From: an uncultured Bacilli bacterium
GTDB lineage: Bacteria > Bacillota_I > Bacilli_A > RF39 > UBA660
Assembly (NCBI GenBank): GCA_947628725.1
Contig: CANRAQ010000002.1
Coordinates: forward strand, 1 to 47,938
Direction of reading: 5' to 3'
DNA length: 47,938 nucleotides
A program made the translations under genes and the position numbers. The notes beneath the pieces are model-generated. The model saw only the letters and a list, made by a program, of their open reading frames with translations. It was not told where the DNA came from and ran no database searches. Shown here piece after piece: positions 1-47,938 of the stretch. Positions within the stretch are counted from its first letter, which is position 1. Each line of letters opens with the position of its first letter.

Positions 1-3000
1 AGTAAAGTTTACTGTTATTGTTGCTGATCCTGCTGCTACTCCTGTTACTGTTACTAAATTATTTGTATTTGCAGCTACTGCCGCTGATGAGGCTTGTGTT
101 ACTGTTGCTTTTGCTGTTGCGTTACTTGATACTGTAAACTTTCCTGCTACACTTGCTTTTTCATTAAATGTTAATGTTTTTCCTTTTACTACAGTTCCGC
201 TTGTTGCACTTAATGTTATTGTTGGTGTTGCTTTATTTACTGTTAATTTCCCATTTACTTTTGTTATATCATAATTTGCTGTTACATCTGTTGTTCCACT
301 TTTTATTACAACATTGCTTAATGTATTTGTAGCAGTTCCTGCTGCTGTTTGTGTTCCTACTATTGTACATGTTGCTGCATGTCCACTTACTAATTGACCA
401 CTTGTTAATGTACATGTGTTATTTGTTAGTGCACTTGCATCATATGTTTTACTTGATGTTCCTGCTGTATATGTCACTGGCCTTTTAGATATTGAACAGT
501 TAAATGTCTTTGTTCCTGTTGCGTTATCAGACCATCTATATCCTGTCACTAGTGTTGCTGTTATTGTATATGTTCCTGCATTTGTTTGATTATATCCACT
601 TAATGTATATCCTGTTCCACTTGTTGCTGTTGTGATTTGTTGTTGACTTCCTGTATATACTAGTCCTGTTTTACATAAAGAAGTCGTTGGAATCGCTGCC
701 GCACTTGCTATTGTAGCCGTATATGTCTTTGCTGCAGCATTATTATAATTTGCCGTATCTGTTGGAGTAAAGTTTACTGTTATTGTTGCTGATCCTGCTG
801 CTACTCCTGTTACTGTTACTAAATTATTTGTATTTGCAGCTACTGCAGCTGATGAGGCTTGTGTTACTGTTGCTTTTGCTGTTGCGTTACTTGCTACTGT
901 AAACTTTCCTGCTACACTTGCTTTTTCATTAAATGTTAATGCTTTCCCTGCCACTACTGTTCCACTTGTTGCGCTTAATGTTATTGTTGGTGTTGCCTTT
1001 GCTATTGAACAACTAAATGTCTTTGTTCCTGTTGTATTATCATTCCATCTATATCCTGCTGCTAATGTCGCTGTTACTGTATGTGCCCCTGCAGTCGTTT
1101 GATTATATCCTGTTAATGTATATCCTGTTCCACTTGTTACTGTTGTTATCTGTTGTTGGCCTCCTGTATATACAAGCCCTGTTTTACATAAAGAAGTCCC
1201 TGGTGGCGTTGCTGATTTTGTTACTGTTGCTGTATATGTCTTTGCTGCCGCACTATTAAAGTTTGCTGTATCTGTTGGAGTAAAGTTTACTGCTATCGCA
1301 CTACTTCCATCTTTTACTCCTGTTACTGTTATTGTTGTTGCTTTACCTGCTGCTGTTGCTGTTACTGTCGCACTTCCTGGACTTACTGTAGCTACTGCTG
1401 TTGTTCCACTTGTAATACTAAGTGTTCCTGCCGCATCTGGTGTTGATTTTACTGTTGCTGTAAATGTCATTGTTTTTCCTGCTACTACTGTTCCATTTGC
1501 TGAAAGTGTTATTGTTGGTGTTGCCTTTGCTATTGAACAACTAAATGTCTTTGTTCCTGTTGTATTATCATTCCATCTATATCCTGCTGCTAATGTCGCT
1601 GTTACTGTATGTGCCCCTGCAGTCGTTTGATTATATCCTGTTAATGTATATCCTGTTCCACTTGTCGCTGTTGTTATCTGTTGCTCGCTTCCTGTATATA
1701 CTAGTCCTGTTTTACATAAACTTGTTGTTGGTGGTGTTGCTGATTTTGTTACTGTTGCTGTATATGTCTTTGCTGCCGCTTTGTTAAAGTTTGTTGTATC
1801 TGTTGGAGTGAAGTTTACTGCTATAGCACTACTTCCATCTTTTACTCCTGTTACTGTTATTGTTGTTGCTTTACCTGCTGCTGTTGCTGTTACTGTCGCA
1901 CTTCCTGGACTTACTGTAGCTACTGCTGTTGTTCCACTTGTAATACTAAGTGTTCCTGCCGCATCTGGTGTTGATTTTACTGTTGCTGTAAATGTCATTG
2001 TTTTTCCTGCTACTACTGTTCCATTTGCTGAAAGTGTTATTGTTGGTGTTGCCTTTGCTATTGAACAACTAAATGTCTTTGTTCCTGTTGTATTATCATT
2101 CCATCTATATCCTGCTGCTAATGTCGCTGTTACTGTATGTGCCCCTGCAGTCGTTTGATTATATCCTGTTAATGTATATCCTGTTCCACTTGTCGCTGTT
2201 GTTATCTGTTGCTCGCTTCCTGTATATACTAGTCCTGTTTTACATAAACTTGTTGTTGGTGGTGTTGCTGATTTTGTTACTGTTGCTGTATATGTCTTTG
2301 CTGCTGCATTATTAAAGTTTACTGTATCTGTTGGAGTGAAGTTTACTGCTATCGCACTACTTCCATCTTTTACTCCTGTTACTGTTATTGTTGTAGCTTT
2401 ACCTGCTGCTGTTGCTGTTACTGATGCACTTCCTGGACTTACTGTAGCTACTGCTGTTGTTCCACTTGTAATACTAAGTGTTCCAGCTGCATCTGGTGTT
2501 GATTTTACTGTTGCTGTAAATGTCATTGTTTTTCCTGCTACCACTGTTCCATTTGCTGAAAGTGTTATTGTTGGTGTTGCCTTTGCTATTGAACATTTAA
2601 ATGTCTTTGTTCCTGTTGCGTTATCATTCCATCTATGTCCATCTGCTAATGTTGCCGTTACTGTATATGTTCCTGCATTTGTTTGATTATATCCACTTAA
2701 TGTATATCCTGTTCCACTTGTTGCTGTTGTGATTTGTTGTTCGCTTCCCGTATATACTAGTCCTGTTTTACATAAAGAAGTTGTTGGAATTGTTGCTGAT
2801 TTTGTTATCGTTGCTGTATATGTCTTTGCTGTTGCATTATTAAAGTTTACTGTATCTGTTGGAGTGAAGTTTACTGCTATCGCACTACTTCCATCTTTTA
2901 CTCCTGTTACTGTTATTGTATTACTTGCTGCTCCTGCAGAAGTTGCTGTTAATGCTTGACTTGCTGGTGTTACTGTAGCTACTGCTGTTGTTCCACTTGT

Positions 3001-4400
3001 TGCACCTACTGTTCCTGCTGCTGATACAGTAGTTCCTGATTTCACTGTTGCTGTAAATGTTAATGTTTTTCCTGCTACTACTGTTCCACTCGCTGCACTT
3101 AATGTTATTGTTGGTGTTGCTTTATTTACTGTTAATTTCCCATTTACTTTTGTTATATCATAATTTGCTGTTACATCTGTTGTTCCGTTTTTTATTACAA
3201 CATTGCTCAATGTATTTGTAGCAGTTCCTGCTGTTGTTTGTGTTCCTGCTATTGTACATGTTGCTGCATGTCCACTTACTAATTGACCACTTGTTAATGT
3301 ACATGTGTTATTTGTTAATGCACTTGCATCATATGTTTTACTTGATGTTCCTGCTGTATATGTTACTGGCCTTTTAGCTATTGAACAGTTAAATGTCTTT
3401 GTTCCTGTTGCGTTATCAGACCATCTATATCCTGTCGCTAATGTTGCTGTTACTGTATATGAACCTGCATTTGTTTGCGTATTGCCACTAAATGTATAGC
3501 CTTCTCCTGCTGCATTTGTTATTGTTTGTGCTGCCCCATTATATGTTGGTGTTGAACAATATGATGTTGTTGGAATCGCTGCTGATTTTGTTATCGTTGC
3601 TGTATACGTCTTTGCTGCAGCATTATTAAAGTTTGTTGTATCTGTTGGAGTAAAGTTCACTGTTATTGTGCTTGATCCATCTTTTACTCCTGTTACTGTT
3701 ATTGTTGTCTGTGCTCCTGCACTTGTTCCTGTCGTTTGAGTGCTTGTTGGTGATACTGTTGCTGTTGCTGGTGTACTACTATCCAAAGATAATGTTCCTA
3801 CAGCATTTGGAGTTGATTTTACTGTTGCTGTAAATGTTAATGTTTTTCCTTTTACTACTGTTCCACCTGTTGCTGATATTTCTATTGTTGGAGTTATTTT
3901 TGTTATTTTTAATGTTCCATCTACATATTTTATATTTACTGTATAGTTTGATGCCTCTGCAGTAAGACCACTTAATTTTATTGAATATGTTCCTGCATTT
4001 GTTGGAGCAATTGTGTTTTCATTATAATTTGATGATGAATATTTATATGTAGGTGTTCCTCCTATTGTTACTACTGTTTCTTTGTCGTTTCCTTTTAATC
4101 CTTCTACACTAGTAGTGTATGAATTAGATAGATTAGCTGGGCTTGCTGTATATGCTACTGTCTGATTTTTTGGTGTTGCTGTTAATGTCAAAGGTGCCTT
4201 TTTTATAGAACAAGTAAATGTTTTATTTGTTCCTGTGAAGTCTTCCCATACATATCCTTCTTTTAATGTTGCTGTTACCGTATAATCTCTTGCATTTAAC
4301 TGTGTATTATTACTAAATGTATAGCCCTCTCCTGCCGCTTTTGTTATTATTTGGTTTGCGCCATTATACGTTGGATTTGAGCAATATGTTAGATCTGCTG
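1..4400 (-). repeat. Intragenic tandem repeat array: near-identical 528-bp (176-aa) units plus longer ~765-790-bp mosaic units
   Basis: The antisense ORFs at 1017, 1545 and 2073 have identical N-termini, giving a 528-bp period. The motif 'atgtctttgttcctgtt' recurs at ~504, 1017, 1545, 2073, 2601 and 3393. Positions 1-~300 repeat at 766-~1010, and 241-520 repeat at 3121-3400. Confidence 0.9.
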
Positions 4401-6561
4401 GTATTACTATTTTTCTTTTTGAAGTCTCTACTTTATTATTTTCTACATCAGTAGTGTCGCTTACTTCTTTATCTTGATAATTTGCTTTTTTTAATGTTAC
4501 TGTTACTCCGACATGTTTTCCTACTAAATCATCTGTAACTTTTAAATCTTTGCCTGTTTGACCTTCTATTACTACTTTTTTCCCAGTTGAGTCCTCATAC
4601 CACCATTCATATTCATAACTATCTGGTTTTTCTTGTGGATCTGTCACTGTTGCTGTTAATGTACTTCCTACTACATTGTCTCCTTCTACTGTTACGCTTC
4701 CACCTGTAAATGGTCTTTTTGTTACTGTTAATTTTCCCTTTGCATTAGTTATCTTGTAATTTTTTGTTACATCTACATTACTTGCATTTTTTATTGTTAC
4801 TGTTTCTATAACATTGTCTTTTGTGCCTACATTTGTTATAGCTGATTCTTTTGTCATTTTACAAGTTACATTATGTCCATTTATTAGGCTTGCTGTACAT
4901 CCACTATTAGTTAAAGGAGTTCCATCGTAAACTTTTTGATCACTTGCAGCTGTTACTGTTACTGGTCTTTTATTTATTGTAAATGTTTTACTTACTGTTC
5001 CTTTATAATTTCCTTTTCCTGTTACTGTTACAGTTGCTGTTCCTGCATCTACATTATCTTCATATGTTACTGTATAATCTGTATCAAATGTTAATGTTTT
5101 TGATCCATCTTTTAAAGTTACTGTTGGTGTCTTTGCAGTTGAATCGTATTCGTATTCGTTTTCACTTAATGTTACTGTAAAATCATCTATTGGTTTTGGT
5201 GTTACTACTCCATGTGCTTGAGTTTGTTCATTTACATTTCCTACTCTATCTGATACTGAACCTGTTTTTAATACTAAATCATATTCTCCTGCATTTACGC
5301 TATTTAATGTTAATGTTATTTTATATCCATTTGTTACTTTTACTGCTTCACTTATTGCTTTTATTGTTGATATATTACTATTTAAAGTAAAATTATCATT
5401 ATTAAGTTTAAATAGGTCTAATCCACTTTCTTCATCTGTGCATATTACTGTAGCTGTTATTTCTTCTCCATAAATTACACTATTTATGTTTGGTATTGTA
5501 CATATTGGTTTTATACTATCTATTGTATCTATATCTTTTACTACATTCTTATAATTTAGTCCATCACTCGTTGTTGCTTTTACTGTTTTATTATCCCTAT
5601 ATGTGACTTGTTCTTTAATTTTCACACTTGGTTGTGATACCTTATACCATGTGTTTGGTTTTATCTGTGTTGTATCTTCACCACTACATTTTGTTGGTAA
5701 TATTGTTGCGTTATTACAACTATTTACCTTAACATTACTTGTTCCTGCTACTTCTGAATAAAAATAATGTTCTGGTGTTATAATGTTTGTATCATCATAT
5801 AATATTGTTACTTCTTTTTGTAACCAGTTATCTGTCTTTGTTATAGTTATGCTTGGCGCTACTATTTCTTTAGTTTTTACTGATCCTGTTAGTGTTGCTT
5901 CTTTTCCAACTACATTTGTTACTACTATTTTATAATAATAGGTATTATTAGATATTAAGTTATCAAATGAGCATGTTTTTTCGTTTGTTTTTCCTGTTCC
6001 ACCATATGTTGTATCTTTTCCGAATTCACATCTATAACTTTTTATTACTGATTCACTATTAACATCAAAATTTATTATTGATGAGTTTGTACTGATATCT
6101 GATGATATAAAAGTTAATATTGGAGCATCTAATGATACTTCTCCCTTTGTTATTCCTGATTCTTTTCCCCAGTTTACTATTTCATCATTTATTTCTAAGT
6201 TATATAATCCTACTACTTTATCATCTTCTACAATTACTGTGCCATCTTTTGGTTTACCACTTTTTAATTCAAGGTCTAATGTGTCCCCATTACATTTTTT
6301 ATTTGAATAGCTACCTAAACATAGGTTACCATCTTCCATTACTGCATATGAGCCATCTTTAACATTGAACTTTTCTATTTTTTTACTTACAATATTATCC
6401 TGTATAGCTCCTATATAATTGTCTACACTTATTTGAATATTTCTGTCTTTAGAACTTTCTATTATTCCATATACAAAATAGACTAATATAAGTCCTATAA
6501 TTGTTAATACCGCTATTACTGCAAGTAGTTCTACTAATGTAAATCCTCTTCTTTTACTCAT
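1..6561 (-). CDS. Giant (>2186 aa; 3' end beyond window) surface protein with a type IV prepilin-like N-terminus followed by many Ig-like/MBG-like repeat modules
   Basis: Absent from the ORF track because no stop lies in the window. Hand translation of the reverse strand from the ATG at 6561 (GAGG ~8 nt upstream) gives MSKRRGFTLVELLAVIAVLTIIGLILVYFVYGIIESSKDRN..., i.e. a G|FTLVE prepilin cleavage/methylation motif plus a hydrophobic helix. Frames spot-checked at 1-60, 3961-4020, 5401-5460 and 6361-6561 are open. 6561 is divisible by 3, so the frame runs off position 1. Repeated ...YNGAAQTITNAAGEGYTFSGNTQTNAGSYTVTATLATGYRWSDNATGTKTFNCSIAK... and KVYDGTPLT-type modules. Confidence 0.85.
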   Translation of the reverse strand, partial: MSKRRGFTLVELLAVIAVLTIIGLILVYFVYGIIESSKDRNIQISVDNYIGAIQDNIVSKKIEKFNVKDGSYAVMEDGNLCLGSYSNKKCNGDTLDLELKSGKPKDGTVIVEDDKVVGLYNLEINDEIVNWGKESGITKGEVSLDAPILTFISSDISTNSSIINFDVNSESVIKSYRCEFGKDTTYGGTGKTNEKTCSFDNLISNNTYYYKIVVTNVVGKEATLTGSVKTKEIVAPSITITKTDNWLQKEVTILYDDTNIITPEHYFYSEVAGTSNVKVNSCNNATILPTKCSGEDTTQIKPNTWYKVSQPSVKIKEQVTYRDNKTVKATTSDGLNYKNVVKDIDTIDSIKPICTIPNINSVIYGEEITATVICTDEESGLDLFKLNNDNFTLNSNISTIKAISEAVKVTNGYKITLTLNSVNAGEYDLVLKTGSVSDRVGNVNEQTQAHGVVTPKPIDDFTVTLSENEYEYDSTAKTPTVTLKDGSKTLTFDTDYTVTYEDNVDAGTATVTVTGKGNYKGTVSKTFTINKRPVTVTAASDQKVYDGTPLTNSGCTASLINGHNVTCKMTKESAITNVGTKDNVIETVTIKNASNVDVTKNYKITNAKGKLTVTKRPFTGGSVTVEGDNVVGSTLTATVTDPQEKPDSYEYEWWYEDSTGKKVVIEGQTGKDLKVTDDLVGKHVGVTVTLKKANYQDKEVSDTTDVENNKVETSKRKIVIPADLTYCSNPTYNGANQIITKAAGEGYTFSNNTQLNARDYTVTATLKEGYVWEDFTGTNKTFTCSIKKAPLTLTATPKNQTVAYTASPANLSNSYTTSVEGLKGNDKETVVTIGGTPTYKYSSSNYNENTIAPTNAGTYSIKLSGLTAEASNYTVNIKYVDGTLKITKITPTIEISATGGTVVKGKTLTFTATVKSTPNAVGTLSLDSSTPATATVSPTSTQTTGTSAGAQTTITVTGVKDGSSTITVNFTPTDTTNFNNAAAKTYTATITKSAAIPTTSYCSTPTYNGAAQTITNAAGEGYTFSGNTQTNAGSYTVTATLATGYRWSDNATGTKTFNCSIAKRPVTYTAGTSSKTYDASALTNNTCTLTSGQLVSGHAATCTIAGTQTTAGTATNTLSNVVIKNGTTDVTANYDITKVNGKLTVNKATPTITLSAASGTVVAGKTLTFTATVKSGTTVSAAGTVGATSGTTAVATVTPASQALTATSAGAASNTITVTGVKDGSSAIAVNFTPTDTVNFNNATAKTYTATITKSATIPTTSLCKTGLVYTGSEQQITTATSGTGYTLSGYNQTNAGTYTVTATLADGHRWNDNATGTKTFKCSIAKATPTITLSANGTVVAGKTMTFTATVKSTPDAAGTLSITSGTTAVATVSPGSASVTATAAGKATTITVTGVKDGSSAIAVNFTPTDTVNFNNAAAKTYTATVTKSATPPTTSLCKTGLVYTGSEQQITTATSGTGYTLTGYNQTTAGAHTVTATLAAGYRWNDNTTGTKTFSCSIAKATPTITLSANGTVVAGKTMTFTATVKSTPDAAGTLSITSGTTAVATVSPGSATVTATAAGKATTITVTGVKDGSSAIAVNFTPTDTTNFNKAAAKTYTATVTKSATPPTTSLCKTGLVYTGSEQQITTATSGTGYTLTGYNQTTAGAHTVTATLAAGYRWNDNTTGTKTFSCSIAKATPTITLSANGTVVAGKTMTFTATVKSTPDAAGTLSITSGTTAVATVSPGSATVTATAAGKATTITVTGVKDGSSAIAVNFTPTDTANFNSAAAKTYTATVTKSATPPGTSLCKTGLVYTGGQQQITTVTSGTGYTLTGYNQTTAGAHTVTATLAAGYRWNDNTTGTKTFSCSIAKATPTITLSATSGTVVAGKALTFNEKASVAGKFTVASNATAKATVTQASSAAVAANTNNLVTVTGVAAGSATITVNFTPTDTANYNNAAAKTYTATIASAAAIPTTSLCKTGLVYTGSQQQITTATSGTGYTLSGYNQTNAGTYTITATLVTGYRWSDNATGTKTFNCSISKRPVTYTAGTSSKTYDASALTNNTCTLTSGQLVSGHAATCTIVGTQTAAGTATNTLSNVVIKSGTTDVTANYDITKVNGKLTVNKATPTITLSATSGTVVKGKTLTFNEKASVAGKFTVSSNATAKATVTQASSAAVAANTNNLVTVTGVAAGSATITVNFT

Positions 6562-6715
6562 AACATGCACCTCTCATAACTATTTTCACTAATATCATTA
6601 TACTATTTTTGCCTTTAAAAGTAAATAAAAAATGGCAAGTTATGTCATTTTTTAGGGGTTGATAAATATCTATATAGATTAAACATATTTTTCATATAAT
6701 ATAGTGGTGGTATTA

Positions 6716-7339
6716 ATGGAAAAAATATTATATATAATTATTTTAATTTTATTAGAAAGTAGCAATTTTTATAAAAACATCAACTATGTTAATCCATCTA
6801 ATTATGATTTTATAGTAAATAAAAATAATAAATTAGATAGAAATTATGAGCCTAAAGATTTAGAAAAAATAGATTTAAAATATTCATGTGAAAATAAATA
6901 TTTGAGGCATGATGCTAGAATAAAATTTGAACAAATGGCTGAAGATGCTTCTAAAGAAGGTCTTAATCTAATAGCGGTATCTACTTATAGAAGTTACGAT
7001 TATCAAGAAAAATTATACAACAATTATGTTAAAGATTATGGATTTTACTATGCTGATATGGCAAGTGCTAGACCTGGACATTCTGAACATCAGACTGGTC
7101 TTGCAGTAGATGTTTCAGATAGTTCATTAGATTATGATAATTTTGAAGAAACTAAAGAATTCGAGTGGATGAAAAATAATAGTTATAAATATGGTTTTAT
7201 ATTAAGATATCCTAAAGCTAAATTTCTTACAACTGGATTCAAGTACGAACCTTGGCACTATAGGTATGTAGGCGAAGATATAGCAACTTATATATATAAA
7301 AATAATTTAACTTTAGAAGAATACGAAAATAATTTTTAA
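6716..7339 (+). CDS. D-alanyl-D-alanine carboxypeptidase, VanY/peptidase M15B family
   Basis: SEHQTGLAVD and EPWHYRYVG motifs with an N-terminal membrane anchor. The ATG at 6716 (MEKILYII) follows GGTGG; the track start at 6704 is a GTG. Confidence 0.8.
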   Translation: MEKILYIIILILLESSNFYKNINYVNPSNYDFIVNKNNKLDRNYEPKDLEKIDLKYSCENKYLRHDARIKFEQMAEDASKEGLNLIAVSTYRSYDYQEKLYNNYVKDYGFYYADMASARPGHSEHQTGLAVDVSDSSLDYDNFEETKEFEWMKNNSYKYGFILRYPKAKFLTTGFKYEPWHYRYVGEDIATYIYKNNLTLEEYENNF

Positions 7340-7353
7340 AAATTGTATAAGAA

Positions 7354-7380
7354 AACCTCTAGAAAAAATCTAGAGGTTTA
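7354..7380. terminator. Hairpin terminator between the convergent vanY-like and cotD-like genes
   Basis: Perfect 10-bp stem aacctctaga/tctagaggtt with an A5 loop; the flanking U-tracts are modest. Confidence 0.5.
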
Positions 7381-7412
7381 TCTACACTCTTTAGAATATG
7401 TATAATCATATC

Positions 7413-7580
7413 CTATTGCATGTTATTAAACATATTTCCTGAGCATCCACCACAATCATTATTTATAACTACATTTTCTTCATCACAAGTATATTGTGGA
7501 GTATATGTATGTGTATAAATATGTTTATTTATTACATGAGTATGTATTGGGCAACAATGTGCCTGCCCATTTTTGATAGA
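7413..7580 (-). pseudogene. C-terminal segment of a split CotD-family spore coat gene (no start codon)
   Basis: Open frame SIKNGQAHCCPIHTHVINKHIYTHTYTPQYTCDEENVVINNDCGGCSGNMFNNMQ*, beginning directly after and in frame with the mazF stop. No ATG/GTG/TTG start. The His/Thr/Pro/Cys-rich composition resembles CotD. Confidence 0.6.
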
Positions 7581-7922
7581 CTATTCTTCAATGCAAGCAT
7601 TTAACAAAGTAATTATGCTTATTAAATCATTGTCACTTAATTTTTCAACAAATTTTAAATTTCTAATTTCATAATCTATACTTCTAATATGTTCACACAA
7701 AACGGATCCATGTACATCTTTGGTATCCTCCAATTTATAATGTGTTGGAAATTCTTTATCATTAGAAGTAATTGGACACACAATAACCATTTTTGTATTT
7801 TGATTAAAGATGTTATTGCTAATTACAACTGCAGGTCTAAAGCCTGATTGTTCATGACCTTTTATTGGATTAAAATTTAGAAAAACTAAATCTCCTTGCT
7901 TTGGTATATATTTTTTTACCAT
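7581..7922 (-). CDS. mazF: Type II toxin, PemK/MazF family endoribonuclease
   Basis: 113 aa. The IPKQGDLVFLNFNP..GHEQSGFRPAVVIS pattern is typical of MazF/PemK. Overlaps the upstream antitoxin gene. Confidence 0.85.
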   Translation of the reverse strand: MVKKYIPKQGDLVFLNFNPIKGHEQSGFRPAVVISNNIFNQNTKMVIVCPITSNDKEFPTHYKLEDTKDVHGSVLCEHIRSIDYEIRNLKFVEKLSDNDLISIITLLNACIEE

Positions 7923-8158
7923 ATTTCTTTTCCTACACTTTCATCCCAAGAAAAATCCTTTGCTAAATTTTCACCATTATATTCTTTAAATCTTTTTTCT
8001 AATGATATTTTCTTTTTTTGAGGCACACTAATAACTATTTTGTTATCATCTAGTTCTATATTTAATATATCATTAGTTTTTATATTTAAAGATTTTAAAA
8101 TATTACTAGGAATTCTAATACCTAAAGAATTTCCCCACTTTTGAAGCCTAGCTTCCAT
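7916..8158 (-). CDS. mazE: Type II antitoxin, MazE/AbrB/SpoVT family
   Basis: The N-terminus MEARLQKWGNSLGIRIP is a classic MazE/AbrB swapped-hairpin motif. The start at 8158 follows GGGGATGA. The stop overlaps mazF by 7 nt. Confidence 0.8.
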   Translation of the reverse strand: MEARLQKWGNSLGIRIPSNILKSLNIKTNDILNIELDDNKIVISVPQKKKISLEKRFKEYNGENLAKDFSWDESVGKEIW

Positions 8159-8233
8159 GTTATCATCCCCATTCACTTATAGTATATACAATGTTTATAC
8201 ATTTGTCAACCATTTATTACAATTTATAATAAG

Positions 8234-9802
8234 TTATTTAGGCATACTAAAAGTAACTTTAATATTTATAGTTTTATCTTCAAATATCTCTATTTTATCG
8301 ATTAAATTAACTATTAGTTCTCTACTAGGGTTTTTAAAATATATAAATTTATTAATATATTCTCTTATAAGTTTATTTTTTAACTCTTCATTTATTGTTT
8401 CATTAATATCATCATTTAATTTATTATATTCTTTTTGTTTTATTGAAAGTTCATGTTCTAATTTTGATTTTACTCTTTCAAATTGTTCATCAGTAATTTT
8501 TTTATTTAACTTATCAATATAAATATAATCTAAATTATCATTAATTTGTTTAATATCATTATTTAGTATTTCTAGTCCTTTTTTGTTATTAACTTTATTA
8601 TTTTTATTTAAATTAGATAAAACATTATTTCTAATTTTATCTTGACTAATATAATTTAAACACATTTTAGTAAGTGAATTAATAATTATTTTTTCCAACT
8701 TATCATAATTATTTGAATGAGTTGTACAAAGTCTTTTCTTCATATAAGTTCTATAGTAATTGCAAATAGTGTAACATCTATCATCCTTTTTTCTTCTAGA
8801 TGTAATTGATATTCTATGTCCACATTCACCACAATATAAAAGTCCATCTAATAAATGATTTTCTTTTTTTTCATTTCTACCTACATTTTTAGGTATTCGT
8901 TTTTGAGTTTCATAAAATAATTCTTTGTCAATTATAGCTTCATGAGTATTTTCTACAACAATATAATCATTAGTATTATTTTTAACAATCTTTTTAACTT
9001 TATAATTGACTTTATTTCTTTTATTTTGCACTAGATCACCTATATATATTCTGTTAGTTAAAATATCTCTAATTGTTTTAGGATGCCACTTCCCATATTT
9101 TAAATTATAATGACTTTTCCATTCAAAACTATAATACTCGGCAGGAGTTTTTACTTTTTCATTCGTTAACTGTTTTGCTATTTTATAAAATGACAAACCA
9201 CTCATACACATATTAAATATTCTCTTAACAACACTTGCCTGTTCTTGATTTATTACTAAGTGATTTTTGTCATTTTTATCTTGATCATATCCAAATGGTG
9301 TTCTTCCACCTACCCATTTACCTTCTTTCATTTTTGCTTTTAAACTAGACTTTATTTTCTTAGAAATGTCTTTAGCATACATATCGTTCATTATAGCTTT
9401 AAATGGTGCAATATCATTATTAGAACTATCTAAAAATGTATCTATATTATCCGTTACCGCAATATATCTAACATTATGTTCTGGAAAATATTTTTCTATT
9501 AAATTGCCTGTACCAATATAATCCCTACCAAGTCTTGACATATCTTTAGTAATAACCATATTTATTTTTCCAAGTTCAATATCTTTAAGTAGTCTATTAA
9601 AATTTGGTCTATCAAAATTAGTTCCTGAATACCCGTCATCAATATAAATATCACATATATTTAAATTATTCTCTTTGGCATATTGAAGTAATAAACTTTT
9701 TTGATTTGTAATGCTCTCACTTATCAATACCTTATCGTCGTCTTCACGAGATAGTCTTATATAAAGACCAACATTATATATATTATTTAAACTACTAATC
9801 AA
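8234..9802 (-). CDS. Large serine recombinase (resolvase/invertase N-domain + recombinase domain + zinc ribbon + coiled coil)
   Basis: VGLYIRLSREDD catalytic Ser motif, MSRLGRD, a CGECGH...C..C zinc ribbon and a Lys/Asn-rich coiled-coil C-terminus. Architecture as in SpoIVCA/SprA/TndX. Confidence 0.9.
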   Translation of the reverse strand: MISSLNNIYNVGLYIRLSREDDDKVLISESITNQKSLLLQYAKENNLNICDIYIDDGYSGTNFDRPNFNRLLKDIELGKINMVITKDMSRLGRDYIGTGNLIEKYFPEHNVRYIAVTDNIDTFLDSSNNDIAPFKAIMNDMYAKDISKKIKSSLKAKMKEGKWVGGRTPFGYDQDKNDKNHLVINQEQASVVKRIFNMCMSGLSFYKIAKQLTNEKVKTPAEYYSFEWKSHYNLKYGKWHPKTIRDILTNRIYIGDLVQNKRNKVNYKVKKIVKNNTNDYIVVENTHEAIIDKELFYETQKRIPKNVGRNEKKENHLLDGLLYCGECGHRISITSRRKKDDRCYTICNYYRTYMKKRLCTTHSNNYDKLEKIIINSLTKMCLNYISQDKIRNNVLSNLNKNNKVNNKKGLEILNNDIKQINDNLDYIYIDKLNKKITDEQFERVKSKLEHELSIKQKEYNKLNDDINETINEELKNKLIREYINKFIYFKNPSRELIVNLIDKIEIFEDKTINIKVTFSMPK

Positions 9803-9969
9803 TGTTTACCTCCCTCTAAATATAAATATGTAGATGATGGTATCCCATATTTTTTATTTTTACAAATCATTAAAATATAGTTTTTTAATTCTTTATTTAA
9901 AACTTTTATAAAAATATCATTAATATCTTTTTCTTCACTGAAAATATAATTAATTTTATACTTATCCAT
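9799..9969 (-). CDS. Small hypothetical protein translationally coupled to the recombinase (candidate accessory/directionality factor)
   Basis: The stop overlaps the recombinase start (ATGA-type overlap). The ATG at 9969 is preceded by GAGGGG. No recognisable domain. Confidence 0.4.
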   Translation of the reverse strand: MDKYKINYIFSEEKDINDIFIKVLNKELKNYILMICKNKKYGIPSSTYLYLEGGKH

Positions 9970-10057
9970 AAATTTTAAACCCCTCACTTAAATTTATGGA
10001 AAAAGTATTATTTTTTTACATATTAAATTAATATATTCTATTATAATAATTTAAGCA

Positions 10058-10090
10058 AATAAAAACATCCTATAAAATTTATTAGGATGT
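10058..10090 (-). terminator. Intrinsic terminator immediately after the Fic gene
   Basis: 8-bp stem acatccta/taggatgt followed on the minus strand by a T-run. It separates Fic from the recombinase unit. Confidence 0.6.
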
Positions 10091-10843
10091 TTAGTTATCT
10101 TCATTTATTTCAAAATTTAATAATTCACGACAAGTTTTTTCATATAAATCTTGTTCATATTTTATAGTATCAATTAAAAACATTTTATCTTTTTCATATT
10201 CTTTTAAACCTCTCATATAATAAGGTTTATCAGTATCTAATACAATAAATGGCATAATGTTATTTTTTAAACATTCTTTAAACATTATTATTCTACCTAC
10301 ACGCCCATTTCCATCTCCAAAAGGATGAATTCTTTCAAATCTAAAATGAAAATCAACTATATCTTCTAGAGTAATACTACTTTTAGAATTATATTCTTTT
10401 AATAATTTTTCTATTTCTTTTTCAACATCATTTGGTGCTGTTGTATTAACAGCATTAACAACACCTATAATATTAGGAACAACTTTAAATCCACCAACAT
10501 TATATCTAGGATTTTCTTCATCACTAGTATTTCTTTTTAATATCTTATTCATTTCAATTATCATATCTTTAGTTAAGAGTTCATCTACATTATCTAGCAT
10601 ATAATCAAATAGTTTAAAATGATTTTTAGACTCAATTAAATCATCTAATTTAATTAAATCATCACTTTTTGTGACAAAAGAAGATGTATCAAATATTGCC
10701 TCAGTCTGTTCACTAGTTAATCTACTACCTTCGATTTTATTTGAATTATACGAAAAATTAACTTGTGAATAATGATATATATTACCTTTAAATTTAGATT
10801 GTTTTTGCTTAATTAATTCATTTTTTATTTTATTTATATTCAT
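10091..10843 (-). CDS. Fic/DOC family protein (AMPylase-type)
   Basis: HPFGDGNGRVGR Fic motif. The N-terminal SNKIEG matches the [ST]xxxE[GN] auto-inhibitory motif. Confidence 0.85.
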   Translation of the reverse strand: MNINKIKNELIKQKQSKFKGNIYHYSQVNFSYNSNKIEGSRLTSEQTEAIFDTSSFVTKSDDLIKLDDLIESKNHFKLFDYMLDNVDELLTKDMIIEMNKILKRNTSDEENPRYNVGGFKVVPNIIGVVNAVNTTAPNDVEKEIEKLLKEYNSKSSITLEDIVDFHFRFERIHPFGDGNGRVGRIIMFKECLKNNIMPFIVLDTDKPYYMRGLKEYEKDKMFLIDTIKYEQDLYEKTCRELLNFEINEDN

Positions 10844-10872
10844 AAATTCACCCTCTTCTAAGTCTTATTGTT

Positions 10873-11310
10873 CTATTTATTATATTCTTTTAAAAATTCT
10901 TCTAATTCTTTTTCATTTGAAAATATTTCTTCAAAAATATTATATAGTGTATCTGTTGCTTCATACTCTCCTATTGCATAACATTTTTTACCTAACCCAT
11001 ATGCAATTCCTGATTCAATATGTGCTGCCTTACCTGCAGGTAAAACAAGTAGTAAATTTTTTGAATTTTTTTCTCCTTCTAAATCATTATTAAATAATTT
11101 TAAAACAATATTATTTTTTAATCCTAGTGATTCAAACTCTTTTTGTTTTTCTTCGGGAGTTTGATTTTTGTTTCCATATCCCCAATCATCTTCATTTTTT
11201 AAAAAACAATAATAAGATATTTTGTATTTATCAAATAAATTACATATATTTAAAATATTTTCTTTATTCCTAGCTCTACCGGCTATAAAAAATTCATATT
11301 TATTATTCAT
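10873..11310 (-). CDS. Nucleoside 2-deoxyribosyltransferase-like fold protein
   Basis: 145 aa. FIAGRARNKE near the N-terminus and a HIESGIAYGLGKK Glu-containing motif resemble the NDT/TIR-like Rossmann family. Remote, by eye. Confidence 0.45.
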   Translation of the reverse strand: MNNKYEFFIAGRARNKENILNICNLFDKYKISYYCFLKNEDDWGYGNKNQTPEEKQKEFESLGLKNNIVLKLFNNDLEGEKNSKNLLLVLPAGKAAHIESGIAYGLGKKCYAIGEYEATDTLYNIFEEIFSNEKELEEFLKEYNK

Positions 11311-11370
11311 ATAGATTACCTTTCAAATTAACATTTATTAATTGTTCTTTTTCTATTATATCATAAATTA

Positions 11371-11502
11371 TCACACATGTGGTACTTCATGATAGAATTC
11401 TTTTTCTACACATTTTGTTATTACTGGTTCCATTATTGGTTGTTCCATTTGAGGTGCTTGTTGTCTATTGCATCCTCCACAACAATTTCTATTACAAAAC
11501 AT
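11371..11502 (-). pseudogene. N-terminal segment of the split CotD-family spore coat gene
   Basis: AGGAGG RBS, then MFCNRNCCGGCNRQQAPQMEQPIMEPVITKCVEKEFYHEVPHV*. The stop falls 2 codons after the shared CACAT core. Below the track size cutoff. Confidence 0.6.
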
Positions 11503-11615
11503 AAATACCTCCTATCTAATTTATAATATGAATAATAAATTAAATTGTATGGTTTTATGCACAAAAAAATTATGGTTTTATAATCATAATTTTTCTAATA
11601 TATAAATTGCCTATA

Positions 11616-11933
11616 TTACATACTTAGGTTGTTAAATTCTTCTTTAAGAGTTTGAAATTTAGAATCTATTTTATTTTCTTCTGCTTGTTCTAAAACATAC
11701 CATCCTTTTCTAAACATTAATTCATATACATCTCTTTGAAGTTTAGAATATATTTCAAATGTATTTTTATATTCATTATATAAGTTTTCATTACTAGCTT
11801 CTGTAAGAGCTATAGCATAATTTTTAACTAATTCTTTTAAAGTACTTAATAAAGAATTCATATAGTCTTTATCATTTAATGTTTTCCCAGTAGGTACTTC
11901 AACTTTTGGATTTTTTATTTGATTATTATTCAT
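11616..11933 (-). CDS. Spore coat protein, CotF domain family
   Basis: LNDKDYMNSLLSTLKELVKNYAIALTEASNENL...FRKGWY matches the Coat_F pattern. The ATG at 11933 follows GGAGGT. Confidence 0.7.
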   Translation of the reverse strand: MNNNQIKNPKVEVPTGKTLNDKDYMNSLLSTLKELVKNYAIALTEASNENLYNEYKNTFEIYSKLQRDVYELMFRKGWYVLEQAEENKIDSKFQTLKEEFNNLSM

Positions 11934-12153
11934 TGTTACCTCCATCATTTAAAATATCTAATATTTTTGACATAGTATCAAAAAATGTATTACAAGCACT
12001 TTTTAGCATATCCTTAATCTCACTATCACTTACTTCTTCTACACTATTATTAGTACATTTATATGCACCATAATTCCAGTTAAACATATCACTTAAATAA
12101 TCTAAATCTTTACCACTTATAATGTTTGGTACAACTTGATATTCTATATTCAT
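11926..12153 (-). CDS. Hypothetical small protein co-transcribed with the cotF-like gene
   Basis: 75-aa ORF that overlaps the cotF-like start. No motif recognised. Confidence 0.4.
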   Translation of the reverse strand: MNIEYQVVPNIISGKDLDYLSDMFNWNYGAYKCTNNSVEEVSDSEIKDMLKSACNTFFDTMSKILDILNDGGNNE

Positions 12154-12210
12154 ATTTTCCCTCCAATTTTATATTGTGAATATAGAAAATTTTTATACAA
12201 AATTAAGCAC

Positions 12211-12241
12211 AAAAAAATGATGATCCTGATAAAACCATCAT
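12211..12241 (-). terminator. Intrinsic terminator ending an unannotated ~200-nt transcript or leader
   Basis: Stem atgatg/catcat followed on the minus strand by T7. It lies ~58 nt upstream of the 75-aa ORF. Confidence 0.55.
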
Positions 12242-12400
12242 TTCCGAGTTTAGAAAATTGCATAATTGATTTCTCAACGACTAAATATTATCAGTACTTA
12301 GTGCAATATTCCTACCTAGAAGTTTCTCTCTTCTTACAATTGCAATGTCTAGAGTCGGTAGAAATTACGTAACCGCATTTCCATATCAATATTAAGCAAG
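12211..12400 (-). ncRNA. Candidate structured small RNA or cis-regulatory leader (family not identified)
   Basis: ~360 nt of non-coding sequence bounded by terminators at ~12575-12595 and 12211-12241. G+C is locally higher than the flanks and some complementary segments exist (ctacc...ggtag). No known riboswitch or T-box core recognised. Confidence 0.25.
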
Positions 12401-12568
12401 TACTATTATATAATTTAATATTATATAAAGTTTTTTACTTAATATTTAGAGATAACTAAATATATTTTTATTATAATTAAATGTTATTTTTTACATATAT
12501 AATTATCTTTATTATATAGTATTTAATTATCTATTTTCTCTAAACTAAATTAATTGTAGCAGAAAAGT

Positions 12569-12602
12569 AAAAAATTGTCAATATGTGTATGACAACTTTT
12601 TT
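12569..12602. terminator. Bidirectional hairpin terminator downstream of the ffh/Alg14-like unit
   Basis: Stem ttgtca/tgacaa flanked by A6 upstream and T6 downstream. Confidence 0.5.
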
Positions 12603-12618
12603 ATCTTTTTGAATTAGT

Positions 12619-13086
12619 TTAATAAATCCATCCACCATATATTGCTTTAGGATAAATTTTAAGCATATCTTCCCATTGTACTATAAATGTATCTGCTATA
12701 GGATATACAAGTTTTCCTGCAACTGTCTTTGTCTTACTATTTGCAAATGTTTCAATAAATATTACTTTACTTCTAAAAAGTTTTGCTATATAGCACATTG
12801 GAACTGCAGTATGTGTACCTGTAGTAACTATGACTTTAGGTCTTATTTTTACAAATAATATAAAAGACTTAATAATATTAAACGAAAATTTAAAGAAATA
12901 TGAAAACATATGTAATTTAGTTCCATAAACTAAATAATATACATTTTTATATTTTTTACATAAATCTTTATTAGATTTTGTCTTTTCAGTAACGATATAA
13001 CTATCATATTTTTCAAACAGTGGTTTTAATTGTAATAATTCATTTAAATGCCCACCTGTGCTTGATATAAACAAGACTTTTTTCAT
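12619..13086 (-). CDS. Alg14-like/PssD-Cps14F-type glycosyltransferase membrane-anchor subunit
   Basis: 155 aa. The MKKVLFISSTGGHLNELLQL N-terminus and its size are typical of the Alg14-like half of split GT28-type transferases. No Alg13-like partner is adjacent. Confidence 0.6.
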   Translation of the reverse strand: MKKVLFISSTGGHLNELLQLKPLFEKYDSYIVTEKTKSNKDLCKKYKNVYYLVYGTKLHMFSYFFKFSFNIIKSFILFVKIRPKVIVTTGTHTAVPMCYIAKLFRSKVIFIETFANSKTKTVAGKLVYPIADTFIVQWEDMLKIYPKAIYGGWIY

Positions 13087-13098
13087 ACTTCCTCCATT

Positions 13099-14394
13099 TT
13101 ACATTTTTTGGTACTTTTTAGTATATTTCATAACTTTTTTCATTTGTTCAAATTGATTTAATAATCTATTTACTTCTTCTACACTTCTTGCGCTACCTTT
13201 TGCTATACGTTGTTTTCTAGTAGCTTTTAATATTTCTGGATGTCTTCTTTCATATGGTGTCATAGATAATATTATTGCCTCAATATGTGCCATATCTTTA
13301 GGATCTACTTTTACATTTTTTAATTCTTTAGGTACTCCTGGAATTAATTTTATTAAATTTTCAAGTGGTCCTAATTTTTTTATTTGTCTAAATGTACTTA
13401 AAAAATCTTCCAAATCGAATTTACCTTGCTCCATTCTTTTAGCAGTTTTTTTTGCTTCATCTTCATCAATTGCTTCTTCTGCTTTTTCTATCATTGTCAT
13501 TAAGTCACCCATACCAAGTATTCGAGTGGCCATTCTCTCTGGATAAAATTCATCGAGTCCATCCATTTTTTCACTTGCACCTACAAATTTTATAGGTACA
13601 TTTGTAAGATGTCTTACTGATAGGGCAACTCCACCCCTTGTGTCACCATCAAGTTTAGTTAATATTGCACCAGTAAGTTTTAATTCATTATTAAATCCTT
13701 CTATTACATTTATGGCATCTTGTCCCATCATACTATCTATTACTAATAATATTTCATTAGGACTTACAGATTGATTTATGTCTTTTAATTCATTCATCAA
13801 GTCTTCATCTATATGTAGACGACCAGCTGTATCTATAAGTACATAATTATATTTGTTTTCTTTAGCATATTTAATAGCATTTACTGCTATATCAACTGGA
13901 TTCTTTTTACCTTCAGTATAAACATCTATATTAAGTTCTTTACCTATTGTTTGCAATTGTTCTATTGCAGCGGGTCTATATACATCACAAGCAACAAGTA
14001 ATGGATTTTTCTTGTATTTTTTTCTAAGTAATAATGCAAGTTTCCCTATAGTGGTAGTCTTACCACTTCCTTGAAGTCCTACTAACATAAGTACACTAGG
14101 ATTACCACTTACATAGATATCTTCTTTATTACCTCCAAGAAGATCTACAAGTTCATCTTTTAATATTTTTACGAACTGTTCTCCAGGTTTCAAACTTTTA
14201 GCAACTTCTTCACCTAATGCCTTTTCTTTTACATTATTTATAAATTCTTTTACTACTTTATAGTTTACATCTGCCTCTAAAAGTGCGAGACGTATTTCTC
14301 TTGTTACTTCACTAATATTATCTTCAGTTATTTTTCCATAACCTTTTATTTTATTTATTGCACTTTGTAATCTATCTCCTAAGTTTTCAAACAT
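13099..14394 (-). CDS. ffh: Signal recognition particle protein Ffh
   Basis: GLQGSGKTTT, DTAGR and TKLDGD GTPase motifs, with a Met-rich M domain at the C-terminus. Confidence 0.95.
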   Translation of the reverse strand: MFENLGDRLQSAINKIKGYGKITEDNISEVTREIRLALLEADVNYKVVKEFINNVKEKALGEEVAKSLKPGEQFVKILKDELVDLLGGNKEDIYVSGNPSVLMLVGLQGSGKTTTIGKLALLLRKKYKKNPLLVACDVYRPAAIEQLQTIGKELNIDVYTEGKKNPVDIAVNAIKYAKENKYNYVLIDTAGRLHIDEDLMNELKDINQSVSPNEILLVIDSMMGQDAINVIEGFNNELKLTGAILTKLDGDTRGGVALSVRHLTNVPIKFVGASEKMDGLDEFYPERMATRILGMGDLMTMIEKAEEAIDEDEAKKTAKRMEQGKFDLEDFLSTFRQIKKLGPLENLIKLIPGVPKELKNVKVDPKDMAHIEAIILSMTPYERRHPEILKATRKQRIAKGSARSVEEVNRLLNQFEQMKKVMKYTKKYQKM

Positions 14395-14465
14395 TATATC
14401 ACCTATATAATTATATAATAAAAATAATAGTTTTGTCTATTATTTCTATTATTTATATCATAAAT

Positions 14466-16226
14466 TTATATACTTTTACCTTGCCAAATACCTACAACAT
14501 TAACATTGCTTGAATATGGTTCTGGTTTTGGAAGAGGCATCTTAATTATCATAGGAACTTTAAATGCCCTACCGAATGCTACGCACATACCTGGTTGTAA
14601 ACTTTTTTGTTTTTCCATTATTTCTGCACTCATATTAGGTAACATCTTTTTAATATAATCTAAATCTCTTGGGTGAGTCATCTTAAATATTAAGAAATTA
14701 CTAATTTGAGATATAACTGTTTCAGAAAGTTCAACAGGTCTTTGTGAAACTAAGTTTATAATAAGTCCAAATTTTCTTCCCTCTTTAGCAATTCTCTCAA
14801 ATATATTATATCCTAGTAAGAAGTTATCATTGTCATTTTGTACATATCTATGTGATTCTTCTAATAATATATGAAATGGTATTGAACCCCTTTGTTGTAA
14901 ATGTTTAGTAAAATTAAATAACATTTTTGAATATATTTTAACCATAGTTTTAGCAAGTCTATCGTCAATATCTTCTAGGTTAAAGTTTATTATTTGTGAT
15001 TTTCTATTATTCTTTGCAACTAAACTTGCTATATAATTATTAAGATTTATATATTCTGGATAGTTAAAGAAATCACTATTTTCACTTATTGCGATAGAAT
15101 GAAGTCTAACTTTTAGTGTTATAGCTTCATCATATAATTTGTCATTTCTTAAAAATCCATCACTTATAAGAGTAAAATCTAATGCTTTTTGTAAATGATC
15201 TAAACTAAATGCATGGTCGTTTGGTGCCTCATAATTATCTAAATTTTCATCTATAAAACTAGTTATATATTGAGTTATAAGTACACTTTCTACGAAATCC
15301 CCATCTCTATCTATTAAAAAGCACTCTCTAAATTTTCTTACATAACCAATTCCCTGTATAGGAGCCTCTAAATTAAATTGTTCTGTTTGACATCCAGCAA
15401 TAATAGTAAATATATCATTTCTTTTACTTGATGCTGTTTGATTTGTATAAAGAACATCAAGTATTGCTTTAGCAATCAAGTGATTTTTATATCTTATTGA
15501 CTCTTCATTATCATATGAAATTATTCTTGCTAATTTTATCATTTTTTCTATTATTTGTAATTGTGAATGTCTTTCAGCATTTAATAAAAGAGCAAAATCA
15601 TCAATATCTAATAGCCATAGCGGTATTCTAATTAGTTCTCCATTAGTATCAGTTCTATTTGTAGTATAATATTTGAATTGATAATTAGGATTTATCTCAT
15701 TTATTCTTTCAAATGCATTGTGATATTCACCATATGCATCAAATATGACATAATTTGCCCTATATGGACTAAATTTTTCATCATAGAATAAACTTTGTAT
15801 AAAACTTGCTACACCATATGATTTACCACTACCAGTATTACCAAATATAGCTAAATGGTTACTACAAAGTTCATTTATATCTACATATATAGGTTTATCA
15901 TTATATAATGGACTTACACCTAATTTAAACATACCATCTTTTTCTACACCTGTAATAAGGTTTAATTCTTCTTCAGTTACTAATCTTATATTAGCTTGTA
16001 AAGTTGGCTTTCTAAGTACACCACCTACAAATCTTCCATCTTCAATCGTACCTAAAAAATGTACCTTTATTATATCTTGAGATACATCCTCAACTTCACC
16101 TAATACTTTTCTATCTCCATCCTCAAAAACGACATGCATATTCATTAAATCCATGTTTATTGGAGTCCCATTAGGAATATTTATATGCGCAACGCTATCA
16201 CTAATATACACTATTTTACCAAACAT
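14466..16226 (-). CDS. HerA-like/DUF87 P-loop ATPase
   Basis: N-terminal barrel-like region (GKIVYISDSVAHINIP...), Walker A GNTGSGKSYG and a Walker B-like HILLEESHRY. 586 aa. Confidence 0.6.
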   Translation of the reverse strand: MFGKIVYISDSVAHINIPNGTPINMDLMNMHVVFEDGDRKVLGEVEDVSQDIIKVHFLGTIEDGRFVGGVLRKPTLQANIRLVTEEELNLITGVEKDGMFKLGVSPLYNDKPIYVDINELCSNHLAIFGNTGSGKSYGVASFIQSLFYDEKFSPYRANYVIFDAYGEYHNAFERINEINPNYQFKYYTTNRTDTNGELIRIPLWLLDIDDFALLLNAERHSQLQIIEKMIKLARIISYDNEESIRYKNHLIAKAILDVLYTNQTASSKRNDIFTIIAGCQTEQFNLEAPIQGIGYVRKFRECFLIDRDGDFVESVLITQYITSFIDENLDNYEAPNDHAFSLDHLQKALDFTLISDGFLRNDKLYDEAITLKVRLHSIAISENSDFFNYPEYINLNNYIASLVAKNNRKSQIINFNLEDIDDRLAKTMVKIYSKMLFNFTKHLQQRGSIPFHILLEESHRYVQNDNDNFLLGYNIFERIAKEGRKFGLIINLVSQRPVELSETVISQISNFLIFKMTHPRDLDYIKKMLPNMSAEIMEKQKSLQPGMCVAFGRAFKVPMIIKMPLPKPEPYSSNVNVVGIWQGKSI

Positions 16227-16236
16227 ATTATCACCC

Positions 16237-16518
16237 TCATATTAATTCTTCTATTTCTTCTTTTATTTTTTTATCCACTTTTTCTAATATCTTTTCTATC
16301 TTTTTTCTATTTTTGTAAAGATTTAATTTTTCTTCGTAGTAATCTAATTTTTCTTTAAGTTCTTTTATATTTTTATGTACAGCATTACGACTAACATCAT
16401 TATTATCGGCTATTTCTTGAAGTGTAAGATTATTAAAGTAATAATCTATAAAATATTCTTTTTGTTTATCAGTAAACAAATCTCCATAATAATCAAAAAG
16501 TTCTACATAATAAATCAT
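16237..16518 (-). CDS. ylxM: YlxM/p13-like putative DNA-binding protein (UPF0122), SRP-operon associated
   Basis: FDYYGDLFTDKQKEYFIDYYFNNLTLQEIADNNDVSRNAVHKNIK is the canonical YlxM HTH region. Confidence 0.85.
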   Translation of the reverse strand: MIYYVELFDYYGDLFTDKQKEYFIDYYFNNLTLQEIADNNDVSRNAVHKNIKELKEKLDYYEEKLNLYKNRKKIEKILEKVDKKIKEEIEELI

Positions 16519-16790
16519 TAAAATAAATACTCCGTAATTGTTGTTACAAGTACAAATAAACCGATTATAATATATATTGATGTCATATATTTTTTCTTAT
16601 AAAACTTTGCATTATTATAAGCCATAGAAAACATCGTAAGTGTAATTATACTATAAAATACTGGCATAAATGCACTATTTATCAAACTTATTATAGCAAA
16701 AATTCCTAAAAGTTCTGTCAATATTATTTGAACTAATAAGCCTACATTATCGTTACTATATTCTTTTAGTTCCACTACTTTTACATTCAT
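16518..16790 (-). CDS. Small membrane protein
   Basis: Three predicted hydrophobic helices. The ATG at 16790 (MNVKVVEL) follows AAGGAG; the longer track start would overlap ftsY. Confidence 0.45.
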   Translation of the reverse strand: MNVKVVELKEYSNDNVGLLVQIILTELLGIFAIISLINSAFMPVFYSIITLTMFSMAYNNAKFYKKKYMTSIYIIIGLFVLVTTITEYLF

Positions 16791-16791
16791 A

Positions 16792-17760
16792 CTACATCTC
16801 CTTAAATAGACCATATATGTATTTTTCTATATCAAATACTCTAAGGTCTTCTGCTTTTTCACCTAAGCCGACATATTTTACAGGAATTGCAACATCATCT
16901 TTTATAGCAAGTACTATGCCACCTTTAGCAGTACCATCTAACTTAGTTAAAACTATCCCTGTTATGTTAGTAATTTCTTTAAAACTTTTTGCTTGGCTAA
17001 TACCATTTTGTCCTGTAGTTGCATCTATTACAAGAAGTGTTTCGTGAGGTGCGCCAGGTATAAATTTGCCTATTACTTTGTTCATCTTATCTAATTCATT
17101 CATAAGATTAACTTTATTTTGTAATCTTCCTGCCGTATCTATTAAAACTACATCATAGTTATCATCTATTGCCTTTTTTAATCCATCATAAACTACACTA
17201 GATGGATCTTTAGATTCACTATATATCACATGAGCAGATACTTTTTCTCCCCACTCTTTTAATTGATCTATAGCTCCTGCTCTAAATGTATCTCCAGCAA
17301 CCAGCATTACTTTTTTTCCTTCTTGTTTCAATTTATATGCAAGTTTACCAATAGTAGTTGTTTTGCCTACACCGTTAACTCCTACAAAAAGAATAACTGT
17401 TGGTCCGTTTTCGTTATAATTAATTTTACTTGTTATAATTTGGTTATCTACATAAATTATAAACATTTCATCTATAATTATTTCTTTCAAATCTTCACTA
17501 TCAGTTATGTTTTCATGTTTTACACGATATTTTAATTTATCTATAAAATCCATAACTGTATTTACCCCTATATCTGCCATTATTAATATTTCTTCTAATT
17601 CATCAAAATACTCAGGGCTTACTTTTTTATATTTAGAATTAAGTAGACCAATTTTATTTACGAATTCTTTTCTTGTTTTCTCTAATCCTTTATCAAATGC
17701 TTCTACATCTTCTTTTTCTTCTTTATTAAATAGAGATTTAAATTTGTCAAATAACCTCAT
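16792..17760 (-). CDS. ftsY: Signal recognition particle receptor FtsY
   Basis: GVNGVGKTTTIGKLA, DTAGR and TKLDGTAKGG motifs. Confidence 0.95.
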   Translation of the reverse strand: MRLFDKFKSLFNKEEKEDVEAFDKGLEKTRKEFVNKIGLLNSKYKKVSPEYFDELEEILIMADIGVNTVMDFIDKLKYRVKHENITDSEDLKEIIIDEMFIIYVDNQIITSKINYNENGPTVILFVGVNGVGKTTTIGKLAYKLKQEGKKVMLVAGDTFRAGAIDQLKEWGEKVSAHVIYSESKDPSSVVYDGLKKAIDDNYDVVLIDTAGRLQNKVNLMNELDKMNKVIGKFIPGAPHETLLVIDATTGQNGISQAKSFKEITNITGIVLTKLDGTAKGGIVLAIKDDVAIPVKYVGLGEKAEDLRVFDIEKYIYGLFKEM

Positions 17761-17823
17761 GTTCCCCACCTACTATAAACATTTTACTACATAGATTAAT
17801 TAAAGTCAAAGAAAAAGAACAAA

Positions 17824-18207
17824 CTATTTTAATTTTTTCTGATAATTTTGTTCTTTTTCTAATTTATTTATCAATTCTATTATATCGTTATAATTTAAAA
17901 ATATACTATTTTCTTCACATTCTATCACATCACTTAATGGAATAATGATATTAGAGCTTTTATCAATATTAGAATTTGTTAATATTTTTGATCCATCCAT
18001 TATATTATAATAACTTGTTTTAATTCTAGTATCATTATCATCTACATCTATATAATCTATATTTTTTCTAGCAACATAAAATTTGTTTTCATGTACTACT
18101 ATATAATAATTGCAATTAAAGGATACTTCTATTACTCCATTCAAATTATCTTCAAATGTTTGATCATTTATAAGTTTATTTTTATCTTTAATCATAAACA
18201 TCACCAA
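17824..18207 (-). CDS. Hypothetical protein
   Basis: ORF of ~125 aa with no recognised motif. Confidence 0.4.
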   Translation of the reverse strand: MVMFMIKDKNKLINDQTFEDNLNGVIEVSFNCNYYIVVHENKFYVARKNIDYIDVDDNDTRIKTSYYNIMDGSKILTNSNIDKSSNIIIPLSDVIECEENSIFLNYNDIIELINKLEKEQNYQKKLK

Positions 18208-18241
18208 ACTATATTATATAGATTTTTATTTTAATGTCAAA

Positions 18242-20530
18242 TTATACATTAACTTTAATCGATTTAATATTTATATTCTTATTTCCAATTAATATATCAT
18301 TTATTATTATAGGTTCAATAACCGTTTCTATTATTTTATCTATTTTACGCGCACCATATTCATTATAATTTGATAATTCTAATATTTCTTGTTTAATATT
18401 AGTATTTATTTTTATTTCTATATTTTTTAACTTATATTTGTGTTTCAAATCTTTTAATTTATTATCTATTATTTTTAACATATCATTATTGCTTAAGTAA
18501 TTAAAGTTAATTATATTATCTATTCTATTCATAAAAGCAACATCGAAATTTTCATTTAATTCTGTATTTTTAACATTTTTAAATCCTATACCTTTACTAT
18601 TAAATCCTAAATTAGTTGTCATTATTATAATGCAATTATTAAAATATATATATTCTCCTTTAGAATCTTTTAATTTACCATCATCTAAAATTTGATAAAA
18701 TAAATCTATTATAGAATTATGTGCTTTATCAATTTCATCTAATATTATTACTGAAAATGGGCTATCTTTTATGGTTTCAAATACATTTTTATTATCATCA
18801 TATCCCACATATCCTGCTGGTGAACCTATTAATTTACTTACAGAATGTGGTTCACTATATTCACTCATATCTAATTTTAATAAATTATTTGAGATTTTAT
18901 TAGAAAATATTTTAGCAAGTTTTGTTTTTCCTACTCCACTTGGTCCTGTAAATAATATAGAATAACAATTATTTTCATCTATTAGTCCTAATTTAATTCT
19001 CTTATATAATTTTATAAGTTCAGATATTGCCTTATCTTCTCCTATAATTTCTTTTTTAAGTTCTAATTCAAATTTATCTGTTTGTTTTGGATCATATGAA
19101 CTAAATTCATTTATAGGTACATTACTTTTTTCACTAACCACTTTTATAACATCTTCTTTTGTTATTATATTATTATCTGATTTTAAATTTAATTCTAATT
19201 TATTTAATTTAGACGCTATAACATTTTCCTTTTGTTTATAAGAAGATGCTTTTTTATAGTCTTTTTTTAATAAACAATCTTTCTTTATTTTTAATATTTC
19301 TTTTAATTCATTATTAAGTGAATTATATTTTTTTTCATTCTTATTTTCTTTTAAGGCTACATGAGCGCACACTTCATCCAAAATATCTATAGCCTTATCT
19401 GGTTGTTTACGCGTTTTTATATATTTATCTGAAAGTTCTACTATAAGATTAATTATTTCTTCATTTATTATAGTTTTATGAAATTTAGAATATGTATCTG
19501 CAAGTTTCATTAAAATATCTTTTGTAACTTCTAATGTTGGTTCTTTTATATCCACCCTTTGAAATCTTCTATCTAATGCCTTATCATCTATTATAAATTT
19601 TTTATATTCTGATGTGGTTGTTGCGCCTATCAATCTCATTTTATTTCTAGCAAGTGCAGGTTTAAATATATTGGATGCATCTATTGCGCCTTCTGCACCA
19701 CCTGCCCCTACTAAAGTATGAATTTCATCTATAAATAATATAATATCATCATTTTCTTCTAATTCTTTAAGTATTTTATTTAATCTTTCTTCGAACTCTC
19801 CTCTATATTTAGTTCCTGCTACAGTCGAAGACATATCTAAACTAATTATTCTTTTATTTTTTAATGCATTAGGTACTTCTCCTATAGTTATAAGCCTACT
19901 TAATTCTTCAACTATAGCAGTTTTACCTACCCCTGCATCGCCTATTAATATAGGATTATTTTTCTTTCTTCTACATAGAATTTCTATTATCCTTTTTATT
20001 TCTTTATCTCTTCCAACTACTGGATCTATTTCTTCATTTAATGCTTTTTTATTTAAATCTATTCCTAATTCTTCTACTATCAGTTTTTTGTTTTTACCTT
20101 TTTTTACTGGTATTTTATATGAAAATTCATGATATAAATCATTGACATCTATATTCATGCCTATCAATATTCTAATTGCTACACCCTCACCTTCTTCTAG
20201 TAAAGATGAAAAAAGATGAGATATAGTTACATTTCCATTGTTATTTTCTTTACTATCATATATTGCATTTTCTAATACTCTTTTTAATAAAGGTGTATAT
20301 AAAAAATACTCTACTTCTTTTTTACCAATTCCAACTATATTAATTATTTCTTTTCTAAAGGTTTCGTAAGTTAAATCAAATTCTTTTAATCTACTGCTTA
20401 TCTCATTATCATCCTTAAGTATGGCCATCATTAGATGTTCACTTCCAACATAAGGATGTTTTAATTTTTTCATTTCTTCTTTGGCACTCATAAGTATTTT
20501 TTTAGCTTCTTCAGTAAAACTATTATACAT
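18242..20530 (-). CDS. ClpC/ClpA-like AAA+ chaperone ATPase (two nucleotide-binding domains)
   Basis: Clp_N repeat (YVGSEHLMMAIL), NBD1 GDAGVGKTAIVEEL and NBD2 GPSGVGKTKLAK. Good RBS AGGAGGG. Confidence 0.85.
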   Translation of the reverse strand: MYNSFTEEAKKILMSAKEEMKKLKHPYVGSEHLMMAILKDDNEISSRLKEFDLTYETFRKEIINIVGIGKKEVEYFLYTPLLKRVLENAIYDSKENNNGNVTISHLFSSLLEEGEGVAIRILIGMNIDVNDLYHEFSYKIPVKKGKNKKLIVEELGIDLNKKALNEEIDPVVGRDKEIKRIIEILCRRKKNNPILIGDAGVGKTAIVEELSRLITIGEVPNALKNKRIISLDMSSTVAGTKYRGEFEERLNKILKELEENDDIILFIDEIHTLVGAGGAEGAIDASNIFKPALARNKMRLIGATTTSEYKKFIIDDKALDRRFQRVDIKEPTLEVTKDILMKLADTYSKFHKTIINEEIINLIVELSDKYIKTRKQPDKAIDILDEVCAHVALKENKNEKKYNSLNNELKEILKIKKDCLLKKDYKKASSYKQKENVIASKLNKLELNLKSDNNIITKEDVIKVVSEKSNVPINEFSSYDPKQTDKFELELKKEIIGEDKAISELIKLYKRIKLGLIDENNCYSILFTGPSGVGKTKLAKIFSNKISNNLLKLDMSEYSEPHSVSKLIGSPAGYVGYDDNKNVFETIKDSPFSVIILDEIDKAHNSIIDLFYQILDDGKLKDSKGEYIYFNNCIIIMTTNLGFNSKGIGFKNVKNTELNENFDVAFMNRIDNIINFNYLSNNDMLKIIDNKLKDLKHKYKLKNIEIKINTNIKQEILELSNYNEYGARKIDKIIETVIEPIIINDILIGNKNINIKSIKVNV

Positions 20531-20578
20531 ATTTTCCCTCCTTTATATTCTATTCTATAATGTATAAAAATAATTTAT

Positions 20579-20752
20579 TTATTCATCATAAATTATCATA
20601 GCGCTAAAACAATAGATTTGTTCTCCTCCACTTACACTAATAGATGTTTGATATTTTATATCAAATATATCTATATTTTTTCCACTTAAAAACTTATTTA
20701 CACTCTTTTCTAAATCGAGTTCGTGAGACTCATCAAATAATTTTACCTTCAT
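20579..20752 (-). CDS. cse60: Sporulation protein Cse60 family (57 aa)
   Basis: Hand translation gives MKVKLFDESHELDLEKSVNKFLSGKNIDIFDIKYQTSISVSGGEQIYCFSAMIIYDE, which matches the Cse60 pattern (KLFDE.HE.DLE..VN.FL....I.DIKYQ......EQIYCFSA.I.Y). Below the track cutoff. Confidence 0.7.
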   Translation of the reverse strand: MKVKLFDESHELDLEKSVNKFLSGKNIDIFDIKYQTSISVSGGEQIYCFSAMIIYDE

Positions 20753-20803
20753 AAAAAAATCACCACTATAATTTTAATAGTGATGATTATATTTTTTTGT
20801 CGA

Positions 20804-22024
20804 TTAATATCTAGTAGTTCTATTTGAGAACCATACCCCATAAGCAGGTATATTTAATACATTTCTTGGATTAAAACTTTTGGCAGTAAATTTAGTATAA
20901 AATCCAGCACCTGCAGGTATATTAGTATAGGCAAATTGAATATGTAAGTGTGTTCCTGTTGAACATGTATCCCATGTTTCATATCTAGGATTTCCACCCA
21001 CTGTACCTATTACAGTATCTTTTGTAACAATATCTCCTACATTAACTCTAACGCTACCTAGATGAAAATATCCAGTTGTATACTTAGTTCCATTTATATT
21101 GTGATGAATATAAATCATATTACCGCCACAATTTGATTTATATGTTATATATGCAACTCTACCGCTTGCCATAGCATATACATTTGCCCCATGTCCAGAG
21201 CCTGCTATATCCATTCCATAGTGCATCATTGCATATCCCCAAGGATAATATATTCCGTAGTTTGCTGAAACTGATCCACTAATAACAGGTCTATAAAATG
21301 CTGTATCTGGAGGTAAGACGCTCGCACCACATGTATTTATATCCTCATCTAATTTACATTTATATGTATCCTCATATAATGAAATCATTTTTTTCATAGA
21401 CTTGATATCATCTTCTATACTTACATTTTCATCCAATATCTCACCTAATTGGCTTCCAAGAGAATCTAGTTCTTTTTGTAACTCTTTTTGTTTTTCATTA
21501 AGTGATACCTTTTTTGCATTTAAGTCTTTAGTTTTTTGTTCATTTTCTTTTATTTTATTATTATATTCATCAATTAATTTATCATTATAATCTGTTAATT
21601 GTTCCGTTATTGCCATTCTATATATAAAATCTGAAAAATCTTTTGCTGCAAATATATATTCCAAATATTCAGATTCTCCACTAGATAATTGATAATAATT
21701 TATTATTTCTTTTATTTGTTTTTCCTTTTCTTTTATCTCTTCACCTAATGTTTCTATCTCTTGTGTAAGTTTAGTTATCTCTTCCCCAATATTTACTATC
21801 TCTAAATTGATAGATGAAATTGTATTTTTCTTATTTTGTATTTCTTTTTCTGTCAGTTTTTTCTTATCATTAGATTCTTCTAATTCTTTTTCCTTCTCTG
21901 CAAGTTCATTTTTTAAATCTCTTAAAGTCTTTGCCTCGACTACTCTACTTGAAGGTATGTAAAAATTAAAAATAATTAATAAAATAACTAGTAAAAATAA
22001 AGTTAATTTTTTTATATTTTTCAT
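20804..22024 (-). CDS. M23 family metallopeptidase with N-terminal signal anchor and long coiled coil
   Basis: HYGMDIAG and GTHLHIQF zinc motifs, with a Glu/Lys-rich coiled coil. Confidence 0.85.
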   Translation of the reverse strand: MKNIKKLTLFLLVILLIIFNFYIPSSRVVEAKTLRDLKNELAEKEKELEESNDKKKLTEKEIQNKKNTISSINLEIVNIGEEITKLTQEIETLGEEIKEKEKQIKEIINYYQLSSGESEYLEYIFAAKDFSDFIYRMAITEQLTDYNDKLIDEYNNKIKENEQKTKDLNAKKVSLNEKQKELQKELDSLGSQLGEILDENVSIEDDIKSMKKMISLYEDTYKCKLDEDINTCGASVLPPDTAFYRPVISGSVSANYGIYYPWGYAMMHYGMDIAGSGHGANVYAMASGRVAYITYKSNCGGNMIYIHHNINGTKYTTGYFHLGSVRVNVGDIVTKDTVIGTVGGNPRYETWDTCSTGTHLHIQFAYTNIPAGAGFYTKFTAKSFNPRNVLNIPAYGVWFSNRTTRY

Positions 22025-22656
22025 TCTCTCATCTCTTTTCTTATCTTTTTATAATTAGGACAATATTTTTCTACTAAATTCCAAAAATTCTTTGAATGAT
22101 TGAAATGTATTATATGTGATAATTCATGAATAATAACATAATCTATTTTATCTATATCAAATTCTATTAATTTAGAATTTAAAGTTATAGTATGATTTTT
22201 TCTATTATATACTCCATACCTTGTTTTCATAGTTCTTATCTTTAATATTGGAGATTTTATTTGTTCATGAAAATGATTGAATACATAAACATATCTTTCA
22301 TCAAATACTCTAATAGTTTCTTCCTTGTACCACTTATTTAACATATTCATGTCTTTGGTATATATATTATTTTTATCTAAATATACTTTTTGTATATTAC
22401 TATCAATAATTATATCATACATTTTACCTAAATAAAAAAATCTATTATCATCATCTTTCTTTTTTTTAATGTGTTCTATCATTTTTCTAATACTGTTAAT
22501 ATTTTCTTCTAGTATCCTATTTATCTCATTTTTCGTTGTAAAATAATTACAAGAAACATGTATTTTCATATCATCTTTTACTCTTATATATAAGTTTTTA
22601 TTGTTCTTTTTTTCTATAACTACATCATATTCTATACCATCTAATAAAAACTTCAT
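22021..22656 (-). CDS. YgjP-like (DUF45/M48-type) metal-dependent hydrolase
   Basis: HELSHIIHFNHSKNFW HExxH motif near the C-terminus. Confidence 0.75.
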   Translation of the reverse strand: MKFLLDGIEYDVVIEKKNNKNLYIRVKDDMKIHVSCNYFTTKNEINRILEENINSIRKMIEHIKKKKDDDNRFFYLGKMYDIIIDSNIQKVYLDKNNIYTKDMNMLNKWYKEETIRVFDERYVYVFNHFHEQIKSPILKIRTMKTRYGVYNRKNHTITLNSKLIEFDIDKIDYVIIHELSHIIHFNHSKNFWNLVEKYCPNYKKIRKEMRE

Positions 22657-22706
22657 TTTACCACCTTAATAATTATAACATAAAAATGAGTTCAATTTAA
22701 ACTCAT

Positions 22707-23378
22707 TTAAGTATTTTTATTTTTATCTTTAAAAAATTTATTAGTTATCAAATATGGAAATAACATATTTAATACTTTTTTCTCTTTTACTTTTTTATTT
22801 AAATCTAGTTTTAAATTTTCTAAATTTATTATTTGATTAATATTTTTAGAATATTTTTTTACTCTATTAGATAATAAAACTGATGCATAAAAATCGATGG
22901 AAAAAATTCCCACAAATACTCCAAAAAGAATTAAACATATTCTATTATATATGAGTACTTTTATAATATTATCTAAATATGGAAAAACAAAATTATAAAA
23001 AATAAGTGTTAAAAATCCCCATATCAATGAATATTGTAAACAAATATAACCTTTAAAATTAAAATCATATGATGAATAATCCCATAATCTTAGTTTAAAA
23101 ATTTTAAGCAATATCACACCTGCAATTAGTTCAAGTATGCTTAATAAAATTAATCCTAATATAAATATGGCTACTGTTTTATATCTAAAATCCATTTTAC
23201 AAAGAATATTGCATAGTAGATCTAATATAACTGCTCCAAAACCATATAACGGTACTACACATCCATTCATAAAACCTGGATTTATTATTTTTTTGCTTTT
23301 AAGTGCCCTATAAATCAATTCCAAAAACCAACCTATAATTGAAAATATACAAAATATAAATAAATATTTTAAAATCAT
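22707..23378 (-). CDS. Polytopic membrane protein (putative ABC-transporter type IV/CmpB-like family)
   Basis: Six or more hydrophobic helices. The LELIYRAL...PGFMNGCVVPLYGFGAV N-terminus resembles PF06541-type proteins. Confidence 0.45.
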   Translation of the reverse strand: MILKYLFIFCIFSIIGWFLELIYRALKSKKIINPGFMNGCVVPLYGFGAVILDLLCNILCKMDFRYKTVAIFILGLILLSILELIAGVILLKIFKLRLWDYSSYDFNFKGYICLQYSLIWGFLTLIFYNFVFPYLDNIIKVLIYNRICLILFGVFVGIFSIDFYASVLLSNRVKKYSKNINQIINLENLKLDLNKKVKEKKVLNMLFPYLITNKFFKDKNKNT

Positions 23379-23390
23379 AATAATTCCTCT

Positions 23391-24215
23391 TTACTTATCA
23401 TAATTATCTAAAAATGTATTGTATTTACCATCTTTGGTATAACCTAATATGCAATTAAAATTAACATTATCAGCGCTTTTAAATATATTATGTTCTACAT
23501 TTTTATTTACTTTTTTTAACTCACTTATTAATTTTTTTACTTCTTTTCTTTTACTATTATTTTCATCTATTTTGGATTTTTCTGTAAATTTACATGCACA
23601 ATTTAAAAATTGTAAACCATTATATTTTTTCCAAGATATTATATCATTTTCACTCACTAAATAAAGTGGTCTAATAAGTTCTAATCCTTCAAAGTTTGTA
23701 CTATGTAATTTTGGCATCATAGTTTTAAATTCTGCACCATATAACATTGAAAGCAAAGTAGTTTCTATTACATCGTTAAAGTGATGCCCTAACGCTATTT
23801 TATTGCATCCTAACTCTTTTGCCTTATTATACAAAAATCCCCTTCTCATTCTTGCACATAAATAACATGGGCTTTCTTTAGAAATATTATCTACTACATC
23901 AAATATATCACTTTCAAATATTTCAATAGGTATATCCATAATATCTGCATTTTTCTTTATGAGTTCAATATTTGAATCTTTATATCCTGGATTCATAACG
24001 ACATAGTGTGCGTCAAATTTAAATTTACCATGTCTAATTAATTCTTGGATACATTTAGCAAGTAAAAATGAATCTTTACCTCCACTTATACATACCATGA
24101 TATTATCATTTTCTTTGATTAGTTTATACTCTTGAATTGCTTTAACAAATTTACTCCATATTTCTTTTCTATATTTTTTTATTATGCTTTTTTCTATTTC
24201 TTTATAATCGTTCAT
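23391..24215 (-). CDS. ttcA: PP-loop ATPase, tRNA 2-thiocytidine synthase TtcA-like
   Basis: SGGKDS PP-loop and the CYLCARMRRG cysteine motif. The ATG at 24215 follows GGGTGG; the track start is a TTG. Confidence 0.75.
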   Translation of the reverse strand: MNDYKEIEKSIIKKYRKEIWSKFVKAIQEYKLIKENDNIMVCISGGKDSFLLAKCIQELIRHGKFKFDAHYVVMNPGYKDSNIELIKKNADIMDIPIEIFESDIFDVVDNISKESPCYLCARMRRGFLYNKAKELGCNKIALGHHFNDVIETTLLSMLYGAEFKTMMPKLHSTNFEGLELIRPLYLVSENDIISWKKYNGLQFLNCACKFTEKSKIDENNSKRKEVKKLISELKKVNKNVEHNIFKSADNVNFNCILGYTKDGKYNTFLDNYDK

Positions 24216-24286
24216 ATTACCACCCAAAATTAATTGATTTACATATTTAATTTTTATTTTTTAATATATTTACATCAACAATATAA

Positions 24287-24594
24287 TTATATCATATTTA
24301 TGTAAAGATTAATTAAACAAAATAAAAGAATTATATAGGTAATTCTTGATAACTTTAAATAATATTTAATTTTTAAATTATTAAATATATCTAAATATTT
24401 ATCGATTGAAATACTAGGAAAACCACACTTTAATACATCATTAGTTAAATTAGTTAATTTAAGAGTTGTGATCTTACTTATATTTTTTTTGCATATTCAT
24501 CAATAAATATATAAAACTTACTACTTTCAAATAAATACATCTTACTACTATCATCTTTTTTTAACTTTAAATATTTATCATGCAACTTACTCAT
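24287..24594 (-). pseudogene. Small MutS domain-I-like gene disrupted by a frameshift in an A8 tract
   Basis: MSKLHDKYLKLKKDDSSKMYLFESSKFYIFIDEYAKKI* stops at the T8 run (24483-24490, + strand). The +1 frame continues NISKITTLKLTNLTNDVLKCGFPSISIDKYLDIFNNL, resembling the MutS mismatch-binding domain pattern (LF..G.FYE.F..DA...LT....G.P....YL). Confidence 0.4.
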
Positions 24595-24611
24595 ATAACC
24601 ACCTTCTTATC

Positions 24612-24646
24612 AAAAAAAAGGTAATAGAAAATTAGAATCTACTACC
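24612..24646 (-). terminator. Intrinsic terminator downstream of the pilin-like/lectin gene
   Basis: Stem ggtaataga/tctactacc (8 of 9 bp) followed on the minus strand by T8. Confidence 0.55.
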
Positions 24647-24794
24647 TTTCATATGTTCTCATTTTCATCATTTTACTACTCACAAGAACCATACTATTTA
24701 TGTGTTTATTTAGCCTAATCGCTAAATAGGAATTAAACTTCTACTATAAACCGTACTGAATATAATCCTTAAACTATATTAACTGACAGAAGTT

Positions 24795-26375
24795 TTACTT
24801 ACTTATTGTAGTTGGAACAAGAACGACACGGAACGAATCGCGGTCGACACTAACACCACTGTAGTAGAAGGAGCAGAACACGCCCGCACGGGTGCCATCG
24901 GCATAGTACCCACCACGACTGAACCAAGGGCTACCAGAATAAACAAAGTTAGCGTTATCTCCATACCATTCTGCTGTCTCACCTAATGCATGTCCTTTGC
25001 ATTCTTTATCTTTATCTGTATTTGTATTTGTACATTTAGAGTAAGAATCTACCATATATTTATCATAATATTTTGCATTATCAGGAAGAGTAAACCATGT
25101 TGCATCAACCCCTGAACTTGATACTGTATTATTGTAGTTACCCATTACTCTTTCAGCTGCTCCTCCACTTATATCATATATTCCATATATTGTCCCTGTT
25201 GTACTTGCTTTTTGCCCTTTTTCTGTTTCATATGTATTTGTTGTACATGTTGTTTCAGATGAACCTGCATTTGCTGTATCTCCTGCTATTCCTGTAATAT
25301 AGTTACTACAATTATTTATATAAACTTCTTCTTGGTCTTTTCCATATTTTCCATATTTTGATTGAGATAAGTACGCTACTGCTCCCCATTCTCTATTTTT
25401 CATCAGATGACTATCTACACCTTTTATATAATTATCAAATTTTTTTGCCGTAGCAAATTGATTAACAATTTGTTGATATCTTAATGATATTACATTTGGT
25501 AGTATATATGGGTCTTGATTAGCATTATTACAATTAGTTTCACTTGCTGATGTATAACATGTACTAGTTTTATCTGCACTTGTTTCAAATTTTGCTACCC
25601 ATATTCCATCAAGTTCATCATCCCCAAATGTAAATGCGGGATGTATTGTATAACCTTCTGTTGCATTTGTTCCTGTTCCACTTATAAAGTTTACTGATAT
25701 TTCTTGTTCTTTTGTTCCCATTTTATATTCATATCTTGGTATCCATACAAACATTGCTCTTACATCTGTATCTAGGTTTAATGCTTGACCTTCTGACTTT
25801 GCCTTTCCTGCATCTGTTAATATTACTGCATTTGCCCAATTATATTGTGAATAGTCATACCATTCTTTAGATGTATCTGCTATAACCCATGCATTATCTT
25901 TATATAGTACTGGTGTCATTCCTGATAATTCTGGAGTATTTGCTCCACTATTATCTTTATATACTTCTTCTGTTTTTGTTCCATCTTTTATTTTTAGGTT
26001 GCCTTTTTCATCTGTTTCTAATACTACATCTTTATATGTTAAGTCTTCTACTTTCTTTACTATTCCCCTATCAAATGTTATAGTTCCATCTGTTGGTTTT
26101 TCCCCATCTACTTCTACTACTAATTCTTCTCCATCACAAAGTAGATTTCCATTACTTTGTACTTCACATGTTGTTGGATTAAAATCTTCACTTATATTTT
26201 TTCTTGCTATTGCTTGTTCTACTGCATCTAAATATAGTTCACCTTTTCTTAAACTACTTGATTCTTTTGCATTATTTATTATGTTTAATATTATTGGTAC
26301 TGCTATTAGGGCTATTATTGCAAGTATTACTATTACTGCTAATAACTCTATTAATGTAAAACCTCTATTTTTCAT
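24795..26375 (-). CDS. Type IV prepilin-like N-terminus fused to an FGE-sulfatase/C-type-lectin-fold domain
   Basis: MKNRGFTLIELLAVIVILAIIALIAVP (G|FTLIE methylation motif). The C-terminal half has GIYDISGGAAERV and RGG...FRVVLV, like FGE-sulfatase family 'DMSGNVWEW' and 'RGGSW...GFR'. Confidence 0.8.
   Translation of the reverse strand: MKNRGFTLIELLAVIVILAIIALIAVPIILNIINNAKESSSLRKGELYLDAVEQAIARKNISEDFNPTTCEVQSNGNLLCDGEELVVEVDGEKPTDGTITFDRGIVKKVEDLTYKDVVLETDEKGNLKIKDGTKTEEVYKDNSGANTPELSGMTPVLYKDNAWVIADTSKEWYDYSQYNWANAVILTDAGKAKSEGQALNLDTDVRAMFVWIPRYEYKMGTKEQEISVNFISGTGTNATEGYTIHPAFTFGDDELDGIWVAKFETSADKTSTCYTSASETNCNNANQDPYILPNVISLRYQQIVNQFATAKKFDNYIKGVDSHLMKNREWGAVAYLSQSKYGKYGKDQEEVYINNCSNYITGIAGDTANAGSSETTCTTNTYETEKGQKASTTGTIYGIYDISGGAAERVMGNYNNTVSSSGVDATWFTLPDNAKYYDKYMVDSYSKCTNTNTDKDKECKGHALGETAEWYGDNANFVYSGSPWFSRGGYYADGTRAGVFCSFYYSGVSVDRDSFRVVLVPTTISK
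24814..24935 (-). other. Putative DGR variable region (VR) at the 3' end of the pilin-like/lectin gene
   Basis: On the coding strand I count only about a dozen A in ~120 nt, and well over half is G+C, within an AT-rich gene. There is a run of NNC codons (tac gcc ggc acc ttc tgc tcc tac gac). It encodes GGYYADGTRAGVFCSFYYSGVSVDRDSFRVV. Confidence 0.55.
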
Positions 26376-26468
26376 TTCTTTACTCCTCCTATATTTTACA
26401 TTAATATTATAATATTAATACAAAATAAAAACAAGTATTTTTTATTAATTTTACTATAGATTACTTTT

Positions 26469-26885
26469 TTATGTAAATAATTTTTTTAATAAATAATATA
26501 TAACATTTACAACCATAAAATTGCCTGTTTGCTGGTATAATAAAGTTTCACAACATACTTTACTTGCTTTTAAATAATCTTCATCATCTAAGCACATTAA
26601 TCTCCATACTTCTTGTGCAATTATTTTTCTAATTCTCATACTCTCTCCTTCACCACAACTTTAGTATTATTAACTGTATTATTTGTTGTTAATGTTGGAG
26701 CATATCCTAATTCTGAAAACAATCTTGATGATTGATAATACTTACTATAATTGTCAGTACCACATACTCCACCATTTTTGTATTTATCTAAATCTACTTC
26801 ATATCTTATTTCATCTGTATTTTTCTTCTTAAAAAATATTTTATTACCGATTCTTTTTATTTCACTATTTGTTAAATAATATTTT
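26469..26885 (-). pseudogene. Remnant of a DNA (cytosine-5) methyltransferase: TRD and motif IX-X region only, frameshifted
   Basis: Frame 1 reads ...SRLFSELGYAPTLTTNNTVNNTKVVVKERV*. Frame 2 reads MRIRKIIAQEVWRLMCLDDEDYLKASKVCCETLLYQQTGNFMVVNVIYYLLKKLFT*, which matches 'R.LT.RE..RL.GF.D......S....Y.Q.GN...V.V'. No N-terminal catalytic motifs are present. Confidence 0.6.
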
Positions 26886-26902
26886 TATGTACTTATTACA
26901 GT

Positions 26903-26929
26903 AAAAAAGAATATGTTTTTTCATATTCT
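26903..26929 (-). terminator. Intrinsic terminator downstream of tRNA-Arg
   Basis: Perfect 8-bp stem agaatatg/catattct with a T6 loop and a T-run on the minus strand. Confidence 0.6.
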
Positions 26930-27005
26930 CTTGTTTATATAATGTATTAATTATTGATATAACCTAAAACTTATTTAATTTTTAAATTTACATTACAACA
27001 TAAAC

Positions 27006-27082
27006 TGGTGTCCCCGATAGGACTCGAACCTACCACCTAAAGTTTAGGAAACTTTTGCTCTATCCTGATGAGCTACGGGGAC
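27006..27082 (-). tRNA. tRNA-Arg (anticodon CCU)
   Basis: The reverse complement GTCCCCGTAGCTCATCAGGATAGAGCAAAAGTTTCCTAAACTTTAGGTGGTAGGTTCGAGTCCTATCGGGGACACCA folds as a cloverleaf. It has a 7-bp acceptor stem, a TTCGAGT T-loop, anticodon loop TTCCTAA and an encoded CCA. Confidence 0.9.
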
Positions 27083-27152
27083 AAATAATTACATAATATA
27101 TTATAACATATTTTATAAAAAAGAAAATCCCTATAAAGAGATTTTAGTGTTA

Positions 27153-28205
27153 TTATTCAATTGTTATAGTTTGATTTTTAGGTTGTATTTCAACATAAGT
27201 ATTACCATCATTTAACTTTATAGTGGTTCCATCTAAATATTTATATGTAGTTTTACTACTTCTATCTGTTTTACTCCATTTTATTGGTACTGCATAACCA
27301 TTTGATATATATAAACCTTCTCCACTACCAATATTTTCTAAAGTTTGTCTACCTTTATCGTCCCCGCTTATAGTATAATTATTTACTTGGTATGTAATTA
27401 TATTTTTTGCAGTGTACTGTTGTTTTGTAACATAATCAGTATGAGCATATCCATTTTGGTATCTTTTATATACTTTATTTACTTCATCATATTCAAATGA
27501 AGTATTTCTACTATTTGAATAGCCAATATATACTTTATTAGCAGGAGTAGCACCTTCCATTGCAGATAGATCAATTTCTTTTGAACTATAATCAAATACT
27601 GGTTTAGATGTTGATGTTAACCTATAATTATAATAGTTGGCTCCACTAAGTATCTTATCTGTTGTTGTAAATGCTGTATGCTCTGTTGCAAGACCTAGTG
27701 AATAATCTCTAGTATAACCATTATAACTCATAAAGTTAATGTTATTTACTCCTAAAGTTCTAATATCATTTTCTGCTTGTGGACTCCATCCAAAATGAAC
27801 ATATATGGCATCATTTTCTAGAGCATAATCTAAAAAATAATGTCTAGAAGATCTAACTGAACCTATCCTATCTAAATTTTTGTCTTTAAATATTGCCATA
27901 AGTCTAGTGTATCCACCTTCTACTATAATTTCATAAACTAAATATGCATCTTGAAGCCCTGCTTGATATCCCCAAACAGTAGATATATTGTTAATCATTA
28001 CTGCATATGGTCTTGTATCAGAATTCAAATCTATTATTTTTACTGGTTCTTCTACTTCTACTTTTGGTTTTTCTTTATCAGTTTTATCACTAGTTTTAAC
28101 TTCACTATCTTTTGATGATAATAAATAAACTGCCAAAATTAATCCGATAGCAATTATAAGAAATAAAAATACTAATTTACCTCTATTATTTTTTCTTCTT
28201 TTCAT
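27153..28205 (-). CDS. DUF3048 domain protein (YerB-like), membrane anchored
   Basis: N-terminal TM anchor; RPYAVMINN...DAYLVYEIIVEGGYTRLMAIF is typical of the DUF3048 family. Confidence 0.7.
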   Translation of the reverse strand: MKRRKNNRGKLVFLFLIIAIGLILAVYLLSSKDSEVKTSDKTDKEKPKVEVEEPVKIIDLNSDTRPYAVMINNISTVWGYQAGLQDAYLVYEIIVEGGYTRLMAIFKDKNLDRIGSVRSSRHYFLDYALENDAIYVHFGWSPQAENDIRTLGVNNINFMSYNGYTRDYSLGLATEHTAFTTTDKILSGANYYNYRLTSTSKPVFDYSSKEIDLSAMEGATPANKVYIGYSNSRNTSFEYDEVNKVYKRYQNGYAHTDYVTKQQYTAKNIITYQVNNYTISGDDKGRQTLENIGSGEGLYISNGYAVPIKWSKTDRSSKTTYKYLDGTTIKLNDGNTYVEIQPKNQTITIE

Positions 28206-28314
28206 TGTATCACCAATTTAATTATATCATATATAATTTTAATAATGAATAAAATATAAATTTTTATTGTCACATTTTGTAAAGTATAGTGTTTTTTATA
28301 GTAATCTTGCTATA

Positions 28315-29235
28315 CTATCCCATTACTTGACCGCCATTATTATGAATTACTTGGCCTGTCATATAACTAGAATCATCTGAAGCTAAAAATACAAAAGTTG
28401 GTGCGAGTTCATATGGCATTGCACCTCTTGCCATTGCTGCATCTGCTCCAAGTGATGGTATTTTTTCTTTTACCCAACATGCGGGTTGTAAAGGTGTCCA
28501 AAAGAATCCAGGTGCGATAGCATTTACTCTTATATTTTTAAGTGCTAAATTTCTAGCTAAGGCCCTAGTAAATCCTACTATTGCTCCTTTAGTTGTTACA
28601 TAATCTATAAGTTGTGGATCACCATAAAATGTGGTTACTGATGTTAAATTTATAATTGAATCACCAGGATTTAAATATGGCAATACTTCTCTTGTCAAAT
28701 AAAACATACCATATACATTTACTTTCATAGTCCAATCAAATTGATCGTCAGAAATATTTTCTAAAGAATCTTGTTGATATTGTACACCGGCATTATTTAC
28801 TAATATATTTATTTTCCCAAATCTATCTAAAGTAGCATCTACTATTTGCTTGCAAAAGTTTTCATCTGTTATATCCCCTGACATCAATAGGCATTCTCCA
28901 CCTAAACTTTCTATATATTCTTTAGTTTCATTTGCATCTACATGTTCATCATAATAAGGTATGACTACTTTAGCACCTTCTTTTACAAATGCAACTGCTG
29001 CTGCACGTCCAAGTCCGCTATCTGCACCTGTTATAATAGCTACTTTATCTTTTAATTTACCTGAGCCTATATAATTTGGATCATCAAATATTGGTCTAGG
29101 ATTCATTATATATTCAAGGCCAGGTTGTTCTGGTTGAGACTGCTCACCAGCCATTATCTTATATTCTGTACTTTGAATACCTATATTATCATAATAATTA
29201 TAAAATTTATTACCAAATTTATAATCATAATTCAT
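28315..29235 (-). CDS. SDR family oxidoreductase (YghA/YhxC-like)
   Basis: TGADSGLGRA NAD(P)-binding motif, NNAG and YVTTKGA (YxxxK). Confidence 0.85.
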   Translation of the reverse strand: MNYDYKFGNKFYNYYDNIGIQSTEYKIMAGEQSQPEQPGLEYIMNPRPIFDDPNYIGSGKLKDKVAIITGADSGLGRAAAVAFVKEGAKVVIPYYDEHVDANETKEYIESLGGECLLMSGDITDENFCKQIVDATLDRFGKINILVNNAGVQYQQDSLENISDDQFDWTMKVNVYGMFYLTREVLPYLNPGDSIINLTSVTTFYGDPQLIDYVTTKGAIVGFTRALARNLALKNIRVNAIAPGFFWTPLQPACWVKEKIPSLGADAAMARGAMPYELAPTFVFLASDDSSYMTGQVIHNNGGQVMG

Positions 29236-29291
29236 CTTAACACTCTCCTCTTTATACTATATGCAATTAGAACAAAGAGTTAAAAAAAGAG

Positions 29292-29699
29292 TTAGTCTCT
29301 TTCTTTGAATGATCTTAATATTTCACCTGTAGTAGCATCTATATAAAATTCATATTCGTTTCTGTCATATTTAAATTCAATTTCATATACTGTTTTTCCA
29401 TATTTATAATCTAAATCACTACTCATATCATAAATATTATTCTCATTTATATTTAAGTTATCTAAAGCAATTTTTAAAGCTTCAGTAGATGAAATATAAT
29501 TGTCATCGTACTTTATATCATCATGATCATCATAATCATTATCATAGTTATTATTATTAATTTGTGGTGTGTTGTAATCATCTTTATCATCTAGATGTTC
29601 CATTTTTAAATATAAAGCTACACATATAATTACCAATAATAAAACTATTACTGATAATAAAATTATTATTAAATTATTTTTCTTATTTTCTTTTTCCAT
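29292..29699 (-). CDS. PepSY domain membrane-anchored protein
   Basis: TM anchor, an Asp/Asn-rich linker, and C-terminal SSTEALKIALDNLNI...VYEIEFKYDRNEYEFYIDATTGEIL (PepSY pattern). Confidence 0.65.
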   Translation of the reverse strand: MEKENKKNNLIIILLSVIVLLLVIICVALYLKMEHLDDKDDYNTPQINNNNYDNDYDDHDDIKYDDNYISSTEALKIALDNLNINENNIYDMSSDLDYKYGKTVYEIEFKYDRNEYEFYIDATTGEILRSFKERD

Positions 29700-29726
29700 A
29701 AATACATACCTCATTTCTTTAAAATC

Positions 29727-30485
29727 TTATACACAAGTATAACCACCATCTATAGGTAAAATTATACCTGTTACATAACTAGCTTCATCACTTGCTAAAA
29801 AGATTGCTCCTGCATTTAGTTCACCCTCACTACCATATCTTTTCATAGGAACATGTTCTTCAGCAAATTTTTGAAATTTATCAGTTTTTAATACTTCTGT
29901 TGTTAATTCCGTATAAAAATATCCAGGACATATAGTATTTACTGTTATGTTATATGGAGCAAGTTCAGCAGCAGCCGCTCTTGTAAAGTTTACTACGCCT
30001 CCCTTCGATGAATGATAAGCTATTGTAGGTATTTCAGTATTTCCAACTAATCCATACATACTTGAAATATTAATTATTCTACCATAATTGTTCTTTTTCA
30101 TAATATTAGCAAAAGTTCTAGTCATCTTAAATACTGATGTTAAATCTGTATCTATTGTAAAGTTCCATTCATCATCTGTCATATCTAATACACCTTTATC
30201 TTTTGATGCTCCTGCGCAGTTTACAAGTATATCTACACGTCCAAATTCTTCTTCTATTATTTTTGCACATTCATTTATATTATTTGTATTAGTAACATCA
30301 CATCTAAGTGGTAAAACTTTGACATTTTCTTTTTCTAGTTCACTTTTAAAAGCGTTAAGTCTATCTATTCTTCTTGCCATTATAACTAAATCTGCACCTT
30401 GTTTAGCAAACGCTAAAGCCATCTGTTTTCCAAGCCCTGAAGATGCTCCTGTTATTACAGCAATTCTACCTTTTAAATTAAACAT
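29727..30485 (-). CDS. SDR family oxidoreductase (gluconate-5-dehydrogenase/FabG-like)
   Basis: TGASSGLG, NCAG and YHSSKGG motifs. Confidence 0.85.
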   Translation of the reverse strand: MFNLKGRIAVITGASSGLGKQMALAFAKQGADLVIMARRIDRLNAFKSELEKENVKVLPLRCDVTNTNNINECAKIIEEEFGRVDILVNCAGASKDKGVLDMTDDEWNFTIDTDLTSVFKMTRTFANIMKKNNYGRIINISSMYGLVGNTEIPTIAYHSSKGGVVNFTRAAAAELAPYNITVNTICPGYFYTELTTEVLKTDKFQKFAEEHVPMKRYGSEGELNAGAIFLASDEASYVTGIILPIDGGYTCV

Positions 30486-30801
30486 ATGATTCCCACTTTC
30501 TTATTAAATCTCTAAATTCATCTTTTGGCCTAAATCCAATAAATTTATTTTTTAGTTTTCCATTTTCAAATAGCAGTATTGTTGGAATAGACATTATATC
30601 ATATTTCATAGAAACACCATCATTTTCATCTACATTTATTTTATAAAATTTGATATCTTTAAATTCATTAGCTAGTTCGTCGATAATTGGAGCCATCATT
30701 TTACATGGTCCACACCATGATGCGTAACAATCTAATACTACTTTTTTATCACTCTTAATTACTTCATCTAATTTTTCGTCATTTATTTCTATCACTTTCA
30801 T
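30478..30801 (-). CDS. trxA: Thioredoxin
   Basis: WCGPC active site; 107 aa. Confidence 0.9.
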   Translation of the reverse strand: MKVIEINDEKLDEVIKSDKKVVLDCYASWCGPCKMMAPIIDELANEFKDIKFYKINVDENDGVSMKYDIMSIPTILLFENGKLKNKFIGFRPKDEFRDLIRKWESYV

Positions 30802-30933
30802 TAGATATTTTTCCTTTCTTAATTATGCTTTATCATTTAATTAAATTGTATTCAATTTAAAATGAAATGTCAATATGTTAATTATAATTTTACAATGAAA
30901 AAGGATTAAAACTTTTCTTTAATCCTTAAGTTA

Positions 30934-32988
30934 TTATTCATTTATTCCTTCCGGTTCGATAATTTCTGTATTATCTATATTGTAAATTACTAAATCTATA
31001 CTATTATCTCCAAAATCTGCATGCATTTCTCTTACATAATTATCTTTATCTAAACTAACAGTAAGTGTTATATTTTCATCGAATTTATTGCTTTCATTAA
31101 ATACATGACTGTATGCAAGATTTGCATCGGCTTTATATAATACTATAGTATATGTAGTTATATCTCCATCTACACTCACATCTTTTATATCAAAAACTCT
31201 ATTTAAGAAATATAACTCTACTGGTGTAAAAATAGTATGTTTAGTTACATTTTTTACCCAAGTATCTGTACCAGTAAATTTAGTCCAACTTTTATGATGA
31301 TATGATGGTCCAACATAATTATGATCTACATACATACCTGGTGTCCCTTTATAATAAGTTTCACTTTGTGATGTTTCAAATATAGCGGAATTTTGTTCTC
31401 TATTATATTTTACAACTTTTCCATTTAATTTATATGTAGCGCTATTAACATCTCTAGTTTTTGCATATGCTTCCTCTATTTTAGAAGCCATTTCTCTTTT
31501 TTCAGTTGCTGTTAATTCTTTAGATTGTTCACGTTCAGTTAATACTACATTTAAATCTTTAGGTCTTTCAACATTTGTTTCATTAAAATTACCCATATGT
31601 AGTCTTACATGAAGTTCTGATGATTTATTTGTTAAAACTTCTTCTGTCCAATCACTATGTACTAATACTATATAACCATCATGATTGATACAAACATCTA
31701 GTTTTATATCTGTTTTAAACATATTTAAAATATTATATTGTACTTCTGCAACTTTATTAGCGTAAGCATTATCTATAGTTACAACATAAGTACTAAAAGC
31801 ATATCTTCCTGATTCTGGTTTAATTTCTTTAACATCTTTTATTTCATCAAAGAAACTAAGAGTACCTATACCAAATATAGAATGTAGTGATGGTGCTTTA
31901 ACCCATTCTTTTGAATCATCACTTTTAATCCATCTATCTTGATTATAATAACTGCTAACAAATGATTCACCATTATATCTTCCAGCAGCGCCTTCTAAAT
32001 ATTCTTCTACTCCATCTCCAAGAAGCCAACTTCTATTTTGAAGTTTATTATATTTTCTCTTGTAATATGAATTATACATTCCTTTTAATTCAAATGTATA
32101 ATATATACTATCAGTATTTTGAGTTCTTTTTGCTGCATCTTGAAGTAATTTGATTAGTTCTTCATTTTTAACTTTATTATCGTCGACTGGTTGAGTTTCT
32201 TCACTTGATTGTTTTTCATTATTTGACTCAATATTTGGAGTTACTTCAGGATTGCTTAATTCTGGAGTATCTTCCTTTTTAGGTTCATCTATTTGTGGTT
32301 CATTTTCAGTTCCTTGATTTTCTTCTGGGTCACTTACTCCTGGAACACTTTCCTCTTCTTTAGGTTCATCCTTTTCTGGTTCTTGTTCAGTCTCTTGATT
32401 TTCCTCTGGTTCTTTTACTTCTGGAATGTCTTCCTCTTCTTTAGAATCATCAATTTCTGGTTCTTGTTCAGTTCCTGGGTTTACCTCTGGTTCTTTTACT
32501 TCTGGAATGTCTTCCTCTTCTTTAGAATCATCTGTTTCTGGTTCTTGTTCATTTCCTTGCTCTACTTTAGGTTCACTTACTTCTGGAACAGTTTCTTCTT
32601 TTTTAGGTTCATCAATTTCTGACTTATTTTCAGTTTCCTGATCTACTTCAGGTTCATTTACCTCTGGTTTAGTTACCTGTTCAACATTTTCTTTTTTAGA
32701 TTCTTCTTTAACATTACTTTTTGTAGTTGTATTTTTTGTATTTACTAATTCTTCTACATCTCCAATTTTAACTTGATATTCTGGTAATGCTTTAGAATCT
32801 GTACTTGTGTTAATTTCACTTGTTTTTTCTTCTTTAGTATCATCTAATTTTACTTTTTCTTCAACTTTATCTGATGCCTTATTATCAGTTTCAACATTTT
32901 TGTTAACAAAGACATTAGGTAAAATAATTGCGCTTGCTGCTACTAAAGATGAACATGTCAAAATTATAGCTATCAATGTTTTTTTCAT
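30934..32988 (-). CDS. Secreted/surface protein with an acidic 27-aa tandem repeat region and two similar C-terminal halves
   Basis: Signal peptide MKKTLIAIILTCSSLVAASA. Repeats are EEEDIPEVKEPEVNPGTEQEPEIDDSK. No catalytic motif recognised. Confidence 0.6.
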   Translation of the reverse strand: MKKTLIAIILTCSSLVAASAIILPNVFVNKNVETDNKASDKVEEKVKLDDTKEEKTSEINTSTDSKALPEYQVKIGDVEELVNTKNTTTKSNVKEESKKENVEQVTKPEVNEPEVDQETENKSEIDEPKKEETVPEVSEPKVEQGNEQEPETDDSKEEEDIPEVKEPEVNPGTEQEPEIDDSKEEEDIPEVKEPEENQETEQEPEKDEPKEEESVPGVSDPEENQGTENEPQIDEPKKEDTPELSNPEVTPNIESNNEKQSSEETQPVDDNKVKNEELIKLLQDAAKRTQNTDSIYYTFELKGMYNSYYKRKYNKLQNRSWLLGDGVEEYLEGAAGRYNGESFVSSYYNQDRWIKSDDSKEWVKAPSLHSIFGIGTLSFFDEIKDVKEIKPESGRYAFSTYVVTIDNAYANKVAEVQYNILNMFKTDIKLDVCINHDGYIVLVHSDWTEEVLTNKSSELHVRLHMGNFNETNVERPKDLNVVLTEREQSKELTATEKREMASKIEEAYAKTRDVNSATYKLNGKVVKYNREQNSAIFETSQSETYYKGTPGMYVDHNYVGPSYHHKSWTKFTGTDTWVKNVTKHTIFTPVELYFLNRVFDIKDVSVDGDITTYTIVLYKADANLAYSHVFNESNKFDENITLTVSLDKDNYVREMHADFGDNSIDLVIYNIDNTEIIEPEGINE
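32250..32650 (-). repeat. 81-bp (27-aa) intragenic tandem repeats, ~5 copies
   Basis: 'ctctggttcttttacttctggaatgtcttcctcttctttagaatcatc' recurs at 32404 and 32485, with more diverged copies flanking. Confidence 0.8.
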
Positions 32989-33122
32989 AATATATCCTCC
33001 TTCTACACAGATTATATCATTATATCTTTTTAATTGTCAATTGCATTCACTATATATATATGACAATTTTTATATATAGATATCGTATTTAACTATTAAA
33101 ATTGATTTTTAATTTTTACATG

Positions 33123-33818
33123 TTAATCATTTTTATATTTTTCAAATAATTTGTTTGCTTTTTCTGTCATATCATCTATTATTTCATCAGTTAGTTCTTG
33201 ATATCCATCTTTTTGATTATCTGATAAGCATTCATCTAATGCGATTGCTTCACCATCTTTATATGCTACTAAAGTTGGTGCATATAATCTATTTTCACCT
33301 GTCTTCACTTCTTTATCACCATTCGTTAAAGTGTATGGAGTTAAAAAATCATCTAATGTATCTAATACATCATGATAATATTTATCAGGATATACATCAT
33401 ATATTACTTTATTATTTTTATCTAATTTATAATATCCTCTTAAATCTGATTGCTTTGTGTTATCTTCTCTTATATTTATGTAATATATTTTATTTATATT
33501 ATTTTCTTTTGCTGATTTTATAATATAAGGTATAACTGTTCTACACCATGGGCATGCAGCAAAACCTACATATAGAATAAATGAATCATCATTTTCTATT
33601 TTCTCTTTAACATCTTTAAATGTTGTATAGACTATTGGATTATCCTCATCTATATTTATACTTCTATAATATACTCCCTTTTCAGTTGTTTCAACTCCAT
33701 TAAGTGATTCATAGTCATTTTTAAATTTTAATGCATCACTATCTTGATTTTTATTAGAACATCCAGTTAGAACTATAATTGACAAAATTATAACAATTAA
33801 TATACTTTTTCTTTTCAT
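33123..33818 (-). CDS. Lipoprotein with thioredoxin-like fold (CPWC)
   Basis: LTGC lipobox and an ACPWC redox motif. Confidence 0.7.
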   Translation of the reverse strand: MKRKSILIVIILSIIVLTGCSNKNQDSDALKFKNDYESLNGVETTEKGVYYRSINIDEDNPIVYTTFKDVKEKIENDDSFILYVGFAACPWCRTVIPYIIKSAKENNINKIYYINIREDNTKQSDLRGYYKLDKNNKVIYDVYPDKYYHDVLDTLDDFLTPYTLTNGDKEVKTGENRLYAPTLVAYKDGEAIALDECLSDNQKDGYQELTDEIIDDMTEKANKLFEKYKND

Positions 33819-33906
33819 TTTCCCACCTCAATAAAATTATACATTAAAATATAACAATATTAAATAAAATATTAGTTGAAAAAACTTCAACCATCAGTTG
33901 AAGTCA

Positions 33907-34605
33907 TCATTTACATTCGTTATTGCTCATTTCAATTGGTATTTTATAACTTATAGTTTTATTTTTATTATTAACTGCTTTAATCTCTATATACATTGAA
34001 GACTTTATAAACATAGTGCAGTTTGATGAATAATGATCCATACGTATTTTTAAATCACTCAAGTAGTCTATTAATGTAGAATTTTTCTTACTTTCACAAG
34101 AAGATACTTCTACATTTTTACTATCTTTTTCCTCATATAATTTACAACTTATTTCATCATATATTATGTTATCATCATTTCCAGTATAAATTACATCATT
34201 TATTATAAGAGAAGTTCTATTATCAGTTATAACTACACTTCCTACTACTTTAAAGTCACTATTAGTTGAATTTACCTCATTAAATTCAAAATTATCTTTA
34301 TTTAAATTATTATTTATAAGAAAATATAATATAAATCCAATTACTATAATTATTAATAAAATTGCAACTATCAATAATTTACTTTTCTTATTTTTATTAT
34401 CAGTTGCTTCAATAATATCATCAATATTTACATTAAACTGCTTTTTTATCTCTTTAAGTGTAGAAATGTCTGGCAAATTTTTACCATTTTCCCATTTACT
34501 AACCGCTTGGAATGATACTCCAAGCCTTTCAGCAAATGCTTGTTGTGAAAGATTGTTATCTTTTCTTATTTTTTTTATGAAATTTCCAATTTTTTCTTGA
34601 TTCAT
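33907..34605 (-). CDS. XRE-family HTH regulator with TM segment and extracytoplasmic domain
   Basis: LSQQAFAERLGVSFQAVSKWENGKNLP, followed by the hydrophobic helix LLIVAILLIIIVIGFILYFL. Confidence 0.8.
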   Translation of the reverse strand: MNQEKIGNFIKKIRKDNNLSQQAFAERLGVSFQAVSKWENGKNLPDISTLKEIKKQFNVNIDDIIEATDNKNKKSKLLIVAILLIIIVIGFILYFLINNNLNKDNFEFNEVNSTNSDFKVVGSVVITDNRTSLIINDVIYTGNDDNIIYDEISCKLYEEKDSKNVEVSSCESKKNSTLIDYLSDLKIRMDHYSSNCTMFIKSSMYIEIKAVNNKNKTISYKIPIEMSNNECK

Positions 34606-34691
34606 ACAATCACCGTACATCCTATTTACAATTATAACATAAAATTTAATACTTTAGTAAATGTTATAAATTAATGCTTTTTTGATCAATA

Positions 34692-36917
34692 TTATTTTAA
34701 AGTTTCAGTTATAATCATACTTAAGTGATGATTACCATTTTCTGTTAAATGAATTTTATCTGCCATTAAATAAGATTCATTAGTTTTTATTTCTTTATAA
34801 AAATCAATTACTTTTACATTATCACTTATTAATGAAGAAAGTTCTTGATTATAGTTAGTAGTTACTATATAAATTTCATAGTCCTTCCAAAGATTAATCC
34901 ATTTTTGATAATCTTCTTTGCTTACTGAAAACTTAGAATCAAATACTAAAACTATTTTATGGTTCAAATTATTTTCTTTCCTATCAGTTTCTATTTTTGT
35001 TTCTAGGCTTTCTTTAGTGAAATTTGAATCGACATTAAAACTAGCATCTTCAAACGAAGTTTGTAACTCTCTAACAGCGTTTAGTAAAAGATCATTACCA
35101 TAAAAACTAATTTTTTCTTTTAATTTTTGTTCATGTTCTTTTTGTAATTCTTCCTTTTTCTTTTCATAATCTTTTGAATAAATTTCATATATTGCCTGAT
35201 ATATAGTTGAAGTATATGCCTTTTTACCTATTTCTGTTAAATGAATGCCATCTGCAACAAAGTATTCTGGGTGCCCACTTGATTGAAGATTCCAATCGAC
35301 AATATAAACATTATCATATTCTTTAGCAAGATCTTCTAAAGTTGCGTTTACATGTTGATCATTTGTTGTATTAACCCAAAAAATTTTCCTATCTTCACAT
35401 ATTTTTATAATTTCTAATTTACAATTCCATGAACAATCCCCATTAGCGCCTAAATTTATAATAATAGGATCACCTAATAAGTTTCTACCTTTTAAATCAT
35501 TTAAAATTGCATTTAATACCCAAGCAGTACGTGAAATTTTTGCATCAAAGTAACCATTTGGAAACTGTTCGTATAAATTAGGTACAGCTCCTAACATTAC
35601 TGAATCTCCTACTCCTACTAAGGATAATTTAGATACATACTCTTTTAAATTTTGTTCTTGCTGTTCTAAATTTTCTAAAGTTTCCTGCCAAGTATTCTCT
35701 TCTTCCTTTACTCGTTCTTGATAAGCTTTTTGTTTTTCTTCTACCATTTTTTCATTTTGAGCTAATTGTATTTCTAATTGTTTCATCTCTTTTGTATGAT
35801 CTTTAGCATTAATATAATAGTAACATCCTAAAAGACAAATTGCTACAATAATGGATAAAGTGCACACTTTACTAATCCTTAAGAATCCTGTTGTTTTTTT
35901 ATAAGTATAACTCCAATGAAATAAATATGATATTAAAAATACTAAAGCTATGATTGAAATATATTTTAAATTAGTATTCATTTCAAATGATTGAAAGAAA
36001 AAGATAATTGGATATTGAAAAAGATAAACTTCATAACTAAAACTAGAACAAGTACGTAAAATATTCCCTACTTTATAATGTGTTTCTTTAATCTCCTCAC
36101 TATATTCAATAAGTCTACCAGTAATAATTGTCACTATTAATAGACTAGGCGCAAAATATATAGTAGAATCATCTATAAAAATAAATAATAAAATTAAAAT
36201 TAATAAATAACTATAAAATACTATCTTATTTTGTGGATTGTTTTTCAATTTTTTAAAAATAGGATTACCATAATAGTAATGAATAAACCCAATGGATAAT
36301 CCAAAGAAAAGAGAAAACATTCTTGTAAAAGTATTATAATATGTAAACATAAAGTTATCAGTAAGACTCATTTTATAAAAATAACCAGCACTTAAAAGAG
36401 TAATTAGTATACTTACTATGCAAGGCATACTTTTATGTACTTTATCCCCTAATTTCTTAAGTCCAAAATATAAGAAAGGAAAAACAAGATCAAACTGAAT
36501 TAAAATAGCAATATACCAAAAATGCATAAAAGGAGAATTTAAATGTCTAGCAAAATAATCTAAGTTTGCACTCAATTGCCAAAAATTATTGTACCCTAAC
36601 AAGACGGAAGTTGTTTCTGGTTTTAGATTCAACCAATCAAGTTTAGGAAAAATAGACACTATAAAAAGAGTTAAGAATACTACTAATACTAAAGGTAAAT
36701 ACAATTTTTTTAAACGATTTATATAGTATTCTTTAAAGGAAAAATGTTCTTTTTTTAAACTTGAAACACAACTCAAATAGCCACTTAAAACAAAGAAACA
36801 AGCAACTGCAAGATAACCACCTTTTAAAATGCCTAGGTGATAAAACAAAACTGCTAGACAGGCTAAAATACGTATTTCATCTAATTTTTGATTATACTTC
36901 TTCTCTTTTTGCATCAT
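34692..36917 (-). CDS. Acyltransferase-3 + SGNH domain protein (OatA-like O-acetyltransferase)
   Basis: Polytopic N-terminal AT3 domain, then a coiled coil, then an SGNH-like GDSVMLG block. Confidence 0.8.
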   Translation of the reverse strand: MMQKEKKYNQKLDEIRILACLAVLFYHLGILKGGYLAVACFFVLSGYLSCVSSLKKEHFSFKEYYINRLKKLYLPLVLVVFLTLFIVSIFPKLDWLNLKPETTSVLLGYNNFWQLSANLDYFARHLNSPFMHFWYIAILIQFDLVFPFLYFGLKKLGDKVHKSMPCIVSILITLLSAGYFYKMSLTDNFMFTYYNTFTRMFSLFFGLSIGFIHYYYGNPIFKKLKNNPQNKIVFYSYLLILILLFIFIDDSTIYFAPSLLIVTIITGRLIEYSEEIKETHYKVGNILRTCSSFSYEVYLFQYPIIFFFQSFEMNTNLKYISIIALVFLISYLFHWSYTYKKTTGFLRISKVCTLSIIVAICLLGCYYYINAKDHTKEMKQLEIQLAQNEKMVEEKQKAYQERVKEEENTWQETLENLEQQEQNLKEYVSKLSLVGVGDSVMLGAVPNLYEQFPNGYFDAKISRTAWVLNAILNDLKGRNLLGDPIIINLGANGDCSWNCKLEIIKICEDRKIFWVNTTNDQHVNATLEDLAKEYDNVYIVDWNLQSSGHPEYFVADGIHLTEIGKKAYTSTIYQAIYEIYSKDYEKKKEELQKEHEQKLKEKISFYGNDLLLNAVRELQTSFEDASFNVDSNFTKESLETKIETDRKENNLNHKIVLVFDSKFSVSKEDYQKWINLWKDYEIYIVTTNYNQELSSLISDNVKVIDFYKEIKTNESYLMADKIHLTENGNHHLSMIITETLK

Positions 36918-37032
36918 ACTACCTCTTACTTATACTCTAATTATATCATTAATATCGAAAAAAGAATATGTTTGTGTCAATTTTAAGATAGAAATTTAAT
37001 TTTTTAAAAATAAAAAGGAGACTTCTCCTAAT

Positions 37033-38007
37033 TTAGTTTTGCATTAATATTTGTTGACCTTTTATTAAATCATAACTAATTAATTTATCCCCTTCTAAAT
37101 TTTCTTTATACAGATCTACACCAGTAATTTGACTATTTTCATATGTCGTGTAATAGTATATACCTTTATCCATATTACAACAAGAACTATAAATAGTTAT
37201 TTCATATTTATCTTCTCCCATATGAACACAACCTCTTTGTTGTTCTACAGAACCTAAAATATGAAAAAACTGACTAATGCTTTCTGATTCTGAATCACCA
37301 GATAAGGAATTCATTTTTGTAAATGTTGCTTTAACAAATCTTGAAGCAGATGATAAATCTCCTGGTAGACCTAAAGCACCCATGCCACGACTATAAGTAT
37401 CAAAATTTAATTTTTTAGAAAAATTGTTTACTGGTGGTTCAATAGATAAATTCATATAATTATTTAAATTAAACATATGCATATCAAAAGTTGGATTATT
37501 TGTTAAAACTCCTACAGGATTATCATATATTTTTAAACCATCTTTAACACATTCAACTGTAATAGAACTTTCTTTATCAGAAATTATCCAATGTAATGGT
37601 GAAGCAGATAATTGTTCACTAAAATTAATTTTAACTATATTTATTTTACTTAATAATTCTTTTACTTCACAAATATTTGTACATTGTGATAAAACCCAAG
37701 GAATAAATTCAAATGGAGCAATATTGTCTTTATTGGCTTTCTCCTCTTTATATTCAGCATTACCAGGAAAATTTAACCCAGCCATACCTAATCCTTTTTC
37801 GTTAATTGCATCATAATATAGTGGATAATCGTTGGCAACATAAGCCATACCAATTATGGCATAATGACTATCTATATTATTAACTTTTCTAAACTTAAAT
37901 TTATAATTTCTAGGTGTTATTGTAACTGTTTCTTTATAAGAATATTCTAAGTCAAGATTTCTTCCAAAATAATGATTTTTTGTATTATAAGTTATTGCTG
38001 TACACAT
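37033..38007 (-). CDS. Choloylglycine hydrolase family (bile salt hydrolase/linear amide C-N hydrolase)
   Basis: MCTAIT N-terminal nucleophile Cys2, and FGRNLDLEYS as in Clostridium CBAH. Confidence 0.85.
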   Translation of the reverse strand: MCTAITYNTKNHYFGRNLDLEYSYKETVTITPRNYKFKFRKVNNIDSHYAIIGMAYVANDYPLYYDAINEKGLGMAGLNFPGNAEYKEEKANKDNIAPFEFIPWVLSQCTNICEVKELLSKINIVKINFSEQLSASPLHWIISDKESSITVECVKDGLKIYDNPVGVLTNNPTFDMHMFNLNNYMNLSIEPPVNNFSKKLNFDTYSRGMGALGLPGDLSSASRFVKATFTKMNSLSGDSESESISQFFHILGSVEQQRGCVHMGEDKYEITIYSSCCNMDKGIYYYTTYENSQITGVDLYKENLEGDKLISYDLIKGQQILMQN

Positions 38008-38334
38008 AATTATTAACTTCCTTCCATATATTATTTCATTAAATATTATAGCATGAATAAAGATAAAATTAAAATATGTTTTTTAGGGAACATAGATTTT
38101 TTTATTGTATAATATTTATAACTTATTTAAGTTCTATTTTCATCACCTATTATTATACATAAAAAGTTATCCCTATGAGAGATAACCATTTTAATATAGA
38201 ATTTTTTCTTTACAAAATAAATTTGGTTCCCTAGAATCTACACAATTGTTATTTACTTTTTTGTATTACTTTTACACCTTTAGGATTAATTTCAATTCCT
38301 TTAAACTGTAATTTTACTATTGTATTGTTTATAT

Positions 38335-39390
38335 TTAAAATTTACTTAATAAATTAATTAATCTTGTATTTTTATAAATACTTTCTCTTCCTACTTTTTC
38401 AAATTCAAGCAATCCAGCATCTACTAAACTATTTAAATATGTAGTAGCTGTTTGTCTTGTTACATCACATCTATTTTCAATATAATTAATTCTAGTATAG
38501 ACTTCAAAGAATAAAGAATCCAATAATTCATCAGAATATATTTTAGGTAATTTTGTCATAAACTCTTCTTTATAAGATTCCATTTCATTTTGAATTCGTT
38601 TAATTAATTCAATTGTATTTCTAGATGTTTCTTCGATTCCCTTTAATATATATATAATCCAATCTTCATAGTTATTATTTTCTCTAAATTCGGTAAATAA
38701 TTTATAGTATTGATCTTTATTTTTATTAATATAATTACTTAAATAAAGAATTGGACTATCTAAAAGATTATTTAATACTAAATATAAAACATTTAATATT
38801 CTACCAGTTCTACCATTTCCATCGTAAAATGGATGAATAGATTCAAACTGATAATGAATTAAAGCCATTTTAATAAGTGGATCTATCTCATCATCATTTT
38901 CATTAATATAATCTTCAAGATTTTTAAGTAAATCTCTAATTTCTTTTTCATCTTGTGGTGGAGTATAAATTACTTCTCCAGTTTTACTATTAACTAATTT
39001 AGTACCAGGATTTTTTCTTATACCAGCTTTATTGTGTTCAATCATTCCTTGAAGTTCTACTAAAACATTAGTTGAAATAAATTCTTTTTCTTTTATAATT
39101 TCATATCCACGCCAAATAGCACTTCTATAATCAACAACTTCTTTAGCAGATTCATCTTTAAATTCACTTTCCGTTAATACTTTATAAATACTATCATGTG
39201 TAGTAACAATATTTTCTATCGCACTACTATCCTTTGCTTCATTAATAGTAATAGCATTAATTAAAATATGTTGATTTGGAATTGAATTAGCAAAACCTTT
39301 TAATTCAGCAAGTGATCTTGAAGCTTCATTTAATGCTTCAAGTATTCTTGGTGTTTTTAAATCGCAATCATTAAATGGTAATAACTTCAT
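38335..39390 (-). CDS. Fic family protein with Fic_N and C-terminal winged-helix domains
   Basis: HPFYDGNGRTGR. SSAIEN matches [ST]xxxE[GN]. The C-terminal TRQTATTYLNSLVDAGLL is HTH-like. Confidence 0.85.
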   Translation of the reverse strand: MKLLPFNDCDLKTPRILEALNEASRSLAELKGFANSIPNQHILINAITINEAKDSSAIENIVTTHDSIYKVLTESEFKDESAKEVVDYRSAIWRGYEIIKEKEFISTNVLVELQGMIEHNKAGIRKNPGTKLVNSKTGEVIYTPPQDEKEIRDLLKNLEDYINENDDEIDPLIKMALIHYQFESIHPFYDGNGRTGRILNVLYLVLNNLLDSPILYLSNYINKNKDQYYKLFTEFRENNNYEDWIIYILKGIEETSRNTIELIKRIQNEMESYKEEFMTKLPKIYSDELLDSLFFEVYTRINYIENRCDVTRQTATTYLNSLVDAGLLEFEKVGRESIYKNTRLINLLSKF

Positions 39391-39429
39391 AGTTATTCAT
39401 CTCCTTACATATAATATTACACTATTTTT

Positions 39430-39494
39430 TTAACATATACAAGAAATATGTTAAAATTTTTGCATTTTTTTAACATATTTTATAATTATGTTAA
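39430..39494. promoter_or_regulatory. Two palindromic operator-like sites (half-site TTAACATA) upstream of the Fic gene
   Basis: ttaacatat-N7-atatgttaa at 39430-39454 and ttaacata-N9-tatgttaa at 39470-39494, 40-100 nt upstream of the Fic start. Confidence 0.45.
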
Positions 39495-39614
39495 AAATTA
39501 CTTATAGAATCATTCACAAAATTACTACTAAAAAAGCTAATACAAAAGCTTAAGAAATAAGCCTATACTAGCATACCATTTTTATTAAATTATATCTAAA
39601 AAATATTATTTATT

Positions 39615-39801
39615 ATTAAACTCCTACTGGCTCAAATTGTTCAATCATTATTTCTAAACAATTCATTACTTCATCAAACTCTATCCCTTCTGCATAAGCA
39701 AAGTTATTTTGAAATAACATAGCCATTATTCATTTTCATAATAGATTCAATAATTTCTATATTACTTTCTTCTTTAAATTCTTTTATTGTCATTCTTTCC
39801 A
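39615..39801 (-). pseudogene. Small frameshifted ORF, possibly the N-terminal remnant of an AbiEi-like antitoxin
   Basis: GGAGG RBS, then MERMTIKEFKEESNIEIIESIMKMNNGYVISK*. The next frame continues NNFAYAEGIEFDEVMNCLEIMIEQFEPVGV*. The family assignment is weak. Confidence 0.25.
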
Positions 39802-39924
39802 TAATTTTTCCTCCTTGACAAATCTACTGATATTTTGACGTTTATCAGTAATTTTGTCAATAATATTATAAAAAGTTGTAGAAATATTTTCCCAGATCTT
39901 AGTAATTATACTTACTTTTGGAAA

Positions 39925-40033
39925 TTTATTTAAATACTTTTACCCTTATTTTAAATCTTTTAAAATTAATTATTTACTTTAATAACTAAATAAAAGTTTA
40001 AAATTTTGGTAGTTTAAAAGGTAGTTTAGATTT
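39925..40033 (+). repeat. Copy A of a ~110-bp direct repeat (3' end of the 84-aa ORF plus downstream sequence)
   Basis: ~85-90% identical by eye to 45444-45551 (tttatttaaatacttttacc...aaaattttggtagtt.aaaaggtagtt.agattt). Confidence 0.8.
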
Positions 40034-40252
40034 AATTCCTAATTTATTCATAATATCATTTGCAGTCATTGGAACATTATAATCCATTACATGTAATAAT
40101 TTCCTGATATTAATTATTTTTTCTGTAATAGGCATGTCAGTAACAATAACTGATTCTTCTAAAACTTCATCAATCATTTTTAACATAAACTCAATAAAAA
40201 GTTGTAGAATCTCCATTTTTGTTGCAATCAGCAATTGACTTGTAATATCCAT
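39998..40252 (-). CDS. Hypothetical 84-aa protein (possibly a C-terminal fragment of a larger HTH-containing protein)
   Basis: ORF only. Its last ~12 codons lie within repeat copy A. Confidence 0.35.
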   Translation of the reverse strand: MDITSQLLIATKMEILQLFIEFMLKMIDEVLEESVIVTDMPITEKIINIRKLLHVMDYNVPMTANDIMNKLGIKSKLPFKLPKF

Positions 40253-40287
40253 CTTGCTTAATTCTTACTTAATTTTTGCTTAAATTA

Positions 40288-40791
40288 TCATATTTGCTGA
40301 TTACCGTAAAGAATTTGCTTTATTTTATAATTAATATTTTTATATTCTGAACAAATATTATTATATGATATATATGCTTTGTTTTCAGTTCGCCATAAAT
40401 CTATTGTAAATGTCGATATATTATTTTTAATTAAATTCCCGTGTTCTAAATTATTAAAAATATTAACAGTATCAGTTTGCTCAATAAAATCAAAAATAAA
40501 TAAGTCATTATCTGTATTTATAATTTCTTTTAAAATATCTACATCATCTCTATTAAAAAATAATAAAGGCGATTCATATAAATTATCTTTAGTCTTATAA
40601 AAACAATTATATTTTATATTTAAATCCTTTATTTTTTTATATAAAGAACTTTCTACTTCTAGAGAATCTATAAAAATTGCAATATTATTATAATTAAATA
40701 ATTCTAAAATTTTATAAATCTTATTTGCATCTAATTTTTTAATATTTAAAGAAATATTTTTTTCCTTATTACAAGCATATTTTTTTAACAT
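40288..40791 (-). CDS. Hypothetical protein, no recognisable domain
   Basis: 167-aa ORF preceded by GGAGG. Confidence 0.45.
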   Translation of the reverse strand: MLKKYACNKEKNISLNIKKLDANKIYKILELFNYNNIAIFIDSLEVESSLYKKIKDLNIKYNCFYKTKDNLYESPLLFFNRDDVDILKEIINTDNDLFIFDFIEQTDTVNIFNNLEHGNLIKNNISTFTIDLWRTENKAYISYNNICSEYKNINYKIKQILYGNQQI

Positions 40792-41086
40792 TATTCTTTA
40801 CCTCCATTTATATTTTTAATAATGAGTGCAGATATCTACGTGTGCATACCCATTTTTTCTTGTCACTCCTGTCAATTATTAATCAACAATATCACTGACC
40901 TTAATATTATACCAAATAAAGCTCATTTTTTATTAATATATCATTAATAAAAATATAATATCTTTTGGTTTTAAAATACCATAGTTAAAATGTCCTTCGC
41001 CTATTTAGTTGCTCTAATTTCTATTCTCTTTGTCTTATTTTTTATTGCATTAAAAGCTCTATTATCAATATCAAAAATATACTTCA

Positions 41087-41509
41087 TTAAATTAACTGTC
41101 TTTTTTTTGCGTTATTCAACTTCATGGTTAACTCTGGATATCTATTATCGTATGCAAAACTTTGTGGAGGTGTAAAATGATAAATTTGTCTCAATTCAAA
41201 AAGAGAAATTTGATTTTCCAAAATATAGACATGCCTTATTTCATATGCGTACTTTGACTTCTTTAGCCCCTTATTAAACTCCTCATTTCCATAACCATCT
41301 TTAGTTATTAGATTAGGATACTTAATAATTTCTCCTAATTCAATTATATATTTTAAAGTACATGTAGGTGTTGTCTCATATACATACAATATATCTATTT
41401 TTTGATTAGGATAATATTTTCTAAATTCATAATTTTTCTCACCAGTTTCAATTTTTTTTGTAAACTCTGGTTTTATACTTATGTATATTCCTTTTTTAAT
41501 ACTCTTCAA
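41087..41509 (-). CDS. ASCH (PUA-like) domain protein
   Basis: ISIKPEFTKKIETGEKNYEFRK matches the ASCH N-terminal pattern (I.P.y...I..G.K..E.R). Confidence 0.6.
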   Translation of the reverse strand: MKSIKKGIYISIKPEFTKKIETGEKNYEFRKYYPNQKIDILYVYETTPTCTLKYIIELGEIIKYPNLITKDGYGNEEFNKGLKKSKYAYEIRHVYILENQISLFELRQIYHFTPPQSFAYDNRYPELTMKLNNAKKRQLI

Positions 41510-41798
41510 ACTCCTTTTTAAAATAATAAATTGGTTTTTCTATCCAATTATCAATTATATTATGTATAGTATTTAATTATTCTATTATCTTTTCATTTTT
41601 TTAAAACTCTAATATTTCTATATAATCGTGAAAATTATTATTAATTTTTCCTTAATTTTTTTAATTCTTTTTTTACCCAATACTCACCTTTCTCATTATT
41701 TTCATTCGATTTTAATTTTTTTAATTAAAATTAATTAAAAAACAATTTTATTTATTTTGAATTTCAATACCTAAATGCTATCTAAAATATATTTTGAT

Positions 41799-42641
41799 TT
41801 ATACAACCACTGGTATTATTATGTCAATAAATTCTTCTAAACATTTTATAGTTTCATTAAATTCTAAATTTCTAGCATAACTATTCTTTCTAGAATAGCT
41901 TGTCCATTTATCTCTTAATACCTTACTATCCTTAATTACATTTAAATTTGCAATCAGATCTGCGTTAAATTCTCTTTTTTCAAAAGTTTTCTCCACTGCT
42001 CCTCTAAATTTAGTTTTATTAATTTTATTGAATTTAAACTTATGAATTAAATAAATATCATAATAGTCTTTCATTCTACTGCTTGCTTCTAACTTGCTAA
42101 GTATTGTTTCCATTTTTTCAGCTAGTACTGTTTCCAAATTATACGACCAAATCTTATATACTTCATTTCCTATTAACGATTCATATTTATAATCATCCGG
42201 ACCAGGATGTATTGGATCACCTGTAGCTATATCAATATGAAAACTATCTCTCATATTTTCTAACATAAAATTTATCGTAATTCTTAATCCACCATACTCA
42301 TCTTCATCACGAATTAGTTCAGTTTTTTCAATTACAAATTTTACATTATCTTCTACATCTATATTGATAATTTCTGTTATCATTTTAACAATATTTTCTT
42401 TGGTAAATTTTGTTTTCGTTATTGCAGTATCAATATCCATAGTACTTCTATTATCTAATCCAAATAATTTACTCAAATAGAAACCACCTTTTAATATAAA
42501 ATTATCTTTATATTTGCTTTTTGATAAACGCTCAACAAATCTATCATACATATAAAATCTCATTACAGAGTTAAAATTCACATTTTTTTCTCTAGAAATA
42601 TTTTTAAGTTTATCTTTTACTACTTGAGCAGAATTACTCAT
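41799..42641 (-). CDS. abiEii: Nucleotidyltransferase AbiEii/AbiGii toxin family (DUF1814)
   Basis: FILKGGFYLSKLFGLDNRSTMDIDT nucleotidyltransferase motif. Overlaps the upstream AbiEi-like gene. Confidence 0.8.
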   Translation of the reverse strand: MSNSAQVVKDKLKNISREKNVNFNSVMRFYMYDRFVERLSKSKYKDNFILKGGFYLSKLFGLDNRSTMDIDTAITKTKFTKENIVKMITEIINIDVEDNVKFVIEKTELIRDEDEYGGLRITINFMLENMRDSFHIDIATGDPIHPGPDDYKYESLIGNEVYKIWSYNLETVLAEKMETILSKLEASSRMKDYYDIYLIHKFKFNKINKTKFRGAVEKTFEKREFNADLIANLNVIKDSKVLRDKWTSYSRKNSYARNLEFNETIKCLEEFIDIIIPVVV

Positions 42642-43563
42642 AATATATGCCTACCATTTCCATTACTTTTTTACTTATTCCCATTCTTTTTGCATAATCA
42701 GATAGTTTTGCCACATTTTTATCTTTACTTTGAATATATTGTTTAACAGATTTTTTTACTTGTTCAGGATCCATTCTACCTTTTGATCTTATGATATCAC
42801 AAATGCATCTTTCCTTGTCATAAGCTCTAACTTTATTTCCACTTGGTGTTTCAACTTCAGTAATACCTATTTCATATATATCATCTGATACATAAAAAAC
42901 ATTACATTTTTCATTTACAGTATTAACATGATAGTTTTGTGGAACAGTTACTGTATAATTATATGGAAATTCCTCAGTCATACTATAAAAATATAGAGCA
43001 TTCATATGTGAAAAAATAGCTTTTTTATATTTTTGTTGGAATGAAAAATAACTATCCTCAAAAGCACTTGGGGAAAGATAAATACCTCTTGAAATTTTTT
43101 CAATATCGTTATTGTTTTCCATAATTGATATATATTGTCTGCTTATATTTAGTGGTTCTATCATTCTTGTGGAAAACATTCCATTATTGGTATCCATTAT
43201 TTGTTTTATAGTATCAGTAAATATTTTTAATTGTTCATTTGGATATTTCATTGATAGTTCCTTTATTAAATTAGACATAGTATTAATGTTCTTTAGTTGA
43301 TCTTGCATTGGTTTAAGCGTTTCATTAAGTTGTTCTCCTATTTTTCTAATTGGTTCTAGAGACTTAGAAATAGATTTACTAACTTCAACAATCGGCTTCA
43401 TAGATTCATTAATTGATTTACTTAGTTCTTGCATTGGACTTGATAGTTGAATAAGTTGTTCCTTAATTTGACTCATAGGTTCCTTTATTGAATTAATAGC
43501 TTCTACATAATTTTTAAGAACATTACTATCAATTTTATAATTGATTTGCTCCTCTTTTTTCAT
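42634..43563 (-). CDS. abiEi: AbiEi-like antitoxin/regulator with an atypical repeat-containing N-terminal extension
   Basis: The central FSTRMIEPLNISRQYISIMENNNDIEKISRGIYL is an AbiEi_4-type wHTH. It is paired with AbiEii. The first ~125 aa are additional. Confidence 0.65.
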   Translation of the reverse strand: MKKEEQINYKIDSNVLKNYVEAINSIKEPMSQIKEQLIQLSSPMQELSKSINESMKPIVEVSKSISKSLEPIRKIGEQLNETLKPMQDQLKNINTMSNLIKELSMKYPNEQLKIFTDTIKQIMDTNNGMFSTRMIEPLNISRQYISIMENNNDIEKISRGIYLSPSAFEDSYFSFQQKYKKAIFSHMNALYFYSMTEEFPYNYTVTVPQNYHVNTVNEKCNVFYVSDDIYEIGITEVETPSGNKVRAYDKERCICDIIRSKGRMDPEQVKKSVKQYIQSKDKNVAKLSDYAKRMGISKKVMEMVGIYYE

Positions 43564-43760
43564 ATTAATCCCTTTTCTTTCTTTGACAATTACACTGAAA
43601 TTGTATCATTTTTCAGTGTAATTGTCAAATAATTAACTGATTCTATTATAATTATCATCTTATATAAAGGCCATATATTTTTCTCAAAATTGCTACCTAA
43701 ATTTTAACTCAAAGTTTTTAATTAATCTTTATAAATCCTTATAAAATTTACTAATATACA

Positions 43761-43782
43761 AAAATAAAAGAGCCTTCGCTCT
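43761..43782 (-). terminator. Intrinsic terminator downstream of the DUF5050-like gene
   Basis: Stem agagc/gctct with a cttc loop and a T-rich run on the minus strand. Confidence 0.45.
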
Positions 43783-43929
43783 CTCATGTCATCAAAGTTT
43801 TGTACCTTTTTTTGCCTTTTTATAACATTTTTTTCATTTTTAATCAATTTTGGATTTTTATTTCATTTTAGATTAAATTGAGTTAATAAAATTTTACTTT
43901 TTTTAATATAAATTAGAAAATATTTTATA

Positions 43930-45138
43930 TTAATATTCTAAATCCTCTATTGTAAATTGATTAACTGAATTATCCATCATAGTAACATTTATTTTATCCA
44001 ATGACCCAACACTATTACCATCTACAACATATTCAGTCCTTGAGCCTAGTTGCGTTTCATTAATTTTTGTTTCAAACACTATTTTCATTGTATTAGAATT
44101 AATAAAATTGAATGCATAATAATTTTCAACATCTGATAAAGTATAATACTTCTTTATATTTTCATTTTCATATGAATATATTACACCATTATCAATATAA
44201 TATACTTTATTGTCATTAAATTGCGCTTGTCCATATAAACTACCTAAATCATCTTTTGTTGTTTTTGCAATAAGACTTGTTTGTTTACTATTAACATCAT
44301 AAATGTATATTTCATTATGTGGGGTACAATTACAAGAGTATATTTTGTTCCAATTGCTATCATAACGATCACTTTCATATAAGAAATATAAGATTTTACC
44401 ATTACTATATGCAATATCCTCTATATAAGGTGTATCAATTAATTTAGTCTTTGTATTATTATTTATATCTAGTTCATAAATAATAACGCCCATACCACCA
44501 TTAAACTGTGCATAATAGATAGTACTATTATTTTCATCTGCATACCATTTATCTTCATCTACATCATTAATAACCTGTTTATATTCATCAAAATTTTTAG
44601 CATCCATATTTAAAGATAAGAGACCAGTATATTTATCATTAACACCATTATAAATGCCAAAATTAAAATATAAAGTATCATCAATTATAGCAGATTTTTC
44701 TATTCCCATTTTATAATTATAAATTTTAGGTAATTCAACCCATATGTTTTCAGTTAAATTATTATCTGACAAAGTAAGATATTTTATAGCCTTTTGATCA
44801 GAATAATACAACTTATCATCGTATATTCCAATATAATGAATATAATAATCAAAATCATAGGAAACCTTATAGCCAGAACCATCTTTTTCAACTAGATATT
44901 TTTTATTATTTTTATCATCCTTTATTATTTTGTAACCTTTACTATCTAAAGAATTATTTAAAACACTATCATTTAATTCTTTATCTATATTATTTTCATT
45001 AGTTGGTGAATTACCAGATTTAGCTATAATCTTATCATATGTAATATACCCAACTAACAATAATATCAGTATTATAAGTAATATAAAGACAATCATAATA
45101 ATCTTATTATTTTTCCCAATATTTGCCATATTCATCAT
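43930..45138 (-). CDS. Membrane-anchored beta-propeller-like protein (DUF5050-like)
   Basis: N-terminal TM helix. Recurrent Y-Y/IYY blades: KLYYSDQ, TLYFNFGIY, TIYYAQF, KILYFLY, KVYYIDNGVIYSY. Confidence 0.45.
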   Translation of the reverse strand: MMNMANIGKNNKIIMIVFILLIILILLLVGYITYDKIIAKSGNSPTNENNIDKELNDSVLNNSLDSKGYKIIKDDKNNKKYLVEKDGSGYKVSYDFDYYIHYIGIYDDKLYYSDQKAIKYLTLSDNNLTENIWVELPKIYNYKMGIEKSAIIDDTLYFNFGIYNGVNDKYTGLLSLNMDAKNFDEYKQVINDVDEDKWYADENNSTIYYAQFNGGMGVIIYELDINNNTKTKLIDTPYIEDIAYSNGKILYFLYESDRYDSNWNKIYSCNCTPHNEIYIYDVNSKQTSLIAKTTKDDLGSLYGQAQFNDNKVYYIDNGVIYSYENENIKKYYTLSDVENYYAFNFINSNTMKIVFETKINETQLGSRTEYVVDGNSVGSLDKINVTMMDNSVNQFTIEDLEY

Positions 45139-45375
45139 TCAACTCCTATCTATGCTAATTATAATATATACAGATAAAATTGTAAACAATAAATTACATT
45201 AATAAATATGACAATTGTAAAATTGGTGTAAAAAATATATCATCATCTTTTTATCACTTAAAATTCACTGTATAAATTTATTAATAAAACCTATGTAAAA
45301 ATAAAAATGCCACCTAATTGCCACCTAAACTTAATTGTAAGAATAATTGGCATCTCATAATCCCTTTATTTTCAA

Positions 45376-45409
45376 GCAAAAACAAAAATGAGAGAGCTTT
45401 CGCTCTCTC
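45376..45409 (-). terminator. Orphan intrinsic terminator belonging to the truncated gene remnant in repeat copy B
   Basis: Perfect 8-bp stem gagagagc/gctctctc with a tttc loop and a T-rich run on the minus strand. Confidence 0.55.
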
Positions 45410-45443
45410 TTCAGGGGGCGGTTAGTATTCACGCACTTCTAAG

Positions 45444-45551
45444 TTTATTTAAATACTTTTACCTTTACTTTAAAACTTTAAAAATTAGTTATTTATCTTA
45501 ATAATTAAATAAAATTTAAAATTTTGGTAGTTGAAAAGGTAGTTGAGATTT
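45444..45551 (+). repeat. Copy B of the ~110-bp direct repeat (retains only the last ~12 codons of a paralogue of the 84-aa ORF)
   Basis: Aligns with 39925-40033. The reverse strand reads ...KNLNYLFNYQNF*, versus ...KSKLPFKLPKF* in copy A. Confidence 0.8.
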
Positions 45552-45577
45552 TTTCTTAACTACCTTTTTATGACAAG

Positions 45578-45598
45578 AAAAAAGGAACCTCAGTTCCT
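45578..45598 (-). terminator. Intrinsic terminator of the Abi_2-family gene
   Basis: Stem aggaac/gttcct with a ctca loop, followed on the minus strand by T6. Confidence 0.55.
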
Positions 45599-45710
45599 CT
45601 TTCCCCCGTTAATAACGGAATTTAATTACATATTCATGATAACATATTTTAATATCTTTGTAAATATGTAACCATTATATTTATATGCTTTTTTTAGACA
45701 ATTATACATT

Positions 45711-47228
45711 CTATTTGATATTAGTAAAAAAGCTTGCGTTTATTCCTGTAAATTCAGTATATCGTTTTCGTGCCGGAAAATGTTTATATTTGGATTTAAT
45801 TTCATTAACATTAATATTTTTTGATATAGAATTTATTTGTTTTATTATTTCTTTCAATTGTTTTTCTTTAGCTTTTAATTTCATTTTATATGCTTTTCCA
45901 GATTCAATTTTTTCTATAAAACTAGATGTTTCCATATCGAATGTAAATAATTCTGAAATGATATTCTTGAGCTCATCTATTTGTTTTGGATTTTCAACTT
46001 CAATAATAGATTTACTTAAAACTATATTATACTTTGAATATATCTCTATCAATTCTGAATAAAAATTAGTATTTTTATCAATATGCTGTAATATTTTATA
46101 TAAAATATATATTATTTTTGAAAGATCTAGTTTAGTAGAATTATTTGAGTTAAAATTATCACTACCAAAATATTCTTTTAAACTATTCATTAGTGATCCC
46201 ATTATATTTATTTGTTGTTTCTCTATAGATACTTTATTACCTTTTTTATCTATATATTCAGGATTTGCCATTGGTAATTCATATTCAAATTTAGGATTAC
46301 CATTAATGTTATAGTTTAATACATTATAACAATATATCGGTTGATTATGAGCTAACATATTTCTAAATTCACCTAAATAGCATAATAATGTTTTGAAATT
46401 ATTAACCATTCTCTTTTCATACTTTATTTGTTTTTGAGATTTTCCTCTATTTTCTTCTGATAAATTAAGTTGTGTAAAAAAATTTAAGCATCTTAAAAAT
46501 ATTTTATAAGAATCACTTGAATTCAAGTTTGCTATTGCATAATATGTTTGATTCATAGCTAGTTCATTTATAATAATCCAATACGGAACAATTAAATGTT
46601 GGTCTCTTTTTCTTTTTATTGGTTTAGATTTTTGATTATCATATTTATCAATTATTAACTTCATAGTATCGAATGATTTGGATTTTAAAGAATTTGTATT
46701 GTAATTATCCATATTAACCAAATAGTTCGGTTCAGCATTTATGTCATTAAGGTAAGAAATAAAAATATTTTTTACACTTTCTTCAACTATCAATGTATAT
46801 TTTAATAACATCATTCTTAATTCATGTTCAAATTTATACATTCTCACAAAATCTGTATATAAAGTCCCAGGATTATAAATATGATGATGATATTTAATAA
46901 TTTTTATCTGCTCCTCTTTTTCTTGTAACGTTTTACCACTTAATCCATATTTCTTGCATATTCTATCACATATTGCTTCATATAAATAATTATCTGTAAT
47001 TTCATCTTTTATTTGAAAAGATTTTCTATAATAATCTAATTTAACCCTATTTGTGATATTATCTTTTATCTCATCAATGTTATCTTCGTCATATGCAAAA
47101 AGATTTTTGTAAGCATTAACAACTTGAAAATAACTATACTTTTTAAATAAAACTTTATCTCCTCTCAAAAACTTTATTCCTTTATTCTCTGCAATAATAA
47201 TAAGTTTATTTGTTGAGTTAGTTTCCAT
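45711..47228 (-). CDS. Abi-like (Abi_2/AbiD-AbiF family) abortive-infection protein with a long C-terminal extension
   Basis: The N-terminal ~330 aa show the Abi_2 pattern (YFQVVNAYKNLF, ELRMMLLKYTLIVEESVKN, LGEFRNMLAHNQPIY). The C-terminal ~150 aa are Lys/Glu/Ile-rich and coiled-coil-like. Confidence 0.7.
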   Translation of the reverse strand: METNSTNKLIIIAENKGIKFLRGDKVLFKKYSYFQVVNAYKNLFAYDEDNIDEIKDNITNRVKLDYYRKSFQIKDEITDNYLYEAICDRICKKYGLSGKTLQEKEEQIKIIKYHHHIYNPGTLYTDFVRMYKFEHELRMMLLKYTLIVEESVKNIFISYLNDINAEPNYLVNMDNYNTNSLKSKSFDTMKLIIDKYDNQKSKPIKRKRDQHLIVPYWIIINELAMNQTYYAIANLNSSDSYKIFLRCLNFFTQLNLSEENRGKSQKQIKYEKRMVNNFKTLLCYLGEFRNMLAHNQPIYCYNVLNYNINGNPKFEYELPMANPEYIDKKGNKVSIEKQQINIMGSLMNSLKEYFGSDNFNSNNSTKLDLSKIIYILYKILQHIDKNTNFYSELIEIYSKYNIVLSKSIIEVENPKQIDELKNIISELFTFDMETSSFIEKIESGKAYKMKLKAKEKQLKEIIKQINSISKNINVNEIKSKYKHFPARKRYTEFTGINASFFTNIK

Positions 47229-47384
47229 AGATAGTCACCTCTTATGTATTATTATAACATTAAATATCTCTTTAAATCAGCAAATTTTTATACTTTTATA
47301 ATTTCAACTACCGAATATTATAGCTTTTTTCTAAATTATTATAAACTTTTTTAAATTTTTATATATAAAACATAAACTTTCTTA

Positions 47385-47418
47385 AAACAAAAAGTGTCGA
47401 CGAGGATTACTTGTCGAC
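47385..47418 (-). terminator. Intrinsic terminator of the aldo/keto reductase gene
   Basis: GTCGAC/GTCGAC stem with an 11-nt loop and a T-rich run on the minus strand. Confidence 0.45.
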
Positions 47419-47573
47419 TTCAGGGGCGAAATTTTTTTAAATCTTTTTTGTTTAAAATTTCACTTTTCCCTTTATTTTTCGTTCTTTTTTGTTTATTTTA
47501 AATTAGAAAAAATTAAAACAATGTATTAAAAATCTAGAATTTTAATGTCTAATTATTACCTAAATTTTATATT

Positions 47574-47938
47574 TTAATACCAATCGTGTTTTTCATTTCT
47601 ATCTAAAGCATTTATTTGTTTCATTTCATCTTCAGTTAATTCAAATCCATAAATATCAGTATTTTCTTTAATATGATCTGGATTAGAAGATCCTGGTATT
47701 ACAACAACACCTTTTTGCAAATTCCAACGAAGTATGACTTGTGCTGATGATACATTATGATTATTTGCTATCTTGACTATTGTTTCATTATTTAATAACT
47801 CGCTAGTATGACCTCTTCCTCCAAATGGATACCAACCTTGTACCACAATACCTAAACTTTTAATAAATGGTATAACATCATTTTCTTGATAATATGGATG
47901 AATTTCATTTTGAACAAGAGCAGGAATAATATTTATTT
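47574..47938 (-). CDS. Aldo/keto reductase, C-terminal part (5' end beyond window)
   Basis: The frame stays open to the window edge: ...IIPALVQNEIHPYYQENDVIPFIKSLGIVVQGWYPFGGRG...VIPGSSNPDHIKEN, a typical AKR C-terminus. Confidence 0.85.
   Translation of the reverse strand, partial: INIIPALVQNEIHPYYQENDVIPFIKSLGIVVQGWYPFGGRGHTSELLNNETIVKIANNHNVSSAQVILRWNLQKGVVVIPGSSNPDHIKENTDIYGFELTEDEMKQINALDRNEKHDWY

Follow-up and report, generated by a model that had tools for sequence, protein, structure and literature searches.

A small recombinase-encoding element splits the spore-coat gene cotD in uncultured gut Bacilli and is probably removed precisely during spore formation

We examined a window of 47,938 nucleotides (the whole stretch of DNA analyzed) from an uncultured Bacilli bacterium, in which a 3.8-kb mobile element with its own recombinase divides the small spore-coat gene cotD (Table 1). 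The ORF at 11371-11502 on the minus strand (RBS AGGAGG at 11513-11508) reads MFCNRNCCGGCNRQQAPQMEQPIMEPVITKCVEKEFYHEVPHV and ends at a stop codon (11371-11373) two codons beyond the junction. On the same strand, the frame at 7413-7580 (...SIKNGQAHCCPIHTHV...MFNNMQ, then stop) lacks any in-frame start codon from the MazF stop to His42. These features agree with the initial annotation, which had described a start-less piece and an RBS-bearing 5' piece stopping 2 codons past a shared core. Joined at that core, the pieces gave 270 stop-free nucleotides encoding 89 aa.

Table 1. Features of the split cotD locus, in coding-strand order.
Feature	Coordinates	Strand	Details
Putative σK-type promoter of cotD	11522-11548	-	AC 11548-11547, 16-nt spacer, CATATTATA 11530-11522
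cotD 5' segment, codons 1-41	11380-11502	-	N-halves ending ..HEVP in 50 loci
attL	11357-11400	-	Coding strand: B arm 11400-11380, CA 11379-11378, P' arm GTGTGATAATTTATGATATA 11377-11357
Cargo gene, 145 aa, without family assignment	10873-11310	-	In 4 other fetched loci, 93-97% identity
Fic/DOC-domain protein, 250 aa	10091-10843	-	Pfam PF02661, E = 1.4e-14
Terminator-like hairpin and U-run, between Fic and small ORF	10058-10092	-	Fold -10.1 kcal/mol, z = -4.5, then UUUUU
Conserved box CATAAATTTAAGTGAGGG, candidate mother-cell-type -10 (CATAnAnT)	9981-9998	-	RBS of small ORF-LSR operon directly after
56-aa partner ORF (MDKYKINYIF...)	9799-9969	-	Stop overlaps LSR start in TTGA
Large serine recombinase (LSR), 522 aa	8234-9802	-	Resolvase, Recombinase and Zn_ribbon_recom domains (Pfam)
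MazE (7916-8176) and MazF (7581-7922), toxin-antitoxin pair	7581-8209	-	Pfam
attR	7537-7580	-	Coding strand: P arm TCTATCAAAAATGGGCAGGCA 7580-7560, CA 7559-7558, B' arm 7557-7537
cotD 3' segment, His42 (restored by crossover) to stop	7413-7559	-	No start codon of its own
Intrinsic terminator of cotD, retained 3' of the 3' segment	7346-7379	-	Fold -28.8 kcal/mol, z = -6.7
Predicted attB junction			GAAGTACCACATTGTTGCCCAATAC
Predicted attP junction			ATGGGCAGGCACATGTGTGATAATTT

Homologues of the joined sequence fell into 245 clusters, many of them intact proteins of 77 to 100 aa whose consensus the joined product (...FYHEVPH/CCPIHTHV...; slash, junction) reproduces. The best intact homologues reached 88% identity across 99% of its length, the junction sits in the most conserved block, and the closest intact relatives (85 to 88% identity) read H-C-C-P across it. 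The two pieces had initially been annotated as halves of one CotD-family gene; CotD homologues of ~80 to 100 aa that span the junction bear this out, and the pieces align to successive, nonoverlapping parts of the family rather than to the same region. Related organisms have intact orthologues at this ffh-cotD-VanY locus, which represent empty sites, and in the right half of the attB region the window and an intact orthologue (L094) share an identical 35-nt stretch. These alignments identify the pieces at 11371-11502 and 7413-7580 (minus strand) as successive halves of a single 89-aa CotD-family gene, and the above-chance signal lies in the agreement of the joined sequence with its homologues, not in the shared 5-mer. 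Each strand of the window has ~30 copies of the 5-mer ATGTG, which is uninformative by itself.

ATGTG lies at 7557-7561 and 11377-11381 on the plus strand (CACAT on the coding strand). The crossover first proposed in this core is shared and in frame, but comparison of 50 attL with 57 attR sites narrowed the exchange to its second CA (plus-strand TG at 7558-7559 and 11378-11379), which sets the element length at 3,820 bp. The base after CA was A in 33 of 50 attL loci (CAA, sometimes CAA TAG or CAA GAG) and always T or C (His) in attR; His42 can therefore be restored only by exchange at CA. The reconstructed attP reads TCTATCA-N14-CA-N14-TGATAGA, with TCTATCA and TGATAGA exactly 21 nt either side of CA. 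This is the informative symmetry, and the palindrome cacatgtg with tatca/tgata arms described earlier at attL is largely incidental; the GGGCA/TGCCC arms around the attR core are real and conserved. An attP-type junction of the TCTATCA...TGATAGA form was seen directly between two tandem elements (L047), and none was present in the JGI metagenome or IMG/VR contigs scanned. This comparative evidence identifies the two junctions as the attL and attR sites of an LSR that exchanges at a central CA dinucleotide, and recombination there would yield an uninterrupted cotD matching intact orthologues plus an attP-bearing circle.

The 3,820-bp element encodes the LSR, an overlapping 56-aa ORF, a Fic protein, MazEF, and one protein without a family. 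Pfam domains and the TTGA overlap upheld the earlier description of an LSR with a coupled small ORF, and Pfam likewise confirmed the Fic, MazE and MazF cargo and the CotF domain of the neighboring gene. The LSR is complete, its closest PDB match was SprA/YokA of SPβ (E = 1e-27, residues 6-487), and the arrangement recurs in 57 loci, consistent with the skin/SPβ-type architecture initially proposed. Its catalytic domain also matched TnpX of Tn4451 (2mhc; E = 2.4e-27 over 111 residues), and the NCBIfam XisF model matched weakly (E = 7e-30, 104 bits; cut-off 375). LSR relatives formed >120 clusters at 78 to 98% identity, and no phage record in the collection was >35% identical to the LSR. Domain searches found no Mob/relaxase domain. 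Of the 44 complete elements, 33 had a Fic homologue and 9 had MazEF, which in the window has its own σ70-like promoter (8209-8181, 11/12 matches); the cargo is of addiction/defense type (MazEF, Fic, NERD, GNAT).

In 57 fetched loci from species-representative genomes of uncultured gut Bacilli, the ffh-linked cotD likewise carries a related LSR at its His42 codon, placing the split in at least 57 related species. By tblastn, nearly every fetched locus with an LSR at least 64% identical had the C-half from residue 42 just 3' of the LSR, and N-halves ending in HEVP lay upstream. Elements with both ends recovered (n = 44) spanned 2.8 to 11.3 kb. LSR and host Ffh identities did not correlate (Spearman -0.03), and hosts with Ffh only 76% identical carried LSRs that were 99.8% identical; because the LSR does not track the host, the element family is, by this comparison, one that spreads horizontally. 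Within the window's own species, the split was seen in 23 independent contigs. That the element belongs to a large, horizontally spreading family and is not a one-off lay beyond the view of the initial annotation.

Every fetched locus whose upstream DNA was long enough and whose LSR was at least 64% identical had the 56-aa ORF upstream of the LSR, as did 15 of 16 loci with LSR identity below 66%, including most of a 53 to 58% clade; the ORF stays with the LSR also in a clade whose target is different. None of its 209 homologue clusters is named, and the protein is predicted to form a single long helix (pLDDT 67). We regard it as a candidate recombination directionality factor, although translational coupling of such a factor to the integrase fits awkwardly with the integration needed for horizontal spread.

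Upstream of this operon, the CATAAATTTAAGTGAGGG box was conserved in ~40 elements, with CCATAGAATTAATTGGAGG in its place in a sister clade, and a CCATAnAnTTAA box lies at a fixed distance from the 56-aa ORF start codon in both clades. No σ70 match was found upstream of the operon on the minus strand within the window. The σE-like match was 12/14 in the window (attained by 7% of shuffles; weak) and 11/14 in the cotD-clade consensus (attained by 40%; not significant), weakly significant at best. Of the σE or σK elements anticipated at 9970-10057, a conserved candidate -10 box was thus present, but the σE-like score was weak. For cotD itself, inspection showed that a CATAnnnTA box at the same RBS distance precedes most of the 50 split genes, and the strict form AC-N15-18-CATAnnnT, based on the B. 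subtilis σK consensus, matched in only 15 of 50. The cotD terminator has an 11-bp GC-containing stem followed by a U-run. The promoter evidence is suggestive only.

All 57 cotD 3' halves and all 50 recovered 5' halves were open, with no stop or frameshift. The dN/dS of the start-less half was ~0.25, with pN < pS in 99% of pairs. In L043/L046, the sole pair consistent with element-host codivergence (LSR dS 0.85 vs Ffh dS 0.86), the 3' half carried 1 nonsynonymous versus 8 synonymous changes. Strains of the window's species differed by 1.4% in host flank and by 0.9 to 1.1% in the element, with no difference across the 272 nt of the cotD pieces. All contigs with the 43-aa piece run into the element where long enough, and the exact intact 89-aa protein was absent from 15 billion sequences. 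Since the element is horizontally mobile, much of the purifying selection on the halves could predate insertion.

We propose, with moderate confidence, that this 3,820-bp non-phage element, integrated by its LSR at His42, leaves the mother-cell chromosome during sporulation and that cotD is thereby rebuilt. During sporulation, of which the host appears capable from its gene content, a mother-cell sigma factor would transcribe the coupled 56-aa ORF-LSR operon, which has a σE-like box upstream, and the 56-aa protein would act as directionality factor, allowing the LSR to recombine attL with attR. The element would then exit the mother-cell chromosome, cotD would be rebuilt behind its retained σK-type promoter, and the forespore genome would retain the element. 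Precise removal, probably during spore formation, would restore cotD. We infer the mother-cell timing. No excision product was seen, and the protein collection contained no intact allele of the window's species; both count against this reading. In skin, SPβ, gin, and yin, an LSR and a 42- to 72-aa directionality factor are expressed from σE/σK promoters (PMC5595907, PMC5025042, PMC4191935, PMC10747680), and characterized LSR elements inside mother-cell genes all excise during sporulation (PMC5595907, PMC4191935, PMC5025042).

Alternatively, the dispensable coat gene cotD could be a safe-harbor attachment site, inactivated by a selfish integrative element whose excision, if it occurs at all, is sporadic or serves transfer only, without a link to the mother cell. 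In B. subtilis, spores form without cotD, and an unrepaired insertion could therefore be tolerated. Evident horizontal spread without cophylogeny, the addiction/defense cargo, the TnpX-like catalytic domain, the weak promoter evidence, and the absence of attP-type junctions from the contig collections scanned all fit this explanation, as does codon 41, in the B arm, which differs in close intact relatives as if evading insertion. However, it sits poorly with the uniformly open halves, their retained promoter and terminator, and the excess of synonymous changes in L043/L046. Moreover, all sampled contigs of the window's species carry the element, whose divergence is similar to that of the host flank even though the cotD pieces show no change; the small ORF-LSR operon lacks a σ70 promoter, and the characterized elements in mother-cell genes all excise. 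We consider selfish inactivation unlikely, though well short of negligible.

Excision might also be regulated without being mother-cell specific, following growth phase or stress in a subpopulation and leaving cells with and without intact cotD mixed, as reported for yin in C. botulinum, which was excised at every time point (PMC10747680). In three Logan contigs the sequence breaks 5 nt beyond the core, showing heterogeneity at the site in those samples, and the tandem copies in L047 point to recombination activity beyond simple one-step integration. However, the break does not coincide with the predicted attB divergence point, and an element with neither replication nor transfer genes would be lost if it excised in the germ line, yet all sampled contigs of the species carry it; such regulation seems improbable. 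Misassembly, or a chance in-frame join of two unrelated small ORFs, might be suggested by pieces below usual gene-calling thresholds and a 5-mer common in the window, but it has next to no probability, being ruled out by the match of the joined sequence to the CotD family consensus and by the same arrangement in the 23 independent contigs and the 57 loci of other species-representative genomes.

Like the cotD element, gin in gerE of Bacillus cereus ATCC10987 (GirC/GirX) is non-phage, splits a very small mother-cell gene (225 bp versus 270 bp for cotD), pairs an LSR with a tiny motif-less directionality factor (GirX, 42 aa, versus the 56-aa candidate), and crosses over in a short shared core between imperfect inverted repeats (PMC5595907). 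It lacks transfer genes of its own and is identical between strains, therefore implying horizontal transfer (PMC5595907). Unlike gin, the cotD element is 3.8 kb (family, 2.8 to 11.3 kb), has one LSR overlapped by its partner ORF, targets cotD, and has been found in at least 57 species-representative genomes, all from uncultured gut Bacilli; gin excision was demonstrated in vivo and in vitro (PMC5595907), whereas we infer that of the cotD element. In skin, within sigK (SpoIVCA in B. subtilis; CD1231/CD1234 in C. difficile; PMC5025042, bioRxiv 10.1101/2022.02.25.481979), the LSR likewise adjoins the 3' segment in the same orientation (the gap to the cotD 3' segment was 21 to 35 nt in 12 loci), only the recombinase module is common among elements, and the recombinase or directionality factor is expressed from σE-type promoters with short leaders. 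Skin elements, however, are 14.6 to 48 kb and prophage-like, and they interrupt a regulatory sigma factor rather than a structural coat protein, so that their excision gates the developmental program. SPβ in spsM (SprA/SprB; PMC4191935, PMC5499854; PDB 9dxh, 9dxd), whose SprA is the best solved-structure match to the LSR, likewise targets a late σK-dependent spore-surface gene and is both mobile and developmentally excised; it differs in being a 134-kb active phage with separately regulated sprB, and the LSR similarity is distant. In the Anabaena fdxN element (XisF), LSR excision in a terminally differentiated cell also restores an interrupted gene, but heterocyst elements belong to another phylum and cell type, span 10 to 55 kb, and XisF requires XisH and XisI. 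Tn4451/Tn4453 (TnpX) are likewise small (~6 kb), non-phage, and moved by an LSR via a circular intermediate. Tn4451 has a Mob protein and oriT, GA ends, and relaxed target choice, works without a directionality factor, and does not restore a gene; in the cotD element, by contrast, no Mob/relaxase domain was found, and integration uses a CA core and targets a single codon.

We found no report of a cotD-interrupting element in the literature. The element would be a new member of the skin/SPβ/gin class of sporulation-gene intervening elements, one that is non-phage, widespread, and unusually small.

The two minus-strand coding pieces that flank the intervening DNA are, with near certainty, halves of one CotD-family gene split by a large serine recombinase (LSR) element, with att sites on both sides and a reading frame that can be restored in silico (see table). 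The initial annotation had proposed such a split gene from the sequence. Joined at the shared ATGTG, the pieces give an uninterrupted frame of 270 nt (89 aa). Searched against 5.8 billion protein clusters, the joined protein had 245 matches, many of them the uninterrupted homologues spanning the junction that the annotation had advised looking for (77 to 100 aa; identity up to 88% over 99% of the joined sequence), and some carry the NCBI name "CotD family spore coat protein." When 20 homologues were aligned, the junction FYHEVPH/CCPIHTHV fell within the most conserved block, and His42 was invariant. The closest intact relatives (85 to 88% identical) all read H-C-C-P at the junction, the product that had been predicted from the 5-bp core. 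The Pfam model PF11122 (Spore-coat_CotD) matched residues 22 to 85 of the joined protein, spanning the junction, at 17.5 bits against a cutoff of 22 (E = 0.006); several close homologues carry a precomputed match to PF11122, and NCBIfam gave no match for the joined protein. No ATG, GTG, or TTG precedes AHCCPIHTHV in the frame of the 3′ piece. By itself the ATGTG 5-mer is unremarkable, with about 30 occurrences per strand across the window; the join is not attributable to chance because its product matches intact homologues, not because the pieces share a 5-mer. Among the cluster members of the nearest intact homologues, none was closer than 88.5% to the joined protein, and an exact look-up of both possible reconstituted proteins found neither among 15 billion sequences.

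Features of the split cotD gene and its element, in the direction of cotD transcription, followed by other features of the window
Feature	Position	Strand	Remarks
cotD 5′ piece (43-aa ORF)	11371-11502	minus	RBS AGGAGG and ATG; stop two codons past CACAT
145-aa protein		minus	first in cotD direction; no family
Fic gene		minus
Terminator-like hairpin		minus	between Fic gene and 56-aa ORF
56-aa ORF	9799-9969	minus	stop overlaps start of LSR gene
LSR, 522 aa	8234-9802	minus	Resolvase, Recombinase, and zinc-ribbon domains
MazE/MazF pair		minus	sigma-70-like promoter of its own
cotD 3′ piece	7413-7580	minus	frame open from MazF stop; reads ...AHCCPIHTHV...MFNNMQ, then stop
ATGTG core, both copies	7557-7561 and 11377-11381	plus
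Predicted central dinucleotide (TG on this strand)	7558-7559 and 11378-11379	plus	CA on coding strand
Rfam PGK RNA motif	12281-12369	minus	67 bits, above gathering score; directly 5′ of 75-aa/CotF-domain operon adjoining cotD
Rfam RT-14 RNA	24651-24792	minus	55.6 bits; directly 3′ of 526-aa ORF
526-aa ORF	24795-26375	minus	prepilin N-terminal methylation motif; not a reverse transcriptase
Open frame, >2,191 aa	1-6573	minus	runs off left end; prepilin-type signal GFTLVELLAVIAVL; ~528-bp internal repeats
Bile-salt hydrolase (CBAH), second SoFic-like Fic protein, AbiEii, Abi_2 genes	37033-47228	minus

To place the crossover, att consensus sequences were built on the coding strand from 50 attL and 57 attR sites, yielding catGAaGTaCCa-CA-(a/t)GtgTGATAATTTATGaTAgA for attL and TcTAtCAaAAAaGGgCAangA-CA-TgTntgnCCaat for attR. 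The CA is invariant over all of these sites. Of the 50 attL sites, 33 have A as the next base and read CAA, some of them CAA TAG or CAA GAG; in attR the next base is T or C throughout, which makes a His codon. Therefore, the invariant His42 can be restored only by exchange at this CA or further 5′. TCTATCA and TGATAGA flank CA in the deduced attP, each at exactly 21 nt, the symmetry expected for a serine-integrase attP, and attR has the inner symmetry GGGCA/TGYCC; on this pattern, CA is the predicted central dinucleotide. Excision in the window would then leave attB as GAATTCTATCATGAAGTACCACATTGTTGCCCAATACATACTC and attP as AGTCTATCAAAAATGGGCAGGCACATGTGTGATAATTTATGATATAATAG. A crossover at the downstream TG, which would give PHVCP, was raised by three Logan contigs that end right after CACATGTGTG. 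We reject it, since the CAA in 33 of 50 attL sites (in some, CAA TAG or CAA GAG) would put Gln or a stop at the invariant His, TG is off the symmetry center of attP, and the closest intact relatives are HCCP.

All three Logan contigs (L008, L009, and L010) belong to one study and stop at ...CCACATGTGTG, which is 5 nt beyond the core (window 11372-11381). These ends imply a second sequence in those samples with the same preceding 30 nt; it differs from the predicted attB and may represent either a variant of the element or a PHVCP allele. On another fetched contig (L047, 202-8382), two related elements lie in tandem within one cotD gene. The junction between them (3385-3428) reads TCTATCAAAAAGGAGCAAGGA-CA-AGTGTGATAATTTATGATAGA and is the sole attP-type site found; it confirms the deduced attP and shows that this recombination system has worked at a site where an element was already present. 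At cotD codon 41 (window 11380-11382), the closest intact genes (homologues P0001, P0244, P0258, and P0269) read HEV(K/E/Q)-H and most split genes HEVP/H, a difference of three bases beside the crossover. These intact variants may be insertion-resistant attB alleles.

Every gene of the intervening DNA lies on the cotD strand. By its domains, the 522-aa protein is a complete LSR (PF00239, E = 8e-24, residues 13 to 163; PF07508, E = 3e-25, 187 to 305; PF13408, E = 4e-9, 317 to 377). Among proteins of solved structure, its best match is SprA of SPbeta (E = 1e-27, aligned over residues 6 to 487), with the catalytic domain of TnpX a close second; no phage record exceeded 35% identity. The annotated recombinase and its coupled 56-aa ORF stand as described, and so does the cargo, which had been called toxin-antitoxin/Fic rather than prophage type: it consists of Fic, MazEF, and one gene of unknown function, and the window's element contains no phage, replication, or transfer genes. 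Pfam and NCBIfam searches of the 56-aa and 145-aa proteins returned no family.

The element belongs to a large family inserted at one codon. We found more than 120 LSR clusters at 78 to 98% identity, and a scan of one genome per GTDB species revealed at least 522 genomes with an LSR relative, from which 80 loci were fetched. Nearly all come from metagenome-assembled genomes of uncultured gut "Bacilli," "Tenericutes," or "Mollicutes," together with Clostridium sp. CAG:914. At nearly every fetched locus with an LSR at least 64% identical to ours, a CotD 3′ half starting exactly at His42 lies 21 to ~2,300 nt 3′ of the LSR gene, and a 5′ half ending ..HEVP lies upstream where detectable; the target is this single cotD codon in 57 loci. 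Both ends were recovered for 44 elements (2.8 to 11.3 kb; median, 4.6 kb). All 44 carry the LSR, 40 the 56-aa ORF (by BLAST clustering), and 33 Fic, while MazEF, NERD nuclease, ASCH, GNAT, and a 527-aa protein of unknown function vary between them. By HMM, the 56-aa ORF is present at all fetched loci with enough upstream sequence at LSR identities of at least 64% and at 15 of 16 below 66%. The retention of Fic suggests that it matters to the element. Element Fic proteins are 81 to 94% identical to the window's and the LSRs about 80 to 87%, versus 66 to 84% for housekeeping Ffh between species (loci L011 to L077). In 45 loci ffh lies just upstream of the split cotD, and related organisms have intact cotD orthologues at the same ffh-cotD(-VanY) position, which are therefore empty sites; in one of these, the right half of the attB region (35 nt) is identical to that predicted for the window.

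This distribution does not follow the hosts. Pairwise LSR and Ffh identities are uncorrelated (Spearman −0.03; Mantel P = 0.57), CotD identity does follow that of Ffh (rho = 0.60), and hosts with Ffh proteins 76% identical can carry LSRs that are 99.8% identical. We conclude from these comparisons that the element is horizontally mobile. The absent LSR-Ffh correlation rules out vertical inheritance for its wide distribution; co-divergence fits only some pairs and the within-species comparison.

The interrupted gene has nevertheless stayed open on both sides of the element. From His42, each of the 57 3′ halves has an open frame reaching a stop 39 to 52 codons on, and the 50 recovered 5′ halves are likewise all open. 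The start-less 3′ half has a dN/dS of ~0.25 across its first 33 codons, and pN is below pS in 99% of 1,596 pairs. Most loci have a CATAnnnTA box, the sigma-K −10 consensus as known from B. subtilis, at constant spacing from the 5′-half RBS (AC-16-CATATTATA in the window), and a strong terminator lies 3′ of the 3′ half. In B. subtilis, cotD is expressed in the mother cell, and by analogy we infer the same for the split gene. Published work lists cotD as a SpoIIID target (PMC517825).

Taken together, the intact cotD halves, a conserved CATAnAnT box upstream of the recombinase operon, and the lack of a sigma-70 promoter there suggest that the element probably works by sporulation-timed excision in the mother cell. 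The main rival, an insertion in a safe harbor that is simply never repaired, appears unlikely, although it accommodates part of the data: because the element is horizontally mobile, much of the constraint on the cotD halves could predate insertion. Against it stands evidence from the split state itself. In one pair of loci (L043 and L046), the LSR and Ffh genes have the same synonymous divergence (0.85 and 0.86), which fits co-inheritance of recombinase and host, and the 3′ half shows 1 nonsynonymous versus 8 synonymous changes. Within the window's species, strains differ by 1.4% in the host flank and 0.9 to 1.1% in the element, and the cotD pieces show 0 changes over 272 nt. The 43-aa piece occurs in 25 blocks of the collection, every examined contig extending past it enters the element, and 15 billion sequences do not include the exact intact protein of this species. 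We also looked for the excised circle by scanning JGI metagenome contigs with two IUPAC attP patterns and IMG/VR with one, and neither collection gave a match.

Upstream of the operon formed by the 56-aa ORF and the LSR gene, no sigma-70 promoter was detected in the window at the scan threshold. A CCATAA(G/A)TTTAAG box lies directly 5′ of the operon RBS in about 40 elements. A sister clade, whose LSRs are only 53 to 56% identical and whose intergenic DNA is otherwise different, carries CCATAGAATTAATTGGAGG equally far from the start codon. Both boxes read as CATAnAnT, with a kmATAww-like heptamer 13 to 14 nt upstream, which together form the sigma-E pattern. The end of the −10 box is 21 nt from the operon ATG; for CD1234, the directionality factor of skin, the sigma-E promoter start site is 14 bp from the start codon (PMC5025042). 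We scored sigma-E likeness out of 14 and compared it with shuffled sequence. The best score was that of sister-clade locus L085 (13/14, reached by 0.3% of shuffles), followed by the window (12/14; 7%), sister-clade locus L078 (12/14; 6%), and the cotD-clade consensus (11/14; 40%). The initial annotation had singled out 9970-10057 for sigma-E or sigma-K elements; the CATAnAnT box is there, but at this score the resemblance to sigma-E is suggestive of a promoter and weakly significant at best. The conserved CATAAGTTTAAG box is closely preceded in most elements, L021 and L048 among them, by a long inverted repeat, AGTAATACTAAAT...(inner GTGTAAT..ATTACAC)...ATTTAGTATTACT, perhaps an operator or a structured RNA. 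This repeat has been lost from the window's element and is missing at 9990-10057.

The 56-aa protein, predicted to be a single long helix (pLDDT 67), is featureless and without a known sequence family. We propose it as a candidate recombination directionality factor, the separate protein that LSRs need for excision, because of its size, its translational coupling to the LSR, and the way the two strictly occur together even in clades that differ in target. SprB is of similar length (~58 aa). The factors GirX and CD1234 have 42 and 72 aa, respectively (PMC5595907, PMC5025042).

In the sister clade, the small ORF and LSR lie within a LysM-repeat gene (L078, L080 to L082, L084, L086, L087, L089, and L090), with the LSR stop followed in frame by K(I/N)VSGD(S/T)L(W/Y)SIA... 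At L086 the parts are at 7796-8191 and 11563-12042, and the 5′ part ends ..YTVKRGDT/FFMENN before a stop; joining them would restore a LysM repeat. The neighbor of this gene encodes 450 aa, with PG_binding_1 in three stretches and a weak match to SpoIID. A bolder reading, which we hold to be improbable, is that such LSR-partner modules are minimal "mother-cell riders" that specialize on mother-cell-only genes (cotD and the LysM-repeat gene) and that sporulation-timed excision is also their dispersal step. The circle would be freed by mother-cell lysis and taken up by neighbors, while the spore would keep the integrated copy. If true, this would account for the 99.8% identity of 3- to 5-kb elements that lack transfer and phage genes, in hosts whose Ffh identity is only 76%.

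Sporulation genes known to be interrupted by LSR-excised elements are sigK (skin), spsM (SPbeta), spoVFB (vfbin), spoVR (vrin), gerE (gin), and yabG (yin) (PMC4191935, PMC5595907, PMC10747680); full-text literature searches found no element interrupting cotD. The cotD element resembles serine integrases in combining resolvase, recombinase, and zinc-ribbon domains in one ~500-aa protein and in the imperfect inverted repeats around a nonpalindromic central dinucleotide, apparently CA. Like other sporulation-gene intervening elements, it interrupts the coding sequence of a gene, here of the CotD family with a sigma-K-type −10 box upstream, and excision at the att core restores the frame in silico. 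SprA, the nearest solved relative of its LSR, is the enzyme that rebuilds spsM in B. subtilis sporulation. Unlike the class as originally defined, it is not prophage-like, carrying Fic, MazEF, and one unknown gene here and NERD, ASCH, or GNAT elsewhere in the family. This is the only structural feature of the class that it lacks, and gin, a non-phage element of 28.6 kb, had already relaxed it (PMC5595907). Judged by its architecture, the cotD element belongs structurally to the sporulation-gene intervening class, and to our knowledge it is the smallest such element. Tn4451-type transposons have a Mob/relaxase gene with oriT, relaxed target choice, and GA dinucleotide ends. The cotD element is of another type: the element ORFs scanned lack any Mob or relaxase domain, the target is a single codon, and the core is CA. 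Other features also set it apart: its partner and LSR genes form a coupled operon, Fic is often part of the cargo, horizontal spread is wide, and it occurs in an uncultured gut lineage.

Elsewhere in the window, Rfam RNAs were recorded beside the cotD-adjoining operon and the 526-aa ORF (see table). The open frame at the left end looks like a giant pilin-like surface protein, and the gene content of 37033-47228 looks like that of a gut-adapted organism with a small defense island.

The split cotD would add a structural coat gene to sigK, spsM, spoVFB, spoVR, gerE, and yabG, the few sporulation genes known to be rebuilt by DNA rearrangement. With attP, an LSR, and a 56-aa partner, the near-minimal element offers a clean system for how directionality and cell-type timing are encoded, and dozens of natural LSR variants with defined ~44-bp attP/attB sites are candidates for serine-integrase genome-engineering toolkits. 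Its strict site specificity and horizontal spread, with no visible means of transfer, pose a concrete question of how it moves. Finally, it would extend the phenomenon on a large scale to gut Bacilli that are uncultured and have small genomes, some recorded as Tenericutes or Mollicutes, whose capacity to sporulate has otherwise only been guessed.

Follow-up and report, generated by a model that had tools for sequence, protein, structure and literature searches.

Introduction

In the diversity-generating retroelement (DGR) of Bordetella phage BPP-1, whose target is Mtd, sequence passes from a template repeat (TR) to a variable region (VR) in an adenine-specific manner, and the VR lies at the C terminus of a C-type-lectin (CLec) fold. 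Its TR is adjoined by a spacer RNA, 'Sp', which corresponds to Rfam RT-10; by binding to this RNA, Avd is recruited, and cDNA synthesis can proceed processively (PMC6182149; PMC5737381). Weinberg et al. suggest that other RT motifs are parts of DGRs as well (PMC5737381). Wu et al. 2018 (PMC5758913) list as 'Architecture D' the MSL-type DGRs, named here for a MutS-like accessory gene (MSL); an MSL is also present in the DGR of Legionella. In Bacteroides, an active DGR system diversifies type V pilus adhesins (bioRxiv 10.1101/2024.11.15.621889). In the literature, which we covered incompletely, we found neither a collapse of VR and TR by recombination nor type IV-pilin DGR targets in Bacilli, the only mention being that of a rare VR-bearing domain, the 'G-type pilin' (PMC11661182); this absence is weak evidence of novelty.

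Here we describe a locus in a 47,938-nt stretch of DNA from an uncultured Bacilli bacterium (the window); its target gene, VR, spacer RNA, hairpin and accessory-gene remnant lie on the minus strand. Its relatives resemble MSL-type DGRs, with a small MutS_I gene, avd and a DGR-type reverse transcriptase (RT) on one strand, a TR/VR pair and a CLec target; the window, in contrast, keeps 75 frameshifted MSL codons, has lost Avd, RT and TR, and has a target with a type IV prepilin N terminus. Adenine-specific transfer, a C-terminal CLec VR and a structured noncoding RNA directly 3' of the TR are shared with BPP-1, but the spacer here is RT-14, the gene order is target-VR-TR-spacer-MSL-avd-RT rather than target-avd-TR-RT, and DNA folds of five loci gave no consistent hairpin or cruciform just 3' of the VRs of the BPP-1 kind. 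TaqVP (5vf4), TvpA (2y3c) and Mtd (1yu0) are the best structural matches to the target's predicted model and likewise have their variable residues in the last ~35 of the CLec fold, although sequence identity is 10-16% and none has a pilin-type N-terminal helix. Type IV pilins and pseudopilins (N_methyl) resemble the target in sequence and predicted structure, by G|FTLIE and by a long, hydrophobic helix at the N terminus that leads into a beta-sheet head, whereas a lectin domain of ~370 residues is appended here. The locus and its family offer a Gram-positive parallel to the Bacteroides adhesins: in both, a DGR of a gut bacterium is aimed at a pilus-associated adhesive protein, but those adhesins belong to a type V pilus rather than having a type IV prepilin motif, come from another phylum and are diversified by an active system. 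We conclude, with a probability of about 85%, that the window holds a fossil DGR of MSL architecture, a collapsed cassette whose VR is now frozen.

Results

The initial annotation of the window had pointed to an A-poor, G+C-rich gene tail, and this feature is real. On the coding strand, positions 24814-24935 contain 12 A in 122 nt (9.8%) and 57% G+C, compared with 44.8% A and 31% G+C in the rest of the gene; the binomial probability of 12 or fewer A is 4e-17. A sliding profile over 24820-24939 gives a GC of 0.567 and a plus-strand AT skew of +0.54, against flanks with a GC of about 0.30. All 29 paralog ends examined carry the same signature. Alignment to the TRs of two intact relatives, L002 (TR at 11730-11877) and L113, defines a VR of 148 nt homologous to the TR (24809..24956) with a diversified core at 24839-24941. 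The VR/TR homology, from 24956 to 24809, extends slightly beyond the earlier coordinates. The string that had been called IMH-like divides in two: its 3' half, ttcgttccgtgtcg, does lie in an invariant segment where VR and TR are equal, but its 5' half, gtcgaccgcga, falls on diversified positions.

The differences between the window VR and these templates have the expected bias. Mismatches to the L002 TR occur at 27 of 45 adenines and at 8 of 103 other bases; where the two proxy TRs agree, the counts are 27/45 and 6/95 (p=1e-11). Because the mismatches to the relatives' TRs are adenine-specific, the tail is a true DGR variable region and a genuine DGR product, as had been proposed. Mismatches at bases other than adenine to the available TRs number 6-10 for the window VR and 2 for L002's own VR.

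The closest intact arrangement is that of L002, with 82% amino acid identity, where the gene and its VR (11393-11541) are followed after 190 nt by the TR, RT-14 (11894-12035), a MutS_I ORF that represents MSL (Pfam MutS_I, E=8e-11), bAvd and RT. An RT is also present in L028 and in L113, the latter an intact form of a near-identical cassette in the population with a 342-aa RT. The RT clade occurs in gut and other metagenomes, and 31 of its cassettes keep the same geometry: a gap of 104-377 nt separates the direct repeats VR and TR, and the RT-14-like spacer sits -4..126 nt from where the TR ends. Only the window departs from this layout.

It had been stated that there is no retroelement nearby, and this proved wrong. 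An RT-14 RNA (Rfam RF02921; 24651..24792) begins 3 nt past the stop codon of the gene and matches the full-length model with 55.6 bits, above the gathering threshold of 48.1; it shares ~99% identity with what follows the TR in L002, nhmmer detects it with E=2e-28, and in this clade 12 of 13 of its base pairs covary across 32 cassettes. The RT-14 family is named for its location near reverse transcriptase genes. In the window the neighbouring RT is deleted, while in L002, L040, L047, L059 and L113 the RNA stands with its RT, just 3' of the TR. Reading the sequence further reveals a hairpin rich in A and T, GGTAGTAGA...TCTATTACC, with a T8 run after it (24612..24646); it is kept after RT-14 in L002 and L113. 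A scan for consensus promoters and terminators, which performed no better on the real sequence than on shuffled ones, did not call it. Beyond it lies a pseudogene remnant of MSL, codons 1-75 of 120 (24362..24594). Its frame is broken by 2 nt inserted at 24489-24490, so that tblastn places amino acids 1-38 at 24594..24481 and 36-75 at 24487..24368 in another frame. Cassette homology stops at about 24362, the deletion junction beyond which Avd and RT are missing, and the remnant runs into a housekeeping PP-loop gene.

The initial claim that the 48 kb contain no RT, Avd or template repeat was confirmed: blastn at word size 7 returned only chance matches to a TR-like second copy, and neither Pfam on all ORFs of at least 100 aa (no RVT_1) nor tblastn (no match to the L028 or L002 RT) revealed an RT or Avd in the window. 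Of a functional DGR, the window retains the target with its C-terminal CLec-fold VR and lacks the RT and the TR/VR pair; of the accessory genes, Avd is absent and MSL survives only as the frameshifted 75-codon remnant. Because RT-14 and the truncated MSL directly follow the gene, the locus represents a once complete cassette in ruins rather than an orphan target, and the fossil belongs to the known MSL-type architecture. Most family paralogs are solitary genes that end in VR-type sequence and have no RT in their vicinity; at least 10 occur in one genome, mostly of this stand-alone kind. Rfam found RT-14 in none of 14 paralog loci, and among the collected paralogs lacking an RT the spacer is carried by the window-type locus only. 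Exact-pattern scans of metagenome and viral contigs for the TR-end/RT-14 junction gave zero matches.

The junction suggests how the cassette lost its template. Over a 30-nt segment (24809..24838), VR and TR of the intact relative do not differ, and a crossover must fall inside it: sequence 5' of the segment is VR-type and sequence 3' of it is TR-flank-type. Window 26452..24808 matches the L002 gene and VR, and 24956..24362 matches the L002 TR, RT-14 and the 5' part of MSL, leaving one copy of VR/TR type where L002 has two. The 220 nt after the window VR are ~99% identical to L002 post-TR sequence, unlike L002 post-VR. As a result the ORF ends in codons derived from the TR flank (...T-I-S-K-stop; 24795..24808), whereas the L002 gene ends PTT-stop; the PTTISK end is found also in P0001/L001/L112. 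The sequence thus shows a single VR-type copy fused to the TR flank and spacer. Since the VR is joined directly to the relative's post-TR flank, we infer from this end product that the template was probably lost by recombination of VR with TR within the shared 30 nt. The comparison loci all come from metagenomes assembled from short reads, and several of their contigs end within the repeat. Identity to L002 along the gene ranges from 62% to 99%.

The VR also appears to have stopped changing. In L030, the same locus from another sample, the VR is identical and only the MSL remnant differs, lacking the frameshift and having the same truncation into the PP-loop gene. A second collapsed copy, L001/L112, lies at another chromosomal site and shares the junction at 92% nucleotide identity. 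Over VR positions 27-148 it differs from the window at 10 of 122 sites, 2 of them TR adenines; its 3' 120 nt diverge at the background rate and show no adenine bias, and VR dN/dS is 0.36 for this copy versus 1.06 for the window against L002. The alignment across strains that the initial annotation had proposed thus yields, on two comparisons (L030 and L112), no sign of ongoing diversification. The history is mosaic where the VR begins: in its initial 26 nt and a patch next to them, the two collapsed copies differ at 5 of 9 TR-adenine sites. This patch and the mosaic identity imply that the order of events has been blurred by gene conversion among paralogs.

The target gene itself is intact, a 526-aa ORF (24795..26375; peptides quoted earlier: MKNRGFTLIELLAV..., GIYDISGGAAERV, RGGYYADGTRAGVFCSFYYSGVSVDRDSFRVVLVPTTISK) encoding a prepilin-anchored, CLec-fold variable protein. 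Both ends of the protein behave as annotated. Residues 2-25 (26301..26372) contain G|FTLIE, at which type IV prepilins are cleaved and N-methylated, together with the first part of a hydrophobic N-terminal helix; they form a class III signal peptide (G|F-x-x-x-E plus hydrophobic helix); Pfam PF07963 N_methyl matches with E=8.5e-8 (31.9 bits, cut-off 21.2), and the AF2 model (mean pLDDT 91.1) has a 55-residue N-terminal helix, residues 8-62. The C-type-lectin/FGE-like domain spans, with approximate boundaries, residues 150-521 (24813..25928), and Foldseek against the PDB returned TaqVP 5vf4 (E=1.3e-9), then Mtd 1yu0-3, PvdO, EgtB and TvpA 2y3c. In the family alignment the last ~35 residues are hypervariable. 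The gene probably still makes a pilin-anchored lectin, now of fixed specificity. Prepilin peptidase and pilus assembly machinery are not encoded in the 48-kb window.

Discussion

The history that best accounts for these remains starts from a cassette with the order pilin-lectin gene with 3' VR, about 190 nt, TR, RT-14-class spacer, MSL, Avd and RT. In its active period, reverse transcription copied TR RNA with adenine errors and the cDNA overwrote the VR; the adenine-specific mismatches show that the A-poor, G+C-rich tail arose in this way. A crossover between the closely spaced direct repeats, in their identical 30-nt 3' segment, then probably eliminated the sequence 3' of the original VR along with the TR's variable part; a second deletion took away the 3' part of MSL, Avd and RT, and the 2-nt frameshift in the MSL remnant was the final event. 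Lacking both a template and an RT, and followed by TR-type sequence to which homing is not expected, the VR is frozen. We rejected two other routes. A discrete mobile unit does not fit copies that share only ~80-130 nt of upstream homology (promoter/RBS) and show no terminal repeats, and retro-duplication by mutagenic reverse transcription of a long transcript does not fit an RT-14 and MSL remnant free of adenine-specific changes relative to L002 and L030.

The initial annotation left a choice between a remote target and a fossil VR. A complete DGR elsewhere in the genome, for instance of the L113 type, could be diversifying the VR in trans. Such targeting may be common, given how many paralogs stand alone; the intact near-identical L113 cassette exists in the population, and contigs L001 and L031 break in RT-14/MSL, suggesting more than one copy per genome. 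Even so, the VR is identical in L030, its 3' 120 nt differ from the second collapsed copy at the background rate without adenine bias, and it has 6-10 non-adenine mismatches to available TRs where L002's own VR has 2. The downstream context points the same way. In L002, nothing separates VR from TR at positions 119-148, so the feature that shields a TR from homing must sit further 3'; because over 200 nt of window sequence past this segment are of TR type, the window should resist homing as a TR does (an expectation drawn from Guo 2011, PMC3240598). We therefore regard a live remote target as improbable, and the fossil half of the annotation's choice is the one upheld by L030, L112 and the adjoining RT-14 and MSL remnants.

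An origin of the VR-to-RT-14 junction in assembly is very improbable. A short-read assembler could have jumped through the exact 30-nt stretch common to VR and TR, and several related contigs do end in this region; yet no fewer than four independent assemblies (window, L030, L001 and L112) carry the junction, which they place at two chromosomal sites, a mis-join would have kept MSL-Avd-RT where the window and L030 have MSL truncated into the PP-loop gene, and L112 lacks MSL and runs into glmS. That the compositional island arose outside any DGR, by horizontal transfer or by selection on amino acids or codons, is almost certainly incorrect: beyond composition itself nothing speaks for it, and it is contradicted by the adenine-specific differences from relatives' TRs (p~1e-11), by the adjoining DGR spacer RNA and accessory-gene remnant, and by the shared signature of 29 of 29 paralog ends. 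Finally, because VR and RT-14 in one mRNA reproduce the TR-spacer RNA arrangement, the transcript of the collapsed gene could serve as a second template, from which RT-Avd supplied in trans by an L113-type cassette of the same genome would copy a selected, successful binding variant into paralogous pilin-lectin genes. We consider this role as donor quite unlikely; if it were true, further variation would be confined to the 12 remaining adenines, and VR x TR collapse would be a template update, not just decay.

Read as a fossil, the locus is a clean natural example of DGR death, in which one crossover would remove the template and spare the target gene. The geometry of the clade lends itself to this outcome: VR and TR are direct repeats 100-380 nt apart, and a crossover in their identical 3' segment loses the TR. 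The work also gives RT-14, an orphan Rfam family, a place: it is the structured spacer directly after the TR in a widespread DGR clade of the MSL-Avd-RT kind, which fits the suggestion of Weinberg et al. For annotation, an A-poor, G+C-rich CLec tail followed by an RT-14 match, with no RT, marks a collapsed cassette.

The pilin anchor, initially thought unusual, turns out to be the norm across the more than 7,800 homologs of the target protein. These type IV-prepilin-anchored lectins from uncultured gut Bacilli, a large family with hardly any annotation, are the usual target of the whole DGR clade. Exact-protein look-up returned no record for the target protein, nor for P0009 and P0006; in a scan of genome contigs the best match, 49% identical, came from uncultured rabbit-gut Bacilli MAGs. 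On the related contig L001, three small N_methyl genes lie ~8-9 kb upstream of its copy of the gene.

Results

An A-poor island beside the remnants of a DGR

The target gene (window 24795..26375, minus strand) encodes a 526-aa protein that contains all the peptides quoted in the initial annotation, and its 3' end is indeed a compositional island, as had been proposed there. On the coding strand, A accounts for 12 of the 122 nt at 24814-24935 (9.8%; G+C 57%), against 44.8% A and 31% G+C over the other 1,436 nt of the gene. The binomial probability of so low an A count is 4e-17, and a sliding profile places the island at 24820-24939 (GC 0.567, versus ~0.30 on both sides). The window contains no second, template repeat (TR)-like copy of the island, and neither its ORFs of at least 100 aa nor tblastn gave a match to a reverse transcriptase (RT) or to Avd, an accessory protein of diversity-generating retroelements (DGRs).

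The earlier statement that no retroelement lies nearby was nevertheless wrong, as an RT-14 RNA and the remnant of a MutS_I-domain gene adjoin the target gene. An Rfam scan gave a full-length match to RT-14 (RF02921; 55.6 bits, gathering score 48.1) at 24651..24792, on the target's strand (minus), beginning 3 nt past the stop codon. Next come an AT-rich hairpin with a T8 run and an ATG at 24594, the start of the MutS_I remnant: residues 1-38 and 36-75 of a 120-aa MutS_I protein were recovered in two separate frames, and homology ends at ~24362. The RT-1 to RT-19 motifs were defined by their closeness to RT genes; RT-10 lies between TR and RT in the BPP-1 DGR, and other RT motifs were speculated to serve other DGRs (Weinberg et al., 2017, PMC5737381). 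Small MutS-like (MSL) genes are a class of DGR accessory gene that co-occurs with avd, termed Architecture D (Wu et al., 2018, PMC5758913).

Intact cassettes in relatives

Databases list more than 7,800 relatives of the target protein, almost all of them with an N_methyl motif and otherwise blank in Pfam. When the closest 13 were aligned, the last ~35 residues varied freely within a fixed frame, RGG...AGVF...G...SFRVV. P0002, which is 82% identical to the target protein, is encoded on a metagenome contig (L002) that carries a textbook DGR: a variable region (VR; 11393-11541), a TR rich in Asn codons (11730-11877), RT-14 (11894-12035), and MutS_I, bAvd and RVT_1 ORFs, the last cut by the contig end. 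This VR differs from its own TR at 23/45 adenines and at 2/103 other bases. A second contig, L113, carries a cassette 98.5% identical to that of L002, with an uninterrupted RT of 342 aa. On L029 (725-1453), in the closest cassette that has a TR, the RT ORF departs from intact RTs after about residue 180 and terminates at 201. The first ORF of the interrupting element comes next, an IS605-type OrfB/TnpB N-terminus (Pfam HTH_OrfB_IS605, E=7.5e-16), and the L002 contig ends (13373) at the same point. The break in L029 is a strain-specific IS insertion into the RT. In a more distant lineage (L028; RT 67% identical), target, VR, TR, an RT-14-like spacer, bAvd and a 330-aa RT are present without MSL. 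We also observed that positions 1-60 of L113, where that contig begins, directly upstream of the TR, are target-gene-like (ECKGHALGETAGWYGE...), unlike L002; this may be a longer TR homology in that strain, a gene-TR fusion (the reciprocal collapse) or an assembly join.

Using the TRs of L002 and L113 as proxies for the lost template, we found the window VR to differ at 27/45 adenines and 8/103 other bases from the former (Fisher p 4e-11), and at 29/48 and 10/100 from the latter (p 2.5e-10). At sites where the two TRs agree, the figures are 27/45 and 6/95 (p 1e-11). These adenine-specific mismatches confirm the DGR origin that had been suggested for the tail. Most of the non-adenine differences (7 of 8 and 7 of 10, respectively) recur in a second collapsed copy of the gene, and therefore stem from divergence of the lost TR or from old point mutations.

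A probable collapse of VR onto TR

Two alignments to L002 account for the present structure. Window 26452..24808 matches the L002 gene and VR at 87% identity, and 24956..24362 matches its TR and RT-14 and the beginning of its MSL at 92%, so that the repeat occurs once in the window and twice in L002. Inside the repeat the window is VR-type (A-depleted); from repeat position 149 on, over more than 220 nt, it is ~99% identical to the TR flank and does not follow the VR flank. Between positions 119 and 148, a 30-nt segment corresponding to window 24838..24809, the L002 VR and TR do not differ, and the flank type switches there; the crossover must lie in that segment. A single VR x TR crossover within it would have removed the native 3' flank of the VR together with the variable part of the TR, a loss of 337 nt in L002 coordinates (the offset between VR and TR starts, 11393 to 11730). 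As a result of the collapse, the window ORF ends in PTTISK-stop rather than PTT-stop. Judged from its sequence, the collapse product itself is there to be read; the mechanism would be RecA-type recombination or replication slippage between direct repeats.

Identity to L002 across 26452-24362 is a mosaic that swings from 62% to 99%. The first third of the gene (5' side) and RT-14/MSL are 96-99% identical, the lectin body is 82-93% identical, and the stretch around the VR 62-76%. An NTNTDKDKE insertion in the window resembles another paralog, P0006. This pattern suggests patchy gene conversion among paralogs, because of which the order of events is only loosely resolvable.

A fossil VR

The locus recurs in another sample (L030), with an identical downstream PP-loop protein and about 9 differing positions in 1,850 nt, one in the gene body and the others clustered in the MSL remnant; they include a 2-nt indel that frameshifts the window's MSL copy. 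The VR is identical and MSL is truncated at the same point. The second collapsed copy (L001; complete on L112) occupies another chromosomal site; it shares with the window 91.7% identity over 26448..24607 as well as the VR-to-RT-14 junction, and has no MSL before a convergent glmS. That this junction is an assembly artefact is very improbable. Across VR positions 27-148, the window and the second copy differ at 10 of 122 sites, the background rate, and 2 of these differences fall at the 39 TR-adenine sites; dN/dS of the VR is 0.36 between these copies and 1.06 between the window and L002. At the start of the VR (its first 26 nt) and in a neighbouring patch, 5 of 9 adenine sites do differ between the two copies; the patch resembles P0006, and we read these differences as gene conversion among paralogs. 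We regard a DGR elsewhere in the same genome as distinctly improbable.

To our knowledge, a DGR never rewrites its own TR. The L002 VR equals its TR through position 148, and the signal that distinguishes the two must therefore lie further 3', where the window is TR-type. In BPP-1, sequence just downstream of the VR is needed for efficient homing (Guo, 2011, PMC3240598). The window VR should therefore resist homing as strongly as a TR does. It also shares with a TR its position beside RT-14, but that the collapsed gene now acts as a secondary template is very improbable. We conclude that the window locus is akin in its workings to a DGR of the MSL type whose target has a CLec fold, and is descended from one, although the RT, TR and Avd of a functional DGR are all missing from it. 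Between the two options originally offered, a remote target or a fossil VR, it is the fossil that stands.

The target protein

An AlphaFold2 model built on an 84-sequence alignment (mean pLDDT 91.1) comprises a helix (residues 8-62), a beta-sheet head and a large alpha/beta domain. Foldseek against the PDB ranked TaqVP first (E=1.3e-9) and then Mtd, with the FGE-type PvdO, EgtB and OvoA, and TvpA, after them. Pfam detects only the prepilin motif in the target, and a few relatives have weak FGE-sulfatase scores. Both the CLec/FGE fold and the pilin anchor of the initial annotation are thus supported, the former by DGR variable proteins at the top of the ranking with FGE-type folds next, the latter by the prepilin motif and the modelled N-terminal helix. 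The ORF is intact, and comparison of the gene body between copies gives a dN/dS of 0.56-0.72; the gene is therefore probably still expressed, under constraint that is relaxed or diversifying.

Cassettes across the clade

A scan with an RT alignment recovered 80 cassettes (L032-L111) from gut and other metagenomes. An MSL-Avd-RT core is common among them, and the usual neighbour is a homolog of the target protein, either upstream in the same orientation or downstream in the opposite one, with the spacer always on the target's strand. Two layouts result: target-VR-TR-spacer lies upstream, co-oriented with MSL-Avd-RT, or downstream and convergent. In the convergent layout, TR-spacer RNA and RT mRNA are therefore separate transcripts. 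The 31 loci in which VR/TR pairs were recovered have 16-57 TR adenines, 4-22 of them mismatched, and 55-137 other bases, of which 0-5 are mismatched; 104-377 nt separate the VR end from the TR start, and the spacer lies -4 to 126 nt from the TR end. Rfam finds RT-14 at gathering score in three further cassettes, and 32 aligned spacers have compensatory changes in 12 of 13 consensus pairs, with pairing kept in the window copy. In BPP-1, processive cDNA synthesis depends on a noncoding segment 3' of the TR to which Avd binds (Handa, 2018, PMC6182149); by position, RT-14 may be its analogue.

A spacer profile run over 31 paralog or relative loci matched only in the window, L030, L002 and L028; the many other, stand-alone paralogs form a class separate from the collapsed cassette in the window. 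At each of the 29 paralog 3' ends examined, the sequence has 10-26% A and 40-66% GC, against 34-44% A and 32-39% GC in the gene body. Two stand-alone paralogs, P0005 (L003/L004/L005, identical across three samples) and P0004 (L027), have VR-type ends beside housekeeping genes, upstream of rpsL and of an AP endonuclease, respectively; spacer, MSL, Avd and RT are absent from these loci. The nearest genome-level relatives (at most 49% identity) are uncultured Bacilli MAGs from rabbit gut, one with at least 10 paralogs; a gene of the bile-salt-hydrolase family in the window is likewise in keeping with a gut origin. What is new here is modest, namely VR x TR collapse as a route of decay, the placing of RT-14 as the TR-adjacent spacer of a clade, and the size of the pilin-anchored lectin target family; all three are within known DGR biology.

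Other features of the window

A stop-free frame of more than 2,191 codons (1-6573, minus strand) runs off the window start. It begins MSKRRGFTLVELLAV, a prepilin motif, and continues with a pilin-head region like the target's N-domain and then with 528-nt (176-aa) tandem repeats; the predicted product is a second, very large pilin-anchored surface protein of the same organism. Between tRNA-Arg(CCT) (27006-27082) and the target gene, a 56-aa ORF (26469-26639, minus strand) encodes only the C-terminal part of a C-5 cytosine DNA methylase (Pfam E=2.6e-6), a further gene remnant beside the decayed cassette. Several ORFs, such as 30934-32988 and 43930-45138, have no Pfam match. Clusters of defence, toxin and mobile-element genes at 7581-11310 and 38335-47228 include MazF/PemK, a serine recombinase, two Fic proteins, AbiEii/AbiEi and Abi_2. 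A PGK RNA motif (Rfam RF03040; 67.3 bits versus 50.8) lies at 12281-12369 (minus strand), upstream of an Alg14-like/SRP54 region.
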